A DNA stretch of 64,000 nucleotides from a virus (lineage: Duplodnaviria > Heunggongvirae > Uroviricota > Caudoviricetes). The DNA lies in the IMG/VR virus record IMGVR_UViG_3300028048_000122. The stretch is one strand, 5' to 3'. The translations under genes were made by a program, and so were the position numbers. This document shows positions 1 to 64,000 of the stretch, piece by piece (position 1 is the stretch's first letter; every line of letters starts with the position of its first letter). The notes under the pieces are model-generated. The model was not told the DNA's origin. It was given only the letters and a program-made list of their open reading frames with translations, and ran no database searches.

Positions 1-31
1 GGAACCTATGGTGTAGATATGGGAGAGAGTT

Positions 32-340
32 ATGGAAATTAAGAATGCTTTCGCTATCGAAGTAGATTTTGATGGCGATATTCGTAGCAAAGCTGCAGGC
101 TTTCACATTTTTGCCGGCGACAATGCCCTGCAAGAAACTCGCGAGGTGCTTAAAACGGCTTTGCGCGATTTGAGTAAACGTATGACAGAAAAATGTTGGG
201 ATCCTGTTGTAACGGTAGACGTCTATGATTACCCTATAGCACAAATTCTTGAAAACGGCAATTTGCTTGATAGCATAATTTATAATGGCGGATTCAGCCG
301 CGGTAACTGGGAGATAAACATTCGCTGCACAGAGGAGTAA
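32..340 (+). CDS. hypothetical early protein (102 aa)
   Basis: Complete ORF; GGGAGAGAG Shine-Dalgarno 8 nt upstream; first of a tightly packed +strand gene series. Confidence 0.5.
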   Translation: MEIKNAFAIEVDFDGDIRSKAAGFHIFAGDNALQETREVLKTALRDLSKRMTEKCWDPVVTVDVYDYPIAQILENGNLLDSIIYNGGFSRGNWEINIRCTEE

Positions 341-345
341 AGAAG

Positions 346-666
346 ATGATTGATGAGGTATACATTGTTTGCGCAACTGGTTATGAACAATACGGCATTC
401 CGAGTTATGAAGTATATAACCACGCAAATAAAACGCAAACCGGCGCCGAAAAGACATTCCTTGGTTATCTTGAAGAGTTTTACGGTAAGGAAGGCCTGGA
501 AGGAATTCGCCAAGAATATCCAGACGAATTCAATCGTATGCTGGAAAGAGGATATTATCAGCAAGGGTACGAGGCGTGGTCAGATGAATATGATAAAGAA
601 GCATTGGAAAACGCAGAATTTCAACTAAACACCGTGTCCGTTCAGGCGTTGGAAGTAGGAGAGTGA
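346..666 (+). CDS. hypothetical acidic protein
   Basis: ORF with AGGAG RBS (gaggagtaaagaagATG); overlaps neighbours by few nt as in phage operons. Confidence 0.5.
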   Translation: MIDEVYIVCATGYEQYGIPSYEVYNHANKTQTGAEKTFLGYLEEFYGKEGLEGIRQEYPDEFNRMLERGYYQQGYEAWSDEYDKEALENAEFQLNTVSVQALEVGE

Positions 667-866
667 TAGTTATGAAATGCCCCAAATGTGGATGCAAAAC
701 ATTCGAAGCTTATAGGAAAGTAATTGAACGGGTTTTGGTTACAGACGATGATGTTGTATTAAAAGTGTTAGAAAGAATGCCGCCCGAACCGATATACGAT
801 GATGAATTTATCTGCAGTAATTGCCGCGAGGTATACAATGATTTCGATGAAATCGACGTGATTTGA
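663..866 (+). CDS. small Zn-ribbon protein (CPKCG...CSNC)
   Basis: Two CxxC pairs about 45 aa apart; same architecture as 4795..5055 and 7628..7876 (paralog family). Confidence 0.55.
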   Translation: MIVMKCPKCGCKTFEAYRKVIERVLVTDDDVVLKVLERMPPEPIYDDEFICSNCREVYNDFDEIDVI

Positions 867-878
867 GAGGTGAGATAA

Positions 879-1190
879 GTGAATTATGACGTTGTGCTAA
901 AAGAAAAGCCCGATACGGACGGACTGGAAAAAGCTGAAATTATTGTCATGCTTGGCTTAATGTCGGATTTTGAGCAGGTAGTACCCGTAGAGTATAGCAA
1001 TATTAATGGCACAAGCACTGCCATGGGGTTCTTTTCTGTAAAAGCCGCCGACAAGCTTGATTTCCGGATTGCGGATTCGGAAGGTTCACCGTTTGCCTGC
1101 TTTATCGGGAATATTCTTGGCGATATGAATTTGGAGTCGCCCACAGGCGAATATGAATTTGAAGGCTTAAAGATTTTTATGACGAGGTAA
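879..1190 (+). CDS. hypothetical protein, paralog of 2654..2956
   Basis: GTG start after GAGAGGTGAG RBS; shares MxYDVVL...AMGF...KLxF...GxILxD...GxKIF with ORF at 2654. Confidence 0.55.
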   Translation: MNYDVVLKEKPDTDGLEKAEIIVMLGLMSDFEQVVPVEYSNINGTSTAMGFFSVKAADKLDFRIADSEGSPFACFIGNILGDMNLESPTGEYEFEGLKIFMTR

Positions 1191-1242
1191 GAGAAATGAG
1201 TACACATTGGGGCGCCAACTGGGGCTAAAGGAGGCACAGAAT

Positions 1243-1587
1243 ATGATTAATCAAACTGTAATAGTAGAACTTAATACTGAAGCTCTTTTGACAAAGAGGT
1301 TCAACATTTGTAAAGAAATTGTGTCAATTCTTGAGCAGAGCGAAGACGATTATGCAGCACTGATTAAAGCTCTGGAAGATAAAGGCATAACTGATGTCGT
1401 AGACTACCTCAATGAGCATGAAATTCCGTGGGCGTATATTGATGTGGATTACGAGCATGTTGAATTTCATGCGCAAAATGCCTTCAGTAAAACCCTGGAG
1501 TTTCTGATTCCGTTTAGCTTTGATGATGCAGAGTTAGATTTGGACATCGAAGAAAATATGGTTATGACGGAGGATGAAGATGACTGA
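1243..1587 (+). CDS. hypothetical protein
   Basis: ATG at 1243 preceded by AAAGGAGG; acidic C-terminus (EDEDD). Confidence 0.5.
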   Translation: MINQTVIVELNTEALLTKRFNICKEIVSILEQSEDDYAALIKALEDKGITDVVDYLNEHEIPWAYIDVDYEHVEFHAQNAFSKTLEFLIPFSFDDAELDLDIEENMVMTEDEDD

Positions 1588-1858
1588 AAAAGAATGCGAA
1601 ACGCGTATCTATGCTGCTATTGATGCGCTAAATCGGTTAGACCATAAACTGACATTCAGCTTTGAGCAAGATGAATGGAGCTGGCGATTAAGAGCAGAGA
1701 ATGCTCATGGTCACAGCTTTGGCGCTTTTGAGCCCATGGTCATATTTGACGACTATAAACGCAAGAAAGATGCATATGTAAGTTTTATGCGGCAGGTAGA
1801 AATTCTACTTGCCGGCACAACGCTTACAGCTAAAGGTGCGTATCACAACTTATATTAG
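1574..1858 (+). CDS. hypothetical protein
   Basis: ORF overlapping previous stop (ATGA); one of only four TAG-terminated genes in window. Confidence 0.45.
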   Translation: MKMTEKECETRIYAAIDALNRLDHKLTFSFEQDEWSWRLRAENAHGHSFGAFEPMVIFDDYKRKKDAYVSFMRQVEILLAGTTLTAKGAYHNLY

Positions 1859-1878
1859 GGCAGAGGTGATAAATAAAA

Positions 1879-2379
1879 ATGTTTACAGTAAAAAATTACT
1901 TCTTCGATGACGAAGACGATTTGTGGGCGGACATTCACTGTAATGGACGGCGCCAATGGTATGCAGTAATCGGCTGTGATAAAGATCATCCGTTATATAA
2001 AGAAGTGATGGAGCTTGATGAAGTCAATAAAACAGAAACTGCTCGCCATTTAATCGAAAAGTATTGCCGCGAACATGGTCACGAAGAGCGCATGGCAAAA
2101 CTACCGCATATCGAGGACGCCAGTATGCCCATGAAAATGGCTTGGGAAGGTGCAGATGAGTGGGACGGGCCATATACTAGTTCAGGCTACTATCTAAACG
2201 AAGAACAGTTTCAAGAAGATTACATGATGACTTCGGCCGAATTTAAGAAACAGCTGAAGGCTGATATCGACAAGTATGGCATCAGCAATGAGATAATTGA
2301 AGAACGCGACGGTGAAAGCCTGTACAGTGTGACCTGGTGGCTATGCGAATACTTCACCGAAGCAGTAGCTGATGGTTAA
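1879..2379 (+). CDS. hypothetical protein (166 aa)
   Basis: ORF with GAGGTGATAAATAAAAATG RBS. Confidence 0.5.
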   Translation: MFTVKNYFFDDEDDLWADIHCNGRRQWYAVIGCDKDHPLYKEVMELDEVNKTETARHLIEKYCREHGHEERMAKLPHIEDASMPMKMAWEGADEWDGPYTSSGYYLNEEQFQEDYMMTSAEFKKQLKADIDKYGISNEIIEERDGESLYSVTWWLCEYFTEAVADG

Positions 2380-2392
2380 GGAGGAAAAAAGT

Positions 2393-2650
2393 ATGGAAGA
2401 AACAAAATACCCGGAACAGATTGAAATTATCTGGACCGTAGATGATGTTCTCGATTTGCTGGTAGGCATTGATAAGAGCGGTACAGATGTACTTTATCGG
2501 GATTTAGGTATGACCAGACAGGAAGCCGCCCATGTGCTGCACGAAGTAAAAGAACACCATGATGCCAACGAAGGTGTAACCTGGAATACGCTGCATTACT
2601 GGGCGGAAGAGTTGTACGGCGACAAATATAAATATAATGAGGAGGCCTAA
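2393..2650 (+). CDS. hypothetical protein
   Basis: ATG 2393 after AAGGAGG; preferred over overlapping 2372 start. Confidence 0.5.
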   Translation: MEETKYPEQIEIIWTVDDVLDLLVGIDKSGTDVLYRDLGMTRQEAAHVLHEVKEHHDANEGVTWNTLHYWAEELYGDKYKYNEEA

Positions 2651-2653
2651 ATC

Positions 2654-2956
2654 ATGAAATACGATGTTGTTCTCTGCGAATGCACTGGCGTTAGAGGGCT
2701 AAATAAAGCCATCGTAGCTAAAATGGCTAATATGCTTAATGAAGACGAATTCTATCCCGTAATTTTTGATGCTGACTATGCAGAAGCATCGGCTATGGGT
2801 TTTATCTCTCGTACAACTGCCGAGAAACTGAAATTTGACTACTACGAATTAAAAGCGTATATCGGCGGCATCCTCGATGAAGACCATAAAAAGGTTTACG
2901 AGATTGACGGAGTAAAGATTTTCATCGGGAATAATGAAGAAGACGAGGATAAGTAA
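2654..2956 (+). CDS. hypothetical protein, paralog of 879..1190
   Basis: Shared motifs with ORF 879 (see there); acidic tail EEDEDK. Confidence 0.55.
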   Translation: MKYDVVLCECTGVRGLNKAIVAKMANMLNEDEFYPVIFDADYAEASAMGFISRTTAEKLKFDYYELKAYIGGILDEDHKKVYEIDGVKIFIGNNEEDEDK

Positions 2957-2957
2957 G

Positions 2958-3287
2958 ATGGCAGAGAACAAATGGATTGTCGATGGACATCATTACATGT
3001 GTCCAGTTTGTAAAAAAACGATGGCTATCGTGGTTAACGAGAGCGATGAGGGTTTTGAATTTTGTCCATTTTGCGGTAAAAGAATGTCAGGTCAGATGAC
3101 AGAAGATGAATTACTTCCATGCACTTGTGGCGGAGAAGCGTATATCAGAACTGCAGTAAGTCTGGATGATTTATATTCGGGTCATGTTATTGTTACGTGT
3201 GCATCATGTGGTGCATCGGTTTTTGGACAAACGATAGAACAGGCAAAAGCGCGATGGAACGGGGGAATTAAGAATGGCAACAGATAA
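2958..3287 (+). CDS. Zn-ribbon protein, Lar-family restriction-alleviation-like
   Basis: CPVC..CPFCG and CTCGG..CASCG..AKARWNGG; C-terminal CxxC plus ARWN resembles Lar family signature (from memory, not searched). Confidence 0.4.
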   Translation: MAENKWIVDGHHYMCPVCKKTMAIVVNESDEGFEFCPFCGKRMSGQMTEDELLPCTCGGEAYIRTAVSLDDLYSGHVIVTCASCGASVFGQTIEQAKARWNGGIKNGNR

Positions 3288-3549
3288 ACACATGTGGGCA
3301 GGCTGCGAATGTCTTGCTCACCTAGATAACATTAAATGCTGGCAAGAACGATGCGGTGACCCTATCGAAAATACGCTCATGGACGCCGTTAAACTTATTT
3401 ATTCGATGACTTATGGAGTTTCCTCTCTTCAGGTAGACGAAGATAAATTATGGCCCGTCGTGAAAGAAGTAATGCCTGCGCTCATCAAGGAGATGCGGGA
3501 TAATGATATCCCCGTGTGGAATCCGGAGGCTGATAACTATGAGTTCTAA
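3274..3549 (+). CDS. hypothetical protein
   Basis: ORF with GGGGGAATTAAG RBS. Confidence 0.45.
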   Translation: MATDKHMWAGCECLAHLDNIKCWQERCGDPIENTLMDAVKLIYSMTYGVSSLQVDEDKLWPVVKEVMPALIKEMRDNDIPVWNPEADNYEF

Positions 3550-3856
3550 TGTGCCTTTATTGATTGAATTACATGAAACAGTCTTTGTAAGAAAAGAAGA
3601 AGACGTCTGGAGCGGCGCATTCATGGCTGATATTTGCCACATCGAGCATATTGAATCGGCGCAGCCAGAATCTTATGTGGACGATAAACAAGCATGGATT
3701 AATAGGCGTAAAAAGCACGATATCGAAAAATGTTGGGGGGAATACTCTATACCGCATACAACTATCGTAACGATAGATGGTCGCAAAATCAAGGTTATTG
3801 AAACCTACGAAGAAATCAGAGAAAAAATAGCGAAGGCTGGAGTAGTAGTGCCATAA
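3539..3856 (+). CDS. hypothetical protein
   Basis: ATG 3539 after CCGGAGG; start chosen over 3503. Confidence 0.45.
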   Translation: MSSNVPLLIELHETVFVRKEEDVWSGAFMADICHIEHIESAQPESYVDDKQAWINRRKKHDIEKCWGEYSIPHTTIVTIDGRKIKVIETYEEIREKIAKAGVVVP

Positions 3857-3872
3857 AATAGGGGGTGTTTTT

Positions 3873-4562
3873 ATGAGCAAAGAATTGAAAGTAACCTTTT
3901 TTATAAAAGTCCCGGACGAAGAAGTCGAGTCCATTAAAGATGATTTAAAAGAACATGGTGATGAAATCATCGAGAAAGAGTTCCCGAAAATTGAACTATG
4001 CGATGTATTTCAGGCAGAAGACGTATATCATACAGAAAAGATGGTTTCTTATGGCGAAATCACGCTCGGCAAAAAGGTTCAGGTAACTGACCCTTGCTAT
4101 CACCTTGATGTTTGGTGTACAGAAACTATTGAGAATATGCTGCCGGGTGAATACGGCACATTTGCCTTTATTGCAGATAGAGGGATGATGGGCCGTCGTG
4201 TATCAAAATTAATGATTATTCATAAGAGCGTAGAATTAGGCGACCTGAAATTTAAAGTTGTTACCGGCGATATCGGCGTAGATAGCGGAAACTGCGGCTT
4301 TTTTGATTATAATAAGTATAAAGAAGCTAAGGAAGCTGATGCTAAGTTTGAGGCTGAACACAACAATATTGGTCCATTTACGAATAAATGGTGGTTAGTT
4401 TCAGACAACCTAAGAACACTTGGCGGCACACTGGATAACTGGGGCGTATTTTCTCATAGCGGTTATGGCGATGGCAGTTATGATCTGTATCTAGCTTACG
4501 ACGAAAGCGGAGAAAATGTAATCGCGGCTAAAATCGTTTACCTGTATGACGAGGAGGAATAA
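3873..4562 (+). CDS. hypothetical protein (229 aa) with SGYGDGSYD motif
   Basis: Clean ORF with GGGGG RBS; motif reminiscent of DUF4241-type proteins (unverified). Confidence 0.5.
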   Translation: MSKELKVTFFIKVPDEEVESIKDDLKEHGDEIIEKEFPKIELCDVFQAEDVYHTEKMVSYGEITLGKKVQVTDPCYHLDVWCTETIENMLPGEYGTFAFIADRGMMGRRVSKLMIIHKSVELGDLKFKVVTGDIGVDSGNCGFFDYNKYKEAKEADAKFEAEHNNIGPFTNKWWLVSDNLRTLGGTLDNWGVFSHSGYGDGSYDLYLAYDESGENVIAAKIVYLYDEEE

Positions 4563-4564
4563 CT

Positions 4565-4792
4565 ATGGAACAGAAATATAAATGGTTCAATTTCGGTTTG
4601 GAATATAAGATGTATGGCACAAAGTCTGTAAAAGTACCAGCAGATTTCACCAAGGAACAGGCTGAAGAATATGTACGTGAACATTGGGATGATATTGACC
4701 TACCCTGCAATGCCGGTTATCTGCCCAACAGCGCTGTCGCTGATTTTAACTGCAGCAATTTTGAAGAGGACCTTTTTAAGGAGGAGGAATAA
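4565..4792 (+). CDS. hypothetical protein
   Basis: ORF; acidic tail. Confidence 0.45.
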   Translation: MEQKYKWFNFGLEYKMYGTKSVKVPADFTKEQAEEYVREHWDDIDLPCNAGYLPNSAVADFNCSNFEEDLFKEEE

Positions 4793-4794
4793 TT

Positions 4795-5055
4795 ATGGCT
4801 ATTAAATGCCCTAATTGCGGCTATAAATCTATGATATTGGTGGCCCGTACCGATGCCCATTTCGCGGTAGACGAAGACGGTACGATGGGCAACGTCATTC
4901 TGGATGACGAAAGCATCGACTGTATCAACGAAGCCGTGGAATTGGCCAGCGCAGAAGATGGCGATATCGAATTCAAATGCCGTCATTGTCGTAGTAGTTT
5001 CGCGGCTAAGACTACCGACCATGAATATACCTACGAAATAGGCGAAGAGTTGTAA
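4795..5055 (+). CDS. small Zn-ribbon protein (CPNCG...CRHC)
   Basis: Paralog-family architecture with 663 and 7628. Confidence 0.5.
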   Translation: MAIKCPNCGYKSMILVARTDAHFAVDEDGTMGNVILDDESIDCINEAVELASAEDGDIEFKCRHCRSSFAAKTTDHEYTYEIGEEL

Positions 5056-5070
5056 AGGAGGCGAAATAAG

Positions 5071-5334
5071 ATGAATGGCTATTTATTAATCGAATATGGC
5101 CGGGATGAAAACGGCTATGATGTATACTTTCATCGTGAGGATGCTGAAAAAGATTTTATTAAGAAGGCAAAAGATTATGCTAGTGTCTTCGGTGACTCCG
5201 AGGTTCTGGCCAACGATAAAGATGATATGGAAGAACTTGCAGCAGGTGGCATTTATGCGCCTGACGGTGAAATAGTTCTTGAAATTGCTTCCTGTAATAT
5301 TATCGGCGAATACTTCTATCCGCAGGAGGGGTGA
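5071..5334 (+). CDS. hypothetical protein
   Basis: AAGGAGG RBS. Confidence 0.45.
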   Translation: MNGYLLIEYGRDENGYDVYFHREDAEKDFIKKAKDYASVFGDSEVLANDKDDMEELAAGGIYAPDGEIVLEIASCNIIGEYFYPQEG

Positions 5335-5336
5335 TC

Positions 5337-5636
5337 ATGGCTACAGTAAGAACCTGGATTATCAGCGCACACAACTCAGAAAATTGCGGCGCAAAAATAT
5401 TCCGTAAATTCGGCGATGAATATGATATCAAAAAACAGTTGGTCAAAATGGTAAAAGAGGCCAGTAAAGACTACGAAGATACTTTCGACAAAGACGCGAG
5501 CACCACTCGTGTAGCTGATTTCGAGGAAGATATAGACGATTATATCGTGGCTGTTGCGCAGTTCGAAAATTTCCATATCGACTTCACGGCTATTCCTTTG
5601 GATTACATTAACGACGTAGATGTAGAGGAGGATTGA
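5337..5636 (+). CDS. hypothetical protein
   Basis: CAGGAGGGG RBS then ATG 5337. Confidence 0.45.
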   Translation: MATVRTWIISAHNSENCGAKIFRKFGDEYDIKKQLVKMVKEASKDYEDTFDKDASTTRVADFEEDIDDYIVAVAQFENFHIDFTAIPLDYINDVDVEED

Positions 5637-6091
5637 ATAAAGTGAACCGATACTGGATGAACTATCTGATGCTTTCGGGCGGCAATGTATGCAATATCCC
5701 CTGTACGGACAGTCTGGACTGGAAAGAAGTAAGCAAGGCCGTTAACAAGATAAAGCAAAGAGAAGATATTGCAGCTGTCTTTGTTCAAGACGAAAGTCAT
5801 AAGCTGGTGTATCATGAAATCTTTGTTGATTTCTGCGGCCAGAAAACACCCTATAAGCCGTTTACTATGGCAGAGCCAGGCAGCGACAAAATCGTAGTTC
5901 AATGTACACAAACTTATGTTGAAGGTGATAACGAATATTGGACTGAGGGTCGCTACTATGAAGCCGAATATCTTAGCGACGAAAAATGGACATACGCTAT
6001 TGAAACAAACTTCGGCGGCGTAGGAAAAGTCGGCCCGGACTATATATTGGATGACTTCGATGAGTATTTTAGAATTATGGAGGAAGAATAA
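5633..6091 (+). CDS. hypothetical protein
   Basis: ORF; start uncertain (TTG 5633 / GTG 5642 / ATG 5657) after GAGGAGGA. Confidence 0.45.
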   Translation: MNKVNRYWMNYLMLSGGNVCNIPCTDSLDWKEVSKAVNKIKQREDIAAVFVQDESHKLVYHEIFVDFCGQKTPYKPFTMAEPGSDKIVVQCTQTYVEGDNEYWTEGRYYEAEYLSDEKWTYAIETNFGGVGKVGPDYILDDFDEYFRIMEEE

Positions 6092-6300
6092 TGTTTGCTG
6101 ACAATATTGTATGGGATATTGACCTGGAAGAGGGCGAAACCTATGAAGCCGCCCGCGCTGAACTGAAACTTCCTAAATGCGTAGAACTGCCTAAGCGGTT
6201 CTGGGATCCCGATGCGAATTCATCGGAGTACTACGAAGATATTTCGAACTGGCTCAGTGACGAATACGGATACTGCGTTAAAAGCTTTGCTCTATGCTGA
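6091..6300 (+). CDS. hypothetical protein
   Basis: ORF overlapping upstream stop (TAATG). Confidence 0.4.
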   Translation: MFADNIVWDIDLEEGETYEAARAELKLPKCVELPKRFWDPDANSSEYYEDISNWLSDEYGYCVKSFALC

Positions 6301-6315
6301 TAAAGGAATGATATA

Positions 6316-6843
6316 ATGCAAGATAGAATTCAATTAACGGCTACTCTGAAATACTATGCTAGAGATGTTCTATTTGAGAATATGGTAGAGCGCGCTGTGT
6401 CAGATATAGTAGGTCATCTTTTCAAGGACATCGTTGACAGTTTTAAAGTTGTCCGCAAAATGAGGGAAGCAGGCTATGAAGAGCTTGCCAACGCTTGGAA
6501 GAACGATAAAATTGATGATGAAGACGTCAGATGCTGCATCTATTTAAATCAGGCAACGCCAGAGTATATTAGAGCTGACAACGCTATCGTATTTTCTGTT
6601 ACATATATGCTGGATCTGAAAGAGCTGGAAGAATTGGTAGATATTCGCCGGCGCCAGCGGGAGCTTTCCTATGACGCAGAGCATTTTAAACAGCTATTAA
6701 AGGGAGTAATTCTCTATACTTCGGCATGCTGCAATACTCAGCAGCAACTGGAACAGTTAACAGCCATGGGATTCGAAGAACCGGATTTGCGCTACTTTGG
6801 CTTCAAAGATTATGACTTAGCCAAGTTTTATGAAACTGATTAA
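6316..6843 (+). CDS. hypothetical protein (175 aa)
   Basis: ORF with AAGGAATGATATAATG. Confidence 0.5.
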   Translation: MQDRIQLTATLKYYARDVLFENMVERAVSDIVGHLFKDIVDSFKVVRKMREAGYEELANAWKNDKIDDEDVRCCIYLNQATPEYIRADNAIVFSVTYMLDLKELEELVDIRRRQRELSYDAEHFKQLLKGVILYTSACCNTQQQLEQLTAMGFEEPDLRYFGFKDYDLAKFYETD

Positions 6844-6864
6844 TGGAAAGGTGATTGAACAAAA

Positions 6865-7182
6865 GTGAAAGCGTGTGATATTGAATGGAATGTATCAGAC
6901 CTTGAAATCTTCTGTAAGCTAGATGAAATGACAACAGAAGGCGCAGCAGAAATCTTGGGATTATCTCCACAGGCTTATGACAATATGACGGATGAAGAAC
7001 GCCATGATGCAGCATCAGAGTATTTTCACCGTCGCCATGAAAGCTGCCGCGCCGACTTCGTAGGCCTCCCCTCAGAAGTAGAACTCGATGATATCTTTAA
7101 CAGCTTGGATAAAGAAGATGCAATCGATTGGTTAGAACAGCAGTACGGCAACTACGTATTAAGTTGCAAGTTGGAGAGGTGA
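6865..7182 (+). CDS. hypothetical protein
   Basis: GTG start after GGAAAGGTGA. Confidence 0.45.
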   Translation: MKACDIEWNVSDLEIFCKLDEMTTEGAAEILGLSPQAYDNMTDEERHDAASEYFHRRHESCRADFVGLPSEVELDDIFNSLDKEDAIDWLEQQYGNYVLSCKLER

Positions 7183-7187
7183 AGACA

Positions 7188-7613
7188 ATGATCAGTATCG
7201 CTGATATGCGGAATATCGCTACCGCAGAAAAAGAAGCAGAGGAAAAGGCTAAAGAAGCCAAGTTCCAAAAAGATTTGGCTATGTACCGCGACAAGATTAG
7301 AAAAGTTCAGCCTAAAGTCGTAGAGTATATCCAGCAACAAATTGTTAATGCGATGAAAAATAACTGGTCCCAGGCAGGATTGCGTAGATATAGCATGGAA
7401 AAGATTTTCAAGGATATTCTTAGATATCCAAGCGAATCTGGCATGATTTATTATTTCTTGTGGAGTCCAGATTCTGAGGCTCATAGCGCTCTTGATACCG
7501 CCTTTAAAGAAATGGCACTGGAAATTCGCGACGAACTTTTTGAAGCCGGCATCAAAGAAATTCGTAAAGGCGGCCCGTTCGCAGGCGACCCTAGCGCCGT
7601 AGTTATTTTCTAA
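7188..7613 (+). CDS. hypothetical protein
   Basis: ATG 7188 after GGAGAGGTGAAG; earlier 7128 start overlaps previous gene. Confidence 0.5.
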   Translation: MISIADMRNIATAEKEAEEKAKEAKFQKDLAMYRDKIRKVQPKVVEYIQQQIVNAMKNNWSQAGLRRYSMEKIFKDILRYPSESGMIYYFLWSPDSEAHSALDTAFKEMALEIRDELFEAGIKEIRKGGPFAGDPSAVVIF

Positions 7614-7627
7614 CAGGAGAAAACGAT

Positions 7628-7876
7628 ATGGTTAAAATAGCTATTAACAAATGCCCTATGTGTGGTGGTTGGGTTACACTTGATACCCGTGTAGATATAA
7701 TTTATATGCTACATGAGGATGATGGTGAACTCATAACAGAAGCTGATGATATCGTCGATAAGGTATACAGAAGTACGCCGACTAAAGCATTCTGTGAAGA
7801 TTGCGGAAAAGTTCTGGATGTTATCAATGTAAATACAGAAAAAGAAGAATTTACGTTTAGGGCGAGGGTTGAATAA
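7628..7876 (+). CDS. small Zn-ribbon protein (CPMCGG...CEDCG)
   Basis: Paralog-family architecture with 663 and 4795. Confidence 0.5.
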   Translation: MVKIAINKCPMCGGWVTLDTRVDIIYMLHEDDGELITEADDIVDKVYRSTPTKAFCEDCGKVLDVINVNTEKEEFTFRARVE

Positions 7877-8190
7877 TGGTTAAAATCAATGTCGAAAAAC
7901 AAACAATGGAAATCAAAACTGCTCACGGCACACTCGTCGTAACAGCCTTTGATAACCCGGATTATCCGGGTGTTTACGTAGACTTCAAGCTTGCTGGCCA
8001 CGAAAACGAGCCAGCCATATCTATTACCATGGTTGAAGATGTTGCAGAAGAGCATACAACTCCTGAAACCAATGGTCATGCCGTAGTTGTTCGTACGTAT
8101 GGCAACTGTAATATCGATGAATATACCGATAGGACAGATATTTCCATCAAGGATATTGAAAGGTTTTATGAGGAGGAAGACAATGAGTAA
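7876..8190 (+). CDS. hypothetical protein
   Basis: ORF, acidic tail EEDNE. Confidence 0.5.
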   Translation: MVKINVEKQTMEIKTAHGTLVVTAFDNPDYPGVYVDFKLAGHENEPAISITMVEDVAEEHTTPETNGHAVVVRTYGNCNIDEYTDRTDISIKDIERFYEEEDNE

Positions 8191-8587
8191 CTGGACACAT
8201 GTAGCGGGTATTATCCGTGTCGATGGCTTTCGCGTCGGCGCAGACACCGAACCGGATTGGGATGGTATTATCGGCAAAGAGCTCCGATATGAAGATGATT
8301 TCGAAAAGTGGAAAGAAGCCGAAGACCATCCTGAACGCTTTATGCCTCTTGGTAGTGAAGGCTCGTTAACCAAAAGCATATGGGCAAATCTTAACAAGAG
8401 CTGTATCGCGGCCTATACCGTAAGCATCTTCGGCGACCTGCGCGACCATGATGATCCGGACGAAATTATCGCATGGTTCAAAGATAAATGCGACAAGATG
8501 TTCGTAAGACAGGCTACTATTACGGTTAAAAACGAATGGAACGGCATGAAAACATGGAGCATCGATGATGAGGACGGGGAGGAATAA
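8183..8587 (+). CDS. hypothetical protein
   Basis: ATG 8183 after GAGGAGGAAG. Confidence 0.5.
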   Translation: MSNWTHVAGIIRVDGFRVGADTEPDWDGIIGKELRYEDDFEKWKEAEDHPERFMPLGSEGSLTKSIWANLNKSCIAAYTVSIFGDLRDHDDPDEIIAWFKDKCDKMFVRQATITVKNEWNGMKTWSIDDEDGEE

Positions 8588-8589
8588 AA

Positions 8590-8997
8590 ATGGGTTTGGA
8601 TCAGTACGCATACCGCATTAAAATGGCTAACATAAAGGATGATCTCAGCTTCAAGACCGGAACGCTTTATGATAACGTCACAAAGCTGGACGATTTAGGC
8701 AACGACATGGACTTTGCCTACTGGCGTAAGTTCTATCCTTTAGACCAATGGATGAGAAATCTCTATTTTAATAAAGGCGGCAAGGGCGAATTCAATCGCG
8801 ACTGCATACGTTTGGACAAAGAAGAACTGGATAAGCTTTATAACGAAGCTCAAGGCGTTGACTTCTATGAGGGCGGCTACTGCAGCTCAGCGCAGGAAGA
8901 AAAAGAATGTGAGTATTCTTATCTAATGAATTTTATCCGGAGAGCTAAGGAAGCCATCGACGAAGGCGATGCTATCTATTATAGTAATTGGTGGTAA
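8590..8997 (+). CDS. hypothetical protein
   Basis: GGGGAGGAATAAAAATG RBS. Confidence 0.5.
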   Translation: MGLDQYAYRIKMANIKDDLSFKTGTLYDNVTKLDDLGNDMDFAYWRKFYPLDQWMRNLYFNKGGKGEFNRDCIRLDKEELDKLYNEAQGVDFYEGGYCSSAQEEKECEYSYLMNFIRRAKEAIDEGDAIYYSNWW

Positions 8998-9052
8998 TCC
9001 GGCGGTAAGCATAGAGAATACACCCTTAACAGCTCTTAAGAGAGGTGCATAT

Positions 9053-9202
9053 ATGTATATATATAAAGTAAGATGGGTAGATCACGACGGCGAAAAACAT
9101 GAATCAGCAGTAAGAGCAGATGCATTGTCAGAAGCGGAAATTAAGGTATGGGAAGCTAATGCCGAATGTCTCGGCATAGAAGGTTCCTATCAGATAAGTT
9201 AA
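9053..9202 (+). CDS. small hypothetical protein (49 aa)
   Basis: ATG 9053 preceded by palindrome CTCTTAAGAGAGG acting as RBS/operator. Confidence 0.4.
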   Translation: MYIYKVRWVDHDGEKHESAVRADALSEAEIKVWEANAECLGIEGSYQIS

Positions 9203-9204
9203 CT

Positions 9205-9235
9205 TGGCGGCCTTACGGCCGCTACTAACAAACCC
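9205..9235 (+). repeat. conserved hairpin-plus-tail element copy 1 (TGGCGGCC-TTAC-GGCCGCTACTAACAAACCC)
   Basis: One of three near-identical copies. Confidence 0.5.
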
Positions 9236-9340
9236 TCTTACGCAGTCATCATATGCGGCTTGTATATTTTATCTTAAAAAGCGGTAATAAAATATTAGAA
9301 CAGTCGCGGGTAAAAGTAACATCAAAAAAGACAAAAGGAA

Positions 9341-9583
9341 ATGATGCACGTGATGACTGCAAAAGTGGTAATCGATCTCGCGGCCTTAAAAGAGCTTCGG
9401 GACCAGAATGGTTATAGTATTTCAGACTTAGCAGCCAAGCTAGGTTATAAAACGCCAACAGGGTACTGGCTCATTGAGCAGGGGCAACGCAAGGTGTCTA
9501 TCGATACGCTGTACCGCCTGGCGGAGATCTATGATTGCACTATGGAAGACCTGATTACGGAAAATCCAGAAGCAGACGAATAA
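9341..9583 (+). CDS. XRE-family helix-turn-helix transcriptional regulator
   Basis: ELRDQNGYSISDLAAKLGYKTPTGYWLIEQGQRKVSIDTLYRLAEIY matches Cro/C1-type HTH pattern. Confidence 0.6.
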   Translation: MMHVMTAKVVIDLAALKELRDQNGYSISDLAAKLGYKTPTGYWLIEQGQRKVSIDTLYRLAEIYDCTMEDLITENPEADE

Positions 9584-9635
9584 CGGGGAAGGGGATATTC
9601 TCGAGGAAGGAATATCAACCGCACTGTTCGTCAAA

Positions 9636-9680
9636 TCGTTAAGAGAGTTGACATACTCTTAATCAATAGTGTAAACTATA
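9636..9680 (+). promoter_or_regulatory. TTGACA -35 box flanked by inverted repeat TTAAGAGAGT/ACTCTTAA (operator-promoter)
   Basis: Same TTAAGAG half-site family as 11456, 23322, 56278 and 27830. Confidence 0.45.
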
Positions 9681-9715
9681 GGAGAACCATTTTAAAGGTG
9701 GTTCTCCTTTAACTT
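9681..9715 (+). terminator. hairpin GGAGAACCA-9nt-TGGTTCTCC followed by T-rich tract (terminator/attenuator in leader of 9754 gene)
   Basis: Perfect 9-bp stem then TTTAACTTATATTTTATTCTT. Confidence 0.5.
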
Positions 9716-9753
9716 ATATTTTATTCTTAAGATGGCAGGAGGTAAATCTTATT

Positions 9754-10701
9754 ATGAATAACATGCCTACGCAATTACCTACGGTCTCACCGCAGGTCTG
9801 GGACAATAAACGGGTAGTATCTTACGATGATATCGCTCGCCTGCATAAGGTTTCTAAGAACCGGGTAATAAAAGCTTTCCAGCGGCACAGCGAAGAGCTC
9901 TTAAAGGGAGAGGATTACTATGATCTTACCCGACAGGAGATGCTGGAATTCAAGGAAAACAATGCGCTGGACAATTTGTCCATCAGTAATCAGTCCACCG
10001 GTATGCGCGTATTTACGGAATCTGGTTACCTGGTACTGGCATGCACTTTTCGCGGCGCAGAAGCAGCATATGTCCGCCGCCAACTGGTGAACTCTTACTT
10101 TAAAGTGAAAGAGTTAAGAGCTACGGGAGTAAGCAGTCAGCTCCTTATCAGCCTTGAAAAAACCATTATCAATCAGAATAAGATGCTCGCGGCAATTAAC
10201 GAGTCTCTTGACAGACTGTTCAATAAGCCGGTGGAAGAAACAAAAACTATTGCCGCGCCGCAAGAAGAATCTATTCCCCAAAATCCTCCTGAGCTGCAGG
10301 ATGGGGAAGCTACTACGACATTCTTGGCTGAACGCTGCCGCTGGTATAGTACGCAAGGAAAGCCTCATACGGCGTTTACCGAACACGTTCTTAGAACGTT
10401 GGGTGTTCATACCAATAAATGCTATGAATATAACAACCCGTACAGCCGTTGCGTAATACAAGAAGTAGACGGTAAGATTGTTCCGTCACTTTACATTAAG
10501 CCGGCCGGCATCCAGAAGCTCTTAGACTGGTGCCGCAAGACGGATTATGCCCGTTCTATCAGAAAGGTGGAACGTTATCAGCGTGATTTCGGTATCCATA
10601 AAGCAGGAGACGTAAAATCCGTTTACTACTTATTGGAAACCGACGGGGTTAAAGGCGTTTGCCGCGCTGATAAGAAGAGGTATAATCTTAAGGACTTCTA
10701 A
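9754..10701 (+). CDS. ORF6N-domain / phage antirepressor-like protein
   Basis: N-terminus VVSYDDIARLHKVSKNRVIKAFQRHSEELLKGEDYYDLT resembles ORF6N domain; AGGAGGT RBS. Confidence 0.5.
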   Translation: MNNMPTQLPTVSPQVWDNKRVVSYDDIARLHKVSKNRVIKAFQRHSEELLKGEDYYDLTRQEMLEFKENNALDNLSISNQSTGMRVFTESGYLVLACTFRGAEAAYVRRQLVNSYFKVKELRATGVSSQLLISLEKTIINQNKMLAAINESLDRLFNKPVEETKTIAAPQEESIPQNPPELQDGEATTTFLAERCRWYSTQGKPHTAFTEHVLRTLGVHTNKCYEYNNPYSRCVIQEVDGKIVPSLYIKPAGIQKLLDWCRKTDYARSIRKVERYQRDFGIHKAGDVKSVYYLLETDGVKGVCRADKKRYNLKDF

Positions 10702-10704
10702 TCG

Positions 10705-10735
10705 TGGCGGCCTTCGGCCGCTACCATAAACCCCA
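10705..10735 (+). repeat. conserved hairpin-plus-tail element copy 2 (GTGGCGGCC-TTC-GGCCGCTACCATAAACCCC)
   Basis: Immediately downstream of a stop codon and upstream of the RBS of gene 10779. Confidence 0.5.
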
Positions 10736-10778
10736 TTTTGCCGTATCCACTATCTATTATGTTCACAGGAGGACGAGA

Positions 10779-11450
10779 ATGACTCTGGAAAATATCAGGC
10801 AAGAACTGAAACGAAGACACCTGAATCCCAAAATTGCTAAAGGTTTAACGGCGGCCATAATGATTGGTTCGCTCGTAGCCGGAGGAAGCGCTTATTATCA
10901 TAGCCATAAGACTATGGCTGAAGCGGCCGCTATGAGTGAAGAAGCTCAGCAGAAGATGGATGTATATCAGCAGTCCGTCGCCAAATATCAGGACGATATT
11001 GCCCGGCTCGAGGATGCTAATAAGCATCTCTTAGAGGAGAACCATGAGCTTAAGAACGAAGTGGAGGAACTCCGCCGGGAAGTAAACAGGGGATACTCAA
11101 TCGATGACGGTTTCGAAGTAGAAGTTACGGCCTACACGTTATCCGAAAGCGATTGTAATAAAGGCGCGAGTCACCCCGGTTACGGTTTAACAGCCAACGG
11201 CACCAATCTCGCGGGTCATACTCTGGAATCCGCCCGCGCTATAGCGGTGGATCCAAATGTTATCCCGCTCGGTTCTCAGGTACAGGTCGTATTCAAGGAC
11301 GCTTCCATGCAGCAGTATAACGGCGTTTATACCGCCTGCGATACGGGCGGCGCCATTAAAGGCAATATTATCGACCTGTTTGCCGGCGAAGGTGCCGATG
11401 ACCTGGCCATGCAGATTGGCCGCCGTCAGGCAACGGTAAAAATTCTTTAA
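10779..11450 (+). CDS. membrane-anchored 3D-domain (MltA/YocH-like) cell-wall hydrolase
   Basis: N-terminal TM helix and coiled coil; C-terminal AVDPNVIPLGS...YTACDTGGAIKGNIIDLF carries the three conserved Asp of the 3D domain. Confidence 0.6.
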   Translation: MTLENIRQELKRRHLNPKIAKGLTAAIMIGSLVAGGSAYYHSHKTMAEAAAMSEEAQQKMDVYQQSVAKYQDDIARLEDANKHLLEENHELKNEVEELRREVNRGYSIDDGFEVEVTAYTLSESDCNKGASHPGYGLTANGTNLAGHTLESARAIAVDPNVIPLGSQVQVVFKDASMQQYNGVYTACDTGGAIKGNIIDLFAGEGADDLAMQIGRRQATVKIL

Positions 11451-11455
11451 AAACG

Positions 11456-11498
11456 TTAAGAGTATATATTGACTTTAAGATACTCTTAATATATAATA
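11456..11498 (+). promoter_or_regulatory. consensus sigma70 promoter TTGACT-17-TATAAT inside 10-bp inverted repeat TTAAGAGTAT/ATACTCTTAA
   Basis: -35 at 11469-11474, -10 at 11492-11497; it faces the 1.1 kb ORF-free region and the tRNA array. Confidence 0.6.
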
Positions 11499-12636
11499 AA
11501 GTCATCAGGTAAAAAGACTCATGATAAGGGTAAAACATTGAAGGCTCCTTTCAGCGGGCGTGATGCAGACGCGTCCGCTATCATCTGGGCTCAAAGGTGA
11601 AAGTCTTAAGAGCTCGGCATTTTATCACACCTCCTCAATTATTTCTCTACATTTCTCTTTTTATCGCGATCATTTCACTGGTCGTATTCCTCCATCTGGT
11701 TCCCGGACAAGACACAAAACTGTCTAATTCATAATGACCTCCGACCAGCTTTCGGGCTGGTTGATACTTGAAAGAGCTTGTATCAAAACCTTGTTACCCC
11801 CTTGGCATAGATACTGGTGTACTCCTTTCTGATTTTGTTTGTGGTGATTGGCTCCTTTTCATTTTACCTCTCACTCTTTCAGGTATCAACGAACCCGAAA
11901 CATGGGTTCCATGGTGATTTGCCTTTCTTTCTAAGGCCAGCTTCTAGGCTGGCTGATATTCACGATAACTATAATAATCATGGATATCAGCGACCCTAGA
12001 GGTCGAAAAAATTTAACAAACAGAAAACTATGGCAAAGCATACCTCGGTTATAAAACGCAATATCATGCGTCCGAGAATGGCCCCGTAATTGATACTAAC
12101 AAACTGCAGTAGATATGCCTGCAGTGAGTATGTCCTCTCTTAGTGATAAAAGCGGGCGGCACGTAAAGTGTAAACGCGCGTATCTTGAGGTCATGTGCAT
12201 GCAATGCCGAGCATTAAAGCAGGAACTGACAGGGTTCCATAAGTGCGTGAATGCAATTGGTGCATTCCTCCGCCGCCAGTTAAGGCTCAAGGCCTGATAA
12301 ACCTTGAGATACACGAGGTATTTATCGAGATGAAACTTTGCTGTGATGTCCTCAAAAAGGACTATAACTGTCAGTCGCCGTACAAGTAGCCCAAGGCAAT
12401 GATACAGATCAGTATGCAGCTTTATAGCAATCTATAATTCTGAATGACGGGTGAAAGTTGAGGGTCACAATCCCTTTGGAGCTAGAAAGAGGCAAGAAGC
12501 GCGTGTCGACGGGCGCGTTGCTCAGACTTGTCTTCTCCGTGGCTGAATAAATGCAGAGCATCAAGTTGTGTATAGGGAAACCTGATGTTTTGCCGTAGTT
12601 TTGTGTTTGTTAATAACACAGGTGAACTAACTATTT

Positions 12637-12729
12637 GGAGTTGTGGCTGAGAGGCTGAAAGCGGCGCCCCGCTAAGGCGTTATACCCCGCTATAGGGTAT
12701 CGTTGGTTCGAATCCAACCAACTCCGCCA
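12637..12729 (+). tRNA. tRNA-Ser (anticodon GCU), type II, CCA encoded
   Basis: Acceptor GGAGTTG/CAACTCC, 3-bp D stem, anticodon stem GCGCC/GGCGT, loop CCGCTAA (C at position 33 is unusual), long variable arm, T arm GTTGGTTCGAATCCAAC. Confidence 0.7.
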
Positions 12730-12733
12730 TGAT

Positions 12734-12809
12734 GTACCTTTGGCGTAATTGGTAACACGGCAGTCTCCAAAACTGTAAGATGTTGGTTCGAGTCCAGCAG
12801 GGTATGCCA
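12734..12809 (+). tRNA. tRNA-Trp (anticodon CCA), CCA encoded
   Basis: Folded by hand; all positions fit standard 76-nt numbering (U8, A14, G18G19, U33, CCA, A37, T54T55C56). Confidence 0.85.
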
Positions 12810-12813
12810 TTAT

Positions 12814-12888
12814 GTTGATGTAGCTCAATGGGGATAGAGCACCGAAACTGTAACTTCGGAGACTCAGGTTCAAGTCCTGACATCGGCT
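12814..12888 (+). tRNA. atypical tRNA, Tyr-like anticodon loop aCTGTAAc (GUA) with 8-nt loop, type I body
   Basis: Acceptor GTTGATG/CATCGGC (2 G-U pairs), D arm GCTC-AATGGGGATA-GAGC, stem CCGAA/TTCGG encloses 8 nt, T arm TCAGG-TTCAAGT-CCTGA. Confidence 0.5.
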
Positions 12889-12997
12889 TAGCTAATTTAG
12901 TCTGACTGGTCTGATCAGCCGGTTAGGCGAAACACTACTGTAGTGGCCCTAAAGGGCGTGCTCGAAATCCCGAAGTACGTAAAATATGTCGGGATGT

Positions 12998-13072
12998 GGT
13001 TCCGTAGTATAGTGGTCAGTATATCGGCTTGTCACGCCGAGGACACGAGTTCAATTCTCGTCGGAACCGCCA
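12998..13072 (+). tRNA. tRNA-Asp (anticodon GUC), CCA encoded
   Basis: Acceptor GGTTCCG/CGGAACC; loop TTGTCAC; T loop TTCAATT. Confidence 0.85.
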
Positions 13073-13199
13073 TCATGTCCCAGTATCAGGCTAACGTCTG
13101 ATCAGAGGCATACATTTTTCAGGGCGCCCACCGCAGCGCGGCACCACCGTTAATTACACGCCTAATGCCAAATGCGGTTAACTTGAATAATTCCCTGTA

Positions 13200-13475
13200 A
13201 AGGGATTAGATATAGTTGTTGACTCAGACGGTCGGCAACAAAACGGTCACTATCCGGCCGCTCCGTTAACTAAAATCCGTCAGCTACCGGAGGGAAATAC
13301 GATAGGTCCTGAGTAAGACCGAACTGCTCGCTTCTAATGTCCTTCTCCCAGGCTAACGTCTGGTAGGGGATACAAAAACAATCCGGTCACCGTCCGGCCA
13401 CTTATATCGGCTCACAACGGCCCTGATATAAGGGAAACAAGACGGATCCTGGGTACGATATAACTGCCCACGCCC
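13200..13475. repeat. degenerate tandem duplication (~140 bp units) in non-coding DNA
   Basis: Units near 13255-13330 and 13393-13470 share CCGGCC...GGGAAA-ACA..GG-CCTG-GTA-GA...AACTGC...CTAATG; the motif CAGGCTAACGTCTG also occurs twice (13087, 13339). Confidence 0.4.
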
Positions 13476-13479
13476 TAAT

Positions 13480-13555
13480 GGTGCTCATCGTCTAATGGTT
13501 AGGACAGCAGTTTGTGGCACTGCTAATCCCGGTTCGACTCCGGGTGATCACCCCA
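13480..13555 (+). tRNA. tRNA-His (anticodon GUG) with encoded G-1, CCA encoded
   Basis: Extra 5' G pairing with discriminator C; anticodon stem GCAGT/ACTGC, loop TTGTGGC; T arm CCCGG-TTCGACT-CCGGG. Confidence 0.8.
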
Positions 13556-13585
13556 TTTAAAAATATAGGAGAGGAGTTGCTCCTT

Positions 13586-13828
13586 TTGTATAAGAAATAT
13601 AAGGAATATTTTCTGGCCGGCGGCGCGGCAATGAATATCATGAACGCCCTATGGTGGATCGTAGATCCTGAAAGATTCACTGAGATGCTCGAATGCTCCA
13701 CGGTATATGGAGTACTTTTGCTATTCGAGGCCTTCATCATCTTACCAGCCGTGCTATTCGTAGCTGATAAGGCATTCGATAAGTTACACGAGAAGCTCAA
13801 GAAATACCTGGTGATTAACGACAAATGA
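13586..13828 (+). CDS. small hydrophobic membrane protein
   Basis: TTG start after AGGAGAGGAG; two predicted TM segments; the track ORF start overlaps tRNA-His, so it was trimmed. Confidence 0.35.
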   Translation: MYKKYKEYFLAGGAAMNIMNALWWIVDPERFTEMLECSTVYGVLLLFEAFIILPAVLFVADKAFDKLHEKLKKYLVINDK

Positions 13829-14043
13829 AGAAAAAACTGGTTATCACCCAAGATACGATAGATAAGTATATAGCATACGTCATAGCGATGTGCGGCATAA
13901 TCGTGGCCACCTTAATGGTTTACGCTACGGCTAAAGCTGAGTATAACGTAGCTATTGAGTTGACTATGCTGACATTCGTTATCGGGCCGGCACTCGGCTT
14001 TCTGATAGAAAATATAGTTAATTTCATCAAAGAAAGGTTTTGA
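13825..14043 (+). CDS. small membrane protein (72 aa)
   Basis: ORF overlapping previous stop; two hydrophobic helices. Confidence 0.4.
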   Translation: MKKKLVITQDTIDKYIAYVIAMCGIIVATLMVYATAKAEYNVAIELTMLTFVIGPALGFLIENIVNFIKERF

Positions 14044-14201
14044 TTTTCTATGGTAAAAACTTATTCTAACAATACGAAAGATTATAAAGTAGGCAAAAGT
14101 CTCTTTTTCCCCAAGGCTAAATGTTGCGCTACAGTAAATAAGCCAGTTCAGGAAGGCCGCTTAATGGGCCGTTATGTTGCAACTACAGGCAACAAACACT
14201 A

Positions 14202-14426
14202 ATGTTTATCGATAAATACGGCTATTACGCCGTGATTTATAGTCTAGCATATTTTGTTAACATCACTATTTCTGTTCATAACGGCAACAATCCGCCACCC
14301 GAATGGTTTTGGCTTATAAGTTGTTTTTTATTCGGCCCAATTTGCTTAATGATTTTTTATAGAATAGCAGACTGGGTTGAAAAGAAATATCATATTTATA
14401 AGAAGCGAAAGAACAGTGAACTTTAA
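14202..14426 (+). CDS. small membrane protein (74 aa)
   Basis: ORF with two hydrophobic segments, basic C-terminus. Confidence 0.4.
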   Translation: MFIDKYGYYAVIYSLAYFVNITISVHNGNNPPPEWFWLISCFLFGPICLMIFYRIADWVEKKYHIYKKRKNSEL

Positions 14427-14585
14427 CAAGATATACATATTTGGCGCAACATATATGATTATCTGTTGCGTTGCAGCAATAATTATTTGTTCAAAAGCGC
14501 CAATCTAAACCCCCCTCCATGTGACCAACAAGGAAAAGTTGTTAAAACCTGCCATTGTAAAAATTCTATTCTAGGAGAGAAGAAC

Positions 14586-14855
14586 ATGACAGTATACATT
14601 GTTGCTGAGCATACTTTAGTAGATGATTGCGATCAGGACATTCTGGGTGTATTCGATAACGAAGAAGCTGCCAAAGCATGCCTTAAAGCCTATGTGAAAT
14701 CACGTTATTGGGGCAATGAAGACGAGATAGAAGATGACGGTACTTATTATCGCGATAGTGAATGGATGGTTGAAATCCATGAATGCGATATCAAAAAAGA
14801 ATTCAAACCTGAAGATTATTACTGGTATGAAGAACCCGAAGAAGACGAAGATTGA
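14586..14855 (+). CDS. hypothetical acidic protein
   Basis: ATG 14586 after TAGGAGAGAAG; acidic tail like early genes. Confidence 0.45.
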   Translation: MTVYIVAEHTLVDDCDQDILGVFDNEEAAKACLKAYVKSRYWGNEDEIEDDGTYYRDSEWMVEIHECDIKKEFKPEDYYWYEEPEEDED

Positions 14856-15243
14856 TTAATCTTCTCGCGTGACCTGACTGTTAGTTGCCAAGAGAACTAC
14901 ACAGCGAATAAAGATATACAGTGAAATATCAAGTAACTGATTGCAGTGAATGTCAAGTAACTGTATAGCCTCGGAGAGCCCCGAAAGAAACTTGGCCTGT
15001 GGCATCTCCAAAGGACACCGTAAACGCTAAAATGAATTACGGTATCATCCGGCCCTAGAGGACAAGCCGGATAAACGGAAATCGCCCCGGTTAAGTGCGA
15101 GGCTAAAATGACTTCATGTCTTCGGGCATGGTCACTGGACAAGGAAAAGTCTTTAAAACCTCTCACGGCTTTGGATGAGCGATAGATAAAAATCCAGACC
15201 ATCCTAAGGCGGTAGGATGTAAAATAAAGCCGCCCTCGATAAT

Positions 15244-15324
15244 GAGGCAGTAGCTCAAATGGCAGAGCAGACGGGAAAGCAAATGGGGCTTTCTTATGAT
15301 GGTGGTTCGACTCCTCCCTGCCTC
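15244..15324 (+). ncRNA. tRNA-like element with non-canonical anticodon arm
   Basis: Perfect acceptor GAGGCAG/CTGCCTC, normal D arm GCTC-AAATGGCA-GAGC, T arm GGTGG-TTCGACT-CCTCC. The anticodon arm is replaced by an 8-bp hairpin GGGAAAGC-AAATGGG-GCTTTCTT. Confidence 0.3.
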
Positions 15325-15429
15325 CCCTATATAATGCTCATAGTCTGGGGAACACCGGCCGGTAGACAGGTTCGATTCCTGTAATGAGCGCATGTTTCCC
15401 GATATCAAAGAATCGGGCACCAATGGCTA

Positions 15430-16235
15430 CGGGTGCGTATAAGTAGATAGCCAGCTTGAGTCACCGTGGACACTGGATGCCCCTATGTGTAGGAGCATGC
15501 CAGCTTTGCCCGAAGAAGGGGCGCGATCCACGACACAAAAGCTTTCCTTGCGGTGATAGGTTAACCGAAATAAGGGTCTCCATTAACCCTGGCATAGCGC
15601 CAAAAGAGATGACCATTATCGAAGCTTTCACTACCGTCTAACTGGGGAAGTAAGAACTGGATGGCCACGGTTTTTAGCACCCAGCAATAGACGATGTGAC
15701 AGCATTCCTTTCGGTGAAAGGTAAACCGAAAACCAACATTAAACCTGGTCCGCCCCGATAACGCCGTGACGTACAAACGGTAGCTCGGTAAAGTGGTAGC
15801 AAGGTTGCGCCAAGCGTACCTGGATTACTTTTATCTGGATAAACTAAAGTACACGGTTTATCAACTTAAGGATAATAACAGGCACGAAGGTGATTTAGCC
15901 TCCAAGGCGAAAAACGGCGTAGGTTAAGGGCACTACGTAATAAGCCGCCCGAGTCGGAAAAGCCGACATTAAACCTGCATAAGATATCTGCTTGTTATGG
16001 GGATAGAGCAGAGAAACCGGTGGCTACGGCATTAATCCGGTAAACGTCAAAGACATGTAGGGCTCCCCTGCGGGGTGAGTAAGGTACTTGACGGCCGCAA
16101 AAAGACTTTTAGACATCTCAAAGCGAGAACTCGGTCATGAAGACTAACCCATCTTCAAATTCTCCAGATGCTGCTTATCTTTTCGGGCATCAAAAATATG
16201 GTCTTGGCGAATATAATGTAATAGAAAGGTCAATA
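15430..16235 (+). ncRNA. candidate large structured ncRNA (ORF-free ~0.8 kb inside tRNA island)
   Basis: No ORF above 60 aa on the + strand; internal recurring motif CCGAAA...ACATTAAACCTG occurs three times; many local helices; context inside a phage tRNA array. Confidence 0.25.
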
Positions 16236-16239
16236 GTTT

Positions 16240-16536
16240 ATGACGGTTTTAGATGCTCCGTCTACTGTCGAAGTAGATAGAAAAATGCTTTATTGCCTGG
16301 CAAGACGCTTTCAGTCGCTTGAGGCAACAGCAGGCAAGGAAAATTCCCCATTTATGGGATGTGCATGGTGCAAGCTAACTAATGGGGACGAAAAAAAGAA
16401 CTGCATTCATTTCACGAAAGGTGTGGAGTTTTATAAATATTTTAGGGAACTCACTGGAGTGAATCTGTCTATTATTGCGCCAGAAGGCAACAAAATGGAT
16501 AAAGAAGTTGAAATCGGCGAAAAAACCTGGTATTAA
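16240..16536 (+). CDS. hypothetical protein (98 aa)
   Basis: ORF with AGAAAGG RBS. Confidence 0.45.
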   Translation: MTVLDAPSTVEVDRKMLYCLARRFQSLEATAGKENSPFMGCAWCKLTNGDEKKNCIHFTKGVEFYKYFRELTGVNLSIIAPEGNKMDKEVEIGEKTWY

Positions 16537-17119
16537 AGTCTATTATATCATATTCGCCAAGACTAGGCAGGACGACTAGTTATCGTCAATTGCCGTGCCG
16601 CCTTACGAAGCGAGTAGCGCCATGATTCTCTACGGGGGCTTGGCGCGGGCGACAAACATTCAGACCTTGTAAGCGAAGGCAGAAGGGACGCCTTCAATCA
16701 AATCGGTGAAGCTTACTCCTAGTAATGGCCATTTGGCAAAGCTCGGTGGAAAATCCGACAAGGTGCTGCTAATGCTTCGGGCACTAATTAATCACATAAC
16801 TGCTTGTTATAAGCGCGTGTATGACTACCGTGGAGGGGCTGCGCGTGATGGGAGAGGCTCTGCCCGATAGTGGCCAAAAGGTTCAACTACCGTGAGTCCC
16901 ACGGAGAAACAATAAGCCCTGTACCTTATGAAAACAGGCAAAGTGCTGCTTTATGAGAGTTGTTCGGGCACTAAAAACCTGCACTGGCAACTTCATCATC
17001 TTTCAATGCCAGTAAAAGCGTTTGATAACGTTCATCAGCCATTTCGGCTGATTAAGATAAATCTACTAAAAGATAGGTTTGTTTTAATGAACCGATATGG
17101 AAAGAAAGGAAGGGCGGCA

Positions 17120-17680
17120 ATGCCACAAAAAGTTAAATTGTATCTTCTTGGCGGTACTGCTGTCATGGATTTAGTATATTCAGCAACATCTCCTGTTATT
17201 CAAGTGTACTTTATAAGCTTAATAAGTTCCAGCGTTTTAGCGGCGGCCAACATTCTGACGACTGCTTTAGCTGCAGGAGTTAATGCATCTATCCAGTCTG
17301 ATAGACTTAAGGATTTCTACAGACGTCATTTTCTCGGGATAATCGTAATAGATATTGTCTGTTTTGCACTTATTAATTTCGAAGGAATTTCTATTCCTGA
17401 AGTAAGATTTCTCGGTCTAGCGATATTAAATGCGGTATCTTCTACGTTATGGTTTACTGTAGTAACTGATGCTATTAACCATCAGATTGAAGGCGACAAG
17501 TTAACGAAATGGAATAGCTTATCTAAAACAGTTAATCTTACGGCGGCACTTATCGGCAGTGTAATCGCGATAGTATTCACTACGCATATCGGTGTAGAGT
17601 TCTGCATCGCGGCACAGTGCCTAGCGAACTTATTTATGGGCGCAACCGACTGGCTGGCATATAAAAGAATACGATACTAA
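17120..17680 (+). CDS. polytopic membrane protein
   Basis: ATG 17120 after AAAGGAAGG; at least 5 hydrophobic helices. Confidence 0.5.
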   Translation: MPQKVKLYLLGGTAVMDLVYSATSPVIQVYFISLISSSVLAAANILTTALAAGVNASIQSDRLKDFYRRHFLGIIVIDIVCFALINFEGISIPEVRFLGLAILNAVSSTLWFTVVTDAINHQIEGDKLTKWNSLSKTVNLTAALIGSVIAIVFTTHIGVEFCIAAQCLANLFMGATDWLAYKRIRY

Positions 17681-17694
17681 AAGAGGTGCGATTT

Positions 17695-17862
17695 GTGTTT
17701 TTATTTATTGTGGATGCAATGTTCATTTTGACAGAACTTTTTTGTGCGATGAGTATACCGCCTCTTCTGCTTAACGGATATTTTATGTATAGCCTTGTTC
17801 TTGCTTTAACTTTATACGTGGTTTTTCAACTAGATAGGGAATTTCATGTGCGGTATTGGTAA
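17695..17862 (+). CDS. small hydrophobic peptide (55 aa)
   Basis: GTG start after AAAGAGGTG; not in ORF track (below cutoff). Confidence 0.25.
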   Translation: MFLFIVDAMFILTELFCAMSIPPLLLNGYFMYSLVLALTLYVVFQLDREFHVRYW

Positions 17863-18061
17863 GAAAAACAAGATAGTTAGTCTCCAAGACTATAAAGAAG
17901 AGAACAGCCCGCATGAAGTAGCCGAAGTAATCTGCCTGCATTGTATGAATCGTTGGATATCTGTACATGAACAAGGAGAATGGCTTGCTAATTGGGAATG
18001 TCCTAAATGCGGTAAAGCGGGCGGCATTATATATACGGGGCAGCCATTGCCGGAGGAATAA
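17846..18061 (+). CDS. small Zn-ribbon protein (CLHC...CPKCGK)
   Basis: Two CxxC pairs. Confidence 0.45.
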   Translation: MCGIGKKNKIVSLQDYKEENSPHEVAEVICLHCMNRWISVHEQGEWLANWECPKCGKAGGIIYTGQPLPEE

Positions 18062-18243
18062 TGGAATTCAAATTAAACTCAAAGCTCGAAGAATGGGTAA
18101 AAGAACATAATAAAATCTGTCATTCAAATGCTTCAGCCGGCGAACATTATCAGTTTGAGTTCCTGCCGACAGGCATTATGGAAATCCAGACCGTAAAATG
18201 CCTTTGCTGCGGAGAAGAAAGGACAGAATACGATGGTTGGTGA
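18061..18243 (+). CDS. hypothetical small protein
   Basis: ORF overlapping prior stop (TAATG). Confidence 0.4.
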   Translation: MEFKLNSKLEEWVKEHNKICHSNASAGEHYQFEFLPTGIMEIQTVKCLCCGEERTEYDGW

Positions 18244-18466
18244 ATGGGCGCAAAAGTTAACAAAAGAACAAGTCATTAAACATATTCAAGACGGCATAAA
18301 AAAAGCGCATAAAGCATTTTTGGCTCAACAAGCTATCCGTTCAATGAATAAATCCCATAGAAGGCGCCGGCAGATAGCAAAAGCTTACAAGCTGATTTGC
18401 CCAACGGTAGAAATTTGGCTACCGTGCAAGATACATCAAGTTGCAACAACTATAAAATTGTCATAA
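18233..18466 (+). CDS. hypothetical basic protein
   Basis: ORF; weak signals. Confidence 0.3.
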   Translation: MVGEWAQKLTKEQVIKHIQDGIKKAHKAFLAQQAIRSMNKSHRRRRQIAKAYKLICPTVEIWLPCKIHQVATTIKLS

Positions 18467-19714
18467 CAATTGACAAGGAAAAGTCAGTAAAACCCATCAC
18501 AGCAGGAGTGTCTGTGAATACGTTGAGCTCGCACCCAGGAGTCAATAGCCGTGTTGAAGTCCGGCAACGTAGAGGCCAAACACTTAGTCATAATAGCAGT
18601 GGCAGCCCGCAAGGCAAGTGTACGGTGCAAGTCCGTACAGACATTGGCAAGAGAGCTCCAGAACCTGCAGTAAAGCAGCAAAAATCCTCCGCCCACGTTC
18701 GCAACAGGTAAAGGGCGTAAAAGATGTAAACCTGTCCGGCCGAACGCAAAACCTGCCGATGTGCACTTAAGCAGGAAGGTTACTGCCGCCTTAAGAGAAG
18801 AAAAGTGACTCCATGGAGAACTCCCGTATGGTCCGTTCCGCTCCATGGTATAGCTATTGCGTTATGCTATGTAAAAAGTACGCACGTTCGGGCAAACGAA
18901 AGAACCCGCGTAAGGAACAACGAGAGAGATTCCTGTTTTCCCAGCGTTTTTGGTAGAAAAATGTTGCGCGCCTCTTGACCTGGCCAGTCAAGAAAAAGTC
19001 AGCGATATGACCAGGGGGTAATTGGCTTGAGCCCCCGTTATCATGGGAGAATAGACCTGGAATGGAGCCAGGACGGCATTTAGCGTCGTGCAGGGTACGC
19101 GCCCTCAGCGTAAGTTCAAATCTTACATCTCCCGCCTTCAAAATAAATTAAACAGGAGATAAATCGAATGTCTTATCCAGATTGGCTTGACGACGAGGAA
19201 GACAAGATTGACTTCTTTGTTTGATAAGGGGCCATCAGTAGTCCACTGCAAAGGACGAGTCTGTAGAATGATGGGTTGGCATCCTCCGTTTCGGGCGCTT
19301 CGTAAAAGTACCACGGGAGTTGCGGTAGAATTTGCAGCTACCGCAGAATTACTCCCGTAATTATCATGAGCACGAGGCCCAGAGGGCGATACCAAGCAAA
19401 AAGCTTGCAGTGCTCTTTCTATCATGTCCCTAATGAGGTTAACGTCTCGGCGGGGAGGAATCCGTTTTAGTTTATCCTGAGGAATAGGCAATGATGAGTG
19501 CGCACTTATCAGCTGAAACGAAGGGTAAATGAGAGCCCGTCGGCAACCGGGTGCGGAAATAGTATGCAGAGAACTATAACCTGCCGGAGACTCGATTGCC
19601 GTCATAGTTGTCGAGCGTAGAATACCACGTCAGGTGTATCGAAGGAGCTGGTAATCTCCTGACGTCAGCCAAAAACTTACCAGAGGCGGCACATGCCATG
19701 TCGTCTCGCCTTAC

Positions 19715-19789
19715 GGTTCCAAAGCTCAACGGTCGAGCAAACGCCTCATAAGCGTCAGGCTGAGGGTTCAAATCCCTCTGGAACCACCA
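19715..19789 (+). tRNA. tRNA-Met (anticodon CAU), CCA encoded
   Basis: Acceptor GGTTCCA/TGGAACC; D arm GCTC-AACGGTC-GAGC; loop CTCATAA; T arm GAGGG-TTCAAAT-CCCTC. Confidence 0.85.
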
Positions 19790-19992
19790 TAATGGAATAA
19801 GCGAGGTAAAAGTCTCGCGAATTCCTCTCTTTTCCTAAACACACATGAACAACTGCGCCCAGACAGTATAACAGCTGGGTAGTGTTTCGGTGTGCTGAGC
19901 ACGAAAGAAATTCAGCCTTCCACTTATGAGGGGTCGTTAAGAGGCGGGCGCATCGTCGTCGTAGGTTCGAACCCTACCGTCCCTCAACTCAT

Positions 19993-20062
19993 GTCAGCGT
20001 CGGCATAATGGTAATGCCAGGGCCGCAAGCCTGAAATGCGGGTTCGACTCCCGCCGCTGACC
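19993..20062 (+). ncRNA. tRNA-like element with truncated anticodon arm
   Basis: Perfect acceptor GTCAGCG/CGCTGAC, D arm GGCA-TAATGGTAA-TGCC and T arm GCGGG-TTCGACT-CCCGC, but only 19 nt between the D and T arms. Confidence 0.35.
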
Positions 20063-20215
20063 GTACGAGCCATATGGCGCGTCATTCTTTTCGAGGTTTT
20101 CAAGACTTAAACAAGAGAATCTTCGCAACATTATAGGCTTTGACTGGCGTCTGCTTTATGGCAGGAACACAGGGAGGCAAAGCTAGGGGCAGTTGGCAAC
20201 AGCTGCTCCGGTACT

Positions 20216-20297
20216 AGGGGTATCGCCAAGTGGCTAAAGGCACGGGACTTTGACTCCCGCATTCTTCGCGCTGGTTCGAATCCAGCTGCCCCTGCCA
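20216..20297 (+). tRNA. tRNA with anticodon UUG (Gln by anticodon) but type-II-like body, CCA encoded
   Basis: Acceptor AGGGGTA/TGCCCCT; 3-bp D stem with 11-nt loop; stem CGGGA/TCCCG; loop CTTTGAC; 10-nt variable region; T arm GCTGG-TTCGAAT-CCAGC. Confidence 0.55.
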
Positions 20298-20303
20298 TAT
20301 CAT

Positions 20304-20380
20304 GCGTCACTTAGCTCAACAGGCAGAGCCTACGGGTCTAGCTCGTAGAGATTCGGGTTCAAATCCCGAGGGACGCACCA
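20304..20380 (+). tRNA. putative amber-suppressor tRNA (anticodon CUA), CCA encoded
   Basis: Acceptor GCGTCAC/GGGACGC (one mismatch); D arm GCTC-AACAGGCA-GAGC; stem TACGG/TCGTA; loop GTCTAGC with U33 and centre CTA; T arm TCGGG-TTCAAAT-CCCGA. Confidence 0.5.
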
Positions 20381-20385
20381 TTATT

Positions 20386-20497
20386 ATGGGAAGCACCCAA
20401 GGTGGGTTGTAAGTGCCAAAGCAGGTTCGACTCCTGCCACCTCGTAAGAGGTTTGAGGAAAACAGCGGCCCGGTTCGATTCCGGGGCTTCCCGCTTT
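20386..20497 (+). ncRNA. composite tRNA-like element (two T-arm hairpins inside perfect GGGAAGC/GCTTCCC stem)
   Basis: Hairpins GCAGG-TTCGACT-CCTGC and CCCGG-TTCGATT-CCGGG; CCAAGGTGGG motif. Confidence 0.3.
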
Positions 20498-20907
20498 AAA
20501 ACTACCGTAGGGACTACGGAAAGTTACGCCTGTGGAGAGAGTGTAAGACGGATATATTCCAGTTCTCGACGAATCAGGAAGCTCACGCCTCTATAGGCGG
20601 GGGTAGTTCACCATGAAGCTGATGTATTGGTGTCAGTTTGTCTGGTGTGATAACGACACGAGATAAACTATATGGCCATATATTGGCACCGGCAAAAGCT
20701 CAAAACAAAAGTAAGTAGCCGGGGCAAGACCAGGACACCTCCTGGATTTTATTATGTACATCGAGGTTATTATGCATATGCTAATTATCCGAAAAGTTAG
20801 GTGTGGCTTCCGACTCGATGCGGCGAAGAGAGGGTAAAAGGCATAGTGAAGATATCTACAAAGGGCAACCGCGTAAGCGAGCTCCCCGCGAACCGGATAT
20901 CTATCAT

Positions 20908-20982
20908 GGCTTGGTAGTCTAGTGGTTAGGCGACGGTCTGCAAAACCGTTTTACGCCGGTTCGATTCCGGCCCAAGCCTCCA
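20908..20982 (+). tRNA. tRNA-Cys (anticodon GCA), CCA encoded
   Basis: Acceptor GGCTTGG/CCAAGCC; stem ACGGT/ACCGT; loop CTGCAAA; T arm GCCGG-TTCGATT-CCGGC. Confidence 0.85.
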
Positions 20983-20994
20983 TATCATGGGAAA

Positions 20995-21105
20995 CGCCAT
21001 GGTGGCGGAAAAGAGCATTCGGGTTCGATTCCCGACGCCCTGCGGGGTCCGTGGTGGTCAGCCTGGTTCGAGTCCAGGGTTTCCCTCGTTAATCATTTAG
21101 CCGTA
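20995..21105 (+). ncRNA. two tandem tRNA-like minihelices (GGTGG motif + T-arm hairpin)
   Basis: CCATGGTGGCG...TCGGG-TTCGATT-CCCGA and CCGTGGTGGTCA..CCTGG-TTCGAGT-CCAGG; no D/anticodon arms. Confidence 0.3.
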
Positions 21106-21556
21106 GTAATTCTGCGTATGTGAACCTTCCGATACAGCGCCTTAAACGCTCGGAAGCACGGGCTCACAACCCGTGGCAGCTAATATCCTCTGGTTTAAGC
21201 AGAGAACCGGCGTCAGCGAACTACTTTGCATGCGAGAGTTCATTAAGCTGACGAAAAATGGTAGCGGCGGCGAAGTCCTTGCGGTGGATGAGTAGCCAAG
21301 GAGTTCCTATATTGGACAGTAAGAGCGGGTTCGATTCCCGACACGTCGGCAGGCGTCCTGGTGGTAATAAGTGCTGGTGCGCGCAGACTTCAATTCTAGA
21401 TACGAAGTCTGTGCAATTCCAGCAGCTCCATGTGCGTAAACACATAAAAAGAAGCTGATAACCGTGGCGTCAGTTTTCCCTGGCCCGATGGGGACAATAA
21501 TATCATCGGGTTTTGCCGTAGGTGAGGGCGGATACTCATCGTTCACGGGCTATTAT

Positions 21557-21646
21557 GGAGATGTACCCAAGTGGTTTAAGGGGACTGCTTTGAAAGCAGA
21601 TAGGCCGCAGTGATGCGGTGCGCGGGTTCGAATCCTGCCATCTCCT
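21557..21646 (+). tRNA. tRNA-Ser (anticodon UGA), type II
   Basis: Acceptor GGAGATG/CATCTCC; 3-bp D stem CCC/GGG; loop TTTGAAA; variable-arm hairpin CCGCA-GTGA-TGCGG; T arm GCGGG-TTCGAAT-CCTGC; no CCA. Confidence 0.75.
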
Positions 21647-21692
21647 CTCTGTCACGACAAACGCCTTGACGTGGCGACAGAGCTTTTTACCA
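21647..21692 (+). terminator. hairpin + T-run after the tRNA array
   Basis: TCTGTCACG...CGTGGCGACAGAG followed by GCTTTTTACC. Confidence 0.4.
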
Positions 21693-21726
21693 AGATTTGT
21701 CAAAAAAGAAAAGGGGGAAGTTCTCT

Positions 21727-21852
21727 ATGATGAGAGCAATGTTACTTTGTTTGACGGTAGCATTTGTCGGATTATTCGTATATTTCGGTATACACTATGC
21801 CAAAGATGTCGGCCACGAAATAAAGAACACCCTGAAAAAGTTATTCGGTTAA
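21727..21852 (+). CDS. small membrane peptide (41 aa)
   Basis: ATG after AAGGGGGAAG; one TM helix; below ORF-track cutoff. Confidence 0.3.
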   Translation: MMRAMLLCLTVAFVGLFVYFGIHYAKDVGHEIKNTLKKLFG

Positions 21853-21876
21853 AAGCCGAGAAAGGGGATTTTTCTT

Positions 21877-22758
21877 TTGGAGGAAAAAAACATTGGTTTG
21901 GTAGGCATCTTGGTAGGCATGGTAATCTTCGTGGTCGCCGCATTCATGTGCGTCACGAGAATCGGTCCGGGTTATGCGGGCGTCATCTATAACATGGATG
22001 GCGGTATTCAGGACGAAACACTCGCGCAGGGCTTCCATATGGTAGCTCCGTGGAAACACGTAATCGAGTATCCGATTTCTACCGAAACGGTTTACTACAC
22101 CAAAAACAATGTTGACGGCGACGACAAGGACAAGAAGACCGATAAATCCGTTAATGTCAACACGAAAGACGGCAAGCAGGTAAATGTAAGCGTTACTTAC
22201 GCTTATCACATGGATGTGGAAAAGTTACCGACAGTATTCGCTAAGTTCCGTGGTCAGGACATTGAGGTAATTCAGAATGGCTATATGAAGAATGCCATGT
22301 ACGAGGCCTTGAACAACGTGACCTCCCAGTATTCCTTGATGGAACTGGTGGGCGATAAGCGCCCCGAAATCAATCAGAAAATTTTCGAAGCGTTTCGCAA
22401 TGAACTGGAAGAATACGGTATCGTAATCGAAACCTTCAATCTGTCCGACGTAGTTCCCGATGAAGCCACCGCTACGGCCATCCAGAACGTAGTAAATGCA
22501 CAGAATGCTCTGCTGCAGGCAAAAATCGAGAAGGAACAGGCTGAAGTAGAGGCTGAAAAGGCCCGCGTTACCGCTAAAGGTAAAGCTGATGCTGCCCTGA
22601 TCGAAGCTGAAGGTACAGCACAGGCTAATGCTAAACTGCAGCAGTCCTTGACGCCCGGCGTACTCCAGCAGAGAGCCATTGAAAAGTGGAACGGCGAGCT
22701 CCCGAAGATTGGCGGCAATGGTAGCGGCCTGATTCTCGGAGCTGATTTCCTGAAATGA
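21877..22758 (+). CDS. SPFH/Band-7 (prohibitin/flotillin-like) membrane protein
   Basis: N-terminal TM, SPFH core (GYAGVIYNMDGGIQDETLAQGFHMVAPW...), C-terminal coiled-coil AEVEAEKARVTAKGKADAALIEAEG. Confidence 0.7.
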   Translation: MEEKNIGLVGILVGMVIFVVAAFMCVTRIGPGYAGVIYNMDGGIQDETLAQGFHMVAPWKHVIEYPISTETVYYTKNNVDGDDKDKKTDKSVNVNTKDGKQVNVSVTYAYHMDVEKLPTVFAKFRGQDIEVIQNGYMKNAMYEALNNVTSQYSLMELVGDKRPEINQKIFEAFRNELEEYGIVIETFNLSDVVPDEATATAIQNVVNAQNALLQAKIEKEQAEVEAEKARVTAKGKADAALIEAEGTAQANAKLQQSLTPGVLQQRAIEKWNGELPKIGGNGSGLILGADFLK

Positions 22759-22910
22759 GTAAGGAAACCATTAAAAGCATATTCGCCGTAGCACTGTCAG
22801 TAACCAGCGTAGCCGTTTTAGTAACCATGACATTCAGTCCGCAAGAATTTTGTTTCTCGTGGATAATCTGGATCGGAATGTTCTTATGCGGCATCGATAT
22901 GCTTAATTAA
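22755..22910 (+). CDS. small two-TM membrane protein (51 aa), translationally coupled to SPFH gene
   Basis: ATGA overlap with SPFH stop; hydrophobic. Confidence 0.4.
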   Translation: MSKETIKSIFAVALSVTSVAVLVTMTFSPQEFCFSWIIWIGMFLCGIDMLN

Positions 22911-22914
22911 TCAC

Positions 22915-22934
22915 GACCAGCCTTCGGGCTGGTT
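22915..22934 (+). other. very stable hairpin with cUUCGg tetraloop (GACCAGCC-TTCG-GGCTGGTT)
   Basis: 8-bp stem; a near-identical hairpin occurs at 11742-11763 and a similar one at 11935-11956; a T8 run follows at about 22980. Confidence 0.45.
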
Positions 22935-23010
22935 AATCTATGGAAGCTCTTAAGGTTTTCATGGATTAACGAACCCGAAGGTCTATTTTTTTTAGAGGAG
23001 GTACGAAAAA

Positions 23011-23319
23011 ATGACCGAGCAGGAAGTAAAGGATTATCTAGTGGAAATGGGATATGAAGATACCATCGTGTACACCAATCCCAGCTATTCCGAAGCATTT
23101 GTCGGCGTAACGCCTGACGGGACAGCCATCTACGACTACGAAGGCATGGTTGAATGTCTGATTCAGGAAGGCATGTCTGAAGAAGATGCCGTGGAATGGA
23201 TCGACTATAATTGCGTCGGCTGTTGTGGAGAAGGTTTGCCCATGATTATCAACATAGGCAACGACCGCTATGCGGCGCAGAAGGAAGTCTTACCCGTTAA
23301 GACGGATAAAGTCGCTTAA
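23011..23319 (+). CDS. hypothetical protein
   Basis: AGAGGAGGT RBS. Confidence 0.5.
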   Translation: MTEQEVKDYLVEMGYEDTIVYTNPSYSEAFVGVTPDGTAIYDYEGMVECLIQEGMSEEDAVEWIDYNCVGCCGEGLPMIINIGNDRYAAQKEVLPVKTDKVA

Positions 23320-23321
23320 TG

Positions 23322-23360
23322 GTTAAGACTTGACTTTTTCGTTAAGACTATGTTAATATG
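23322..23360 (+). promoter_or_regulatory. sigma70-like promoter (TTGACT-18-TAATAT) embedded in TTAAGAC repeats
   Basis: TTAAGA(C) occurs five times in 23300-23395, including inverted pair TAAGAC/GTCTTA around the -10. Confidence 0.45.
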
Positions 23361-23400
23361 TCTTATGGGTTAAGAAAGCTTAAGAGGAGGTAAAAACCAA

Positions 23401-23985
23401 TTGCTGTATACGCTTACCGGCCCGTCGGCCTCAGGTAAAAATGCGCTTCTTAACAGCCTGTTAAAGCATTATCCCGACCAGGTGGTACGGGTAGTGTCTA
23501 CGACAAGCCGCCCGCCGCGCGATAAGGAAAAAGACGGAGTGGATTATCACTTTATTTCCGAATCGGATTTTACGGCGGCCATCGTAAGAGGCGAGTTCGC
23601 CGAATTTACCAAGTTCGACGGCAACTATTACGGCCTGCGCCGTTCTGACATAGAAAACGCTATTACCGCTGATATCGGTATAGTCATAGTAGAGCAGAAT
23701 GGACGCAGGAAACTGAAGGATATGTACGGTGACGATATTCGTTGCGTGCATATCGGTATCGATCCCGGCAAGGCCATGATCCGCATGAAAAATCGTGATG
23801 GCTGGAGCAAAGCCAAGAAACGTTTAAAAGCGGATTTGGATAGCGGACTTTATGATGCCACAGGATTTGACTGCACACTGAAGAATGATTCGACTAAGAA
23901 AGAACTCTTAAATAATTTCATGAATTACGTCGAAGCGATTAATCAGTGGCAGGCATTATACGAAAAGCACCCTAAAAGTGCTTGA
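23401..23985 (+). CDS. guanylate kinase-like nucleoside monophosphate kinase
   Basis: TTG start after AAGAGGAGG; P-loop TGPSASGKNALL and STTSRPPRDKEKDGVDYHF typical of GMP kinase fold. Confidence 0.55.
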   Translation: MLYTLTGPSASGKNALLNSLLKHYPDQVVRVVSTTSRPPRDKEKDGVDYHFISESDFTAAIVRGEFAEFTKFDGNYYGLRRSDIENAITADIGIVIVEQNGRRKLKDMYGDDIRCVHIGIDPGKAMIRMKNRDGWSKAKKRLKADLDSGLYDATGFDCTLKNDSTKKELLNNFMNYVEAINQWQALYEKHPKSA

Positions 23986-23988
23986 ATG

Positions 23989-24017
23989 TGGCGGCCTGTC
24001 GGCCGCTACCATAAACC
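23989..24017 (+). repeat. conserved hairpin-plus-tail element copy 3 (GTGGCGGCC-TGTC-GGCCGCTACCATAAACC)
   Basis: Immediately downstream of the gmk-like gene stop and upstream of the RBS of gene 24061. Confidence 0.5.
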
Positions 24018-24060
24018 TTTTTGTACGGTACTGAAGAAAACCATGATGGAGGAAAAAATT

Positions 24061-25338
24061 ATGTTATTAACGTTTAAGAGCATTGACGCCGATAGTATAT
24101 CAATTCATGCTGATAACAAGCATGGTTTGATCATGGCGTCTTTTTTGTGTCCTTGCACGGAACTGGTTAGCCAGGACATCAATAAGCACGCGAATCTTCG
24201 CGGCGCCAATCCCTTGCAGGCACAGACGATTCGCCTGATTAATTCCCTTAAGAAAGACCCGTCGCATTTCGTTTATAAATGCGATGCCATTACGCTTACG
24301 GCACAGGATATCTATACTTCTAAGACGTTAGCTACGGGCAAAACCGAAGTCGTATTGGAATACCCCGATGATATGGACAAAGAAAGCAATAAGCTGACGT
24401 TCGGTCTGATTAACGGCGGGCATCGCCTGGAAGCCATGAACTTCCTGAACAATATCGACGCTCTCCCGGAAGAAGCCTATATCAAGGTAGAAGTCGTAGC
24501 TGGCCCCGGCGTAGACAACGAGTTCGTAAATGAGCTGGTCGTTACCCGTAACAGCAATATGGCTATCGCCAAGAATGACGTATATAACAAGCAGGGAAAA
24601 TATGACGTCTTACGCGAAATCGTCGAAGAACTGGACTTCTCTGAAGAAGTCGCTTATCAGTCCGGCGACATCAGCAAGAACATCAATCCGGCTCAGTTAT
24701 GTGCTATTATCGCCACGTTCTCGGAACAGTGCCATGCTTATCATCCAGTACTGCATACCGTCATAGAGACGAAGCGGAATACCATGCAGATTTTCCATCA
24801 TGCAGGTCAGTATGCCGTAGAATGGGTGGACCGCAACAAAGATATTGTCCGTAAGAATAAGGAATTCTTCACTCAGGCAATCGTTCTCGCAGGCGTAATG
24901 GACGAGGTAGCAACCGAGTTTGCTACGAAATATCCGAACAATCGTTTGGACCTCAGCCGCGCAAAACGTTATCCCATCGTAAAACAATCCGAAGAAAAAT
25001 GGGATAAAATCCGCCGGCCGGCAACGCAGAAACTGTCCTGCCTGATCGCCGGACTGTCTGAGCTCACTCGTTATGATGAAACGACGAAAACTTATGATTT
25101 CGTGCCATACGCATCGGAATTTGTTACCAAGAAGCGTCTGACGGATTACGTAAAGCAGTTCCTATCCAGTTCGGAAATCTTCCCTGATAAGAACTTCAAG
25201 AAAGATATCGCGGAATACACGAATGCGGAATTCCGCAGTAATCCTAAGTATTTCCGTGAAGCGGCGCGCATTATGCGCAATGAGTATGCTGCCTTTATCG
25301 TGCAGAAGGAAACCAAGGCGGCTAACAGCGTAGCGTAA
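24061..25338 (+). CDS. hypothetical protein (425 aa) with ParB/DGQHR-like motif (NGGHRLEA)
   Basis: ATG 24061 after GATGGAGG; motif resemblance only. Confidence 0.45.
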   Translation: MLLTFKSIDADSISIHADNKHGLIMASFLCPCTELVSQDINKHANLRGANPLQAQTIRLINSLKKDPSHFVYKCDAITLTAQDIYTSKTLATGKTEVVLEYPDDMDKESNKLTFGLINGGHRLEAMNFLNNIDALPEEAYIKVEVVAGPGVDNEFVNELVVTRNSNMAIAKNDVYNKQGKYDVLREIVEELDFSEEVAYQSGDISKNINPAQLCAIIATFSEQCHAYHPVLHTVIETKRNTMQIFHHAGQYAVEWVDRNKDIVRKNKEFFTQAIVLAGVMDEVATEFATKYPNNRLDLSRAKRYPIVKQSEEKWDKIRRPATQKLSCLIAGLSELTRYDETTKTYDFVPYASEFVTKKRLTDYVKQFLSSSEIFPDKNFKKDIAEYTNAEFRSNPKYFREAARIMRNEYAAFIVQKETKAANSVA

Positions 25339-25362
25339 GCTAATACAATCGGAGGTTATTTT

Positions 25363-25947
25363 ATGTTTAACAGCATTCCAATGGTCATTGAACGGGAGGG
25401 AAATGGCGAGCGCGCCATGGATCTTGGTTCCCGGCTCTTAAAAGACCGTATTATTATGTGTTCTGGCCAGGTAAATACCGCCATGGCCGAAGTCATCAAG
25501 ATGGAACTTTACTATCTTGAAGCAGAAGACCCGACGGCAGATATTACCATGTATATCAATTCGCCGGGTGGCAGCGTAGTGGACGGCATGGCCATCTACG
25601 ATGCGATGCAATATATTAAGCCCGACGTATGTACCATCGTAAATGGTTTGGCGGCAAGTATGGGAAGTCTCCTGCTTATGGCCGGCGCCAAAGGTAAGCG
25701 TTTTGCCCTGCCTAACGCTGAAATCATGATTCATCAGCCCAGCGGCGGCTCCGAAGGAAAAGCTTCCGATATGGAAATCAGTTGGGAACATATGAAACGA
25801 ACTAAAGAAAAACTGCATAACCTGTACGTAAAGCATACGGGCCGCAGTTTGGAAGAAATTAAAGCAGCAATGGATCGCGACAATTGGCTTACTCCGCAGG
25901 AAGCGGTGGATTTTGGCCTGATTGACGCCATCCAATATAAGAGATAA
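25363..25947 (+). CDS. clpP: ATP-dependent Clp protease proteolytic subunit ClpP
   Basis: Catalytic Ser (GLAASMG), His (MIHQP), Asp context; full-length alignment to ClpP pattern. Confidence 0.85.
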   Translation: MFNSIPMVIEREGNGERAMDLGSRLLKDRIIMCSGQVNTAMAEVIKMELYYLEAEDPTADITMYINSPGGSVVDGMAIYDAMQYIKPDVCTIVNGLAASMGSLLLMAGAKGKRFALPNAEIMIHQPSGGSEGKASDMEISWEHMKRTKEKLHNLYVKHTGRSLEEIKAAMDRDNWLTPQEAVDFGLIDAIQYKR

Positions 25948-25964
25948 GAGATGAGGAATGTGAT

Positions 25965-27248
25965 ATGGAAAAGAGCAAGCTTGACGTCGTATGTTCGTTT
26001 TGCGGCAAGAAAATCCCTAGCGACGTCATGGTAGCCCAGGGCATAGATGAAGATACGTTCATCTGCCAGCATTGCTTAATAGCCTTGGAAGAAACATTTC
26101 GGGCGGCAGACACCTTGATCGAAAACGAAGAGGAAGAGCATAAGAAAGATGATAAGAAGCATAAGAGACTTCCCAGGCCGTCGGAAATCAAAGCTCATCT
26201 TGACCAGTACATTATCGGTCAGGAATATGCCAAGAAGGTATTGTCCGTAGCGGTGTATAATCACTACAAGATGCTCGGCGTGAAATTCGGTAATAAGGCC
26301 GTCAATAAGGACGTAGAACTGGAAAAATCGAATGTTTTGCTTGCTGGTCCGAGCGGCTCGGGAAAGACGGCTATCTTAAAAGCTTTGGCTAAATTCCTGA
26401 AAGTCCCCTTCGTGATAGCCGATTCCACGGAATACACAAGCGCGGGATACGTAGGGAAGGATGTTGAATGCATTGCCCGCGATATGATCAGCGCTGCCAA
26501 CGGTGACATCAAGAAGGCTGAACGCGGTATCGTCTATATCGACGAAATCGATAAGACTTCCCGTAAGGGCGAAAACTTATCGACGACATCCGATCCCGGC
26601 CACGAAGGAACTCAGCAGGCGCTCTTAAAGCTTCTGGAAGGTACTATGCTCGACGTACCGATGGATGGCCGCCGATTAAATCCCGAAAGCCGTAATGTTC
26701 AGAAAATCAGCACGGAAAATATGCTGTTTATCGTAGGCGGTGCGTTTGAGGGAATCGAAAAGATTATCGCTAAACGCAAGCGTCAGGGCCAAAACACCAT
26801 GGGCATCGGCGCTAAACTGGTAGACCGTAAAAACGATAAGTATAATGACTTTATCGAAGACCTGGCTACCGAAGACCTTAAGAAGTTCGGCATGTTGCCT
26901 GAACTCTTAGGGCGCGTCCCCGTCATCGCTCCTCTTAAGGAATTGACGGAAGACCAGTTAGTACAGATTTTACATGAGCCAAAGAATGCTTTGGTTAAGC
27001 AGTATCAGGAACTGTTTATTCAGGACGGCATTCAGCTCGAAGTCACGGAAAACGCTATGAAGGCTATTGCTCGTAAAGCAATTAAGAGAAAAACTGGCGC
27101 CCGTGGACTTCGCGGCATCATGGAAAATATCCTGAACCCCGTCATGTTCTCCGCTCCTGACAAGGATATCGATTATGTCCTCGTTGACGCGGAAGATGAC
27201 GAAATCAAAATCAAAGGTAAAAAGAGAAAAGTTAAGGAGGCCGTTTAA
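25965..27248 (+). CDS. clpX: ATP-dependent Clp protease ATPase subunit ClpX
   Basis: N-terminal C4 zinc finger (CSFCGKK...CQHC), Walker A GPSGSGKT, sensor/arginine finger region, ClpP-binding loop. Confidence 0.85.
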   Translation: MEKSKLDVVCSFCGKKIPSDVMVAQGIDEDTFICQHCLIALEETFRAADTLIENEEEEHKKDDKKHKRLPRPSEIKAHLDQYIIGQEYAKKVLSVAVYNHYKMLGVKFGNKAVNKDVELEKSNVLLAGPSGSGKTAILKALAKFLKVPFVIADSTEYTSAGYVGKDVECIARDMISAANGDIKKAERGIVYIDEIDKTSRKGENLSTTSDPGHEGTQQALLKLLEGTMLDVPMDGRRLNPESRNVQKISTENMLFIVGGAFEGIEKIIAKRKRQGQNTMGIGAKLVDRKNDKYNDFIEDLATEDLKKFGMLPELLGRVPVIAPLKELTEDQLVQILHEPKNALVKQYQELFIQDGIQLEVTENAMKAIARKAIKRKTGARGLRGIMENILNPVMFSAPDKDIDYVLVDAEDDEIKIKGKKRKVKEAV

Positions 27249-27251
27249 ATT

Positions 27252-27809
27252 ATGGCAACAGTAAAAGACACATTCAATGCAGTTATTTCCGAGGCAGTAA
27301 AAAATGCTGATCTTATCAGCGACAATTACCAGAAGGCTCGCGCCCTGGCCGCCATCGCTCATGCTTTGGCTGCTACCGGTCTGGTGAGCGATGTTACCGC
27401 CGAAGCTCCTGCTAAGGCAGAAAAGGAAGAAAAGAAGGAAACCAAGGCTAAGAAGACGGCTGATAAGATGAAGCGTCAGCCGAAGGAACTGCCGCCCGAG
27501 GAAGAAGTAAAAGAAGAGCCGAAAGCTGAAGAATCCAAAAGCGAAGAGAAACCGGCTAAGAAAGAAGAAGCTCCTAAAGGTGACTTCACCGAGGAATGGA
27601 CTGATGAAGCTACTGAAGCTTTCGCCGAGGAACTTCAGTATATCATGGATTTCACTGAAAAGTGGGGCGAAGAAGCGGCAAATACTTGCCTGGCAGACTT
27701 CTCCGAAGGTGTCCTGACCGATATCAGCTCCGACGTAAATCCGCTCAATATCGCCGGCGTGGTAGCAGCGTTTCGCAAGCTTGAAGCTGACGCAGAATCT
27801 GTCGCTTAA
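27252..27809 (+). CDS. hypothetical K/E-rich protein
   Basis: ORF immediately after clpX. Confidence 0.5.
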   Translation: MATVKDTFNAVISEAVKNADLISDNYQKARALAAIAHALAATGLVSDVTAEAPAKAEKEEKKETKAKKTADKMKRQPKELPPEEEVKEEPKAEESKSEEKPAKKEEAPKGDFTEEWTDEATEAFAEELQYIMDFTEKWGEEAANTCLADFSEGVLTDISSDVNPLNIAGVVAAFRKLEADAESVA

Positions 27810-27903
27810 TAGCGATCCCTATAAAGAAGTATTAAGAGAGTTAAAAACGGGCAAGTATCGAGGAATCGCCTTGCCGTTCTAATCAAGAAAGGAAGTATAC
27901 ATA

Positions 27904-28362
27904 ATGAACGTACGCAACATTGTAAATCTGATTGGTTACTATCCGGATCCGGAAAAGATGGGCAAATCCATCATGTACAAGGAAGGCGAAGGCGAAAAGA
28001 AATCCTTCTATCGCGGCAAGCTTAGCGTAAAGCGCGCCTTCAAGACCAAGGACGGCGAAAACAAGTATGATTTCATTCCGTTCACGGCCTTCGGTCACAA
28101 CGCTGATTACATCAATCAGTACGTAAAGGCTCATGACATCATCGCTATCCAGGGCGAAATCCAGATCAGCGAAAATTATGAGGATAAGAACGGTAACACC
28201 GTATATGGCCAGCCGTTCGTACTGGTTGATAACGTATCTATCATCAGCTCCAATGGCGGCGCGCAGGAAGGCGGCAACTCCGGCAGTAAGACAGCTCCCA
28301 AGAGCAGTACTCCAGCCGCGAAGAGTAACCCGCTGGCTAAGCTTCGCAACCGCGCAAAATAA
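27904..28362 (+). CDS. ssb: single-stranded DNA-binding protein (OB fold)
   Basis: OB-fold pattern (FIPFTAFGHNADYINQYVKAHDIIAIQGEIQISENYEDKNGNTVYGQPFVLVD), G/S/A-rich tail. Confidence 0.6.
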   Translation: MNVRNIVNLIGYYPDPEKMGKSIMYKEGEGEKKSFYRGKLSVKRAFKTKDGENKYDFIPFTAFGHNADYINQYVKAHDIIAIQGEIQISENYEDKNGNTVYGQPFVLVDNVSIISSNGGAQEGGNSGSKTAPKSSTPAAKSNPLAKLRNRAK

Positions 28363-28399
28363 TCAGGCTTTAACGGCTTAAAAGGGAGGAGGTGTTTTC

Positions 28400-28774
28400 T
28401 TGACTGAAGAAGAATTGGCAAGGCTTCAGGATCAGATGTATCAGGAAGCAATCAACGCGCCGGAAGAACAGGAACGCGAACTTATCGACATCGCTGAACA
28501 GGTAGGCAGCAAACTGTATTTCCATCCAGACCGTAAGACCGATTTTGAATTCTTGGGTCATCAGTATATCGTTCGCTGTGAAACGGTACTGCTGGCTTTT
28601 AAGAAGATTATTCTTATGGTTATGGATGACAGGACAGAAATGCGCCGTATCAAGGCCCAGGTTGAAGTCGACAATGGTTTGTCCGAGCTCGAAAATTATC
28701 GGGCAACCATTGCCGCTATGCTCAGGCATCATATCGGTGGCGTAGAAATCGGCGAAATCGAAGAAGGAGAATAA
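28400..28774 (+). CDS. hypothetical protein
   Basis: TTG start after AAAGGGAGGAGG. Confidence 0.45.
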   Translation: MTEEELARLQDQMYQEAINAPEEQERELIDIAEQVGSKLYFHPDRKTDFEFLGHQYIVRCETVLLAFKKIILMVMDDRTEMRRIKAQVEVDNGLSELENYRATIAAMLRHHIGGVEIGEIEEGE

Positions 28775-28775
28775 C

Positions 28776-30740
28776 ATGTCAGAACAGGCTAGTATTAGCG
28801 TCCTGGACTATCCCGAAAATGTACGCCTCCGACGAGGCATGTATTTGAAGGATCCGGACCACACCGTGTTTGAAATCGTGGATAACGCCGTGGATGAATA
28901 CGCGGCAGGCCACGGTGACACCATCGCGGTAGGCATTATCGGCGACGAAGTTATCGTAGAAGATAACGGTAACGGTATTCCGATTACGCCGCATAAAGAT
29001 CCTCGTTATAAAAATAAGTCTCAGGCTGAAGTGGCATATACCGTATTACACGCTGGCGGAAAATACTCCGTAGACGGCAGTTATAAAACGAATACGGCAG
29101 GCCTAAACGGGGTCGGCGCTTCTTGTGTAAACGCGGTAGCGTCTAAAACAAATCTGATTATCCGCACGGGCGGCAAAGAATATCAGATTGACTTCGTGCG
29201 CGGCAAGACCGTTAAGCCGCTTTACGAAACAGGAAATAAGATTGAATCAGGTAAAACTGGCACAGAAGTTCACTACGTGCTGGATAAAGAAGTCTGGGGT
29301 GAAGAATGGTTTGATTTTGTCCATATTAAAAATCGTCTTAAAGAGCTTGCTTATCTCAATCCAGGGCTCACTATTCCGTTTTATGTTGAATCTCATGACG
29401 CAGAAGGCAAAGAAGTACGTATCGAAGAAACTTATTGTTTTCCCGATGGCGTAAGAGAATTCATCGCGGATACGGCCAAGAATAAAGAACTCTTGGCAGA
29501 CCCCTTGGTTACCAGCTCTAAGGTGAAATACACCGTTAAGGTGCATCCGTCCAAGGTAGTTGCCGGCAAAGTAGTTACGGATTATTCCAAGAACGTGGAA
29601 GAAAACCGTTCCATGGATATTGACGTAGCTATCGCCTATACTGACGCTTTCAGTTCCAACGTTATCTCCTTCGTGAATAACGTTAAGACGGAATATGGTG
29701 GTGACCATGAAACGGGCTTTAAGATGGGTATTTTCGCGGCCGCAAAACAGTACCTCCTCGACAAGAAATTCATTAAGAACGATAAAGAGGTGGAATCAGA
29801 TGATTGCCGCGAAGGTATGATTGCCATCGTATCGGTCAAATTGCGTGATCCGAACTTCGAAGGCCAGGGTAAGGGCAAAATCCGAATGGCCATCGTACGC
29901 TCCAGCGTTAAGCAGGCGGTCGAAAAAGCTTTCGCCCAATTCTTAAACGAAGATGACAATCGGGCTAACGCTATCATGGAAAAAATCATGAGAGCTGTTA
30001 AGGCCCGAGAAGCGGCGCGCAAGGCAAGAAATATCGCCCGCGGTATTAAGAGCATCGAGAAGGCTCAAGTAGTAGACGATCTGGCTGACTGTACCTGTAA
30101 AGACCCGGAAAAGAGCGAAATCTTTCTGGTTGAAGGCGATTCAGCAGGCGGCTCAGCTAAACAAGGACGTGACCGTAACTTCCAGGCAATATTGCCGGTA
30201 TTCGGTAAAATTCTTAACGCCGAGAAAGCCAATATTGAGCAGGTTCTTAAGAGCGTTAAAATTAAGGATTTGGTCAAAGCTTTGCGTTGCGGTATCGGAG
30301 AAGCTTTCGATATGGACAAACTTCGCTATCATCGTATCATCTTGATGGCAGATAGCGATTCGGATGGCGGACATATACAGTGTTTGCATATGGTAAACCT
30401 GTTCCGTTATATGCGCCCATTAGTCGAAGAAGGGTACTTGTACGCAGCATGCCCTCCGCTTTACAAGGTAAGCAGAAAAAAGGGCAAGAAAGAAGAAGTG
30501 ACTTATCTCTATACCAAGGAAGAGTTAAATGCGTTCGATACGGACGGATGTGTCGTACAGCGCTACAAAGGCCTTGGGGAGATGATGCCTGAACAGTTAT
30601 GGGAAACTACTATGAATCCCGAAACCCGTAGGCTTATTCAGATTACCGTAGATGATCTGGAAGCGGCAGAAGAAGCTATCGCGCTCTGCATGGGCAAGGA
30701 CGTCGAATCGCGCAGGGAGTTCCTTCTGCAGACAGCGTAA
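28776..30740 (+). CDS. gyrB: type IIA topoisomerase ATPase subunit (GyrB/ParE-like)
   Basis: GHKL ATPase motifs, Toprim EGDSAGGSAKQGRDR and DSDGGHI. Confidence 0.85.
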   Translation: MSEQASISVLDYPENVRLRRGMYLKDPDHTVFEIVDNAVDEYAAGHGDTIAVGIIGDEVIVEDNGNGIPITPHKDPRYKNKSQAEVAYTVLHAGGKYSVDGSYKTNTAGLNGVGASCVNAVASKTNLIIRTGGKEYQIDFVRGKTVKPLYETGNKIESGKTGTEVHYVLDKEVWGEEWFDFVHIKNRLKELAYLNPGLTIPFYVESHDAEGKEVRIEETYCFPDGVREFIADTAKNKELLADPLVTSSKVKYTVKVHPSKVVAGKVVTDYSKNVEENRSMDIDVAIAYTDAFSSNVISFVNNVKTEYGGDHETGFKMGIFAAAKQYLLDKKFIKNDKEVESDDCREGMIAIVSVKLRDPNFEGQGKGKIRMAIVRSSVKQAVEKAFAQFLNEDDNRANAIMEKIMRAVKAREAARKARNIARGIKSIEKAQVVDDLADCTCKDPEKSEIFLVEGDSAGGSAKQGRDRNFQAILPVFGKILNAEKANIEQVLKSVKIKDLVKALRCGIGEAFDMDKLRYHRIILMADSDSDGGHIQCLHMVNLFRYMRPLVEEGYLYAACPPLYKVSRKKGKKEEVTYLYTKEELNAFDTDGCVVQRYKGLGEMMPEQLWETTMNPETRRLIQITVDDLEAAEEAIALCMGKDVESRREFLLQTA

Positions 30741-30849
30741 CATAAACTTTGCGCTGATAAAAAAGCCCAAAATAATATTATTACCCTATTATGAGCCGTT
30801 TTTACAATTTTTCGCGGAAAAAATTTGGAAAAATACGGAGAGATAACTT

Positions 30850-31551
30850 TTGAATCAGCTTAACGAAGTAAATATCGCTGGCGTTATTGATGCGATAGAA
30901 GAAACTTACGCTCATTACAATCAGAGAACAGGCAAGAACGAGAAATATTTTACGATTACCGTTATGGTCCCCCGCTTAAGCGAGAATTTCGATTGTGTGC
31001 CAGTTATGGCCCCAGAGAAACTCCTGAAGCAGATTAATGCTAAAGTGGGCGACAAGATAGCAGTACTGGGCACGATGAGAACGCGCAATTATGGAGAGAA
31101 AATCCATCATGTCAGCGTTTACACGTATGCCCATGATTTATTTCCTCTTAGTGATGAGGAGTACGATGATATCCAGAATAAGAATATCGTACGGATGGAA
31201 GGCGTCGTATGCAGAGAGCCTAATCATCGTACGGTTAATTCCGGGCGCATTATCACCGACCTCCTCATCGCGAATAACCGCCAGTGCTATTGTAAGTTCA
31301 GTAAAAACGGCCACGGCAAAAAAATCCGTAAGAGTTCCTATTTTCCTTGCATCGCATGGAACGCTACGGCTAAAGCCGCTAATCATTTATTGGTCGGCCA
31401 GGAAATCAGCATAGTAGGTCGTTTCCAGTCCAGAACATTCCGTCGTAATAACGATGTACTGGATGAACATACGACCTACGAGATTTCCATGCTGGACTAT
31501 GAACTAGTTGAGAAAAACGATACTATAGAGAACAACGAAAGCAAGAGGTGA
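30850..31551 (+). CDS. hypothetical protein (233 aa)
   Basis: TTG start after GGAGAG. Confidence 0.45.
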   Translation: MNQLNEVNIAGVIDAIEETYAHYNQRTGKNEKYFTITVMVPRLSENFDCVPVMAPEKLLKQINAKVGDKIAVLGTMRTRNYGEKIHHVSVYTYAHDLFPLSDEEYDDIQNKNIVRMEGVVCREPNHRTVNSGRIITDLLIANNRQCYCKFSKNGHGKKIRKSSYFPCIAWNATAKAANHLLVGQEISIVGRFQSRTFRRNNDVLDEHTTYEISMLDYELVEKNDTIENNESKR

Positions 31552-31557
31552 TTTGAG

Positions 31558-34053
31558 TTGGCAGAGATGCCCGTAGAAGAATCCGCACAGGATTCAATAG
31601 GTAAGGTTGTGCAAGTCCCCTTTGCTGACCATATGGTAGATAAATTTACGACTTATGCGATGGACGTAATTAAGGAGCGAGCGCTTCCCGATATTCGCGA
31701 CGGCTTGAAGCCCGTACATCGTCATATCCTGTATGCTATGAAGCTGTTAGGATTGCATTATAACAGCCCCTATAAGAAATGTGCTCGCACGGTGGGCGAA
31801 TGTCTCGGTGTGCTGCACCCGCACGGAGACCAAAGCGTTTATGATGCGATGATCGTGGCATCACAGGATTGGAAAATGCGTTACCCTCTGGTGGATGTGC
31901 ATGGCAATAACGGCAGCATAGATAACGACCCTGCCGCCGCTATGAGATATACCGAAGGACGTTTAAGTCCTATCGGTGAACTCATGATGGCTGATCTGGA
32001 TAAGAATACCGTTCAGTTCGTTCCTAATTACGATGAATCTGAGCAGGAACCGTCCGTCATGAGCGGTTTGTTCCCGAATCTTTTATGCAACCCGGTGGCG
32101 GGAATAGCGGTCGGGATGGCATGCTCCTTCGTGCCGCATAGTGCTAAAGCCGTTTACGAAGCTTTGGATAAAACCATTGAATATGCTTTGAACGGCGAAG
32201 ACATTACGGAAGACGAGATAATTAATACAATTTTGGCGCCGGATTTCCCTACGGGCGGCGTCATCATTAACCTTCCCGAGGTTCATAAGGCTTACCGCGA
32301 AGGTCAGGGGCGTTGCATCGTGCGCGCCGTATATCATATTGAGCCTTACGGCAAACGTAAAGACCGCGAAGCTATCGTAGTAACGGAGATTCCTTACGGC
32401 GTAAATAAGGCTAAGCTGGTATCCTCCATCGGCCATCTAGCTTCTGAAGATGAAGACTTTACCCAGATTCATGAAGCTCGTGACGAATCCGACCGTAACG
32501 GTATGCGTATCGTTATCGAACTGGAGAAGAACGCGCCGGCCAATATCATTATCAATAGGCTGTTAAAACGCACTGAGCTTCAAAAATCTATTCCGATTAA
32601 CCATACGGTGCTTATCGACGGAAAGCCTTATCCTAAGGCACCACTTAAACTTTTGGTAGATAAGTTCCTGGAACATGTTACCGAAGTCCTGCAGAATAAG
32701 GCGCAGTATGAACGCGACCGACTGGAAAAACGCTTGCATATTATCATGGCTTGCTTAAAAGCTTTGGAAGATGTAGACGCTACGTTCGAGCTTATGAAAG
32801 CTAAGAACCGTAAAGCTGCCTGCGATAATCTTAAAGAAGCTTATGATTTCGATGACGAACAGGCGCAGGCCGTATCCGCCATGCATCTTTATTCCTTCTC
32901 CGAAGAGGACCAGGAGAAATTATGCGGCGAATATGAATCTCTTGACAACGAGTTCAAAAGGTACGATAATATTTTAAGAGACGAAATGGAGCTCTTAAAA
33001 TATGTACGTGAAGAACTGGCCAAGATTGCCGAACGCTTTAAGAATGAAAAGCGCTTGACTTCTATCTCCACCGAGACAGATGACCGTGATACCATCCCGG
33101 ATATCGACGTGGTAATGGCTTACACGCATAACGGTTATATCAAGAGCGTCAAGCTCGACGAATATAACTCTCAGAAACGTAATGGTACGGGTACTTCCTT
33201 TAAGACCAAGGAAGATGACTTCGTGGAATCCATTAAGACGTTATCCACGCAGGATGACCTGGTATTTATCGGCGCATCCGGCAAAGCATATGTATTGCCC
33301 GCCTACAAGGTGCCGACGGTATCCAAGAGCTCTATAGGCAAACCGCTCAATAACTATATCCCGCTGGATAATGACGAGCGTATCATCAAGTTCTTCGTCG
33401 TAACCAAGGAAGATAAGGAAGATGAAAATCTTTCCCTGCTTCTCGCTACCAAGAAAGGTATCGGAAAGCGTATGCTGCTATCCGATTTGCCGCAGACGCG
33501 TAACGGCGCCAAGATTATGAATCTCAGAACCGAAGATGATATGCTGGTATCTGCCGTCTTAGTAAATAACGACGCGGAAATGCTGACCATTTCTCTTAAA
33601 GGACAAGGACTCAAGTTCCCCGTAGATAAGGTGTCTATTATGGGACGAGCCGCGGCCGGCGTACGTATTATGGGCCTTGAAGACGGCGATGAACTGGTAT
33701 CTGCTTTTACGGTTACCGAAGAAGATCAAATTCTTCAGGTTATGGCAAGCGGCGCGGCGAAACGTATGAAATCCTCCGATATCCCCGCCAAGCTCAATCG
33801 CGGCGGCAAAGGCGTAAAAGTTCTTACCGCTATTAACCGAGTGGGTGGAGTAGTAACGGCAGGAGTAGTCAAGGAAACCGACGACTGTATCATCGTCACT
33901 AAGAACGGCATGGTTATCCGCACGCCGGCTAAAGGCATCAGCCTTCAGTCCCGTATAAGCAATGGCGTAAAAGCTATTAGTCTTAACGGAGAGGATACCA
34001 TCGCGTCAGTAACGGTAGTTGATACCAATGAGGATAATAAAACCGATGAGTGA
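31558..34053 (+). CDS. gyrA: type IIA topoisomerase DNA breakage-reunion subunit (GyrA/ParC-like)
   Basis: HPHGD, catalytic Tyr region, C-terminal beta-pinwheel repeats; TTG start after AAGAGGTGA. Confidence 0.85.
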   Translation: MAEMPVEESAQDSIGKVVQVPFADHMVDKFTTYAMDVIKERALPDIRDGLKPVHRHILYAMKLLGLHYNSPYKKCARTVGECLGVLHPHGDQSVYDAMIVASQDWKMRYPLVDVHGNNGSIDNDPAAAMRYTEGRLSPIGELMMADLDKNTVQFVPNYDESEQEPSVMSGLFPNLLCNPVAGIAVGMACSFVPHSAKAVYEALDKTIEYALNGEDITEDEIINTILAPDFPTGGVIINLPEVHKAYREGQGRCIVRAVYHIEPYGKRKDREAIVVTEIPYGVNKAKLVSSIGHLASEDEDFTQIHEARDESDRNGMRIVIELEKNAPANIIINRLLKRTELQKSIPINHTVLIDGKPYPKAPLKLLVDKFLEHVTEVLQNKAQYERDRLEKRLHIIMACLKALEDVDATFELMKAKNRKAACDNLKEAYDFDDEQAQAVSAMHLYSFSEEDQEKLCGEYESLDNEFKRYDNILRDEMELLKYVREELAKIAERFKNEKRLTSISTETDDRDTIPDIDVVMAYTHNGYIKSVKLDEYNSQKRNGTGTSFKTKEDDFVESIKTLSTQDDLVFIGASGKAYVLPAYKVPTVSKSSIGKPLNNYIPLDNDERIIKFFVVTKEDKEDENLSLLLATKKGIGKRMLLSDLPQTRNGAKIMNLRTEDDMLVSAVLVNNDAEMLTISLKGQGLKFPVDKVSIMGRAAAGVRIMGLEDGDELVSAFTVTEEDQILQVMASGAAKRMKSSDIPAKLNRGGKGVKVLTAINRVGGVVTAGVVKETDDCIIVTKNGMVIRTPAKGISLQSRISNGVKAISLNGEDTIASVTVVDTNEDNKTDE

Positions 34054-34405
34054 AACCAGGAATGAAGCTATTCGTAACGGCTTATTGCAGTACGTAGGGG
34101 CTTTGATGGCAGAAACTCATAGGGAAGGAGCTGAGGCGGCACATGTCGCCTTGGCACAACTCTCCGAAGTTTGGCTTGAAGCTTCCAAGACCAAGGATGA
34201 TAAGCATTACGATACCTACAAGGCGAAGCCTATCTTAAGAGCTGCAGTCCTGGTGCTGAATGATTATGTCAGTCAACTCCAAGAGCAATTCAAAGATGGC
34301 GAAATACCTCAAATGGTCAGCACAAAAGCGGCTGAATATTGCATGGCCGCCGAATCAATTAACGAAATCATTGAAGCAACGAAGGAGAGTATGGATGACA
34401 ATTGA
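34046..34405 (+). CDS. hypothetical protein
   Basis: ATG overlapping gyrA stop (ATGAGTGA). Confidence 0.45.
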   Translation: MSETRNEAIRNGLLQYVGALMAETHREGAEAAHVALAQLSEVWLEASKTKDDKHYDTYKAKPILRAAVLVLNDYVSQLQEQFKDGEIPQMVSTKAAEYCMAAESINEIIEATKESMDDN

Positions 34406-34577
34406 CGCCCAAAAGAAAGTGGAATTCTCACTCGAGATGACACAACAAGAGTTTGCTAACTTTGTTCATGCATGCGACCAACTTATCTCGTTAACGTTAA
34501 CGGATAAAGATGGCCTGAATGCGGTATCCGTAGTTCAGGGGGTCAAAAACTCCATGTTGCTCGCATTAAATGATTAA
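34395..34577 (+). CDS. hypothetical small protein
   Basis: GAAGGAGAG RBS. Confidence 0.4.
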   Translation: MTIDAQKKVEFSLEMTQQEFANFVHACDQLISLTLTDKDGLNAVSVVQGVKNSMLLALND

Positions 34578-34596
34578 AAGAAAGGAGGCAGATAGA

Positions 34597-35799
34597 ATGG
34601 CTAGTATCGTTCCCGAAAAGAAAATGTCTCTTAAGGAAAAGTTGAAGGTACTCGATGCGGTTGCCGCCAAGACCAACAAACAATACGGCAAGACCATTAT
34701 GGGGCGCATCGGCAAGACTCCCGAAATTATGGATAAATTGATTATTAAGTTTGTCAAAACTCCGTCATCGCGATTAAATCGTGATTTAGGCGGCGGCATT
34801 CCTCGTGGACGCTGTACCATTATTACGGGTGATCCGGATAGCGGCAAGACGAGTCTCTTATTGGAGACTATCGCGGTCAATATGAAAGAAGACCCCGATT
34901 TCACTGCCGGCTGGTTAGAATCAGAACACTCTCTGGAAAAGAATTACATTTGTGAAACCTTCAAGATTGACCCCGATCGCTTTTTCTTTATCCCGTTGGA
35001 CCTTAAGGTCGGTACGGAAAAAACCCTGGACATTGTAGAAGGACTCATCTCTACCGGCGCGGTGGATATGTTCTGCATCAATTCCCTGCGTTGCCTGGTT
35101 CCCGATAAGGAACGTGAGAAAGATATGAGTTCCGAAACCGTAGCTTCTCAGGCACGTATGAATGCTAAGATGATGCGTAAATGGACGGGTACTATCGCTC
35201 AGTACGACACGGCTTTCTGCGTTGTGCAGCACATGACGACGGCCATAGGCGTGATGTACGGCGATCCGAAAGTTCTTGCTGGCGGTGAGGCTTATAGATA
35301 CTGGGCAGCGGTTATCTTGCGCCTTAGCAAGCACTCTGTTCAGGCCAGCGATCCTATCGAGAAAGATGAAGGTCTTAAGATTGGGTATATCATCAAGAAA
35401 AACCATTGCACGCCAGGCGCTAAACGTCAGTACTGCAAAGGTGAGTATTACGTCCGCTTCGGCGAAGGCACCGATGAAATCGCTCCGTCTATTGGCGTAG
35501 GGCTTGAAACCGGATTGCTGGAACGTCATGGCGCATGGCTCTGGTGGATGACGCCTGGAGAAGAAGAACCTCGCCAGAAGTTCAAATCCAAAGCCGAGTT
35601 CGTCGAAATCATGAAGAACGACGAAGAACTCTGGAAAGAGTTTTACGCTCTTGTCCAGGGCGAAGTGCCGCAGGAATCTCTTAGCGACGAAGAAATTGCC
35701 GAGATTGAAGAGGAAGAACGTAACCTGCAGGAAAAGGCTAATGAAACTGAAAAACTATTGGCCGAAGTTGAATCCGAAACCGTGGAGGAAACTGCATAA
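34597..35799 (+). CDS. RecA-family recombinase
   Basis: Walker A GDPDSGKTSLLL; LDxxLGGGxPxGR; loop VLAGGEAYRYWAAVILRL matches RecA L2/strand-exchange region; AAAGGAGG RBS. Confidence 0.7.
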   Translation: MASIVPEKKMSLKEKLKVLDAVAAKTNKQYGKTIMGRIGKTPEIMDKLIIKFVKTPSSRLNRDLGGGIPRGRCTIITGDPDSGKTSLLLETIAVNMKEDPDFTAGWLESEHSLEKNYICETFKIDPDRFFFIPLDLKVGTEKTLDIVEGLISTGAVDMFCINSLRCLVPDKEREKDMSSETVASQARMNAKMMRKWTGTIAQYDTAFCVVQHMTTAIGVMYGDPKVLAGGEAYRYWAAVILRLSKHSVQASDPIEKDEGLKIGYIIKKNHCTPGAKRQYCKGEYYVRFGEGTDEIAPSIGVGLETGLLERHGAWLWWMTPGEEEPRQKFKSKAEFVEIMKNDEELWKEFYALVQGEVPQESLSDEEIAEIEEEERNLQEKANETEKLLAEVESETVEETA

Positions 35800-36452
35800 T
35801 GGCATGTGAGTGGGGCCATACGGACTGCTCAAATGAGGGAATCCGATGTGATACATGCTTCTCGGATTCCCTTCACTACAAACAGGCAGCCGCAAAAAAG
35901 CGTTATGGATTAGCCAAGCATGCTCGCAAACAGGATAAACGTCAAGGTTCGGACTTCGAGGAAAAGACTCGACAGGTAGTGTCTAACGCCATGAGTGACA
36001 AAGCCGTAGTACGTTTAACGATAAACTCGGGAGCTACGGTACACGAGAAAGGCGACGTTCAAATCGAAGGCTTAGTGACGTGCATGATTGAGGACAAAAC
36101 TCAGACTGTCGTTCATAAAGCTAAGGGCGAAAAGACGTTTACTATTCAGCGCGGTTGGCTCACTAAGCTCTTAAAGGAATCTCGTGAAAAACTTAAAGAG
36201 TTTCATTGGCTACTGTTCTCGTTCTATCAGCATGATAACGATATTTATGCTATCACGGAAGCCACCGAGATACTATCCATGGTTAAAACCATGGAGAATG
36301 ATCGGCGCCAATGCAAGATAGAACAGAAAAAAGCTGAAGTAGCTACGCGCCGCAAAGAAATGGTTGAGGCCGAAAACATACGCTTACGGGCAGAAAATGA
36401 GCTGTTAAAAGCTCAGTTGGAGTTAAGAGAGCTCCAGAAACAAGAAAAATAG
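35799..36452 (+). CDS. putative PD-(D/E)xK nuclease / Holliday-junction resolvase-like protein
   Basis: SGATVHEKGDVQIEGLVTCMIEDKTQ fits a D...ExK nuclease core; location after recA; Cys-rich N-terminus; TAG stop. Confidence 0.35.
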   Translation: MACEWGHTDCSNEGIRCDTCFSDSLHYKQAAAKKRYGLAKHARKQDKRQGSDFEEKTRQVVSNAMSDKAVVRLTINSGATVHEKGDVQIEGLVTCMIEDKTQTVVHKAKGEKTFTIQRGWLTKLLKESREKLKEFHWLLFSFYQHDNDIYAITEATEILSMVKTMENDRRQCKIEQKKAEVATRRKEMVEAENIRLRAENELLKAQLELRELQKQEK

Positions 36453-36471
36453 GCGAAAGAGGGATCGCCAT

Positions 36472-37200
36472 ATGGATAATGAGGAGAAAATCCTGGAGCT
36501 TGTTAAAGCGGCGAACCCGGAGAATCCTATCGAATACGTAGATTCTATCGTGCGTCCGTATGCAAGAGCCAAACTGGATAATCTGCTGACAAATTGTCGG
36601 GATTGCCCGGCATGCCAACACAATATAAGGTCTTTGTCTTATGGCGATGATCAGGCCGCGGTGATGATTATTAATGAAGGGATTTATGAGAGCCAGTTAA
36701 ACGGCGACGAAATCATTTATCCGCTAAGAGGTACTCCCGAGATGGAATTGTTGGACACGCTCATCGAGAGCTGTCACGTTAATCCTCGGCAACTCTTTTG
36801 GATGAATGCCGTCAACTGCTATACCTGCAATAAAACGGGTAACGTATTGACGGAAAGGGCTCCTAACAGGCGCGAAGCGGAATGCTGCCGCGGCTTTATC
36901 GAGAGAGCCATTGAAATCATACGCCCCGTAATGGTCATCCTGCTCGGCAATATACCCTTGAGCCTGTTCTTGAGAGGTAAAACCATCGCTGAAATGCATG
37001 GACAGATTGTAGAGGTACATGGCGTAACAGCCATACCGCTATATTCCCCGCATAAGTTAATTCAAATGCGGGAAGACGAAGATCAGTTAGAAGACCTGAT
37101 TGAACAGTATGAAACAGAATTCTGTGAAGACTTCAAAAAGGCCTTTAAGTACATTCAAGATAACTATGGAGGAAATGTGGTATTGGAGCCACTTTCGTGA
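36472..37200 (+). CDS. uracil-DNA glycosylase superfamily protein (family 4-like, SPO1 DNA-pol-related domain)
   Basis: Fe-S Cys ligands (C..C...C), GDDQAAVMIINEGIYESQ...CNKTGNVLTERAPNRRE...ILLGNIPL...PHKL pattern. Confidence 0.6.
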   Translation: MDNEEKILELVKAANPENPIEYVDSIVRPYARAKLDNLLTNCRDCPACQHNIRSLSYGDDQAAVMIINEGIYESQLNGDEIIYPLRGTPEMELLDTLIESCHVNPRQLFWMNAVNCYTCNKTGNVLTERAPNRREAECCRGFIERAIEIIRPVMVILLGNIPLSLFLRGKTIAEMHGQIVEVHGVTAIPLYSPHKLIQMREDEDQLEDLIEQYETEFCEDFKKAFKYIQDNYGGNVVLEPLS

Positions 37201-37215
37201 AAGGAGAAATAAATT

Positions 37216-38361
37216 ATGTCATTTCTGGACAACCTGAAAAAGAGAAAAGCCGAAGAAGCCGCTGCCGCCGCTCAGCAGGAAGCACCCGCAAAGAAGGTTA
37301 ACCCGCTCGCCGCTTTGAAAGCCAAGGCTAAGAAGACAGAGGAAGCTCCGGCTGAAGAAGCGCCGAAAAAGAATTCGATTCTTGAACGTATGAAGGCCAA
37401 GAGAAAAGCCGAGGCTGCCGCCACGGAAGAAGCTCCGGCCGAAGAAACCAAGGAAGTTAAGCGTCTTTCCTTGCAGGAACAGGCAGAAGCCGTAGTAGCC
37501 GAAAAACTGGCCAGTAAATCCGTTCCCGCTGACGGAGAAGATCCTGCTGTAGCCGACGCGGAAAATGAAGCGGATAAGAAGGCGGAAGAAACTGAGCAGG
37601 CTGAAGCTGCCGTAGCTGAAACCGAAGAAGCCAAGAAGGCTGAAGCTGAAGAAACCAAGGAAGAAACCGAGGAAGAAGTCAAGGAAGAGACTAAGGAAGA
37701 AGCTACGGCTGAAGAAGAGCCGGAAGAAAAGCCGAAGAAACGTCGTCGCCGTAAGACCGCTGCCAAAAAGGAAGAAGAAGAGGAAGCTTCCGCAGAACCC
37801 GCCAAGAAAGCGGACGTTAAGGTTCATGAGTACGTGAACAACTACGATATCCTGGGGAAAAAGGTTTCTTATGAACAGATGGCCGGCGCCGTAATGGATT
37901 ATTTCATTGATGATGAATGGAAAGCTACGCAGGAAGAGCTGACCAAGAAGATGAATGATATCCGTATCGAGCCTGACATGAATCCTGGTACGCTCAAGTA
38001 TGCCTTGGCTGAGCTCAATAACCTGAACGACGAAATCGCTCTGGCTCTTATCGAACAGAAACAGCTCCTGGATACCTTGACGGACAAGGAATTTGGCGCT
38101 GCTACGGCCCTCCTGGCCATGAATTCTCGTGGCTCTAATGCTGAAGAGCGTAAAGCCAATGGCTTCGCAGCACTCCAGCATGCCAAATTCGGCGACGACG
38201 AAGAAGTGAATCTCATCGCGCTCATTAATGCGGTAAAGGCACGCTTCGCATTCCTTAATAGCCTGTCCAAACGCATTCAGTATAAGAGCAATACCTGCAT
38301 TACCATGAGCGGCGCCATGAAAATGGAACAGTCTCTCATGACTGGCGCAGGCGTAGCGTAA
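37216..38361 (+). CDS. highly acidic/lysine-rich low-complexity protein with globular C-terminal domain
   Basis: About 180 aa of A/E/K/P repeats, then a 180-aa structured region; antisense ORF 37219..38436 is an artefact. Confidence 0.5.
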   Translation: MSFLDNLKKRKAEEAAAAAQQEAPAKKVNPLAALKAKAKKTEEAPAEEAPKKNSILERMKAKRKAEAAATEEAPAEETKEVKRLSLQEQAEAVVAEKLASKSVPADGEDPAVADAENEADKKAEETEQAEAAVAETEEAKKAEAEETKEETEEEVKEETKEEATAEEEPEEKPKKRRRRKTAAKKEEEEEASAEPAKKADVKVHEYVNNYDILGKKVSYEQMAGAVMDYFIDDEWKATQEELTKKMNDIRIEPDMNPGTLKYALAELNNLNDEIALALIEQKQLLDTLTDKEFGAATALLAMNSRGSNAEERKANGFAALQHAKFGDDEEVNLIALINAVKARFAFLNSLSKRIQYKSNTCITMSGAMKMEQSLMTGAGVA

Positions 38362-38377
38362 AGAAAGGAACAAGTAT

Positions 38378-39037
38378 ATGCTGAAAGAAATTTCCGAAGA
38401 GTTCGTGAAGGGGGTCAACGCCCCCTTAGATCCCACGCTTATCCGTAAGAATTATGGCGGCGAGAAATACATCACGGGTTATACCGTGGTGCGCCTGCTT
38501 AACAAGCTGACCAACGGCGCCTGGGATTTTACCATCGACAAAACCTGGGTCGAGAAATGTACCGATAAGAAGGGCGAGCATGATATCTATCATATGGATA
38601 TCACCCTGAATTGCTACTTCGATGATGGCCACGGGAATCAGCTCAAGCTCAGCAAGACTGGCACGGCTGGCAAGGTACTGGAAAATGGCGCCAAGAATGC
38701 TTCCAATATCTATAAGTCCTTGGAGACTTTGGCTCTTCGCAAGGCCGCCAGCTATTTCGGCGTCGGCGCTGAGCTTTGGCTTAACGAGGATGAAGTGGAT
38801 TACTTCGAACAGGAAGATATCGAACCGATATGGACCGACGAACTTCTGAAGGAGCACGAAGAAACCTGGAATACCATCGGTAACATTCAGAATACCTGCG
38901 AGCTTAGCGACGAAGAGATGAACGACCTGGTTGCCAGCTGGAATTCCGCGTACAAGTCGCTGGATATGATTCAGCCTCAGGATTTGGCCAAGTTCGCGGA
39001 CTTCCTGAACGCGCAGCTTAACGACGGAGCAGCATAA
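38378..39037 (+). CDS. Rad52/Sak-like single-strand annealing protein (tentative)
   Basis: YITGYTVVRLLNKLTNGAWDFTI resembles Rad52-family core Y..G..V...LN..FG..GWS. Confidence 0.4.
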   Translation: MLKEISEEFVKGVNAPLDPTLIRKNYGGEKYITGYTVVRLLNKLTNGAWDFTIDKTWVEKCTDKKGEHDIYHMDITLNCYFDDGHGNQLKLSKTGTAGKVLENGAKNASNIYKSLETLALRKAASYFGVGAELWLNEDEVDYFEQEDIEPIWTDELLKEHEETWNTIGNIQNTCELSDEEMNDLVASWNSAYKSLDMIQPQDLAKFADFLNAQLNDGAA

Positions 39038-39038
39038 C

Positions 39039-39245
39039 ATGGCCATGTTCTTTTCGGACGCTCAGCTTAGATGTCCCAAGTGCGGCGGCACTTTAATGCA
39101 TCGCCGCACTTCCGGCACTTATGAGCAGGATACAAAAGATAAGACGGTCTGGGTATTTTCGCCCGTCAGTCAGGAAATCGTATGCTCTTCCTGCGGCGCG
39201 GTAGCGAAGACGTTAGACCCGTTAGAAAGTACTAGAGGGGATTGA
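39039..39245 (+). CDS. small Zn-ribbon protein (CPKCGG...CSSCG)
   Basis: Two CxxC pairs. Confidence 0.45.
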   Translation: MAMFFSDAQLRCPKCGGTLMHRRTSGTYEQDTKDKTVWVFSPVSQEIVCSSCGAVAKTLDPLESTRGD

Positions 39246-39252
39246 AAAAACA

Positions 39253-39885
39253 GTGGACACGCTTAAGATTTTCAACGTAAAGTGGACATCGAAAAGCGCT
39301 GGCCCTTCTCTTGATAGTAACCGCCGGACAGAAATTTTTCTGGCCGGCTGCCGAAAAGCCAGAGAAGGACACGCTTGTCCCGGATGTTTTAATAAGGAGT
39401 TATGGAGTAAGGATGTCTATTACGGCTCCGATTCTCCAGCTGAAGCTTTTAAGAATATAAAAGCGCACGCTCCTAATAAATACATCACATTCGTAGGCGG
39501 CGAACCGTTGGATCAGGCAGAACCACTGTCTGAACTTTGCCGCCTGCTTCACGAAGATGGTTTTCATATCATCGTGATTACCCATTTTAAAGCACGGGAC
39601 ATTTTGTCCAGTGCTAGAGTTATCCCGTACATGGAAGTCTTAACCAATAACATAGACGTTATCATTGACGGCGAATATCGTGCCGATGACCGCATTTGGG
39701 ACGAAGAAAAAGCCGGCGACGGCCTGCATGACGTAATCGGATCCGGCAATCAGTGTGTAGTGGACTTAAAAGCCCGCCGTGAAGGGCATCCGGATTTCAT
39801 TACGTATGCCGGCAACCTTGAAGGACTTGCTATGAACGTAAATAACGATATGGTATACATACTTAAAGACGGAAAGGAATGGTAA
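39253..39885 (+). CDS. NrdG-like 4Fe-4S single-cluster (radical-SAM activase-like) protein
   Basis: FLAGC-x7-C-x2-C-FN...W and TFVGGEPLDQ resemble anaerobic RNR activase family; second family member in window (see 55039). Confidence 0.45.
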   Translation: MDTLKIFNVKWTSKSAGPSLDSNRRTEIFLAGCRKAREGHACPGCFNKELWSKDVYYGSDSPAEAFKNIKAHAPNKYITFVGGEPLDQAEPLSELCRLLHEDGFHIIVITHFKARDILSSARVIPYMEVLTNNIDVIIDGEYRADDRIWDEEKAGDGLHDVIGSGNQCVVDLKARREGHPDFITYAGNLEGLAMNVNNDMVYILKDGKEW

Positions 39886-39892
39886 ATAAAAA

Positions 39893-40684
39893 ATGGCACG
39901 ACTTATTAAACGTTTTACGGGCAGTGCTATTAGCCACCTGTCCGGCATCGATAATTTGGATATTATATCAGATGATTTTAACTTGGCAGAAGCTCACGCA
40001 TTCACGTTGAATTATCTGACCGAAGATGGTTTTACCTCATCGGCGATTCCTTACTATGTCGAGATTCAATGCTCGGATAAAAAACCGGGTATCACCATGA
40101 AGATACGTGATACCGACATCTTCGTTACGATAGATGAAAAGGATGCGGCGGAACAGATCGTATCCGAGCTTTCAGATAGTCAGGCAAGCCTGTGGGCATC
40201 TGATTATATCTACCATTATGCTCAGGTACTCGGCGATATGTATGCAGCAACTTTGCTCGAGAAAGAAAAGATACTGTATCAGGGTTGCTATTTCGATTGC
40301 CCGACCATATATATTAACGATGTCCCCATCATGATTGCGCGCAAAGCGCGGTCTTATACGGCCGACGACGAAGAGAGAGCCATTATACTGGAAGATACCG
40401 TATCCATACTCGAGAATATGACGGGAAATACCCCCATGCAGCTTCGTATGGATTCGACCAATTATACATGGATCATCGACAATATCAGAATCGTCCATAA
40501 TACCGATACGAAAGTTGGTTACGTAACCGCCGGTAAGATAAATACGGTTCAACCCAAAGAACAAATGACCAACGGTATTCCCGCCGATATCTTTAACGCC
40601 AGCGACGAAGAAGTGAAAGCATATCTTCGTCAGAAGAGCATTATACAGGAAGACAACACCTTTGACGATATAGACTTGTTCTAA
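39893..40684 (+). CDS. hypothetical protein (263 aa)
   Basis: ORF. Confidence 0.5.
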   Translation: MARLIKRFTGSAISHLSGIDNLDIISDDFNLAEAHAFTLNYLTEDGFTSSAIPYYVEIQCSDKKPGITMKIRDTDIFVTIDEKDAAEQIVSELSDSQASLWASDYIYHYAQVLGDMYAATLLEKEKILYQGCYFDCPTIYINDVPIMIARKARSYTADDEERAIILEDTVSILENMTGNTPMQLRMDSTNYTWIIDNIRIVHNTDTKVGYVTAGKINTVQPKEQMTNGIPADIFNASDEEVKAYLRQKSIIQEDNTFDDIDLF

Positions 40685-40704
40685 CGAAGGAAAAGAGGAA
40701 AGAA

Positions 40705-42318
40705 ATGAGAAGCAGTATTGCCGAGGACTTAAAGGTCCTCTTAAAAGCCAAAATAGATTGCGTATGGATTCAGACGCACGAGGAGAAGGAAGTATTGGAT
40801 GACCTCCGCGAACTCCTGTCTCAGGAGGATAAACTCAGCGACATGAACATTCAGCTGTGGTCACGTACGGAAGGCGTAACTACGGTTCCGGTATTTTCTT
40901 ATCAACCGAAAGGGGAACCTGACGCCAAATTAAAAGAACCGCCAGCACTTTTCAGCAAGATTCGCTATGAGCAGACGGATCAGGCCGGTTCTCCTAATAT
41001 CTGGATTCTTCGTGATTTCCATACGGTTATCACGGATCCTAAGGTGCAGCGTTTTGTTCGCGACCTGAAGGAATATAAGAGCAGTCATTATAACCCGCTG
41101 GTAGTAATTTCGCCGGCCATGGAGATTCCGTCCGACGTGGCGCGTCTCTTCCGCGTAATCGAATATGGTTTGCCGACCGAAGAAACTGTGCGCCGCATGG
41201 TTATCACGGCTAACGATAAACTGGCACGTTCGGCTACTCCCGACAACGACGTCCACGTGTGCGACAGCGATGAACTGATTGCCGTTACCCGCGCCTGTAT
41301 GGGGCTTACGGTAAAAGAAATCAGTATGGCACTCAACGAGAGTATGGTCCGTTACCATGCGCTTGATCTGGATTTCTTGTCCCGTAATAAGATCGAACTG
41401 GTTAAGAAGACGGGTGTACTGGATTACAAGATTCCCAACGTTACCTTCGCCGATATCGGCGGCAATGAAGCTATTAAAGCTTGGTTGTTAGAAGCTAAAG
41501 GAGCATTCAGCGACGAAGCTCGCGCATTCGGCGTAGAGAAACCGAAAGGCTATATGAGCGTAGGCGTCCCCGGGGCCGGCAAAACTTTGTTGGCTAACGT
41601 GTTCGCTAATGAACTTCACGTCCCCCTGCTTGAATTTTCGATGAGTAAGGTAATGAATAAACTTGTCGGCGAAAGTGAGCGTAAAATCGATCACGCGTTA
41701 CAGGTGGCACAAGCATGCGCCCCGTGTATCTTGCTGTTTGATGAAGTAGAAAAATGTCTGGTCGGAAATTCTCAAAGTGACGGCGGCGTTACCAATCGTA
41801 TCCTCCAGTCTATCCTGAAGTTCATGAATGATAACGATAGCGGCGTATACGTGGTAATGACCTCTAACGACGTGTCCCAATTGCCGCCGGAATTTACTCG
41901 TGCGGGCCGACTAGATGCAACCTGGTACTTTGGCTTGCCTAATGCTACGGAACGTGAAGCTATCTTCAAGGTACATTTCGGCCACAAGAACAAGACTGTG
42001 GGCGACGTTATCCTCAAGAGAGCCGTAGCAGCCACTAAAGGATATACCGGCGCCGAAATTCAGCAAGTCGTTAAGAATACCATGATTAAGGCTTTCCAGC
42101 GTTATAAAGAAGACGGCAATGCTAATATCACGGTAGATGACGTAGTGGCTGCCGCAGCAGAAGTTATTCCGGTATCGCAGTCTTCCCGCGAGAAAATCGC
42201 GGCGCTGGAAAACTATTGCCGTACCCGTGCCCGCTTCGCTTCCGGTATCGTCGACACGCCGCAGAAGGAGCAGGAAGAAGAATCCGATGAAGAAGGGTTC
42301 CTCTTGGATCTGAACTAA
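40705..42318 (+). CDS. AAA+ ATPase (classic AAA, C-terminal ATPase domain)
   Basis: Walker A GVPGAGKTLLA, Walker B ILLFDEVE, second region of homology; N-terminal substrate domain. Confidence 0.7.
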   Translation: MRSSIAEDLKVLLKAKIDCVWIQTHEEKEVLDDLRELLSQEDKLSDMNIQLWSRTEGVTTVPVFSYQPKGEPDAKLKEPPALFSKIRYEQTDQAGSPNIWILRDFHTVITDPKVQRFVRDLKEYKSSHYNPLVVISPAMEIPSDVARLFRVIEYGLPTEETVRRMVITANDKLARSATPDNDVHVCDSDELIAVTRACMGLTVKEISMALNESMVRYHALDLDFLSRNKIELVKKTGVLDYKIPNVTFADIGGNEAIKAWLLEAKGAFSDEARAFGVEKPKGYMSVGVPGAGKTLLANVFANELHVPLLEFSMSKVMNKLVGESERKIDHALQVAQACAPCILLFDEVEKCLVGNSQSDGGVTNRILQSILKFMNDNDSGVYVVMTSNDVSQLPPEFTRAGRLDATWYFGLPNATEREAIFKVHFGHKNKTVGDVILKRAVAATKGYTGAEIQQVVKNTMIKAFQRYKEDGNANITVDDVVAAAAEVIPVSQSSREKIAALENYCRTRARFASGIVDTPQKEQEEESDEEGFLLDLN

Positions 42319-42334
42319 GGGAAAGGATAAGGAT

Positions 42335-43228
42335 ATGTTAGAATGCATCACCGTACCGCATGAAAAACATCCAGTCCGAGTCGCCGATATTAACGGCGAA
42401 AGATGGATTGTCGTAGCCGATCTTCTTAAAGGACTGGGCATTAATGCCAAGCTCGCGGGACGTACGATACAATGTGTCCCGTCAACGATGAAAAGGCAGG
42501 AACTGATCAGAGGTAACAGCAGTGGCCAGAAGGCATACCTCCTGCACTATAAAGGCTGCAAAGGTCTGCTAAAGATCTACAAGAATCATAAGAATGCCGA
42601 TTTCATTGACTGGATAGAAAAAGAAGTTCTCGTAGCTGATATTAAGGCTGAGCCCACAACAGAAGCAGTCGAAATCAAAACGGAAGAAACGACGCCGATT
42701 AAAATCAATAATACTGACTTCGACCTTAAAAGCCTTGAAAAAGTCTTGGCCGACAATCAGCAATTGGCCGCGACGCTAATCGAAAAATTAGCTCAGGTTA
42801 ACACACCGGCCGACAATGAAACCGTTAATAAACTTGATCCGTATGAAGGAGATAAGATTTATTACCTGCCGGCAAAGCGGAGCAAATGGCGCCTCTGGAT
42901 CAACCGTGTCGTAGACAAACTGGCTATTAAATACAGTAGTGAGCAGGGAGATGCACGTATCGCCGCGGGTAAAATCTGGAACGCGCTTTACGCCCATATC
43001 GAGCAGGAGTTTGATTTTAAAGTCAAGGAAATGATTAGGGAATTTAATTCTACGGCGAGCCGCAGGAATCATATTAAATCCCGCTTGGCATTAGTGGACC
43101 ATAACGACGCGTGGATGATGTCCATGCTGAAACATGCGTATGACATGGCCGTTAACGCCGAAGTATCATTGCCCAATGACTTTGAATTGGTAAAGGTTGT
43201 TACACCCACAAAACGGTGTTCAGCATAA
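42335..43228 (+). CDS. Bro-N domain protein (phage antirepressor-like)
   Basis: N-terminus VRVADINGERWIVVADLLKGLGI...AYLLHYKGCKGLLKIYKNHKNADFIDWI matches Bro-N. Confidence 0.6.
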   Translation: MLECITVPHEKHPVRVADINGERWIVVADLLKGLGINAKLAGRTIQCVPSTMKRQELIRGNSSGQKAYLLHYKGCKGLLKIYKNHKNADFIDWIEKEVLVADIKAEPTTEAVEIKTEETTPIKINNTDFDLKSLEKVLADNQQLAATLIEKLAQVNTPADNETVNKLDPYEGDKIYYLPAKRSKWRLWINRVVDKLAIKYSSEQGDARIAAGKIWNALYAHIEQEFDFKVKEMIREFNSTASRRNHIKSRLALVDHNDAWMMSMLKHAYDMAVNAEVSLPNDFELVKVVTPTKRCSA

Positions 43229-43268
43229 TAGAAGTATTAACGTAGAGACAAGAAAGGAAAGATGTATC

Positions 43269-43673
43269 ATGTCTTGCTGGAGAAGTTACACTTGCGATGT
43301 ATTGAAGAACGTTGACAAAAGCATCGTAGAAGAAGCCCTGAAGGAAATGAATGTTGGTCTGGACACGTCCCAGACTCGTGTGTATGGTCGTTACGAGAAC
43401 CGTAGCAGCGAATGTGACGGTCTGCTGATGCTCAACGGCGAAGCTATCGATGTCGGCATCGTATTCAACGACGAGACCGGCCACCTGCAGCTCGTGGGCG
43501 ACTTCTGGGGTACCGGTCTTGATGCCCAGGAATTCCAGGACAGCCTGTCCCAGACGTATCAGAAGATCAACATCATGCACCAGGCAGAACTCAATGGCTG
43601 GACGGTAGATGAAGAATCTATCGAAACCTGCGCCGACGGTTCCGTGGAGATGGAAGTTTACATGTACGCCTAA
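43269..43673 (+). CDS. hypothetical protein
   Basis: AAGAAAGGAAAG RBS. Confidence 0.5.
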   Translation: MSCWRSYTCDVLKNVDKSIVEEALKEMNVGLDTSQTRVYGRYENRSSECDGLLMLNGEAIDVGIVFNDETGHLQLVGDFWGTGLDAQEFQDSLSQTYQKINIMHQAELNGWTVDEESIETCADGSVEMEVYMYA

Positions 43674-43686
43674 TCAAAAGGTAACG

Positions 43687-43720
43687 CGGGCGGCATTCAT
43701 ATGTCGCCCGTTATTTTTTA
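43687..43720 (+). terminator. intrinsic terminator
   Basis: CGGGCG-12nt-CGCCCG followed by TTATTTTTTA. Confidence 0.55.
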
Positions 43721-43742
43721 TGTAAGCAAGGAGAGATTTGTA

Positions 43743-43943
43743 ATGGAAAAACGTATTAAGATTAAAATCGATAAAAAAGGTAACGTTAACGCTCGCACTT
43801 TGGAAGGCTTCGAAGGAGAAAACTGCCATGAAGCAGTGGACGTAGTATTGGCTACTATTAACGGCACCGGCATGAAACAGGGTGCTACGGATGATGCCGA
43901 TAAGACGCCGGATATGCCGCAGTTCATTAGTGGATTGAATTAA
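43743..43943 (+). CDS. hypothetical small protein
   Basis: AAGGAGAG RBS. Confidence 0.45.
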   Translation: MEKRIKIKIDKKGNVNARTLEGFEGENCHEAVDVVLATINGTGMKQGATDDADKTPDMPQFISGLN

Positions 43944-43956
43944 GGAGGCTGGCTCA

Positions 43957-45885
43957 TTGAGTGCTACAACAGCTTTGGTAGAGCAGAAGGAACAGGAAAT
44001 CTTGGCGCCGCTCAATGAGCAGCAGCGACTGCCCGCTCAAGACTTTAAGGGTTCCATGATTGTGTTGGCCGGTGCAGGTAGCGGCAAGACGGCTACCGTA
44101 GTTGCCCGCACAAAAAACATGATTAATCATGGTATTGATCCCTACAGTATTTTACTGTTTACTTTTACTCGTAAAGGCGCTGATGAAATACGGGAACGTA
44201 TCATCGCCGGAGTAGGAGAAGCGGGAAAACATGTTACCATGGGAACCTATCACAGTTTTTGTGCGCGATTGTTGCGTCGGCATATCGAAAAGTTTGAGAT
44301 ATGGAATAAACATTTCACTATCTTTGATTCAGAAGACAGTCAGAAGCTAATAAGCGAAGTATTATCTGATTACAAGGAAGATAATGACTTGGAAGTAAAA
44401 GCTCCTGCCGCCGCGAAAACCATTTCCCGTTGGAAAGAACGTATGTGGTCGCCCGTAGAAGCCGAAGAAAAGGCTCAGAATAGTTACGAAAAACTGGTCG
44501 CAAAAATCTATAACGAATACGCCAAACGTTTGCGCGAAAATAACGCTATGGATTTCGACGATTTAATTTATTTTACTATTCGCTTGTTCGAACGTTTTCC
44601 TGAAGTAAAAGCGGCAGTTAATAAACGCTGGAAATATATCACGGCAGACGAATCTCAAGACAGCAGCCCCAGAGATCTTGAATTATTGTATCATCTGGGT
44701 GGTTCTGAAATGAACATTTGTCTCGTCGGCGACGATTTCCAAGCCATATATGGCTTCCGTGGCGCCGATATTGATGCCTTCTTCTATTTTGTAGATGAAC
44801 TTAATCTTAAGAAATATGAATTGGGCCGCAACTATCGTTCCACTCAGACCGTAGTTAATGCGGCAGCTTCCTTAATAGCCAAGAATGAAAACCAATTTTC
44901 CAAGAATGTCTTCTCAAAGAATCCCGTAGGTATGCCTATCGTATCTTACACTATGCGTACTCAGAAAGCTGAAGCGCAAAGAGTAGTGCAGATCGTTAAG
45001 GCCATGTTTAAACGGGGAGTTGACGCTAAAGAAATCGCCGTTCTCTATCGCATGTCTTTCCTGTCTCGGGCCGTAGAAGAAGAATTCATGGCAAATTCTA
45101 TTCCGTATCAGATGAAGTCCGGCACGCCATTTTATGCGCGCAAAGAGATAAAAGATCTCTTAGCATATTTGAAGTTTTATCTCAATCCGAGCGATCAATT
45201 ATCGCTTGAGAGAGCCCTTACTCGCCCTAAGAGAGGCATTGGAGAGAAGGCTCTTAACAAAATTTCTTCTTGCCTTTTTAGCGTCGACTGTGATATACTA
45301 TCACTGAAAGATATAGATAGAATCTACAACGAATCTAATTTTGGTTTAAGAGGGAAAGCGAAACAAGGCTGGGAAAACTTCTTTGAGATACTGACACAAA
45401 TAGATAGCTTAAGAGACGATAAGCCCTCAGAGATACTGGAATGTTTGGTAGCTTTAACGGGATATTTAAAATTTATCAAGGATGAAGACCCGGATAGCTT
45501 TGAAGATAGAAAAAGAAATATTGAAGAGCTGTGCAATATCGCGGATACATACGCTGACCTGGAAGACTTCGTAGCTAATATGACACTAAACGAAGCAGAT
45601 CAGTCAGATGAAGCTTTGAACAAGGTAAATCTGATGACAATTCACGGCAGTAAGGGCGGAGAATGGAAGGCAGTCATCGTAATTGGCTGCGCCCAGGGAA
45701 TTCTGCCTCATTGCCGTTCAGACCTTGAAGAAGAGCGACGTCTGATGTATGTGGCTATGACCCGCGCCAAGGAGTACCTTTTCCTCACGCACCCCGAAAC
45801 GATGATGAATCGGGGGCAGATAACACTACAAGAACCGTCTATTTTCCTGAATGAGATAGACCCACAGTACATTAGAAAACAGTAG
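43957..45885 (+). CDS. UvrD/PcrA/Rep-family superfamily-1 DNA helicase
   Basis: Walker A GAGSGKT, motifs II-VI; TTG start after TAAGGAGG; TAG stop. Confidence 0.8.
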   Translation: MSATTALVEQKEQEILAPLNEQQRLPAQDFKGSMIVLAGAGSGKTATVVARTKNMINHGIDPYSILLFTFTRKGADEIRERIIAGVGEAGKHVTMGTYHSFCARLLRRHIEKFEIWNKHFTIFDSEDSQKLISEVLSDYKEDNDLEVKAPAAAKTISRWKERMWSPVEAEEKAQNSYEKLVAKIYNEYAKRLRENNAMDFDDLIYFTIRLFERFPEVKAAVNKRWKYITADESQDSSPRDLELLYHLGGSEMNICLVGDDFQAIYGFRGADIDAFFYFVDELNLKKYELGRNYRSTQTVVNAAASLIAKNENQFSKNVFSKNPVGMPIVSYTMRTQKAEAQRVVQIVKAMFKRGVDAKEIAVLYRMSFLSRAVEEEFMANSIPYQMKSGTPFYARKEIKDLLAYLKFYLNPSDQLSLERALTRPKRGIGEKALNKISSCLFSVDCDILSLKDIDRIYNESNFGLRGKAKQGWENFFEILTQIDSLRDDKPSEILECLVALTGYLKFIKDEDPDSFEDRKRNIEELCNIADTYADLEDFVANMTLNEADQSDEALNKVNLMTIHGSKGGEWKAVIVIGCAQGILPHCRSDLEEERRLMYVAMTRAKEYLFLTHPETMMNRGQITLQEPSIFLNEIDPQYIRKQ

Positions 45886-45905
45886 TGCGGAGAGGAGAGG
45901 CGTCT

Positions 45906-47267
45906 ATGAATACCGCAGTGGCTTACAAATTATGTGGAACAAACGAGAGTAAGATACAGCGCCGTAAAGAAACTGAAGAGAAAAAATATGGAGACTCAAG
46001 ACTGCTTAATGTTTACAAGAATATATTTGCGAACATTAAAAAAGCTAAAGGATGGTACAAAGTAGCATTCGAAGAGTGGATGAATGATAAGTCCCTCGAA
46101 GTAAAAGCTACTGACCGTGGTCCCATAATGTATTGGCTGCAGGAAAATGATAACATCATTTCTCGTCCAGTAACTCCAGGAAACTCTACGGATGAAACAA
46201 TTCCGCATACGGTACCACTCGAGTATAAATACGTAGACGCTTCTACCAAGCGCAAGATGGCCGCTGACGCGATATGTTTTCGTCAAGTGCAAGGAGCTAA
46301 CAAAGAAAGAATAGTCAGCGCTATTAGTCAGGGGAAACAAACAAGAAGCAAGTGGTCTGAACTATTCGCTGTTTCCGAGTTCCTAATAACCCGCGGCGCA
46401 AAAAAAGCATGGATATATACCCGCCCATTGGAAATGGCCTCCATGACTAATGTTTCTATAGATAAAGTTATGGACGTATTGATCGACTTATACGAAGCAA
46501 AAGTGTTGGCATTACGAGAATTTGACCGTTCTCTCGACGGAGAATCTTCACGAACTAAGTCCATATGTCGTATAGCTAACACGGATCAAGAGTTCGAAGA
46601 CTTTATGGCTATTCCCCTAAGTCAAATAGACAGCGTAGGCGTAGAGAAGAAACGACGCGCAAGTAGAAGCAATAAACTGGCAGACGATGCCATAGAGGCC
46701 GCCGCGAAAGCTATAGAACAAGAAACTTTTGCGGAGGAAAGTATAATATCTACAGAAAAAACCGTGGACATTGAAACACCTTCTATGTCTCAATATGTGG
46801 CAGATGAAAACGTCAAAAAAGCCTTCGATGCTATTATAGAACAAAGCATGAAAGCCTTCACGAAAGATATAGAAAAAGAACTATCTACTATAACAAAGGG
46901 ATATAAAGATAAAATAGCCGAAAAAAATAGTCAGATTACTGAACAATCTATAGAAACTGCCGACCTTCGCGATGAAGTGAAAAGACTTCAAGCGGAATTA
47001 GAGAAGTCCAAGAAGATGCAGAAGAAGCTAATAGAGTTTAATGACGGCATGATAGCCGCTGCGCAGGATGCGATGTTCACCTTTACGGGCGAAATATCCG
47101 GGATTGTAAAGAAATACGCCGAAGCTGCGCTAAGGGATAGAACCTTATTAGCTGATAAGGCGAAGGTTAATAATCTGTCCGGTCAAATAATTAAGGCCGC
47201 GGGAATAATCAGCGACAGTATGACGCAGTATAAAAAAGATGTATTCCCGCCGGCCGAAAAAGCATAA
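45906..47267 (+). CDS. hypothetical protein with C-terminal coiled coil
   Basis: GGAGAGGAGAGG RBS. Confidence 0.5.
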   Translation: MNTAVAYKLCGTNESKIQRRKETEEKKYGDSRLLNVYKNIFANIKKAKGWYKVAFEEWMNDKSLEVKATDRGPIMYWLQENDNIISRPVTPGNSTDETIPHTVPLEYKYVDASTKRKMAADAICFRQVQGANKERIVSAISQGKQTRSKWSELFAVSEFLITRGAKKAWIYTRPLEMASMTNVSIDKVMDVLIDLYEAKVLALREFDRSLDGESSRTKSICRIANTDQEFEDFMAIPLSQIDSVGVEKKRRASRSNKLADDAIEAAAKAIEQETFAEESIISTEKTVDIETPSMSQYVADENVKKAFDAIIEQSMKAFTKDIEKELSTITKGYKDKIAEKNSQITEQSIETADLRDEVKRLQAELEKSKKMQKKLIEFNDGMIAAAQDAMFTFTGEISGIVKKYAEAALRDRTLLADKAKVNNLSGQIIKAAGIISDSMTQYKKDVFPPAEKA

Positions 47268-47273
47268 AGTATT

Positions 47274-47300
47274 ACGGCCCGCTATAATAGCGGGCCTTTT
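47274..47300 (+). terminator. intrinsic terminator
   Basis: GGCCCGCTA-TAA-TAGCGGGCC followed by TTTTAT. Confidence 0.6.
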
Positions 47301-47315
47301 ATAAAGGATGGAAAC

Positions 47316-49187
47316 ATGAAATTATTTGAAACGCAAGAACTGGAAAACGGCAAATTGCTGGTAACATTTAAGGGCAAGCCCAATATGCGTAAGTATTATA
47401 ATGAGTTTATGAGCCTAATGTATAAGCTTCCCGAAGAACCCGAACTGGATATCGTTTCCCGCGGCCTGATTATCGACCCTCGCTACCTGTCTTACGTCGA
47501 AGACATTGATGTCAAGGCTTTTCCCAAGAAGAAAACCATGAAGGAAAAGATGGCGACATTAGTTAAGACTAATAAGAAGAAGGAAGTCACCGGATGGGAA
47601 TCTATAGGGCAGGGCATGAAGCTCCAGCCATATGATTATCAGAAACAGATAGTCAAGTTCATCGTGGACGCTCATGGTGACAACAGCCACGACACGCTTA
47701 TTATAGCACCCTGCGGAGCGGGCAAGACGCCCAGTCTATTAGCCGCATATCTTGAATGTCATAATCGCGGCATTATAGAAGGCCCCGGCATGATTGTAGT
47801 GAAGGCTTCGCTTAAGACTCAATGGGCAAAAGAAGTAAAAAAGTTTACCGACCTTGTTCCGAAAGTCATTAAGACTTATAAGGATTGCGTAGGCAGGGAA
47901 GAAGCTATGCTTGCGCGCCGCGAAAAGAAATTGGAAACGGCTTTCGGCGAAGGCAAAAGAGAGATAGAAGAAGAGATCAAAGATCTTAAACGTATTATTA
48001 AAGATAAATTTAAGAAACAGTTTGAAGGCGCTGATCTCTATATTCTGAACTACGAAACTCTGAATGACGAAAAGGTTCAGAAGGCAATGCTTAAAGTCGC
48101 GCCGCAATTCGTGGCTTCGGATGAGACGCAGTACGTGAAAGGCGCCGGCAATAAGCGTTCCAAATCTCTGGCTAAGTTTAATAGCGCCAAGGTAAAGATA
48201 GGCGCTACGGCTACTCCGGTACAAAGAGACCCCCGAGATATTTACGGTATTTTTAAGTTCGTGCATCCGGAACTGTTTAAGACGGCTAAGGACTTTAATG
48301 CCTTATACGTCCGTTACGGTTATGGCTATCAAGTAATCGGTGCCAAGAATGAAAAGCAGCTTAACCAAAAGATAGATCCATATATGTTTATCTTAACCAA
48401 GGAAGAAGTATCTTCTCACCTGCCTAAACTGGTAGTATCCCAAAGATACTGTGATTTCTCGCCGGAACAGGCTGAAGCTAATCAGGCCATGATGGATGAA
48501 CTAGAGGAACTTAACGATAAGATTATGGCCATATCGCGCGGCAAATCTGAAGAAGCCCTTAAAAATAATCAGGAATACCTGGAAACACAGATGGCCGTTC
48601 AAGCACGCCAGACCTTTCTACAGGAACTTACTCTCTCGGAAGAGCTGTTAAAGAGTGCTCCTAGTGAGATAGCCAAAAAGCTGATTACCGGCGCACCCAG
48701 CGAAAAATTGGAAGTACTGAAAGATATGGTAGAAGAAATCATCGAGTCTGGCGAGAAAGTATGTATTTTCTCCCGCTTCGCTAAAATGCAGGAGATTATC
48801 ACAGAAGCTATCCATTCCGTGCCGGCACTTAAAAACGTGGGCATAGCCTACATTCGCGGCGAATTGTCATCCGAACGCCGTTACGAAGAAGCTTATGATA
48901 AATTCCGCGATAACGATGAATATAAAGTGCTCCTCTGCTCAGATGCTGGCGCCGAAGGCTTGAATCTTTCATTGTGTAAATACATGATAGAGATGGAGCC
49001 TGCCGTAAGCTACGCTATTCAGACCCAACGTCATGGAAGACTGGAACGCGCCGACAGCGTGCATGATACCGTATTCGTTACTCAGCTTATCACTGAAGGT
49101 AGCTGGGACGAAATCATGATGAAGAGTATAGCTAAGAAAGAGAAATACGACGGAAGTATCATTCACGGGCTCATCGAGGCCGAATGA
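47316..49187 (+). CDS. SNF2/DEAD-like superfamily-2 helicase
   Basis: DEXDc motifs (APCGAGKT, DETQ), HELICc (SDAGAEGLNL, QRHGRLER). Confidence 0.75.
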   Translation: MKLFETQELENGKLLVTFKGKPNMRKYYNEFMSLMYKLPEEPELDIVSRGLIIDPRYLSYVEDIDVKAFPKKKTMKEKMATLVKTNKKKEVTGWESIGQGMKLQPYDYQKQIVKFIVDAHGDNSHDTLIIAPCGAGKTPSLLAAYLECHNRGIIEGPGMIVVKASLKTQWAKEVKKFTDLVPKVIKTYKDCVGREEAMLARREKKLETAFGEGKREIEEEIKDLKRIIKDKFKKQFEGADLYILNYETLNDEKVQKAMLKVAPQFVASDETQYVKGAGNKRSKSLAKFNSAKVKIGATATPVQRDPRDIYGIFKFVHPELFKTAKDFNALYVRYGYGYQVIGAKNEKQLNQKIDPYMFILTKEEVSSHLPKLVVSQRYCDFSPEQAEANQAMMDELEELNDKIMAISRGKSEEALKNNQEYLETQMAVQARQTFLQELTLSEELLKSAPSEIAKKLITGAPSEKLEVLKDMVEEIIESGEKVCIFSRFAKMQEIITEAIHSVPALKNVGIAYIRGELSSERRYEEAYDKFRDNDEYKVLLCSDAGAEGLNLSLCKYMIEMEPAVSYAIQTQRHGRLERADSVHDTVFVTQLITEGSWDEIMMKSIAKKEKYDGSIIHGLIEAE

Positions 49188-49199
49188 GGAAGGAAAATA

Positions 49200-49697
49200 A
49201 TGAAAATAACAATTAATGGCCATGAACTCAACTACTCTGGCTCGGGAAATATATCCATCAATGGTAACAATGTAGTAATTAACGGCCAGACTGTCAACGG
49301 TGAATTCATAGACGGCAAGTTCATTGATATTTATGTCGAGGGCAACGTAGACAACATCGAAACGACCGGTTCCGTAGCTGTCAATGGCAACGTAAACCAT
49401 GTAGATGCCGGCGGAAGTGTTCGAGTTAGCGGTGACGCTGTTGATGTTGATGCTGGTGGCAGCGTACATGTTGAAGGCCAGGTGCATGGCGATATCAACG
49501 CGGGCGGAAATGTACATTGTGAAGAATTCAAATCATCTCAAACAGACGATCGGCGGTATTACGAAGAGCTCATTAAGGATGCTTATGAGAGTGAAAAGGG
49601 CTTAGAAACCGTAGAGGAAGGCGCACACTTTACGGATACGCTTCGAGCCCTGCTTGGTATAAAGCCGGGCAATAAGAAACGGGGTGACAGAATATGA
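49200..49697 (+). CDS. bactofilin-like beta-helical repeat protein
   Basis: Repeats V.GNV..I...GSV.V.G.V..VDAGGSV.V.G.V.GDINAGGNV resemble bactofilin/DUF583 winds. Confidence 0.4.
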   Translation: MKITINGHELNYSGSGNISINGNNVVINGQTVNGEFIDGKFIDIYVEGNVDNIETTGSVAVNGNVNHVDAGGSVRVSGDAVDVDAGGSVHVEGQVHGDINAGGNVHCEEFKSSQTDDRRYYEELIKDAYESEKGLETVEEGAHFTDTLRALLGIKPGNKKRGDRI

Positions 49698-50125
49698 AAA
49701 CTTGGACATCGCCTAAAGGCGACTACTTAACTCCTGGCGGAGATCCCTTGTATATGTGTCCCGTATGTGGCGAAGAAAGCAAAGAATCGTGGCACGTATA
49801 TGGAATAGAGTCGCCGGAAGCTAGAATGGACAAATGCCCGCATTGCGGTGAGCCATTAAGATATCCTGGAGGATGGATAACCGGCGCCGAAATGGAGCCA
49901 GATAAAGTATACAGAGTAACCAAAGGCAACACTGATGGCAGTGTATTCAAAGGCGATCTGCTTTATATTGACAAAAATGATGGCCGGTTAGTATGTAACA
50001 CTTGTGGATGGCTCGATAAAGAAGACCTTGCCCCAGCTATTATGGACTTTGAATGCGTGTTGGCAAAAGATTACGAAGTATACCGAGAACGCTGGAGTAT
50101 TGGGATAAGAAAAGTTGCCAGATAG
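49694..50125 (+). CDS. Zn-ribbon protein
   Basis: CPVCG...CPHCG...CNTCG; TAG stop. Confidence 0.5.
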   Translation: MKTWTSPKGDYLTPGGDPLYMCPVCGEESKESWHVYGIESPEARMDKCPHCGEPLRYPGGWITGAEMEPDKVYRVTKGNTDGSVFKGDLLYIDKNDGRLVCNTCGWLDKEDLAPAIMDFECVLAKDYEVYRERWSIGIRKVAR

Positions 50126-50136
50126 GGGGATTTGGT

Positions 50137-52053
50137 ATGACAAGAGAAGAACATCTGTCCGCCATCAGAAAGGCTGACACTGAATACTATGATTTAGACA
50201 ATCCTACATTGTCTGATGCAGAGTATGACGAACTTCGCCGTAGTTATATCGACCAGTACGGTGCCGAGGATTTGAACTATGTTCCTGGCGGTGTGGCAGA
50301 TGGTTTTGAAAAATTCCGGCACCCGACACCAGTCACCTCTTTGGGCAAATGGACTAAGGGCGTAGATGATGAAGCTGACCTGAAGAAGCAGATTGAAAAG
50401 CTGTGGCCGGTAGAGATACAGCCAAAGTATGATGGCCTCACGGTGGTGGCTTACCCTAATGCTGATGGCTCATGCCGTTTCGTTACCCGAGGTTTGGGCG
50501 GCAAAATTGGTGAAGTCCTGCCGAACTTTATCCCTGCGTATGAGGGGGCGGGAGTTAATAATAGCGATTATGCTATTAGGGGCGAAGTGTTCATTACCCC
50601 GGCAGATTTTGATACCCTTAACAGCGCATTGAAGCATTACGGTGAAGAACCGATGAAGAATATGCGTAATGCTGCAGCAGGTCTTTTGCGTCGCAAAGAA
50701 CGCAGTCCATATCTGCACCTGCTAAGCTATATCGTTTATGATCTGCCGGGCCAGGATATGACTCCTGCAGAAATGCGCGAGATTATTTCCGAACAGACTA
50801 AGTTTACGTTTACCGATGGCTTTAGCTTCGATACGGCTGAGCAGACCATTGAAGGTGTAGGGCAAATTTACAATGATATCAATAGCTTGCAGGTTTATCC
50901 GATTGACGGCATTGTTGTTAAGAGCTGCCAGAAAAACTCTGGCTATCGGTTCGGAAATACGGCTCACCATCCGCGTAATGCCGTGGCGATTAAACCCGGC
51001 CGAACTGTATTCACTACGGTGGTTCGCGATGTTATTTGGCAGATGGGGCGCTCTAAAGCTACGCCCGTAGCCATCGTAGACCCTGTAGAAATTGATGGCG
51101 CCACCGTAACCAAGGCGTCCTTGCATAATGCAGAGCAGATTAAAAAGCTAGGGCTTAAGATTGGTGCGAAGGTAACTATCTATAAAGCCAACGAAATTAT
51201 CCCGCAGATTGGTGAAGTGCTTGAACAGGGCGATAAGGACATTATTTTAGATGTATGTCCCGCATGTGGCGGCCCACTAAAAGAAGTCAATGGTCAGCAA
51301 TTCTGTACAAATCCTGACTGCACTGAACGTATCGCACAAGACATTGCGTTCTTGGGTCAGAAAGATGTACTGGATATTCCTGGCCTGTCTATTCAGACTG
51401 CTCGTAAGATTGTGGAGAAATATCCTAAGCTCATAGAGAATTATAAGCAATATGCTATTTTTGTTATGGAAGCATCGGAATTTACTGTTTTACCTGGGTT
51501 TGCACAGAAATCTGGAAGTAAGCTTTATAACACTATCCAGAAAACTATTGCGGCTACGGAGTTCTCACATTTTATCAAAGCGCTTTGTGTTCCTGGTATT
51601 GGTCAACATGTAGGCCAGAAATTACAGGAATACTTTGGCTCCGTAGACGATATCTTCAATACTATTTTTGTGACGAAAGACCGTGATGAACTGCTTTGTG
51701 TTGACGGCCTCGGCCCAATGACTGTAAGTGCTCTTCTTAGTGAACAGTTCAGCGATAATTGGGACAGACTGATAGATATTGGTTTTTGCCCGATTATCGA
51801 GAAGAAAAAAGAAGCTCCAGCTGGAGAGTTTGTGAATAAGGTGTTTGTATTGACAGGCAAGATGGAGCACCCACGCAGCTATTATGAGGAGCTTATTGCT
51901 AAGGCGGGCGCGAAGACTAGCTCTGGAGTAAGCAAGTCCACGGATTATCTGGTTATCGCAGATGTTAACAGTCAGAGTTCCAAGGCCAAGAAGGCTCGTG
52001 AATTGGGAACCAAACTGATTTCTCCCGAAGAGTTGGAGGAAATGCTGGAATGA
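50137..52053 (+). CDS. ligA: NAD-dependent DNA ligase LigA
   Basis: Ia domain (YYDLDNPTLSDAEYD), KxDG adenylation motif (KYDGLTVV), OB fold, C4 Zn finger (CPACGG...C..C), HhH, C-terminal BRCT. Confidence 0.85.
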   Translation: MTREEHLSAIRKADTEYYDLDNPTLSDAEYDELRRSYIDQYGAEDLNYVPGGVADGFEKFRHPTPVTSLGKWTKGVDDEADLKKQIEKLWPVEIQPKYDGLTVVAYPNADGSCRFVTRGLGGKIGEVLPNFIPAYEGAGVNNSDYAIRGEVFITPADFDTLNSALKHYGEEPMKNMRNAAAGLLRRKERSPYLHLLSYIVYDLPGQDMTPAEMREIISEQTKFTFTDGFSFDTAEQTIEGVGQIYNDINSLQVYPIDGIVVKSCQKNSGYRFGNTAHHPRNAVAIKPGRTVFTTVVRDVIWQMGRSKATPVAIVDPVEIDGATVTKASLHNAEQIKKLGLKIGAKVTIYKANEIIPQIGEVLEQGDKDIILDVCPACGGPLKEVNGQQFCTNPDCTERIAQDIAFLGQKDVLDIPGLSIQTARKIVEKYPKLIENYKQYAIFVMEASEFTVLPGFAQKSGSKLYNTIQKTIAATEFSHFIKALCVPGIGQHVGQKLQEYFGSVDDIFNTIFVTKDRDELLCVDGLGPMTVSALLSEQFSDNWDRLIDIGFCPIIEKKKEAPAGEFVNKVFVLTGKMEHPRSYYEELIAKAGAKTSSGVSKSTDYLVIADVNSQSSKAKKARELGTKLISPEELEEMLE

Positions 52054-52281
52054 TTAAGTCGTGGAAAACGCGCGCCAGGCTAGACATCTTAAAATTTAAG
52101 AAAAGAAAAGGTCCCTTGTGGGATTCAGCCGTAACCGCTATAGCAATAGGTGCAAGACAGGCGATAGCTCATAATCGGCCGCCTCTTTATGTTCATATAA
52201 AAACGAAACGCAGAAGAGCTTATATTGCTGCGCGGATATTGCTAACCGGTTATGCTCATGAAGTTTGGAAGGGATATTGAA

Positions 52282-52725
52282 ATGAGTGATATCATAGACG
52301 AGAAAAAAGACTCTTTTATACATATCAGATGTTGCGGGCTGGAAACTGATGGGTATATCGCAGATTATAAACAGAAAATAAAAAGATTGCCTCGTAATTT
52401 TCACGAGCAGAATCTGTTTGTCGATCATTGTAGAGCAATTGCTCTCTGTATTCCCAAGTGGATGAGCAAAAAAGGCCCGAGGCACAAAGAACTCTTTGTC
52501 TATCAGCAAAATCAAAACGGTTTATTGTTTGAAGTATTTGATGCTGGCAAAGAAAACTGTTCTGCTTATTTTCCGGAGATAGAATATTTTACTAACCCGT
52601 ATTCACCCAAAAGCTGGGAGTGGTATATCAAACGAGGTTTAAAGACAGGGGCTTTAAAAAGAATCAAAGGATTAAATCATACTTATTGGTACTGTGGTAA
52701 CGCTCAGGGGAAGCAAAAAGCTTAG
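52282..52725 (+). CDS. hypothetical protein
   Basis: ORF; GGAAGGGATATTGAAATG. Confidence 0.45.
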   Translation: MSDIIDEKKDSFIHIRCCGLETDGYIADYKQKIKRLPRNFHEQNLFVDHCRAIALCIPKWMSKKGPRHKELFVYQQNQNGLLFEVFDAGKENCSAYFPEIEYFTNPYSPKSWEWYIKRGLKTGALKRIKGLNHTYWYCGNAQGKQKA

Positions 52726-52741
52726 GAGGAAATACCAAAAA

Positions 52742-52939
52742 ATGACCGAGTGGAAATGGATTAGGTGGCCTCGAAGATGCGGAAAACTTAGCATACTTTT
52801 GGCAGAACTCAAAGAGTACGAATATCTTCGACAACTGCAGCCAACATTATTTACGCCGCGTAACTTCTACGCGACAGATATGAGGATACCGTTAGAACGC
52901 AAAGCGTTAACTGACTTGGCTTTTAAGAATTGGTGGTGA
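52742..52939 (+). CDS. hypothetical small protein
   Basis: TAGGAGG RBS. Confidence 0.4.
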   Translation: MTEWKWIRWPRRCGKLSILLAELKEYEYLRQLQPTLFTPRNFYATDMRIPLERKALTDLAFKNWW

Positions 52940-52946
52940 TACTGAA

Positions 52947-53705
52947 ATGAACTACTGGAATGCTAGACAACAGAATGCCGCCCGTGCACAGAGACGGACG
53001 GAAGAATTTGAAGCTAACTCTACTCCAGCCATGAGTCGTGCTTTGGCCAACACGGTTACGTATGGCGGCAAGAATAAAAAACCTGCGTATATACTGAATA
53101 CCAGCCCCTATGCGGATTTTGAAGTCGTACAGATGTCTACGACCGAAGCCATCTACGAGCTTGGTCATAATGATTGTATCGCGCTGAACTTCGCATCATA
53201 TAAGAATCCGGGTGGCGCTTTCTTGAAAGGTTCCTGCGCTCAGGAAGAATCGCTCTGCCACGAAAGCTGGCTATATAATATTCTGGCTCGGCAGACCGAC
53301 TATTATGACTGGAACAAGAAGCATCTGAACCGCGGGCTTTATCAAGACCGCGCTCTTTATACTCCTAACGTAGAGTTTGAACACGATGGCAAACGAGCCG
53401 TAGCTGATATCCTTACTTGCGCAGCGCCCAATCGTAGCATTATCGAGAAAGGATATACAAACTTTACTGAGGAAGAGAATAAGACGGCAATGATTGAGCG
53501 AATGGTTTTCATATCCCAGATTGTTTCTATGCATGCCCATAAAGATGTTCTCATTCTCGGCGCATGGGGATGTGGCGTATTCAAGCAAGACCCCAAATTT
53601 GTAGCAAGAATTATCCGCAATACGCCGTGGTATAATATCAATAAAGTTGTACTGGCGGTTATCGATAAGCCGACATATGAAATCTTTAAGAAGGTGTTTG
53701 CATGA
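52947..53705 (+). CDS. microbial PARG-like macrodomain protein (TIGR02452/DUF2263-type)
   Basis: NFASYKNPGGAFLKGSCAQEESLC matches the conserved PARG-like signature (AxxxPGGGxxxGxxAQEExLC). Confidence 0.55.
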   Translation: MNYWNARQQNAARAQRRTEEFEANSTPAMSRALANTVTYGGKNKKPAYILNTSPYADFEVVQMSTTEAIYELGHNDCIALNFASYKNPGGAFLKGSCAQEESLCHESWLYNILARQTDYYDWNKKHLNRGLYQDRALYTPNVEFEHDGKRAVADILTCAAPNRSIIEKGYTNFTEEENKTAMIERMVFISQIVSMHAHKDVLILGAWGCGVFKQDPKFVARIIRNTPWYNINKVVLAVIDKPTYEIFKKVFA

Positions 53706-54031
53706 CGGAACTTGAAAAACAGTTGGCTTATTTTCAAGGCCTAACAAAAAAATTGACTAGCAAAGATAAGCTGAAGGAGCTTAAAATTAAGCAATTGTCT
53801 AGAAATATTTTAGGCTGCCGCATCCGCTGTGATTATATGTATGATGTCTTTGATTCGACAGGCAAGACAGACGAAGCCGCCCGCTGTATGGTCGGCGTAT
53901 GCGGTACAGTCGAATTTATAGATGATGCTTGCCAGCTCCACGTAAAGTGGGATAACGGCAGTACACTGGCTTTGAATCCCGAATGCGATGAGTTTACTAT
54001 ACTGGAGGCCAGAGACGGTGAGAGTCGGTAA
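53702..54031 (+). CDS. hypothetical protein
   Basis: ORF overlapping upstream stop. Confidence 0.45.
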   Translation: MTELEKQLAYFQGLTKKLTSKDKLKELKIKQLSRNILGCRIRCDYMYDVFDSTGKTDEAARCMVGVCGTVEFIDDACQLHVKWDNGSTLALNPECDEFTILEARDGESR

Positions 54032-54239
54032 TACAATCATCAATCCAAAGCACGTATGCTACGCAGAGATAATTGAGAATAATGACTGGCTTGGTATTCA
54101 AGACGGCTACATTATTCAATGTAAACTGGACGATGGCAGGAAAATTAAAATAAAGGATTCAGACGGTAGAGGCTTTTCTCGCCTCGAAGCCGATGACGCT
54201 TTGGATGAAATTAACGACGCATTGGAGGCTGACGAATGA
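54018..54239 (+). CDS. hypothetical protein
   Basis: GTG start after GGAGGCC (uncertain). Confidence 0.35.
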   Translation: MRVGNTIINPKHVCYAEIIENNDWLGIQDGYIIQCKLDDGRKIKIKDSDGRGFSRLEADDALDEINDALEADE

Positions 54240-54679
54240 TGAAGTATTTATTTCTCGACATTGATGGCGTAATGAATTCTGCCGCTGACCGGTTTTCTAT
54301 AAAGCTCGTAAACAATGCTCCGTTTGAACGGCTCAAGAAAATTATTGACACTACCGGAGCTAAGATTATCCTGTCTTCTTCATGGCGACATGGATATGAG
54401 CACGGCACTTGCGATTTGCTGAAGCAGCGTTTGGCTGAATATGGTCTATCCATAGAAGACACAACGCCTATTAACAACAATAGGCGTGGAGAACAAATCC
54501 GGGAATGGCTTACGACACATGACTACGATGAAAATGTCGATACCTTTGTCATACTGGACGATGAAGACTTTGATATCTTGGCTCTCTATCCAGAGCAAAT
54601 GGTTAAGACAGATGAAATGATAGGACTGCAGGATTATCAAGTCTGGAAATGTATCGACAAATTAAATCGAAAAAAGTAG
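54236..54679 (+). CDS. HAD-superfamily phosphatase-like protein
   Basis: Motif I FLDIDGVMN, motif II SSSW, later DD; size of PNK-phosphatase/deoxyribonucleotidase type. Confidence 0.5.
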   Translation: MMKYLFLDIDGVMNSAADRFSIKLVNNAPFERLKKIIDTTGAKIILSSSWRHGYEHGTCDLLKQRLAEYGLSIEDTTPINNNRRGEQIREWLTTHDYDENVDTFVILDDEDFDILALYPEQMVKTDEMIGLQDYQVWKCIDKLNRKK

Positions 54680-54704
54680 TAAGAGATTTTTGGAGGAAGA
54701 ATGG

Positions 54705-55046
54705 ATGGCTATCAAACAGATTGCGAAGTGCGTCTACGAAGCGGATGAAGATACCACTCGGGAAGAATTAAAGGAAGCCGGTTGGATTTCGTCCGTCAAA
54801 CTTTCCCGCATGAAAGGTATATGGGCCGTCGCGTTATTGAAGCGCGATATCAATGGGCTTACGGCGGCAGGTTTGGAAATTCTCAGTTTTCATGGCGGCT
54901 ACAGTAAAAAGTATTATTATCACGAAGAGCAGGTTGTTCCTGTTCTAAAAGAGATGCAAAAGTTTCTCGATGAACATTGTGTGCGTTATGCGTGTGAAGC
55001 GCAGATGTGGCATGTCAGAGAATTTTGGAGGCAATATAATGGCTAA
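54705..55046 (+). CDS. hypothetical protein
   Basis: GGAGGAAG RBS. Confidence 0.45.
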   Translation: MAIKQIAKCVYEADEDTTREELKEAGWISSVKLSRMKGIWAVALLKRDINGLTAAGLEILSFHGGYSKKYYYHEEQVVPVLKEMQKFLDEHCVRYACEAQMWHVREFWRQYNG

Positions 55047-55536
55047 GATAAGAATCGCCGGTATTCAAGACGATTCCGTAGTAGATGGCGAGGGCATCCG
55101 TATGACCGTATTTAGCCAAGGCTGTCCTCATCATTGTTGTGGCTGTCACAACCCTGCTACTTGGGATAGTGAGGGCGGCTATGTAACTACTACAGAAGAA
55201 ATTCTGGAACAATATAAGAATAATCCACTTCTGGACGGCATGACGTTTAGTGGCGGCGAACCATTCATGCAGCCGATGATGTTTTTTGACCTGGCCAAAG
55301 AGGTTCACAAAATGGGTGGAAACATCTGGTGCTATACCGGCTACACATTAGAAGAGCTTCTGAAGTACACATATGGCCCGCACAGGATGCTGCTTGAGCA
55401 GATAGATGTACTGGTAGATGGTGAGTATAAAGAGACATTAAGAGATCTTACTCTCCAGTTCCGTGGCAGCAGTAATCAGCGTATCTGGGAACGTCATGGT
55501 GATATGTGGCAACTCTGGAAGCAGAACGTAGCCTGA
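55039..55536 (+). CDS. nrdG: anaerobic ribonucleoside-triphosphate reductase activating protein NrdG
   Basis: GCPHHCCGCHNPATW cluster motif, FSGGEPF; GGAGG RBS. Confidence 0.8.
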   Translation: MAKIRIAGIQDDSVVDGEGIRMTVFSQGCPHHCCGCHNPATWDSEGGYVTTTEEILEQYKNNPLLDGMTFSGGEPFMQPMMFFDLAKEVHKMGGNIWCYTGYTLEELLKYTYGPHRMLLEQIDVLVDGEYKETLRDLTLQFRGSSNQRIWERHGDMWQLWKQNVA

Positions 55537-55585
55537 TAGAAGCGCCCGTTTTCTCGGTAATATAAATGTATGTAAAACATTTATA

Positions 55586-56221
55586 TTGCTCAGAAAGGGT
55601 GTTTTAATTTTGTCACATGTAGTAAGTAAGTACGAACTGCAGCATGTCACTGTAGATGAACTTCGTCAGATGGCAGCAGACTGCAGGGAAAGCATCTGGG
55701 AACAGGCAGAATCCGCCGGTCGTGAACCCAAAATCTACCTGCACTGGACGGCTGGCCATTATGGTCAGTTTTGGGACGATTATCATGTGCAGATTGACGA
55801 AGATGGCGAAATCTATGTGTACGGAGAACTGGATGAAATCCTGTCACACACTTGGCGCCGCAATACCGGCGCAATCGGCGTAACGCTTCTTTGCGGTTAT
55901 CAGGCCAACACTTCCGATCTTGGCCCGGAAGCTCCGACAGCTAAGCAGATTGAGTCCATGGCTCTTGCCGTAGAAGCATTGGCTGATGGCCTGTGGCTTA
56001 CCATCTCAAAAGAGTATGTCGCAACCCATGGGGAAGCGGCAGACAACGAATGCAACGACTGGTGCCATGAAGATTATGGTCCTAAGTCAACCTGCGAACG
56101 CTGGGACTTGGAATACCTGCAGACGGACGAAAGCCCCGTATTTAATCCGTGGGCAGAAGACGGCAGCCGTGGCGGCGATGTAATTCGCGGCAAGGCAAAC
56201 TGGTATCGTAACCAGAGATAA
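55586..56221 (+). CDS. N-acetylmuramoyl-L-alanine amidase (Amidase_2/PGRP fold), endolysin candidate
   Basis: IYLHWTAGHYGQ...YHVQIDEDGEIYVYG...NTGAIGVTLLCG...THGEAADNECNDWCHED (Zn-ligand His/His/Cys pattern); start uncertain (TTG 55586/55609). Confidence 0.6.
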   Translation: MLRKGVLILSHVVSKYELQHVTVDELRQMAADCRESIWEQAESAGREPKIYLHWTAGHYGQFWDDYHVQIDEDGEIYVYGELDEILSHTWRRNTGAIGVTLLCGYQANTSDLGPEAPTAKQIESMALAVEALADGLWLTISKEYVATHGEAADNECNDWCHEDYGPKSTCERWDLEYLQTDESPVFNPWAEDGSRGGDVIRGKANWYRNQR

Positions 56222-56238
56222 TTGAATTATTATAAGAA

Positions 56239-56270
56239 GCCTCTCCTCAAAAGGGAGGGGCTTTGTTGTA
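56239..56270 (+). terminator. intrinsic terminator
   Basis: GCCTCTCC-TCAAAAG-GGAGGGGC then TTTGTTGT. Confidence 0.6.
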
Positions 56271-56277
56271 CGTAAAA

Positions 56278-56322
56278 TGGCTAAGAGTTTTCTTGACAAC
56301 TCTTAGCCATTTGTGGTAACCT
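56278..56322 (+). promoter_or_regulatory. promoter TTGACA(-35)/TGnTAACCT with 12-bp perfect inverted-repeat operator
   Basis: TGGCTAAGAGTT-ttcTTGACA-AACTCTTAGCCA; -35 sits between the arms. Confidence 0.5.
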
Positions 56323-56352
56323 TTAAGATGTAAAAATAAAGGAGAGATCCCA

Positions 56353-57012
56353 ATGGATGTTATAGATTTTGACGCTCTTAACGCCGAAATGGACGCGACT
56401 ATCGCTGCGGCGCAGACGCCCGATTTAACGGAGTCTTTACCGACGAAAGAAGATATTCTCGACGATTTTCTGGCTGACATTGAGCAACAGCAGGTAGAAG
56501 ACCTTAAGCTCGACACCATCGAGACTCACGGCGTATCTTCTGAACGGCAGGCTGACTATCTTATCGGCCGCTACAAACGTCTCAAAGAATCCGTGCGAGA
56601 TATCGATGAATTGGCCGACAGCCGCATTAAGGATTATATGGATAAGGTCAACCGTTGGCGCGATTCAGAGCTTAAGAGCCTTACGGCGCAGATGGATTAT
56701 ATCCAGAACGTATTGGAAAGCTACGCTAAAGCCAATATTACGGGTAAGAAGAAATCCATTAAGATGATTGAAGGCACGTTAAGCCTCAGCAAACAGCAGC
56801 CAAAGATCGATTACGACGAGAAGAAACTCAGGGACTTCTTGGCTACGATTAAAGAAGGAGAACAGTATCTTGAACCGCAAGAACCCAAGCTTTTGTGGGG
56901 TGAGTTCAAGAAAGCTACCAAAGTCGGCGAAGATAATCTGCTTCGTTTTGGCGAGAAGACTGTCCCGGGCGTAGTCGTGACCATTCGACCGGACAAATTC
57001 GCTATTAAATAA
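56353..57012 (+). CDS. hypothetical protein (219 aa), coiled-coil
   Basis: AAAGGAGAG RBS. Confidence 0.5.
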   Translation: MDVIDFDALNAEMDATIAAAQTPDLTESLPTKEDILDDFLADIEQQQVEDLKLDTIETHGVSSERQADYLIGRYKRLKESVRDIDELADSRIKDYMDKVNRWRDSELKSLTAQMDYIQNVLESYAKANITGKKKSIKMIEGTLSLSKQQPKIDYDEKKLRDFLATIKEGEQYLEPQEPKLLWGEFKKATKVGEDNLLRFGEKTVPGVVVTIRPDKFAIK

Positions 57013-58223
57013 TGGCCCGTCTGACTGACGGTTTCATCCAGAGAGTTAAAGAAGCAACAGATCTTCTGGAACTGGTGGGAGAATACGTAGAACTTACTTC
57101 CGCCGGTTCCAATCTCTGGATGGCCAATTGTCCGCATCCCGATCATGATGATCCGACGCCATCCTTCCGCGTATGTCACAACGCAGATGGTAGTTGGTCA
57201 TGGTACTGCGGCGGATGTCATATGGGCCCGAAGAATCTTCACTCTAAAGCATTGAGGAATGTCGGATCGGACTGTTTCGCGTTTATTCAATGGATGAGTG
57301 AATATAAGGGCAGCAAACATGTTATCGGCTGGCGCGAATCCGTAGAAATATTGGCTAAACGGGCCGGTATCCCTATGGAAGAGGATAAATTCGATAAGAC
57401 TTATCAGATGCTGTATACGGTAGCCCGAAAACGTCATAAGAATCTCATGGATTCAGACGAGGCTTTAGATTACATTCATGGGCGAGGCATAACCGACAAC
57501 ACTCTCGACGAATGGCAGATAGGTCTTATGACCGTCCATGAATTTGGGCAAGATGTAAAGAGACTTTCTTTCCCCTTGTTCTCCCGCCATAATCGCGTGA
57601 TAGGAGAATCCGCCAGGGCTATTGAGTACGTTAAGGACGAATCCAAGTTTCCTAAGTACCGTAATTCCGCTAACTCACGTATATTTAATAAGAGCAGCTA
57701 CTTGTATGGACTGCATAGGTATACTTCAGACGTACCTGAACTCCGTATTACGGAAGGAGCTATGGACGTCATTACCGCTAGTCAGTTCGGCGCCTTAAAT
57801 GTTGTATGTTCCCTGGGAACCGCTTTTACCAAGGAACATGTCATGGAAATCAAGACGCTCAAGACGACCCCGTGTTTCTGTTTGGACGGTGACGCTGCCG
57901 GACAAAAAGGAATAAAGCGGGCGGTAGGCATGCTGGCAGAAGCCGGCATCTACGCTAAAGTATGTATCCTGCCGGAAGGAAAAGATCTGGCCGACCTTGC
58001 CTTGGAGCTCAAGGAAGATATAGAAGAATATATCGAGCTTCATTCCATGATGTACTGGGAATATCTCTTAGAAGAACCTCTTAAAGTATTTAACGCTCAG
58101 TTAAATGCCGTAAGAGCCAAGATACTTCCCATGATCATGCAGGCAAGCAAAGGCACTACTACGCCTGAAGACAGGATACTAATGCGAAATTTTGTTAAGG
58201 AAAGGACTGGAATAGAATTTTGA
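57012..58223 (+). CDS. dnaG: DnaG-type DNA primase
   Basis: CHC2 zinc finger (CPHPDHDDPTPSFRV...WYCGGCH), Toprim (EGAMDVITA...LDGDAAGQKG). Confidence 0.8.
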   Translation: MARLTDGFIQRVKEATDLLELVGEYVELTSAGSNLWMANCPHPDHDDPTPSFRVCHNADGSWSWYCGGCHMGPKNLHSKALRNVGSDCFAFIQWMSEYKGSKHVIGWRESVEILAKRAGIPMEEDKFDKTYQMLYTVARKRHKNLMDSDEALDYIHGRGITDNTLDEWQIGLMTVHEFGQDVKRLSFPLFSRHNRVIGESARAIEYVKDESKFPKYRNSANSRIFNKSSYLYGLHRYTSDVPELRITEGAMDVITASQFGALNVVCSLGTAFTKEHVMEIKTLKTTPCFCLDGDAAGQKGIKRAVGMLAEAGIYAKVCILPEGKDLADLALELKEDIEEYIELHSMMYWEYLLEEPLKVFNAQLNAVRAKILPMIMQASKGTTTPEDRILMRNFVKERTGIEF

Positions 58224-58657
58224 ATTCTTTTACTAGCGAAGCCTGCAGCACATGCCGACTACTTCCGATTTGCGCCGTATGCCCGATTATCACGGCTAAT
58301 AAGGCGCTCGATGCCGCCATGATTGGCTGCCGATATTATGAAGAAGGCGAAAATTCCATGATGCCGTTCGGCCAGAACGTAGAAGAAGCGCCGTCCATTT
58401 CGGTAGACGAACGCCTGAAAATCGCTGAACAGATCAGGGAAGAAAGTATCGCCGCGGAAGAGGAGAAACAGAAGGAAGTGTTCGGCCCGGCAGAAGGCGT
58501 AGAATGTTCCGCCTGCCATAAGGATAACGTTCAACTTATCCGTTGCGACAGTTGCGGAAAAGCCTGCTGCGCAGATTGCCTAACCGATACTCTCGATGGC
58601 AAGACACTTTGTCCGGACTGCTATGATTCAGAGGATACCCCGTCTTTTTCTTTGTAA
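58220..58657 (+). CDS. Cys-rich putative metal-binding protein
   Basis: 12 Cys in CxxC-type spacing; start uncertain. Confidence 0.4.
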   Translation: MNSFTSEACSTCRLLPICAVCPIITANKALDAAMIGCRYYEEGENSMMPFGQNVEEAPSISVDERLKIAEQIREESIAAEEEKQKEVFGPAEGVECSACHKDNVQLIRCDSCGKACCADCLTDTLDGKTLCPDCYDSEDTPSFSL

Positions 58658-58670
58658 AGGGGAATAGACA

Positions 58671-59024
58671 ATGACTTTAAATGATTTTTTCGCCCGCAAT
58701 AATATATGCGGGTTCACTCCGGAAGAACTGCGTGATATCTTATCTTTACGCAGCGACTTTCGCGTAGATGTATCGCCGCCCGCGGGAGTTATCTTGCGCG
58801 GCGTTACCATAAAGCCTTTAGGCTGCGTCGCCGATTATTTTACCGATGATGAAAACGGTAAGAAAATCAAGACAAATAAAAGTTCTTCCGCTACGGGAGC
58901 GTGTTATTATATCCAAAAAGAACTTGGCTGTAATCATCACGCCACCCCGGGAGAATGCCGTACATGCTTTTTGTCCTGCCTAGCTTTACTGGAAGCTGGA
59001 GAGGTATATAAAAGGAAAAGATAA
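58671..59024 (+). CDS. hypothetical protein
   Basis: GGGGAATAGACAATG RBS. Confidence 0.45.
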   Translation: MTLNDFFARNNICGFTPEELRDILSLRSDFRVDVSPPAGVILRGVTIKPLGCVADYFTDDENGKKIKTNKSSSATGACYYIQKELGCNHHATPGECRTCFLSCLALLEAGEVYKRKR

Positions 59025-59056
59025 ATCATAACCAAATTTTAAGGAGGAAGATATCT

Positions 59057-59332
59057 ATGAGTAAAACTGATATCATTAACATCGTAGCAGAGGAAGCAGG
59101 CATCGCAAAGAAAGACGCCGAGAAGGCAGTTACCGCGGTACTGAACGCCATCGTCAAGGCAACGGCTGAAGGCGATAAGGTAGCACTGGTCGGCTTCGGT
59201 ACGTTTGAAGCTAAGGAACGCGCCGCACGCATGGGACATAACCCTAAGACTGGCGAACAGATTCAGATTCCCGCTTCCAAGAGCGTGTCGTTCAAGGCAG
59301 GCAAGCCGTTTAAAGAGGCTGTTAACGCTTGA
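59057..59332 (+). CDS. HU-family histone-like DNA-binding protein
   Basis: Full-length HU/IHF pattern (MSKTDIINIVAEEAGIAKKDAEKAV...GFGTFEAKERAARMGHNPKTGEQIQIPASKSVSFKAGKPFKEAV). Confidence 0.8.
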   Translation: MSKTDIINIVAEEAGIAKKDAEKAVTAVLNAIVKATAEGDKVALVGFGTFEAKERAARMGHNPKTGEQIQIPASKSVSFKAGKPFKEAVNA

Positions 59333-59964
59333 TCGATCCGGCCTTAAAAGCGACACTGCAGAAAAAATATGGAACCGAGCAGGTTTACACCATCCCGCTT
59401 GCTTACGCGACATCAGTTTCCGATAAGTTTGCGCCCGAAAAACCGCGAAATGCTTATGGCGGTTCCTTCGTCCTTCGCAGTGACGCTGAGTACAATGAGG
59501 CTTTAATTCAGATTATCCCGTACATCCTGGTAGTCAATAAGGCTCATAACAAGATGTATGTAACCAAGAGAATCGCCGGGGAAGAACGTTTGCGTGATTC
59601 TCTGGCTCTTGGTTGCGGCGGGCATATCAACCCCTGTGATTTCGGCGCTGACTTTATTGGCAATGCCGCCCATAGGGAAATGAATGAAGAACTCAATATC
59701 CGTCTGGCCAAAGATACCGACCTTGTTACGATAGGCACCGTAAGAGATTTAAATTCGGCGACGAAAGAACATCTCGGCATCGTCATGATCGCTACGGCTG
59801 GAACGGTAAGCGTCAAAGAGAAGGATACTTTAAAAGGATATTGGATGACTTACGATGAGTTGGTCGCTAACTACGCCAACTTCGAGAGCTGGGCCAAGCA
59901 TATATTAGATTATATGTTTGAAAATGGCGGCTCCATCGAAAGCATCGTTGAAGGGGGCAAATGA
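59329..59964 (+). CDS. divergent Nudix-like hydrolase (tentative)
   Basis: GGHINPCDF...AAHREMNEELNI approximates Nudix box Gx5Ex7REUxEExGU; start uncertain. Confidence 0.35.
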   Translation: MIDPALKATLQKKYGTEQVYTIPLAYATSVSDKFAPEKPRNAYGGSFVLRSDAEYNEALIQIIPYILVVNKAHNKMYVTKRIAGEERLRDSLALGCGGHINPCDFGADFIGNAAHREMNEELNIRLAKDTDLVTIGTVRDLNSATKEHLGIVMIATAGTVSVKEKDTLKGYWMTYDELVANYANFESWAKHILDYMFENGGSIESIVEGGK

Positions 59965-61335
59965 ATGGAAGAACTTCGTATCGTCGTCAAGAGGAATGGC
60001 GACAAGGTTCCATATCAGACAAAGAAAATTTACGCGGCAATCGCCGGCGCCAATAAAGATTCCCGCGGAGAAATGTCTGCTCATGCCATTAGCAACGCGG
60101 TAATGCAGACAGACGTTAAGCTTCAGGGGAAGAGAGAAATCTCCGTGGAGCATATCCAGGATATGGTCGAAGAAACACTTATGGACAATAAGTATTTTAA
60201 GACGGCCAAGCAGTTCATTATCTACCGCGATCTTCACAATAAACGTCGGGAAGCTAATAAGAAGCTGATGGCATCGTACAGCGACCTCCTGTTTACCGAC
60301 GCAGAAGACATGGATTTAAAGCGTGATAATGCTAACATTAACACGGACGCCCCTATGGGCATCATGCTGAAACTGGGGACGGAAGGCGCCAAGTCATGGG
60401 CTTTGTCTTATGGCTTGCCGGAAAAATTCGTTAAGGCGCATAAAGAACATGCGATACATTATCATGACCTTGATTTCAGCTTTATCACTCTTAACTGTTT
60501 GCAGCAGGACTTGGGCAAAACCCTTAAGAATGGTTTTAATACCGGTCATGGTTTTTTGCGTGAACCGAACTCTATTCGTGCCGCAGCTTCATTGGCATGC
60601 ATCGCCATTCAGAGTTCTCAGAACGATTGTTTTGGAGGCCAGTCTATTAACGCCCTGGATTACGCTCTGGCTCCTTACGTAGAGAAGAGCTTTAAGAAAG
60701 CTCTTAAAAAAGTGCTTTTGAGAGCAGAGGATTGGTTGGGACGTGATACATATCATCTTATTCCTCAGTCAATCAAGGAAGATATCATTGATAAACTGAT
60801 TCAGGGAAACAATATTCGCTACGGCTTAAAAGGCGAAGAGTTAGAAGCTGCGGCAAAAGCAATTCATGCCGAGATATTCGGGAAAAAAGATATAGAGCAA
60901 TATCAAAGTTTTCGAGAGGCTAAAAAACTTTATCACATGGCTTGTCAAGACGTAGAAGAAGAAACCAAGCAGGCTATGGAAGCTATGATTCATAACTTCA
61001 ACAGTTTACATTCGCGCGCCGGATCTCAGGTCCCCTTCAGTTCTATCAATTTTGGTATGAACACTACCCCTGAAGGACGCTTGGTTATCGCTAAAACGTT
61101 GGATGCTATCGACGCCGGTCTTGGTCATGGCGAAACGCCGATATTCCCTATCTCGGTATTCACCTTAAAAGCCGGGGTTAATTACAATCCTGGAGATCCC
61201 AATTATGACTTATTTCAGCGGGCATGCGAAGTAAGCGCTAAGCGCTTGTATCCTAATTTCACTAATTTGGATGCGCCATATAATCTCAAGTACTATAAGC
61301 CCGACGATTACAACTCTTTCTTCGCATGCATGGGT
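59965..61335 (+). CDS. nrdD: anaerobic ribonucleoside-triphosphate reductase NrdD, exon 1
   Basis: N-terminal ATP-cone, class III RNR core; reading frame stops at TAA immediately after inferred 5' splice site. Confidence 0.75.
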
Positions 61336-62410
61336 TAACTGAAAAAGTTACACGATTTTCTACAGCCCATGTAAAACTCCTTAAATTGCTGGAAACCTAA
61401 ACAATATTTGTCAGCATCCCATAGTGACAAATCTATGGGTAATAAATTTGACGAAAAATATATTGCATGGCAATCAGCAGCCAAGCTTTAAGGAGTTCGT
61501 CAAATTGCATAAAGAAAACGGAAAATATTTTGTGGATTGCTCTTGTTGTAACAACGAATTTGAAGTAGGAAAAAATACATATTTTAAAAAGAAAGAACAC
61601 ATATGTCCTAAATGCCGCGTTAAAAACCAAAAAATGCCATTATATCCGTCGGAATATAGTCGGATTTTGATTTTGGTAACATGCCAAGAATGCGGCAAGG
61701 AATTTGCTATGAAAAAAGAGAATGTAGATAGCAGATTCTTAAAATATGGCAAGCATTTGTGCCCTTCATGTTCGAAAAAAGGCGACAAAAACCCATTCGC
61801 TGGGAAAAATTTTTCAGAAGATCAGCGAAGCAAGCTCTCCAAGATAAGAGCTGCATATTATAATGATGCAGAACTTGGAGAGCAACGGCGGCAAGAAGTA
61901 TCTCGAAAGACAACAGGAGAAAATAATCCAATGTATAAAGGCGCTGCTTTGAAAAGTGACTATACATGGAGAAATAAAGCCTTTCGAGAAAAGGTACTTA
62001 AACGAGATAACTATACTTGTCACAAATGTCACAAAAGGAAACAAGACAAAGAATTAAAAGCTCATCACAAAAATAGTTGCAACTGGGACATTAAAGGTAG
62101 ACTTGATATTGATAATGGCGCAACTCTTTGCGATGAATGTCACAAATTATTTCATCGTCTTTATGGCTACGGCGATAATACCGTAGAGCAATTTGAAGAA
62201 TTCCTTAAAGAAGGTTCAGAGACTATCGAAATTGCTGAAGAAGCAAAAGTAGAGTAGGCCGCAAGTGCGGTCCAAAAAGGGAGTACAATAAAAATAGTAT
62301 ATTTATTGTAATGATATAGTCCGACACCTGTAGAAATACAGGTCACATGCGGAAACGGTATGTGAAAAAACTGAAAGTGTAGAACAAGAACTATGGACAA
62401 CGTTAACGGG
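61336..62410 (+). mobile_element. group I self-splicing intron in nrdD carrying an HNH homing endonuclease ORF
   Basis: Exon-1 end CATGGGT pairs with intron GCCCATG at 61365-61371 (P1 with U-G at the splice site). The intron ends in G at 62410. The downstream frame continues NrdD (GSRGNFSFATINLP...CGF glycyl-radical region). The insert is AT-rich. Confidence 0.6.
61424..62257 (+). CDS. HNH homing endonuclease (intron-encoded)
   Basis: Several Zn-ribbon CxxC pairs; HNH core TCHKCHKRKQDKELKAHHKNSCNWDIKGRLDIDNGATLCDECHKLFH. Confidence 0.75.
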   Translation: MTNLWVINLTKNILHGNQQPSFKEFVKLHKENGKYFVDCSCCNNEFEVGKNTYFKKKEHICPKCRVKNQKMPLYPSEYSRILILVTCQECGKEFAMKKENVDSRFLKYGKHLCPSCSKKGDKNPFAGKNFSEDQRSKLSKIRAAYYNDAELGEQRRQEVSRKTTGENNPMYKGAALKSDYTWRNKAFREKVLKRDNYTCHKCHKRKQDKELKAHHKNSCNWDIKGRLDIDNGATLCDECHKLFHRLYGYGDNTVEQFEEFLKEGSETIEIAEEAKVE

Positions 62411-63262
62411 CCGTCCCAAAGCGGCTCTCGTGGCAATTTCTCGTTTGCGACGATAAATCTTCCCATGGTAGCTCTGGACGCTAAGGGCGATATCAATAAG
62501 TTCTTTGAATTATTCGATGAACGTATCCTGTTAGCCAAGGAATACTTGGAATATCGTTATAACATTATCGCTCATAAACAGGTGAAAAATTTCCCGTTTT
62601 TAATGGGCGAAGGGCTTTGGCTCGACAGTGAAAAATTGGGACCGGAGGATGAAATCGGGGAGGTATTGAAGCATGCGTCTATTTCGATTGGCTATGTCGG
62701 CCTTGCGGAGTGTCTTGTTGCTCTTACCGGTGCTCATCACGGAGTATCGGAAGATGCGCAAAAGCTCGGGCTCAAAATAATTGGTCATCTCAGAAACATG
62801 ACGGACAAATTCACGGAAGAAACTCATATGAATTGGTCAACCTTCGCTACTCCAGCCGAGTCATTCGCCGGCGTTGCGTGCCGCGCATGTAAGAAGAAAT
62901 ACGGCCAGATTAAAGGAGTAACTGATCGTGAATATTTCACGAACGGAAACCATGTTCCCGTATATTATCCCATCAAGGCTATTGATAAGATTCGTATTGA
63001 GGCGCCATACCATGCACTGGCTAACGCCGGAAACATTTCGTATATTGAGATGGATGGCGACCCTACTAAGAATGTGAAAGCGTTCGAGAAAATTGTACGG
63101 GCCATGCATGACGCGAATATGAGTTATTTTTCTATCAACCATGCTGTAGATCGCGACCCCGTATGTGGGTTCACGGGCATCATCGAAAACGAATGTCCGC
63201 ACTGCCATCGTCACGAAGAAACTGTTATTAACAGCATCAAGAATGTAAAGAGGGTTCAATAA
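62411..63262 (+). CDS. nrdD: NrdD exon 2 (glycyl-radical and Zn-ribbon C-terminus)
   Basis: GSRGNFSFATINLP (class III RNR signature), DPVCGFTG glycyl-radical motif, CPHCH C-terminal Zn site. Confidence 0.7.
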   Translation, partial: PSQSGSRGNFSFATINLPMVALDAKGDINKFFELFDERILLAKEYLEYRYNIIAHKQVKNFPFLMGEGLWLDSEKLGPEDEIGEVLKHASISIGYVGLAECLVALTGAHHGVSEDAQKLGLKIIGHLRNMTDKFTEETHMNWSTFATPAESFAGVACRACKKKYGQIKGVTDREYFTNGNHVPVYYPIKAIDKIRIEAPYHALANAGNISYIEMDGDPTKNVKAFEKIVRAMHDANMSYFSINHAVDRDPVCGFTGIIENECPHCHRHEETVINSIKNVKRVQ

Positions 63263-63425
63263 CTTTGAGTTTACAGGAACAGCTTAAGTACATTAAAGAA
63301 AACATGCCCGAAGCATACGAGTATTTGACGAAGGAAGATTCTTCTGATATATCTCTTCCAACATTCGATGATAACGACGACCTGGTAGGTTACAGGGCAG
63401 TTTGATTTAGAAGGAGCAATAGCCT

Positions 63426-63524
63426 ATGGAATTTGAGCTGGGATTGGTAATAGGCGGTTTCGTAGGATGTCTAAGCACAGCCATCGTGCTGTGTTTATTC
63501 GGAGGGGGAAACGGAGATGTGTGA
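63426..63524 (+). CDS. tiny hydrophobic peptide (32 aa)
   Basis: GAAGGAG RBS; single TM. Confidence 0.25.
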   Translation: MEFELGLVIGGFVGCLSTAIVLCLFGGGNGDV

Positions 63525-63609
63525 ATTTCTGGCCGGCATCTTTGTCGGCATAGCGATAGGTATAGCAATTGAATTGCGGGAGGAACATAACAAGCATGAT
63601 ATGTATTAA
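63517..63609 (+). CDS. tiny hydrophobic peptide (30 aa)
   Basis: GGAGGGGG RBS; ATGTGTGA overlap with previous peptide. Confidence 0.25.
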   Translation: MCEFLAGIFVGIAIGIAIELREEHNKHDMY

Positions 63610-64000
63610 TTTCTACGGCGGTCCAGGGATCGGCAAGTCCACCCTGGCAGCGCGCGTTTACACTCAGTTGAAAATGGAAGGCATCAAAACCGAGTTGGTA
63701 GGCGAATTCGCTAAAGACTTGGTTTACGATAAGGCATATAACGTCATGGCTGACCAGCATTATCTGTTTGCTCAGCAGGCACATCGCCTGTGGCGATTGG
63801 CCCAGTCGGGAGTAGAAGTGGCCGTATGTGATAGTCCGCTGCTTCTGAATATGGCTTATAATCAGGATCCGAATAACGGTTACTTTAACCAGTTCGTTAT
63901 CGATACGTACAAGCGTTACGATAATTTCGATTATGTCCTGGCCCGAAACGTAGAATACTGGGAAAAAGACAAGCGCAACGGCGATGTTAAAGATGCCATT
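63596..64000 (+). CDS. P-loop NTPase / nucleotide kinase-like protein (partial, continues past window)
   Basis: FYGGPGIGKST Walker A at the N-terminus. Confidence 0.5.
   Translation, partial: MICINFYGGPGIGKSTLAARVYTQLKMEGIKTELVGEFAKDLVYDKAYNVMADQHYLFAQQAHRLWRLAQSGVEVAVCDSPLLLNMAYNQDPNNGYFNQFVIDTYKRYDNFDYVLARNVEYWEKDKRNGDVKDAI

Follow-up and report, generated by a model that had tools for sequence, protein, structure and literature searches.

We analyzed a 64,000-nucleotide stretch of jumbo-phage DNA (here referred to as the window) that contains a 9.6-kb, largely noncoding island of tRNA genes, a ROOL RNA, and seven tRNA-like elements, named A to G. The T-loop pattern GGTTCRANYCC is found 18 times in the window, on the plus strand only; shuffles of the window gave 0.33 ± 0.64 matches, and 18 was reached in 0 of 100. 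ARAGORN called 10 tRNAs in the window, which contain nine of the 18 motifs, the tenth tRNA (Asp, at 12998) having a T-loop that departs from the pattern. The nine motifs outside these tRNAs (15304, 15369, 19964, 20041, 20424, 20472, 21022, 21065, and 21328) sit at the places where a preliminary description of this DNA had reported T-arm hairpins. They group into elements A to G, none of which was called by ARAGORN on the window. The window holds about 17 tRNA-shaped genes, of which seven or eight are of the nondecoding kind. Elements A to F have 6- to 7-bp acceptors and canonical T-arms (a 5-bp stem and a 7-nt UUCRANY loop), and the acceptor of G is 6 bp. The ROOL RNA and elements A to D are laid out as follows.

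12020-12603: ROOL RNA (Rfam, 215 bits), a separate RNA in the island of A to G
15244-15325, plus strand: element A, a tRNA-like RNA with acceptor GAGGCAG/CTGCCTC, a normal D-arm, and a T-arm
15336-15390, plus strand: element B, an RNA of ~55 nt with acceptor GCTCAT/ATGAGC, a short hairpin, and a T-arm
19928-19986, plus strand: element C, an RNA of ~58 nt with acceptor GAGGGGU/GUCCCUC and a T-arm
19993-20062, plus strand: element D, a near-complete tRNA body with 7-bp acceptor GTCAGCG/CGCTGAC, D-arm GGCAT-AATGGTA-ATGCC, and a T-arm

Architecture of the elements

Elements A and D score above the Rfam tRNA threshold of 29 bits, whereas B, C, E, F, and G score below it. Element A (38.8 bits) has 24 nt in place of the model's 15, with an anticodon stem stretched to ~8 bp and a loop, AAAUGGG, that lacks U33. 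Element D (39.8 bits) has 4 nt against six expected loop positions, and its anticodon arm consists of a 4-bp stem and a 5-nt loop, CGCAA. Both have a C discriminator and no encoded CCA. Elements B and C have neither an anticodon arm nor CCA; C holds a 26-nt insert with UAAGAGG, and in Rfam it matched tRNA-Sec only weakly (19.5 bits; threshold, 47). Folding z-scores are not exceptional, ranging from −0.6 to −2.2 (the latter for D), with +0.4 for the G region. The term "truncated minihelices," applied to all of these elements in the preliminary description, suits B and C. It does not suit A and D, which are near-complete tRNAs (D has acceptor, D-arm, and T-arm and lies above the Rfam gathering score), or E, F, and G, which are larger composites with two T-arms each.

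20388-20492, plus strand: element E, 105 nt, two T-arms; 7-bp acceptor GGGAAGC/GCTTCCC at 20388-20394 and 20486-20492
20395-20407, plus strand: E mini-D1 hairpin, ACCCA-AGG-UGGGU
20421-20437, plus strand: E T-arm 1
20439-20452, plus strand: E variable-arm-like hairpin, CCUC-GUAA-GAGG
20452-20462, plus strand: E mini-D2, UUU-GAGGA-AAA
20469-20485, plus strand: E T-arm 2
20989-21085, plus strand: element F, 97 nt, a paralogue of E; acceptor GGGAAAC at 20989-20995 and GTTTCCC at 21079-21085
20996-21006, plus strand: F mini-D1, GCCA-UGG-UGGC
21019-21035, plus strand: F T-arm 1
21037-21048, plus strand: F hairpin, (G)CCC-UGCG-GGG(U)
21049-21057, plus strand: F box, CCGUGGUGG
21062-21078, plus strand: F T-arm 2
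21300-21430, plus strand: element G, third member of the E/F family; 6-bp acceptor GGAGUU/AGCUCC
within 21300-21430, plus strand: G hairpin UCC-UAUAUU-GGA, followed by linker GUAAGAGC
21326-21340, plus strand: G T-arm 1
21344-21355, plus strand: G hairpin, CGUC-GGCA-GGCG
21357-21364, plus strand: G box, CCUGGUGG
21373-21423, plus strand: G second arm, GCUGG...CCAGC, its loop bearing a hairpin insertion of ~34 nt

Between 19930 and 21110 the preliminary description had counted six elements; six T-arms are present there, but they belong to four RNAs, C, D, E, and F. Its nested stem with two T-arms at 20386 to 20497 is borne out by E, while F, which is nested identically, had been missed. The related element placed near 21290 is G, which a covariance model of E and F matches over the model's entire length (25 bits, E = 0.007). 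Neither E (discriminator G) nor F (discriminator U) encodes CCA. The C(C/A)NGGTGG box that the elements were said to share stood in part: as a bare word, CNNGGTGG is not enriched (19 found, 14.7 expected), but its placement and pairing are conserved. The CNNGGTGG box folds as a hairpin of 3 to 5 bp with GG within a loop of 3 to 5 nt, resembling a minimal D-arm. For the F of the window, a long-range pairing between two CCAUGG/CCGUGG boxes was also predicted; three relatives (L140, L123, and L271) and the F paralogue described below have lost this pairing but retain the local hairpins, and it was rejected. GGUGG/CCACC, which flanks T-arm 1 and is a candidate inner "acceptor," is invariant in all copies, and this constancy speaks neither for nor against such a stem.

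Conservation in relatives and similar RNAs in other phages

The relatives are about five related jumbo-phage contigs of 206 to 235 kb. Identity to one of these, L140, is 0.95 for C, 0.94 for D, 0.91 for E, 0.97 to 0.98 for F, and 0.90 to 0.92 for G, against 0.53 to 0.82 for the spacers (gaps counted). Conservation of the elements is on par with that of tRNA-Cys. In L123, the orthologue of A is 95% identical, with a G.U-to-A-U change in the long stem, and that of B is 94% identical, with a compensatory U-A-to-A-U change in the acceptor (GCTCAA/TTGAGC). In L140, C has a compensatory change in the T-stem (GUAGG/CCUAC to GCAGG/CCUGC), D has acceptor changes of U-A to U.G and C-G to U.G, and two hairpins of G remain paired: UCC/GGA becomes UUC/GAA, and CGUC-GGCA-GGCG becomes CGCC-GACA-GGCG (U.G to C-G), both loops being GNRA. 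Orthologues of E in L140, L270, and L271 score 91.5 to 97.9 bits with model R1, built from E and F. They show compensatory changes in mini-D1 (AAUC-UGGU-GGUU) and in the T-arm 1 stem (GCAGG/CCUGC to GUGGG/CCCAC), and the loop of the variable-arm-like hairpin varies from GUAA to GCAA.

Element F is 97 to 100% identical in L123, L140, L270, L268, and L271, and L271 also carries a paralogue, F' (L271:11-106), with acceptor GGGAGC/GCUCCC, T-arm 1 stem UCGAG/CUCGA, and mini-D1 CAC-GGUU-GUG. The acceptor and mini-D1 differ throughout between F and F', but the inner core, unpaired linkers included, is ~93% identical. This pattern points to a sequence-specific partner. In the alignment of E and F, 99.4% of cells pair and 7 of 17 pairs show changes on both sides, a count that draws partly on the comparison of E with its paralogue F in an alignment fitted to the model; 0 of 500 shuffles reached 7 of 17, and slid controls gave 0 to 1. 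Further compensatory changes occur in mini-D1, the variable-arm-like hairpin, and elements B, C, and G. MAFFT lost the register of the short hairpins and of the outer stem of the Streptomyces phage element described below, and those helices were read directly, without pair counts.

The preliminary description had raised the possibility of a new small-RNA family and had named a lack of conservation in related phages as the sign of decayed tRNA pseudogenes. The elements instead show 91 to 98% identity against 53 to 82% for the spacers, their stems carry compensatory changes, and they lie outside any Rfam family, which agrees with the former. Since A to G are conserved above the spacers and their stems are compensated, they are not decaying pseudogenes. 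L270 has no element G, and in L121, L125, and L127 the region upstream of the SPFH gene lacks the entire island, indicating that the elements are dispensable accessories. Searched with blastn against GenBank phages, positions 19700-21700 gave generic tRNA-Gln similarity only and no close relative.

Two T-loops spaced 25 to 45 nt apart are found in at least 120 viral contigs. Of 117 double-T-loop loci, 28 are closed by an outer 7-bp stem (3 to 6 of 117 when the windows are shifted as a control), and a GG hairpin lies between the paired T-arms in 74 of 128 matches, compared to 47 ± 4.8 in shuffles. Within the closed viral set, as in E and F, the two T-arms differ, sharing 10 to 14 of 17 positions, 10 of which are fixed by the search pattern. 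Over its entire length, model R1 matches two unrelated viral elements (L038, 37 bits; L098, 33.5 bits). One acceptor-type stem enclosing at least two nonidentical T-arms, with a GG hairpin or loop before each and neither an anticodon loop nor CCA, was found in E, F, and G, in six other viral loci (L038, L098, L067, L118, L009, and L105), and in the Streptomyces phages NootNoot, Faust, Patelgo, and Comrade. The element of the Streptomyces phages, which belong to three genera, has three T-arms; its outer stem covaries throughout, and its mini-D covaries as well. A double-T-arm element is present in T4-like phages of Aeromonas. In L123, 10 of 14 T-arms lie outside canonical tRNAs.

Other searches returned little. 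The pattern GGGAARC followed by a T-loop gave 120 loci in viral contigs but was unspecific, with E and F appearing only in relatives already known, and a pattern for the Streptomyces phage element returned NootNoot itself as the sole match in IMG/VR. No Rfam family covers A to G, and no description of RNAs of this type was found in the literature on phage tRNA-like minihelices or decoys. Given the similar RNAs in many other phages, A to G look like members of a class of tRNA mimics that has not been described, not like dead genes.

Decoding, processing, and rival explanations

A canonical anticodon arm (5-bp stem, 7-nt loop, U33, and a purine at position 37) is missing from all of A to G. Judged by their sequence, these elements are not decoders, and we regard it as most improbable that they are unusual decoding tRNAs, for example class II tRNA-Ser(CGA). 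That reading draws on the ARAGORN call of tRNA-Ser(cga) for the F orthologue at L123:9357-9452, on the label tRNA-Ser given to the Streptomyces phage element in the Comrade and Karp records and "tRNA-OTHER" in PX29, on cross-matches of R1 to class II tRNA-Ser genes (22 to 28 bits), and on the scores of A and D. However, the CGA "anticodon" is part of the T-loop UUCGA, closed by GG/CC. T-arm 1 occupies the anticodon-arm site of E, F, and G, where position 37 is a pyrimidine (C or U). In T-loop 1 of F in L271, G57 is replaced by A; a T-loop tolerates this as a neutral change, whereas an anticodon CGA would become CAA. The Streptomyces phage element has three such loops per RNA, and the 5-nt loop of D and the 8-bp stem of A without U33 likewise speak against decoding. 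CCA is encoded by 8 of 9 of the phage's own canonical tRNAs compared to 0 of 8 noncanonical elements, which argues for a 3' end unlike that of real tRNAs. Functionless pseudogenes or duplication debris would fit the fast turnover of phage tRNA arrays (a real tRNA-Gln and a suppressor tRNA between D and E are replaced in L140), the loss of G in L270, and the modest folding z-scores. This explanation is nevertheless very improbable and largely refuted by conservation equal to that of tRNA-Cys and far beyond that of the spacers, by compensatory changes that keep every stem paired, and by the recurrence of the architecture, with covarying stems, in unrelated phages. Duplicated tRNA 3' parts left by integrases do account for most closed double-T-loop matches in cellular genomes, in which the 3' part of a tRNA is repeated verbatim just behind that tRNA. 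For A to G, such integration scars or attachment sites are scarcely credible: the two T-arms of E, F, and the closed viral set are nonidentical, the outer stem encloses both, no integrase is present among the window ORFs scanned, and the relatives are jumbo-phage contigs.

Elements A to G are very probably functional phage-encoded RNAs derived from tRNAs that have kept the tRNA body and lost the anticodon, with E, F, and G forming one paralogous family whose ancestor was a class II (Ser-like) tRNA. The body that they appear to retain is an acceptor stacked on a T-arm, with a T-loop and a GG-bearing partner loop that would form an "elbow." In E, F, and G, a second T-arm seems to have taken the former anticodon-arm site, the long variable arm is probably represented by the tetraloop hairpin, and each T-arm would have its own mini-D hairpin.

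Decoys and processing signals were both among the roles suggested in the preliminary description. The role that we tentatively favor is that of nondecoding mimics of the tRNA body, serving as a decoy or sponge and processed by RNase P and RNase Z. Elements A to F begin with G, preceded by AT at −2/−1 as in real tRNAs, and those lying directly behind a tRNA or another element follow it after a gap of 6 to 10 nt, as real tRNAs do; the shared AT leader argues for tRNA-type 5' processing. We infer a chain of processing, accumulation, and partner binding, which as a whole is held with similar or slightly greater reserve. The elements would be transcribed together with the island of tRNAs and ROOL RNA. 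Host RNase P would cut at G+1, as suggested by the spacing and the AT at −2/−1, and RNase Z would free the 3' ends, as suggested by the lack of encoded CCA. The products would build up as small RNAs of ~55 to 130 nt, unable to decode and, without encoded CCA, uncharged by default. As mimics of the tRNA body, they could occupy a factor, from host or phage, that recognizes a tRNA by its elbow, variable arm, or acceptor helix and not by its anticodon, for example tRNA-directed defense nucleases such as those that cleave class II tRNA-Tyr in its variable loop. The real tRNA pool would thereby be shielded or spared and translation left undisturbed. Without an encoded CCA, the elements are poor candidates for decoys of toxins that target the CCA end, unless those three nucleotides are added later.

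The main rival, although an unlikely one, is processing punctuation, in which tRNA-shaped RNase P/RNase Z signals define the ends of neighboring RNAs (ROOL, noncoding blocks, or small-ORF mRNAs) or shield them from exonucleases. The tRNA-like leader is in keeping with it, and the absence of CCA from all eight elements would make them RNase Z substrates. Elements A and B precede a conserved noncoding block at 15392-16192, E precedes another at 20493-20907, a tRNA lies 33 nt downstream on the 3' side of ROOL, and a double-T-arm element begins 6 nt past the 3' end of GOLLD in L023 and L091. However, an acceptor and one T-arm would be sufficient for this purpose, leaving the second T-arm, the mini-D hairpins, and the near-invariant linkers unexplained, and the spacers to be freed are poorly conserved or deleted. 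Most elements lie 6 to 10 nt from a tRNA or from each other (E and F are each 6 to 7 nt downstream of a real tRNA, A-B and C-D are adjacent pairs, and F and G abut in L123), so that a further cut would free nothing; this tight packing makes additional punctuation redundant there. It is improbable that the multi-elbow RNAs are partners or cargo of ROOL or GOLLD nanocages, perhaps docking via their T-loops. The ROOL RNA of the same island and the GOLLD RNAs that adjoin double-T-arm elements in L092, L023, L091, and L103 are consistent with such a partnership, but co-occurrence may merely reflect common residence in tRNA islands, and an nhmmer search of limited sensitivity found GOLLD or ROOL in few of ~270 loci. 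No Rfam match to ROOL or GOLLD overlaps A to G.

Beyond this island, a broader version of the decoy reading is possible, if doubtful: many phage lineages may encode modular "multi-elbow" tRNA mimics with one acceptor stem, two or three T-arm/GG-hairpin modules, and no anticodon. These would act as decoys or sponges for readers of the tRNA body (immune nucleases, toxins, and processing or modifying enzymes) or as ligands of ROOL/GOLLD cages.

Comparison with known RNAs and significance

Species 1 RNA (rnaC) and species 2 RNA (rnaD) of T4 are, like A to G, small stable non-tRNA RNAs inside a phage tRNA cluster. A canonical T-arm (CCGGGUUCGAAUCCCGG) stands at the end of rnaC beside the terminal stem; in contrast to the elements described here, rnaC has a single T-arm and another body, and rnaD has no T-arm. 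Model R1 gave no match to the T4 tRNA locus at E ≤ 1. The mascRNA of MALAT1 and the t-elements of plant mitochondria are nondecoding tRNA-shaped modules cut by RNase P and RNase Z. Unlike A to G, they are single cloverleaf-like units of eukaryotic or organellar transcripts, without a second T-arm or a phage context. Allo-tRNAs and noncanonical class II tRNAs are known from phages and rumen Clostridia, and some have been discussed as possible regulatory noncoding RNAs (Mukai et al. 2017, PMC5389517). They share with E, F, and G a kinship to Ser-type tRNAs with long variable arms and a nonstandard geometry, as in the 6/6 split of the 12-bp acceptor/T helix of F'. However, the helix of allo-tRNAs is split 8/4 or 9/3, their anticodon arm is genuine, and they are aminoacylated and decode (PMC5389517). 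The helix of E and F is split 7/5 (6/6 in F'), and in E, F, and G a T-arm replaces the anticodon arm, a further GG hairpin is present, and CCA is missing.

YrlA mimics the elbow of acceptor, T-arm, and D-loop and lacks an anticodon (PMC4201824), and the tRNA-like domain of tmRNA does the same. YrlA requires a Ro60-binding stem and a neighboring rsr gene, neither of which accompanies A to G, and the tag reading frame and pseudoknots of tmRNA are both missing from them. In the window, Rfam returned only 15-nt T-arm fragments for tmRNA (13.6 bits; threshold, 47) and ARAGORN no tmRNA. No bacterial Y RNA was matched in Rfam among A to G, and a Pfam scan of 54 window ORFs detected no TROVE (Ro60), tRNA-processing, RtcB, or CCA enzyme. 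A parallel in role would be the tRNA-Tyr of T5 and T6, which blunts the retron-Eco7 and Septu nucleases that cut the class II variable loop and is discussed as "decoy or supplement" (PMC13096335). As in the role favored here, a phage-encoded tRNA body is set against nucleases that act outside the anticodon; in contrast, the T5 and T6 tRNAs are complete and decoding, whereas A to G, by analogy, could be pure decoys only.

The usual view of phage tRNA arrays is that they help with codon usage or replace tRNAs that host defense systems have destroyed. The present analysis suggests that conserved tRNA-body RNAs without an anticodon can make up a sizeable share of such an array. tRNA finders overlook or mislabel these RNAs, as when ARAGORN takes the T-loop UUCGA for an anticodon CGA and reports a tRNA-Ser, and this mislabeling skews phage tRNA counts and the codon-usage inferences drawn from them. 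The existence of cultured carriers (the Streptomyces phages NootNoot and Comrade and the Aeromonas phages Aeh1 and PX29) makes the question directly testable. If the elements are processing modules, they would explain the ends of large phage RNAs, such as ROOL and GOLLD. If they are decoys or sponges, they would constitute an RNA-only layer in the contest between phage and host over tRNAs and would reveal which parts of a tRNA are inspected by the host machinery. Should the multi-elbow reading be true, an RNA-level device for counterdefense or host takeover would lie inside phage tRNA arrays, misannotated as tRNA-Ser or tRNA-OTHER or left unannotated.

T-loops and tRNA-like elements of the RNA island

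The window contains 18 copies of the T-loop motif GGTTCRANYCC, exclusively on the plus strand (0.33 in shuffles). ARAGORN predicts 10 tRNAs there, and 9 of the 18 T-loops fall within them. The other nine (orphan T-loops) all lie where the preliminary description had placed extra T-arms. It had read these as truncated minihelices; the T-arms proved real, but not as separate truncated units, as the nine belong to seven elements (A to G), of which A and D are almost complete tRNAs.

Noncanonical RNA features of the window (strand given where assigned individually; all T-loops are on the plus strand)
12020-12603, plus strand: ROOL RNA, full-length match to Rfam RF03087 (215 bits)
12814-12888, plus strand: ARAGORN "tRNA-???", the eighth noncanonical member of the array, with an 8-nt anticodon loop (ACUGUAAC) and no encoded CCA
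15244-15325: element A, Rfam tRNA match above threshold (38.8 bits); anticodon stem of ~8 bp, loop AAAUGGG
15336-15390: element B, ~55 to 58 nt; acceptor stem, short insert and T-arm, no anticodon arm
19928-19986: element C, ~55 to 58 nt; acceptor stem, short insert and T-arm, no anticodon arm
19993-20062: element D, Rfam tRNA match above threshold (39.8 bits); 4-bp anticodon stem, 5-nt loop
20388-20492: element E, perfect 7-bp acceptor stem around two different T-arms; paralogue of F
20989-21085: element F, perfect 7-bp acceptor stem around two different T-arms; paralogue of E
21300-21430: element G, third member of the E/F family
15304, 15369, 19964, 20041, 20424, 20472, 21022, 21065 and 21328, plus strand: orphan T-loops (motif search)

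What the elements share is the tRNA body; the anticodon is eliminated along four routes: deletion, replacement by a short loop, placement on a lengthened stem, or substitution of a T-arm. In E and F, the acceptor strand is followed by a hairpin with a GG loop (mini-D1; E, ACCCA-AGG-UGGGU; F, GCCA-UGG-UGGC), a linker that includes (A/U)AAG(A/U)GC, and T-arm 1. The 3' half consists of a 3- to 5-bp hairpin whose tetraloop is of the GNRA or UNCG type, another hairpin with a GG-bearing loop (mini-D2; E, UUU-GAGGA-AAA; F, CC-GUGGU-GG), T-arm 2, and the closing acceptor strand. These short hairpins were read directly by eye; MAFFT alignments lost their register. The C(C/A)NGGTGG box noted in the preliminary description is genuine as a mini-D hairpin, judged by position and pairing, but the bare word is not enriched. 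A covariance model built from E and F (R1) matches G from end to end (25 bits; E-value of 0.007, model E-values being rough), with a hairpin insertion in the second arm of G.

The elements lie in an RNA island of ~9.6 kb (12.0 to 21.7 kb) that begins with ROOL; besides the tRNAs, it has a few small ORFs and is noncoding over several kilobases. The ROOL RNA is followed 33 nt downstream by tRNA-Ser(GCT), and a copy in a related contig (L122) is 79% identical. A tRNA with anticodon CTA at 20304-20380 (plus strand; amber suppressor, ARAGORN label "Pyl," Rfam 33.1 bits) suggests that TAG may be recoded in part of the genome. Noncoding blocks at 15392-16192, 18467-19700, and 20609-20907 (plus strand) are 75 to 96% conserved in three relatives (L123, L140, and L270), had no Rfam matches, and could be promoters of the phage or additional structured RNAs. 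Repeated words associated with these blocks include AAAACCAACATTAAACCTG (15729 and 15959) and TTGACAAGGAAAAGTC..TAAAACC (15133 and 18467). Another word, CAGGCTAACGTCTG, occurs twice (13088-13105 and 13349-13366, plus strand) in the noncoding stretch separating tRNA-Asp from tRNA-His.

Proteins encoded in the window include gyrase A and B, ClpX/ClpP, UvrD, RecA, primase, NAD-dependent ligase, and anaerobic NrdD. Given this gene set and relatives that are contigs of 206 to 235 kb, the source is a jumbo phage, and its host is probably an anaerobe. The nrdD gene (59965-63262, plus strand) is interrupted: its two ORFs (59965-61338 and 62393-63262) flank an ORF with weak HNH/NUMOD3 matches (61424-62257), an arrangement suggestive of a homing-endonuclease intron or comparable insertion. 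The ORF at 52947-53705 (plus strand) matches microbial-type PARG/macro domains (E-value of 9e-27); it may reverse ADP-ribosylation and is a candidate counter-defense gene.

Conservation, covariation, and origin

We compared the elements with orthologues from close relatives (L123/L124, L140, L268, L270, and L271), a small set reached via the neighboring SPFH gene and DNA patterns. Identity to L140 was 0.95 for C, 0.94 for D, 0.91 for E, 0.97 to 0.98 for F, and 0.90 to 0.92 for G, compared with 0.99 for tRNA-Cys and 0.53 to 0.82 for the spacers (gaps counted). Between D and E, L140 carries other tRNAs in place of tRNA-Gln and the amber-suppressor tRNA. Substitutions in B, C, D, E, and G respect the stems: U-A becomes A-U in the acceptor of B and C-G in the T-stem of C, acceptor changes in D give rise to G.U pairs, and in G, CGUC-GGCA-GGCG becomes CGCC-GACA-GGCG and UCC/GGA becomes UUC/GAA. 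Element E changes at mini-D1 (ACCCA/UGGGU to AAUC/GGUU), T-stem 1 (GCAGG/CCUGC to GUGGG/CCCAC), and the tetraloop (GUAA to GCAA). The possibility, raised in the preliminary description, that the elements are decaying tRNA pseudogenes is largely refuted by this conservation, which exceeds that of the spacers, together with the covariation.

In an alignment of 10 E/F sequences, fitted to the model, 99.4% of cells were paired and 7 of 17 pairs had two-sided changes, a signal that comes in part from comparing E with F; none of 500 shuffles scored as high, and slid controls gave 0 to 1. A further paralogue (F', L271:11-106) has a new acceptor (GGGAGC/GCUCCC), a new mini-D1 (CAC-GGUU-GUG), and an altered T-stem 1 (UCGAG/CUCGA); with a T-stem 2 of 6 bp, it keeps the 12-bp acceptor/T helix as 6+6. 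The outer stem and mini-D1 of F and F' differ throughout, and the inner cores are ~93% identical, unpaired linkers included, which suggests that specific sequence is recognized and not helices alone.

Four further contigs (L121, L125, L126, and L127) encode an SPFH protein 82 to 83% identical to that of the window; no T-loop motif was found near this gene (within 10 kb upstream for L121, L125, and L127), so the tRNA and tRNA-like island is accessory and variable. In L123 (235 kb), 14 T-arm motifs precede the SPFH gene within positions 1-10000; canonical tRNA calls do not cover 10 of them, and tRNA-like elements with no counterpart in the window occur at ~338, 590, 2361, 4690, and 7385.

With R1, class II tRNA-Ser genes encoded by this phage and by its relatives give cross-matches of 22 to 28 bits. 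The 5' part of E (CCCAAGGUGGGUUGUAAGUG) is similar to the D-arm of tRNA-Ser(TGA) (CCCAAGUGGUUUAAGGG), the E/F tetraloop hairpin occupies the position of the long variable arm, and F shares U73 and the lack of an encoded CCA with tRNA-Ser(TGA). E, F, and G most plausibly descend from a class II tRNA in which a T-arm took the place of the anticodon arm and a second GG loop was gained.

In L123, the orthologue of F is called tRNA-Ser(cga) by ARAGORN, since its T-arm 1 lies at anticodon-arm distance and has a loop, UUCGAUU, that contains CGA. Four features argue against CGA being an anticodon: closure of the loop by GG/CC in T-loop fashion, C or U at position 37, a G57-to-A change in F of L271 that is neutral for a T-loop but would alter codon reading, and the three such loops per RNA in Streptomyces phage relatives. 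CCA is encoded in 8 of the 9 canonical tRNAs of the window (the exception being tRNA-Ser(TGA)) and in none of the 8 noncanonical elements.

Related elements in other phages

At least 120 viral contigs contain two T-loops spaced 25 to 45 nt apart. In cellular genomes, most such pairs are integration scars, in which the 3' part of a tRNA is repeated verbatim after the tRNA itself. This explanation was rejected for E, F, and the closed viral set, in which the two T-arms differ and a single stem closes both. Among the viral matches listed, ~40% have T-arm 1 in a normal tRNA and T-arm 2 in a short tRNA-like element directly after it. A 7-bp stem surrounds both arms in 28 of 117 listed matches, compared with 3 to 6 of 117 shifted control windows, and GG-loop hairpins between the arms number 74 among the matches listed, compared with 47 ± 4.8 in shuffles. 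Some closures, including those of L063 and L118, contain three T-arms. The covariance-model search proposed in the preliminary description returned G and unrelated viral elements over the full length of the model (L038 at 37 bits, L098 at 33.5 bits, and L067, L118, L023, L009, and L105 at 21 to 26 bits). No Rfam family covers the elements of the window or the other phage loci, and a literature search found no description of these RNAs.

The triple-T-arm element of Streptomyces phage NootNoot (L063) lies unannotated between tRNA-Gly and tRNA-Arg (NC_042009, 85174-85313) and has conserved counterparts in Faust, Patelgo, and Comrade, together representing three genera. Across these phages, there is wholesale covariation of the outer stems (GGTGAATA/TATTCACC, CACAGAGAG/CTCTCTGTG, and GTACAGAGG/CCTCTGTAC), and the mini-D hairpin covaries as well (GUGA-UGG-UCAC versus CUGA-UGG-UCAG); in Comrade and Karp, the element is annotated as tRNA-Ser. 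Two further unannotated gaps in the NootNoot tRNA array (NC_042009; positions 661-921 and 1211-1533 of L266) hold T-arm elements, one with the acceptor GGGTTTG/CAAATCC and a long hairpin in place of the anticodon arm, the other a tRNA-like gene with a ~70-nt insertion at the anticodon region. The element of Aeromonas phage Aeh1 (L105; AY266303, ~96650-96770) recurs with 86 to 100% conservation in 13 T4-like Aeromonas phage records; the PX29 record labels it "tRNA-OTHER."

GOLLD RNA adjoins such elements in L092, L023, L091, and L103, and the L023 element begins 6 nt past the GOLLD match. A hairpin, GGGUAGCUCCC, stands upstream of the last T-arm in L092, L066, L017, L074, and L266/L392-L394. 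It is common to GOLLD-adjoining metagenomic elements and Streptomyces phage elements, which suggests a putative module conserved across distant phages.

Predicted processing and possible function

Bacterial RNase P recognizes the acceptor/T-arm helix with U at -1; RNase Z cuts 3' trailers that lack CCA and is blocked by CCA. Elements A to F begin with G preceded by AT at -2/-1, as do real tRNAs of the window, and follow a directly preceding tRNA or element by 6 to 10 nt, the same gap as between real tRNAs (CCA-TATCAT-G before F; CCA-TTATTAT-G before E). Because they share this AT-G leader and encode no CCA, A to F would be excised as tRNAs are at the 5' end and by a different route at the 3' end.

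tRNA mimicry as such is known. The nearest known RNAs include the tRNA-like processing modules mascRNA and t-elements. Others are allo-tRNAs, YrlA, and the tRNA-like domain of tmRNA, the defining features of which our elements do not share. Among the small stable RNAs of the T4 tRNA cluster, rnaC likewise ends in a T-arm, and R1 detected no homology to it. To our knowledge, an acceptor stem around two or three T-arm/GG-hairpin modules, conserved across phage lineages, is undescribed.

Elements A to G are very probably conserved nondecoding tRNA derivatives. The main rival account of their role is pure processing punctuation, with which the missing CCA, the GOLLD adjacency, and the position of elements at the borders of conserved noncoding blocks agree; a link to ROOL/GOLLD cages is possible. 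Punctuation fits less well with the packing of elements beside tRNAs, where a further cut would free nothing, and with inner cores constrained nucleotide by nucleotide and retained D-arms and GG loops. These features favor a role as mimics of the tRNA body, as does the fact that defenses cutting tRNAs outside the anticodon are now known: the variable loop of class II tRNA-Tyr is the target of Septu and retron-Eco7, and a role of phage tRNAs as decoy or supplement has been discussed (PMC13096335). We tentatively propose, from sequence comparison, that the elements may be nondecoding tRNA-body mimics that would engage a factor recognizing the acceptor helix, the variable arm, or the elbow and so keep it occupied.

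Follow-up and report, generated by a model that had tools for sequence, protein, structure and literature searches.

A conserved, atypical CUA-anticodon tRNA gene from the tRNA island of a standard-code rumen jumbo phage

The window analyzed here, the 64,000 nucleotides of virus record IMGVR_UViG_3300028048_000122, contains a tRNA island, which belongs to the early region and has the orientation of all the genes around it. Within the island a tRNA gene with the anticodon CUA stands between a tRNA-Gln gene and a further tRNA-like element, and a tRNA-like gene with the putative anticodon UUA is located upstream of them:

12637..21647 (+): tRNA island, with 10 tRNAs called by ARAGORN, 2 tRNAs found by Rfam only, tRNA-like elements and small ORFs interspersed
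~19045..19137 (+): UUA element, a class-II-like tRNA-like gene with the loop A-U-UUA-G-C
20216..20297 (+): tRNA-Gln(UUG), 82 nt, with a variable region of ~10 nt, found by ARAGORN and by Rfam (55.1 bits)
20304..20380 (+): CUA tRNA gene, with the anticodon at gene positions 35-37, discriminator A and an encoded CCA
20389..20495 (+): tRNA-like element, with an acceptor-like stem (GGGAAGC/GCTTCCC) and two T-arm-like hairpins

The original prediction had folded a tRNA with anticodon CUA by hand at 20304-20380. ARAGORN reports a 77-nt tRNA at the same coordinates and on the + strand, with the anticodon CTA, and the Rfam family RF00005 matches it above threshold (33.1 bits; gathering score, 29; E = 0.0044 over the entire window). 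The match is the lowest-scoring of the 13 Rfam tRNA matches in the window, the canonical members of the island reaching 52-68 bits. The minimum free energy (MFE) fold has -30.3 kcal/mol (z = -4.1). The molecule has the T loop UUCAAAU, a D loop of 8 nt with GG, a variable region of 4-5 nt and an acceptor-to-D-stem connector of 2-3 nt. Hence, from the good acceptor, D and T arms and CCA that had been described, the D loop, the T loop and the CCA are found as such, but the acceptor is not clean, since its 5′ strand carries one extra nucleotide. This nucleotide is accommodated differently by each method: the MFE fold bulges A6 (window position 20309), leaving seven clean acceptor pairs and a U-A connector; the ARAGORN drawing has an A.G mismatch and a 3-nt connector; and the Rfam alignment drops the seventh acceptor pair and puts the CCA out of register. 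The sequence at 20304-20380 is a genuine tRNA gene with anticodon CUA, atypical in shape.

The anticodon loop, G32-U33-CUA-G37-C38 (GUCUAGC), is the one predicted, with U33 and a central CUA that supports a potential to read UAG. Position 37 is a purine (G) and position 32 is not a pyrimidine. Pairing of G32 with C38 is possible, and in the MFE fold it shrinks the anticodon loop to 3 nt. Work by Yarus (1982) and by Kleina (1990) is said to have found a preference for A37 in efficient suppressors and in tRNAs for U-starting codons. In the "extended anticodon" literature positions 32, 37 and 38 covary with the anticodon, and A37 is favoured both by efficient suppressors and by tRNAs for codons that start with U (PMC11231383). 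On these grounds, the loop would be expected to make a poor amber suppressor in a bacterial system. The acceptor bulge, the possible G32:C38 pair and G37, as read from the gene, argue against efficient decoding by the predicted tRNA.

The tRNA-Gln(UUG) gene ends 6 nt upstream of the CUA tRNA. The two do not resemble each other: the CUA tRNA has G1:C72 and A73, and the tRNA-Gln has A1:U72 and G73. On the other side, the element at 20389-20495 starts right after the CCA of the CUA tRNA. It has no Rfam family match and its fold reaches a z of only -1.75; it is kept in two related phages that are described below, at 8026-8135 of the first (L035) and in a 32-kb contig (L042). The anticodon of the UUA element would read UAA and UAG. 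Its 3′ end in the window, GCCTTCA, has lost the encoded CCA. ARAGORN makes no call for it in the window or in L042, and reports its homologue in L035 and in L036, the second assembly of the same relative, as a 93-nt "tRNA-Stop(tta)"; no Rfam match is found in any of the four genomes. In an alignment of the window, L035 and L042 the three stem substitutions of the element all keep pairing and the loop is invariant. The UUA element and the CUA tRNA have in common the unusual G37-C38 loop context. That the UUA element is a working tRNA is held with low confidence. The island contains another aberrant tRNA-like gene, at 12814-12888, with an anticodon loop of 8 nt or 6 nt.

Relatives of the phage were found through the Band_7 gene located 1.5 kb downstream of the tRNA, as cluster mates of at least 90% identity on long contigs. 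L035 and L036 are two assemblies (ERZ27280385:k141_1198678 and ERZ919299:scaffold_12) of a ~250-kb genome, and L042 is the 32-kb contig, from ERZ27256863. Their islands are collinear with window positions 13,110-21,876 at 78-92% identity. The CUA tRNA is identical to the window copy at 77/77 positions in L035 and L036 and at 76/77 in L042, where the single change, D-stem C14 to U, converts a C-G pair into U.G and so preserves pairing. The bulged A and the anticodon loop are unchanged in the three of them, and the gene occupies the same position as in the window, 4-6 nt after a tRNA-Gln(UUG). The sequence of this adjacent tRNA-Gln is not conserved, each genome having a version of its own (76, 82 and 83 nt). 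This argues, albeit with small statistical weight, that the CUA tRNA would have been retained in its lineage rather than being there by accident. The identity of 77/77 is weak evidence of selection because the flanking spacer is also ~96% identical (0.96^77 ~ 0.04), and covariation statistics on the gene are uninformative because there are only two distinct sequences.

Outside this lineage, IMG/VR, GenBank phages and GTDB genomes yielded no homologue of the CUA tRNA body with any anticodon, and exact segments of it (the anticodon arm; the T arm with the acceptor) are absent from IMG/VR and GTDB genomes. Searches of GenBank phages gave no homologue of the CUA and UUA tRNAs by blastn and nothing for the tRNA region by megablast or for the 450-aa protein by tblastn, and the best matches of the AAA ATPase there were at most 29%. 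The portal protein has no relative in GTDB genomes, and searches for related loci with the early small gene and with the primase returned nothing. The IMG/VR loci L003-L009 were discarded as genome-wide relatives, having the Band_7 gene alone in common with the window and in no case the CUA tRNA; among them, only L005 and L006 also shared a few island-side genes.

The genes of the window, identified with Pfam and PHROGs, include gyrase B, gyrase A, a RecA/UvsX-like protein, UvrD and SNF2 helicases, ClpP, a ClpX-like protein, other AAA ATPases, SSBs, an NAD-dependent ligase, a primase, NrdD, ThyX, guanylate kinase, Gam and HU. The nrdD gene is split, and Rfam detects no group I intron in it. 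Judged from these predicted functions, the window is the early/replication region of a large phage, devoid of virion genes. Therefore, recoding of late genes, as had been proposed, is a matter for sequence beyond the window, and the genome was extended in both directions. Exact protein matches placed the window on two contigs of the ENA assembly ERZ27252073, giving an extension to the right of 6.3 kb that stops inside a DnaE-type polymerase gene. The upstream link was found through a Logan contig carrying the C-terminus of the gene just upstream, and then through its 90% cluster. The upstream contig is JGI Ga0256405_10000533 (IMGVR_UViG_3300028048_000080; 124,580 bp), whose last 104 nt are the first 104 nt of the window (104/104), a gapless join. 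ENA contig ERZ27252073:k141_718198 (135,477 bp) shares its assembly with the ENA contigs of the window and is identical to the JGI contig over 2274/2274 nt and to the Logan contig over 3,190 nt. The upstream 30 kb contain small early genes, an archaeo-eukaryotic-type primase, a DUF1599 protein and an AAA ATPase, together with a stretch of 2.4 kb (3500-5884 of locus L032) that was considered as a recoded gene and rejected; it is non-coding because no stop reassignment rescues an ORF in it.

The merged, overlap-verified survey amounts to 118,577 bp (118.6 kb), about 55% of the genome, whose size is put at a minimum of about 215 kb by the contigs of 135.5 kb and 79.7 kb. The virus is a jumbo phage from the rumen. 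The nearest relatives of its terminase are those of Moorella phage MTATph1 and the Bacillus 0305phi8-36 group. Its host probably belongs to the Firmicutes/Negativicutes.

Stop-codon usage was analyzed in the window on a set of 91 genes, obtained as greedy + strand ORFs of at least 60 aa after removal of those overlapping RNA genes; nearly all window genes are on the + strand. They end in TAA (54), TGA (29) and TAG (8, or 8.8%). The genes that end in TAG are:

1574..1858 (+): 94-aa gene; next in-frame stop after 6 codons
11817-11999: doubtful small ORF; next in-frame stop after 30 codons
35799..36452 (+): 217-aa gene, resolvase-like; next in-frame stop after 9 codons
43957..45885 (+): UvrD-type helicase gene (Pfam UvrD-helicase, 1e-72); next stop after 8 codons
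49694..50125 (+): 143-aa gene, zinc-ribbon protein; next in-frame stop after 5 codons
52252..52725 (+): 157-aa gene; next in-frame stop after 13 codons
54236..54679 (+): 147-aa gene, HAD_SAK_2; TAA directly after the TAG, at 1 codon
61424..62257 (+): 277-aa gene; next in-frame stop after 18 codons

The original prediction counted four TAG-ending genes among about 70, all of them followed by a second in-frame stop within 4-8 codons, and regarded this as consistent with tolerated read-through. The four ends that it named (1858, 36452, 45885 and 50125) are real, and the list is completed by the genes ending at 52725, 54679 and 62257 and by the doubtful ORF at 11817-11999, so that the count is 8 of 91. 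As to the second stops, the distances are 6, 9, 8 and 5 codons after the named four and spread from 1 to 30 after the others. The distance to the next in-frame stop has medians of 8.5 (TAG), 15 (TAA) and 7 codons (TGA), with no significant difference (Mann-Whitney p = 0.26); second stops are no closer after TAG than after TAA and TGA, and tolerated read-through is not supported by them. The low share of TAG among the stops is due to composition, since the trinucleotide is scarce in every frame (614 occurrences against 1396 of TAA and 1221 of TGA). The depleted, "backed-up" TAG stops are thus no more than composition and chance would give. The UvrD gene provides an example of TAG as an ordinary terminator in a conserved gene.

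The virion module, locus L041 on k141_718198, lies on the opposite strand. Its genes of 69, 96, 231, 158, 198, 145 and 511 aa are followed by the large terminase gene, TerL (588 aa, Terminase_6N), which ends in TAG followed directly by TAA, and then by a 759-aa gene, the portal gene (706 aa, Phage_portal) and a 435-aa gene of which only the start is included; the other side of the locus has ORFs of 463, 728 and 680 aa. Most of the large ORFs on the virion side have no PHROGs or Pfam match. Internal stops of whatever type are absent from TerL, the portal gene and seven further ORFs (463-759 aa), and the coding density of the locus under code 11 is 91%. The 145-aa gene also ends in TAG, past which read-through would add 29 residues. 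In a relative of ~89% identity (ERZ27274624:k141_133085; loci L034 and L038) the ORFs are likewise intact, and TerL and the 145-aa gene have their TAG stops there too. These results run against the suggestion that the late genes are recoded, and the terminase gene itself uses TAG as its stop.

Over the whole 118.6 kb, 190 genes end in TAA (110, 58%), TGA (61, 32%) and TAG (19, 10%), and no gene is interrupted by an in-frame TAG. The sole pair of same-frame ORFs joined by a TAG, each of at least 60 aa, involves an out-of-gene ORF upstream of gyrB and is an artefact, the N-terminus of gyrB being already complete without it. A candidate endolysin (Amidase_2, 55586-56221) has no in-frame TAG either. 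The scan for in-frame TAG that had been proposed, with the terminase, the portal and the candidate endolysin included, came out empty in about 55% of the genome, which there speaks against the prediction. Greedy ORF coverage, 0.892 under code 11, rises to 0.918 with TAG as sense, to 0.907 with TGA and to 0.924 with TAA, that is, by 2.6, 1.5 and 3.2 points, respectively. Hence the comparison of codes 11 and 15 yields no gain for TAG above that for TAA. No RF1, RF2 or aminoacyl-tRNA synthetase (aaRS) was found among the Pfam-scanned genes; accessory genes of the RF2/aaRS type are also absent from many recoded phages (bioRxiv 10.1101/2021.08.26.457843). The phage uses the standard code throughout the 118.6 kb surveyed, terminase and portal included.

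The arrangement can be compared with several known systems. The classical amber suppressors, among them supE (Gln), supF (Tyr), supD (Ser) and supP (Leu), derive from identifiable sense tRNAs by a single base change in the anticodon, and they carry A37. The CUA tRNA is like them in its anticodon and in having a tRNA-like body with U33; it differs in its G32, G37 and C38, and no sense-tRNA parent is identifiable in the collections searched. The pyrrolysine tRNA, tRNA-Pyl, has a small D loop without GG, a 3-nt variable loop, a 1-nt acceptor-to-D connector and a non-canonical T loop. Here the anticodon is likewise CUA and a sixth anticodon-stem pair (C27:G45) is possible, as in tRNA-Pyl; on the other hand, the 8-nt D loop with GG, the T loop and the longer variable region (4-5 nt) and connector (2-3 nt) set the gene apart. 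The label "tRNA-Pyl" that ARAGORN gives to it reflects the anticodon only and was rejected, the Pyl geometry not being present, and no pyl genes (pylS/pylBCD) were found among the scanned proteins. Readings as tRNA-Sec or as an 8/4 allo-tRNA-like molecule were rejected as well, the short variable arm and the canonical D and T loops being incompatible with all three.

In the recoded phages that use code 15 (crAss-like, Lak and recoded jumbo phages; bioRxiv 10.1101/2021.08.26.457843; PMC13037316; PMC9523058) a tRNA(CUA) is likewise located among standard-code early genes, and they too are large gut or rumen phages with a tRNA island. Recoding in such phages concentrates in structural and lysis genes, terminase and portal among them (bioRxiv 10.1101/2021.08.26.457843; PMC13037316), and the suppressor tRNA sits in the standard-code early region (bioRxiv 10.1101/2021.08.26.457843). 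Unlike them, the phage described here has no in-frame TAG in 118.6 kb, terminates 19 of 190 genes with TAG, shows no density gain with code 15 and has no RF2 or aaRS among the genes found; to this are added a tRNA body unlike that of the phage's own tRNA-Gln and an atypical acceptor stem and anticodon loop. Suppressor tRNAs have also been described in some standard-code relatives of recoded phages, where they were proposed to represent a step before recoding (bioRxiv 10.1101/2021.08.26.457843). A standard-code Agate phage with a TGA suppressor (Borges et al.) is comparable in combining a suppressor-type tRNA with the standard code; it differs in that the anticodon here is CUA, not UCA, and in that the UUA element accompanies it. 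No recoded close relative was identified for the present phage.

Taking into account that: (i) the gene is a genuine tRNA gene; (ii) its position and sequence are conserved in related phages, and (iii) the code is standard wherever it was surveyed, we propose, tentatively and at somewhat less than an even chance, that it is a conserved, atypical and probably weak suppressor-type CUA tRNA in a standard-code jumbo phage. In this tentative model, the CUA tRNA would probably be transcribed together with the island, on the same strand as its neighbours, and, if processed and charged, would act as a weak amber suppressor. Weak suppression would be tolerable to the phage, as no more than about 10% of its genes terminate in TAG and the extensions caused by read-through would be just 1-30 residues long. 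As part of the same model, the CUA tRNA would not be serving a TAG reassignment of the code-15 type. By analogy, the condition would match one already described, that of standard-code phages with an acquired suppressor tRNA (Borges et al.).

Three other explanations have to be weighed against this one. The gene could be a decaying or non-decoding tRNA-like gene, an aberrant member of a fast-changing island, with its CUA a mutational accident of no translational consequence and its presence in the compared genomes due only to their recent divergence. This we consider unlikely, although much in the island is in keeping with it: the Rfam score of the gene, 33.1 bits against the 52-68 of the canonical tRNAs, the acceptor bulge or mismatch and the loop with G32, G37 and C38, and the company of further aberrant members (the tRNA at 12814-12888, the two Rfam-only tRNAs, the double-T-arm elements and the UUA element devoid of CCA), besides the absence of homologues from IMG/VR, GenBank phages and GTDB genomes and flanks about as conserved as the tRNA itself. 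However, the position of the CUA tRNA has been kept in four genomes from four samples while the adjacent tRNA-Gln was replaced three times, the sole substitution preserves pairing, and the CCA, T loop, D loop and U33 are intact, all of which speaks against decay.

A true code-change suppressor, with TAG as sense in capsid, tail and lysis genes outside the surveyed sequence, appears very improbable. It would agree with the model of Borges et al., which places the suppressor tRNA in the standard-code early region and recoding in late and lysis genes, and with TAG being the rarest stop; moreover, ~89 kb of k141_718198 (46,647-135,477) and, on the 79.7-kb contig, ~9 kb lie outside the survey and presumably hold the capsid, the tail and most of the lysis genes. 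Nevertheless, the terminase and portal genes, reported as recoded in such phages, are intact here and the former terminates with TAG, the candidate endolysin lacks in-frame TAG, the density gain for TAG as sense does not exceed that for the other stops, no RF2 or aaRS was found, and the TAG stops are kept between relatives. The remaining explanation, also improbable, is that in the infected cell the CUA tRNA and the UUA element would target stop codons other than those of the phage's own genes, either disturbing host termination or occupying A-site stop codons to blunt host defence. An action on host translation had been the alternative offered by the original prediction, and the results speak neither for it nor against it. 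Two neighbouring, conserved stop-anticodon elements within the island of a phage with the standard code, their common G37-C38 context and the early location of the island would suit such a role. The proposal is, however, purely inferential, with no defence-related partner identified, and the UUA element is a weak tRNA call on which Rfam is silent and ARAGORN positive in two of four genomes. Furthermore, an efficient reader of UAA would be harmful to the phage, because 58% of its genes end in TAA; the UUA element would then be weak or inactive, or both elements would do something other than recoding phage genes.

When a phage encodes a suppressor tRNA, this is usually read as a sign of stop-codon recoding. 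The presence of the CUA tRNA in at least four related genomes, together with a standard code in 190 genes, implies that the call of a suppressor-type tRNA is, by itself, no evidence of an alternative code. Should both the CUA tRNA and the UUA element turn out to be charged and active, they would offer a natural system in which to study the role of a suppressor before, or without, recoding, and would also show how far the geometry of the acceptor stem and of the anticodon loop may depart from the canon. If they are inactive, the island would document how decaying tRNA-like genes build up in phage tRNA arrays. Were their action directed to the host, they would represent a new functional class for phage "suppressor" tRNAs.

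The tRNA island that holds the CUA tRNA is headed by a full-length ROOL RNA, directly upstream of which lies the top-scoring sigma70-like match of the region (TTGACT-17-TATAAT, window 11469-11497). ROOL RNAs are located close to phage tRNA islands and form RNA nanocages (PMC12286853). Features of the island, with counterparts in two related genomes of about 250 kb (L035, L036), a related 32-kb contig (L042) and a more distant phage sharing the Band_7 gene (L005), are the following:

Window 12020-12603, + strand: ROOL RNA (Rfam RF03087, 215 bits)
Window 12814-12888, + strand: tRNA with an odd anticodon loop (Rfam, 51.7 bits)
Window 15244-15325, + strand: Rfam-only tRNA match (38.8 bits)
Window 19993-20062, + strand: Rfam-only tRNA match (39.8 bits)
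Window 19045-19137, + strand: class-II-like tRNA-like gene, anticodon UUA (ochre type), loop AUUUAGC; homologues at L035 7048-7140, L036 122-214 and L042 about 7373-7465
Window 20216-20297: tRNA-Gln(UUG), directly 5' of the CUA tRNA; also L035 7866-7941 and L042 8549-8631
Window 20389-20495, + strand: element of about 100-110 nt, closed by an acceptor-like stem and carrying two hairpins that resemble a T arm; similar elements at L035 8026-8135 and 8519-8617 and at L005 9357-9453
Window 21019-21035 and 21326-21340: T-arm-like hairpins

The UUA element is kept in all of the relatives L035, L036 and L042, and its stem changes all preserve pairs. Its CCA has been lost in the window copy, which received no call from tRNA predictors; TAA is the main stop codon of this phage. 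Other members of the island are aberrant as well. The tRNA nearest to the ROOL RNA has an anticodon loop of 8 nt (ACUGUAAC, on a CCGAA/UUCGG stem) or else of 6 nt, lacks an encoded CCA, and could not be assigned an anticodon by ARAGORN ('gt', Thr|Tyr); it could be a frameshift-type tRNA or a degenerate Tyr(GUA)-like one. Neither Rfam-only match was called by ARAGORN in the window, and both have conserved counterparts in L035, at 2925-2996 (called 'tRNA-???(aa)') and 7644-7713.

Beside the CUA tRNA, the sequence of tRNA-Gln(UUG) differs from genome to genome (82 nt in the window, 76 in L035, 83 in L042; about 70% identity), with a variable region ranging from 4 to about 11 nt, and its surroundings are 96-100% identical. 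The site is a local hotspot of tRNA replacement. The recurrent elements, kept among relatives, start with TATTATGGGAA directly 3' of a tRNA's CCA, and the two hairpins of each carry GGTTCGA(C/T)TCC. No Rfam family matches them, and one was called a 97-nt 'tRNA-Ser(cga)' by ARAGORN. The islands of some more distant phages sharing the Band_7 gene (L004, L005) contain a tmRNA.

Beyond the island, the following features were located, L032 lying upstream of the window in the same phage and L001 to its right:

Window 59965-61338 and 62393-63262, and L001 12626-12961: pieces of NRDD, anaerobic ribonucleotide reductase (Pfam)
L032 3500-5884: AT-rich stretch of 2.4 kb, upstream of the window and about 26-29 kb from its start
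L001 14496-16389 (- strand) and 17039-17911: ParA and ParB-like genes with a neighbouring DnaE-type polymerase gene

As the NRDD matches are spread across three separate ORFs with unrelated ORFs in between, one of which (window 61424-62257) ends in TAG, the gene seems to have been broken up by inserted elements; Rfam found no group I intron at the split. The AT-rich stretch contains hairpin-plus-T-run terminators and no ORF, whichever stop codon is reassigned, and is probably the module boundary between large virion-side genes and early genes. In L035 (10001-20888) the tRNA island and Band_7 block lies directly upstream of a DUF1599/AAA/252-aa/381-aa block, whereas in the window's phage (loci L031 and L032 compared) the small early genes intervene and separate the two by about 40 kb. 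This is a large rearrangement between close relatives.

Virion-side genes conserved in L032 and L041 (virion-module locus of the same phage, ERZ27252073:k141_718198) fall in 90% clusters that include Selenomonas sp. MAG proteins (MBR1696406.1 to MBR1696408.1). The nearest matches to the terminase (L041 13935-15701) are those of Moorella phage MTATph1 (44%) and of Bacillus 0305phi8-36-like jumbo phages (31-38%). These similarities hint at host and lineage. The ParA and ParB-like genes, both on the opposite strand, adjoin a gene for a DnaE-type DNA polymerase III alpha, truncated where the contig stops, and hint at a plasmid-like maintenance capacity of this jumbo phage.

Follow-up and report, generated by a model that had tools for sequence, protein, structure and literature searches.

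A predicted bacterial-type PARG macrodomain hydrolase among the replication genes of a phage of about 250 kb

The PARG gene and its neighbors

We analyzed a stretch of 64,000 nucleotides (hereafter the window) from the IMG/VR virus record IMGVR_UViG_3300028048_000122, a member of the Caudoviricetes. The carrier is a roughly 250-kb phage, with anaerobic gut or rumen Firmicutes as probable hosts. Positions 50,000-60,000 had no megablast match among 50,697 phage records, hence no close isolate was found. [quoted passage not shown] The features of the locus are:

50137..52053, + strand: NAD+-dependent DNA ligase LigA (PF01653, PF03120, BRCT and HhH domains)
52050..52939, + strand: spacer between LigA and PARG with three short ORFs (52050-52280, 52252/52282-52725 and 52694/52742-52939)
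52947..53705, + strand: predicted bacterial-type PARG macrodomain hydrolase, 252 aa, pI 8.5 (TIGR02452 / DUF2263 / PF10021)
53208..53258, + strand: predicted catalytic loop, PARG residues 88-104 (P88-G-G-A-F-L-K-G-S-C-A-Q-E100-E101-S-L-C104)
53559..53582, + strand: predicted diphosphate-binding loop, PARG residues 205-212 (G205-A-W-G-C-G-V-F212)
53702..54031, + strand: DUF4314 protein, 109 aa (PF14192, 52.1 bits)
53988..54239, + strand: small acidic conserved ORF, 83 aa (alternative start 54018)
54236..54679, + strand: HAD_SAK_2 phosphatase, 147 aa (PF18143, 90.2 bits for a cut-off of 27.5, profile positions 1-139 of 139)
59329..59964, + strand: TM1382-like Nudix-fold protein (PF00293, PDB 3e57, phrog_8902)

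The ligase ORF opens at 50053, with 50137 as the likely start given an independent gene call at the equivalent position. ATGA overlaps join the LigA stop to the start of the first spacer ORF, the PARG stop to the DUF4314 start, and the stop of the 83-aa ORF to the HAD start, while the DUF4314 gene and the 83-aa ORF share 44 nt. None of the three spacer ORFs had a match in Pfam, NCBIfam, PHROG or PADLOC. The 83-aa ORF, which matched no family, is 88% identical to its counterpart in one relative (L005) and is also called in L167. We found no mention of DUF4314 in the literature; in relatives, its gene comes after the HAD gene instead. PADLOC gave no match for any gene of the PARG cluster. A scan for promoters and terminators gave about as many hits as shuffled sequences (21 against 18.1 and 11 against 10.2, respectively). 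A terminator-like hairpin lies at 56240-56258. The GC content of the 52-54 kb bin is 0.427, and that of its flanks 0.458 and 0.451.

The ORF at 52947..53705 had been described as PARG-like from its sequence alone, with profile searches for the PARG/macro fold named as one way to refute it. Such searches and a fold comparison bear the assignment out. The ORF scores 182.1 bits with TIGR02452 (E=1.4e-53, cut-off 50) and 94.8 bits with PF10021, PARG_cat_microb (cut-off 23.5), and it matches the solved PARGs of Deinococcus radiodurans (E=1e-21) and Thermomonospora curvata (E=2e-19). An identical protein resulted from an independent gene call on a public 48-kb contig. With the eukaryote-type PARG profile PF05028 it reaches 24.1 bits, below the cut-off of 26.3 and over residues 166-218 only; the phage ORF is a distant relative of canonical PARG and does not belong to that family. 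No PHROG family matched, nor did any PADLOC model at E<=0.01.

Both predicted loops are strongly conserved. Residues G89, G90, Q99, E100 and E101 are invariant among 26 aligned homologues, and the catalytic loop aligns with the QEE of the D. radiodurans enzyme (DrPARG). The signature given in the preliminary description is present, with a spacing that differs by one residue (PGG-x4-G-x2-AQEE-x-LC). In the terms used for the family, GGG-X6-8-QEE with a catalytic pair of glutamates (PMC8120803), the phage protein has G89-G90-A91-x7-Q99-E100-E101, where the third glycine is Ala91, a position that is variable across the gut-phage clade. From the conserved motif, E101 would correspond to E115 of the T. 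curvata enzyme, the residue mutated in PDB 3sij. In the second loop, G205, A206, G208, C209, G210, V211 and F212 are invariant in the same 26 homologues, and GAWGCGVF is identical to the corresponding part of LGAWGCGVF of DrPARG in the HMMER alignment. Judging from these alignments, the gene is full-length and both loops are intact. An AlphaFold (AF2) model of the protein (pLDDT 90.2, helices at residues 3-23 and 27-34) was compared with known structures using Foldseek. The T. curvata PARG entries 3sig, 3sih and 3sij came out at TM 0.80-0.81 (E ~1e-16), the 5zd* entries at TM ~0.75, and generic macrodomains were much weaker. The predicted fold is that of a macrodomain with an N-terminal helical extension.

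The HAD phosphatase had also been recognized from the sequence; it is the third gene downstream of PARG, after two short conserved ORFs. Its motifs I-IV are present, with D8, D10, S47, S48, R84, D108 and D109 invariant in 25 sequences. The AF2 model (pLDDT 91.4) has as best PDB folds the T4 PNKP 3'-phosphatase and Pnkp1, both weak matches (E ~0.01, TM ~0.5). The tentative call of a Nudix fold at 59329 probably holds, with matches to PF00293 (27.1 bits, cut-off 21.1), PDB 3e57 (TM1382, E=1e-13) and phrog_8902 (E=1.5e-29). Of the Nudix box GX5EX7REUXEEXGU, the ORF has an RE-x2-EE core at residue 116, and the G-x5-E upstream of it is irregular by eye. The PARG, HAD, Nudix-like and ligase matches are all beyond what is expected by chance.

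A variable slot and the neighborhoods of PARG in other phages

PARG is preceded by LigA both in the window and in three relatives (L001, L004 and L005). The stretch between them varies: in L004 there is no spacer and the LigA stop overlaps the PARG start, while L001 has there a type IV-like CRISPR-Cas locus. In a fourth relative (L086), one Lar-like and one YAcAr gene occupy the slot and PARG is missing, and the ligase and HAD genes are kept. Hence, ligase, PARG and HAD are not an obligate unit; the slot varies, and PARG is one of its optional cassettes. The contents of this slot across relatives include a Lar-like protein, a reverse transcriptase and a CRISPR-Cas locus, as expected of an arms-race region. 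The Nudix-like gene was considered as a member of the PARG unit and rejected. It sits within a conserved HU–Nudix–NrdD block, which in L086 is 8.5 kb from the PARG-less ligase–HAD slot, and it probably lies outside the unit.

A single-sequence scan of IMG/VR with PARG gave nothing, and an alignment-based scan found relatives at 318 loci at least; most of the best 80 come from large contigs, about 90-550 kb in length. We surveyed the neighborhoods of 84 loci, which together with the window represent 24 phage lineages. Recurrent neighbors of PARG are ligases, phosphoesterases, the CCA-adding enzyme, RlaP and SbcCD. The ligase directly adjoins PARG in L015, where the order is MPE–x–PARG–RNA ligase–CCA-adding enzyme–LigA. 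Another arrangement is MazG–PARG–RlaP–x–HD, and the order SbcD–PARG–…–SbcC occurs in two loci. An RNA ligase or NAD-dependent DNA ligase is found within 7 kb of PARG in 9 of the 24 lineages, where roughly 7-20% would be expected of a gene picked at random from a 200-kb genome. The linkage is statistically modest, and it may just come from the way in which phage modules group genes for nucleic-acid functions. Half of the lineages have no repair-type gene near PARG, and only two have a HAD gene there. The preliminary description had grouped PARG, HAD, Nudix and NAD-ligase in one ADP-ribose processing pathway. This idea finds partial support, the grouping being looser than described: the Nudix gene is separate, HAD is seldom close to PARG and PARG itself is optional.

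No ADP-ribosyltransferase (PARP/ART) adjoins PARG in any Pfam-annotated locus, and none was found among the window ORFs of at least 120 aa; the adjoining-gene result covers the Pfam-annotated loci and the window. Two domain fusions occur among the relatives: NADAR–PARG, encoded by a phage-like contig of 303 kb, and PARG–YAcAr(SLOG), in the protein P0271. YAcAr genes also adjoin PARG in L005 and in L069, the latter with a weak match (21 bits for a 28-bit cut-off). In phage G, the PARG relative is annotated as gp114, and a separate Appr-1-p macro gene, gp122, lies 3.4 kb downstream. When HMMs derived from the phage neighbors were run on 80 bacterial loci, there were almost no matches. Membership in the family, the intact active site, the fold, the neighborhoods and the domain fusions are what the analysis shows.

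Candidate substrates and roles

We propose, at a rough probability of 0.45, that the phage PARG strips ADP-ribose off nucleic acid, that this step is linked to ligation and that it probably acts in counter-defense. Its substrate, the coupling to the ligase and HAD phosphatase and the counter-defense role are what we infer here. A single ADP-ribose unit would sit in the macrodomain, bound by the diphosphate loop GAWGCGVF, and E100 and E101 would drive hydrolysis at C1'' of the distal ribose. The ADP-ribose thus freed would have been attached either to a ribose 2'-OH, as the units of poly-ADP-ribose are to one another, or to a phosphate at an end of RNA or DNA. During infection, PARG would in this way unblock phage nucleic acid that had been ADP-ribosylated by host ADP-ribosyltransferase toxins or defense systems or, alternatively, by off-pathway reactions that depend on NAD, for example Tpt1/KptA-type capping at 5'-phosphates. 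The neighboring NAD-dependent ligase could then seal the unblocked strand, with the HAD_SAK_2 phosphatase trimming leftover terminal phosphates. The role of PARG would be analogous to that of aprataxin, which clears 5'-AMP ends. A nucleic-acid-targeting ADP-ribosyltransferase is not known from the host, which counts against the proposal.

This proposal is strengthened by the biochemistry of the same family and by the recurrent linkage to ligase and end-processing genes in other phage lineages. Among the bacterial hydrolases tested, only SCO0909 of Streptomyces coelicolor and DRB0099 of D. radiodurans reversed the 2'-OH ADP-ribosylation of RNA by RhsP2; both protected Escherichia coli from this toxin, the highest activity on 5'-phospho-ADP-ribosylated RNA came from a bacterial PARG, and the DRB0099 gene is part of a ligase–PARG–phosphatase/kinase operon (PMC11833690). 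NADAR is described as reversing base-linked ADP-ribosylation of nucleic acid and as the weapon of T4-like phages against DarTG1 (PMC11825919). The NADAR–PARG fusion would then count in favor of a nucleic-acid substrate. The nearest folds of the HAD model, polynucleotide 3'-phosphatases, would likewise favor end repair, the matches being weak. On the other side, every family member assayed also degrades poly-ADP-ribose, and the PARG–YAcAr fusion and neighborhoods point to soluble ADP-ribose derivatives. That the enzyme takes ADP-ribose off nucleic acid, perhaps against host defenses, had already been suggested for this gene; we retain it as the best reading, without the reversal of DarT that had been part of it.

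The foremost alternative, which we hold to be unlikely, is that PARG destroys or toggles soluble ADP-ribose derivatives, either host immune signals such as the Thoeris molecules 2'cADPR and 3'cADPR or the products of phage SLOG/YAcAr-type enzymes, with HAD and Nudix then degrading the freed ADP-ribose or its phosphates. The fusion protein P0271 speaks for it, as do the YAcAr genes next to PARG in L005 and, by a weak match, L069, and the YAcAr gene in the same slot of L086. However, the window has no YAcAr gene, and the ligase, RNA-ligase and SbcCD contexts would be left unexplained. Macrodomains also take up ADP-ribose stretched out, a shape that may be out of reach for a small ring-shaped molecule. 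The ribose–ribose O-glycosidic bond that closes 2'cADPR and 3'cADPR is chemically of the type that PARG cuts (bioRxiv 10.1101/2022.05.07.491051), but we found no literature report of PARG-type cleavage of gcADPR. In its most novel form, this alternative makes of jumbo-phage PARGs enzymatic anti-signaling factors that cut 2'cADPR/3'cADPR or related ADPr-derived signals, sometimes with a ligand-binding YAcAr/SLOG partner. It is a long shot; if true, PARG would be the first anti-Thoeris mechanism of the hydrolase type and not of the sponge type.

A classical role, in which PARG removes poly(ADP-ribose) or de-ADP-ribosylates proteins, be it against host or phage PARP-like products or on modified phage or host proteins, is in our view quite improbable. 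PARG-type enzymes are inefficient on protein-proximal mono-ADP-ribose, and the transferase that would make the substrate was found neither among the window ORFs of at least 120 aa nor next to PARG in the Pfam-annotated loci. Bacterial PARPs are also rare, with 28 sequences in 27 species (PMC5966428), compared with ~10,000 clusters at 50% identity for the bacterial PARG family. Still, DUF2263 proteins of T. curvata, H. aurantiacus, D. radiodurans and C. difficile CD160 remove poly(ADP-ribose) in vitro (PMC8120803; PMC5966428), and PARP-like enzymes are known from a few jumbo phages (PMC7824862).

Reversal of DarT-type base ADP-ribosylation of phage DNA, the target first put forward for this gene, now seems highly improbable. 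Orphan phage hydrolases acting against DarTG do exist, namely NADAR and, in chimalliviruses, a DarG2-like protein (PMC11825919; PMC13309987), and the PARG gene does lie inside a replication module. But its lack of any PADLOC match at E<=0.01 means no resemblance to DarG-type proteins at that threshold, and no transferase is found in its neighborhood. The enzymes known to reverse thymidine- and guanine-linked ADP-ribose are TARG1/DarG-type macrodomains and NADAR (PMC11833690, PMC11825919), and in a substrate panel the PARG type acted specifically on linkages to ribose-OH and phosphate (PMC11833690). The NADAR–PARG fusion also suggests that the two domains serve different linkages. We give equally little credence to PARG being a passenger, a recently acquired host gene in a hyperplastic region with no phage-specific role: the slot is variable, PARG is missing in L086 and the 52-54 kb bin is slightly below its flanks in GC (0.427), but identity to the nearest relatives from cells is no more than 39-45%, so that this is not a recent capture, relatives occur at hundreds of IMG/VR loci with the best 80 mostly on very large contigs, and every catalytic residue is kept across 26 diverse homologues.

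Bacterial PARG homologues are abundant; the erasure of ADP-ribose from RNA 2'-OH groups and phosphate ends, with protection from an RNA-targeting toxin, was shown for them only in 2025 (PMC11833690). The phage clade, with hundreds of IMG/VR members concentrated in very large genomes, offers a natural setting to ask whether gut anaerobes commonly turn the ADP-ribosylation of nucleic acid against phages, and whether the phages respond by a repair route of de-blocking and ligation. Should this be confirmed, enzymes of the PARG type would make up the third class of phage counter-defense hydrolases, after NADAR and DarG-like macrodomains, and their genes would be markers for host defenses still undescribed.

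Comparison with known systems

The locus recalls the Macro/NADAR/SLOG/Nudix 'NAD+-ADPr network' of jumbo phages in its setting and in its NAD-ligase, Nudix-like and 'Swiss-army-knife' HAD genes, with RNA repair or the degradation of ADPr signals as predicted roles (Iyer et al. 2021, PMC7824862; 2022, PMC9503650). The YAcAr of this network is found in the relatives of our phage. The term PARG is absent from both papers and DUF2263 from PMC9503650, and the ligase, SbcCD and RlaP neighborhoods of PARG are not described in the passages of these surveys examined here. Also similar are the phage NADAR (PMC11825919) and the chimallivirus DarG2-like protein (PMC13309987), which are likewise stand-alone hydrolases among replication genes; like them, the phage PARG has no cognate transferase adjoining it. 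The NADAR–PARG fusion ties the two types of hydrolase together. PARG differs from them in its family, in the bond it is expected to cut (to a ribose-OH or phosphate and not to a base) and in that the defense it would counter is putative.

Another likeness is to the D. radiodurans operon DRB0100–DRB0099–DRB0098, which is composed of a ligase, PARG and an HD phosphatase/polynucleotide kinase (PMC11833690). In both cases a ligase lies upstream of PARG and a phosphatase nearby, on one strand. In contrast, the phage ligase is an NAD-dependent LigA and not an RNA/DNA ligase, the phosphatase is of the HAD and not the HD type, and we found no polynucleotide kinase domain. Three small ORFs separate ligase and PARG, two separate PARG and HAD, and the components are separable in relatives. 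The phage genes hence do not form an end-repair operon of the D. radiodurans type, and the resemblance would be functional only.

The closest known enzymes are T. curvata PARG (3sig), D. radiodurans DRB0099 (5zda) and S. coelicolor SCO0909, which have the same loops and fold and a length of ~250 aa. The phage protein is ~27% identical to the solved bacterial PARGs, with TM 0.75-0.81, and differs from bacterial-type PARGs in being encoded by a jumbo phage and not a bacterial chromosome, and in the alanine at the third position of GGG. The enzyme family was already known, and the phage copy adds a jumbo-phage member to it.

A PARG-type macrodomain gene on a phage contig

The ORF at 52947-53705 scores 182.1 bits against the bacterial-type poly(ADP-ribose) glycohydrolase (PARG) profile TIGR02452, whose cut-off is 50, and 94.8 bits against PF10021 (PARG_cat_microb). 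Among proteins of solved structure, the closest to it in sequence are two PARGs, from D. radiodurans (E=1e-21) and T. curvata (E=2e-19). The gene sits in a compact arrangement with a HAD gene that resembles polynucleotide phosphatases, downstream of a NAD-dependent DNA ligase gene (LigA). The features discussed are:

52947-53705 (+): PARG gene, 252 aa
53208-53258: catalytic PGG…AQEE motif, PARG residues 88-104
PARG residues 205-212: diphosphate loop GAWGCGVF
54236-54679 (+): HAD phosphatase gene
59329-59964: Nudix-like ORF

We aligned 26 diverse homologues and used this alignment for both conservation and an AlphaFold model. G89, G90, Q99, E100, E101 and seven of the eight diphosphate-loop residues are invariant, and the residue at the third 'G' of the textbook GGG varies within the clade of this PARG. 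Judged from these residues, the phage gene encodes an intact PARG-type active site. The model (pLDDT 90.2) superposes on T. curvata PARG with a TM of 0.80-0.81 and on D. radiodurans PARG with a TM of about 0.75, and generic macrodomains fit it far worse than solved PARGs do. Profile scores and superposition both support the PARG/macro fold, hence the assignment made in the preliminary description passed the check proposed there. The signature that it reported, PGGxxxGxxAQEExLC, is present at residues 88-104, but the spacing from GG to G is four residues, not three. A second, independent public assembly contains an identical protein with identical gene boundaries.

The window carries, on one strand, a run of phage genes for replication and nucleotide metabolism (topoisomerase II subunits, UvsX, helicases, SSBs, NAD-ligase, primase, HU, NrdD, NrdG). 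We found no DNA-level similarity between 50,000-60,000 and isolate phages among 50,697 deposited phage records. Close relatives of PARG (83% identity) and of HAD (90%) are on contigs of 250-254 kb, and the nearest cellular copies of PARG are in rumen or gut MAGs of Lachnospiraceae, Oscillospiraceae and Erysipelotrichaceae (39-45% identity), followed by Streptomyces and Lentzea (33-38%). Together with the anaerobic NrdD/NrdG and a full-length ROOL RNA (12020-12603 (+), RF03087, 215 bits, gathering score 99), the contig sizes and cellular hosts suggest a jumbo phage that infects Firmicutes of the gut or rumen.

A tRNA cluster lies directly downstream of the ROOL RNA, and the window has about 12-13 tRNA genes (12637-13555, 15244-15325 and 19715-21647, (+)). 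With its CUA anticodon, one of them (20304-20380; Rfam tRNA 33 bits; labelled 'Pyl' by ARAGORN) would act as an amber suppressor. TAG ends only 6 of the 57 large window ORFs. In the HAD gene, TAA comes directly after the TAG stop. Late-gene stop-codon recoding is possible. Elsewhere on the (+) strand are genes for an AIPR-domain protein (23986-25338), ClpP (25363-25947), an adjacent AAA+ ATPase (25965-27248) and an SPFH/Band-7 protein (21877-22758); the AIPR family is named for abortive-infection phage resistance.

A variable slot between ligase and phosphatase

The HAD gene spans the entire HAD_SAK_2 profile (PF18143) at 90.2 bits and motifs I-IV are invariant among its homologues, which bears out the phosphatase proposed earlier. 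The nearest folds to its model (pLDDT 91.4) are the 3'-phosphatase domain of T4 polynucleotide kinase/phosphatase and Pnkp1, which belongs to the Pnkp1/Rnl/Hen1 complex for RNA repair; both are weak matches (E about 0.01, TM about 0.5). PARG and HAD are separated by a DUF4314 gene and a conserved acidic ORF of 83 aa (orf83). ATGA stop/start overlaps join PARG to DUF4314, orf83 to HAD, and LigA to the first small ORF downstream; between DUF4314 and orf83 the overlap is 44 nt.

Gene order in the window and in related phage loci (PARG identity in brackets)
Window: LigA – three small ORFs – PARG – DUF4314 – orf83 – HAD – x – NrdG
L001 (83%): type IV-like CRISPR-Cas locus between LigA and PARG; no HAD
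L005 (70%): PARG – x – YAcAr – x – x – HAD – DUF4314 – orf83
L004 (64%): LigA stop overlaps PARG start; reverse transcriptase next
L086: LigA – small ORFs including Lar-like – YAcAr – x – HAD – DUF4314; no PARG

From these arrangements, PARG is an optional cassette; the region around it, with the ligase at one end and the HAD cassette at the other, is hypervariable and also gathers conflict-type genes. In L004, PARG is followed closely by the reverse transcriptase gene (3769-5043, RVT_1 91 bits). The CRISPR-Cas locus of the 254-kb relative L001 (2310-9800) is inserted exactly at the ligase/PARG junction and has weak or faint matches to Csf1, Csf3 and Cas6, an 800-aa helicase and, after these, some 28 degenerate repeats, each roughly 28 nt long, with 60-nt spacing (8036-9800).

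The Nudix-like ORF, whose assignment was tentative in the preliminary description, is above the Pfam cut-off, keeps the RE-x2-EE core and is similar to TM1382 of T. maritima, an uncharacterised protein (PDB 3e57, E=1e-13). It belongs to its own conserved HU–Nudix–NrdD block, found in L086 at 8.5 kb from the PARG-less ligase–HAD slot, and we rejected its membership of the PARG unit. The neighbouring nrdD (59965-63262 (+)) is split into ORFs 59965-61338 and 62393-63262, about 1 kb apart, reminiscent of intron-interrupted nrdD in other phages. Within the insert are an ORF of HNH type (61424-62257) and, at 62142-62343, a sub-threshold match to a group I intron (36.7 bits, gathering score 50, E=2e-7). 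In L001 and L086 nrdD is in three pieces. Of the two radical-SAM activase-like genes (Fer4_12; 39253-39885 and 54970-55536, (+)), only the second has NrdG-like placement.

Distribution and recurrent neighbours

PARG homologues occur in 19 of the 50,697 deposited phage records: fifteen Lak megaphages, two Bacillus phage G records, one 642-kb uncultured phage and one 23-kb contig. IMG/VR has at least 318 loci with relatives, the best 80 of them mainly on contigs of some 90-550 kb, and 1.84 billion cluster representatives searched with a profile gave 10,123 family members. Phage G (60412-72954, locus L085) has an unannotated PARG-type gp114 and, 3.4 kb downstream, a separate 'Appr-1-p processing' macrodomain, gp122.

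We called and clustered ORFs in 84 related loci and the window, where PARGs form 24 lineages at 60% identity, and annotated recurrent neighbour families with Pfam before extending them with HMMs. Nine lineages (37%) have a ligase no more than 7 kb from PARG: an RNA ligase (PF09414) in seven and a NAD-ligase in three, lineage 7 having both. A fourth NAD-ligase is 9.3 kb away. Our rough estimate for a random gene is about 7-20% (±7 kb, 200-kb genome, one to three ligases); the excess is suggestive but not decisive, and it is inflated by gene modules. Calcineurin-type phosphoesterases adjoin PARG in two lineages and lie within 1.5 kb in three more. Other neighbours are DUF2828/DUF7788 (seven lineages), CCA-adding enzyme and RlaP-like Polβ nucleotidyltransferase (four each), HAD_SAK_2 and YAcAr (two each). 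Roughly half of the lineages have none of these neighbours. PARG relatives recurrently adjoin ligases and end-processing enzymes. Clear single cases of neighbourhoods are:

L015: MPE – x – PARG – RNA ligase – CCA-adding enzyme – LigA
L170: MazG – PARG – RlaP – x – HD
L031 (8467-12834), L172 (6624-13049): SbcD – PARG – … – SbcC, with PARG between SbcD-like (Mre11) and SbcC-like (Rad50) nuclease genes
L057: PTH2 peptidyl-tRNA hydrolase gene overlapping PARG

Among window ORFs of at least 120 aa we saw no ADP-ribosyltransferase, PARP, KptA or sirtuin, and we saw none beside PARG in any of the loci with precomputed Pfam annotation.

Fusions and possible roles

Ten unusually long proteins among the best 150 family representatives were scanned for fusions. 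They include a NADAR+PARG protein (P0311, L173:6001-7341) on a 303-kb phage-like contig, a PARG+YAcAr(SLOG) protein (P0271, L174:2195-3385) and a tandem double PARG (P0241). NADAR reverses base-linked nucleic-acid ADP-ribosylation and is the tool of T4-like phages against DarTG1 (PMC11833690, PMC11825919), hence the first fusion suggests one protein spanning several nucleic-acid linkages.

Taken as a whole, we tentatively favour, with a probability of about 0.45, that PARG removes ADP-ribose from nucleic acid and leaves ligase and phosphatase to finish. It would strip ADP-ribose from RNA 2'-OH groups or from RNA/DNA terminal phosphates, and the restored ends or backbones would then be completed by the two other enzymes. 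The ADP-ribose would be put there by transferase toxins or defence systems of the host, or by NAD-dependent capping reactions that go off-pathway. The bacterial PARGs SCO0909 and DRB0099, alone among the bacterial hydrolases tested, reversed the RNA 2'-OH ADP-ribosylation made by the toxin RhsP2, and they protected E. coli against it; the bond concerned is chemically the same as the one that links the units of PAR. A bacterial PARG had the highest activity on 5'-phospho-ADP-ribosylated RNA (PMC11833690).

The PARG+YAcAr fusion agrees with a pattern noted by Iyer et al., whose reading is that ADP-ribose-derived signals are made and broken; that our PARG processes such soluble signals is a doubtful alternative. 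The first activity demonstrated for this family, the DUF2263 proteins, was PAR glycohydrolase (PMC8120803; PMC5966428), and a classical role in PAR or protein de-modification is less likely still. The ADP-ribose removal first proposed for the locus survives, without the Nudix gene and without the link to DarT, whose modification PARG is very unlikely to reverse. That the optional cassette is a passenger gene is equally improbable.

In the literature searched, we found no description of a PARG-type enzyme as phage counter-defence, and PARG is absent by name from two large surveys of phage NAD/ADP-ribose systems (Iyer et al. PMC7824862, PMC9503650). The locus allows two timely questions to be tested directly: the role of bacterial-type PARGs, and whether ADP-ribosylation of nucleic acids is widely used against phages. 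The authors of the RhsP2 work note that DRB0099 is within a ligase–PARG–phosphatase/kinase operon, and they liken PARG to aprataxin as an end-deblocking enzyme (PMC11833690). The phage PARG is real and correctly identified, has informative surroundings, and is a phage-borne addition to this known enzyme family, not a new kind of system.
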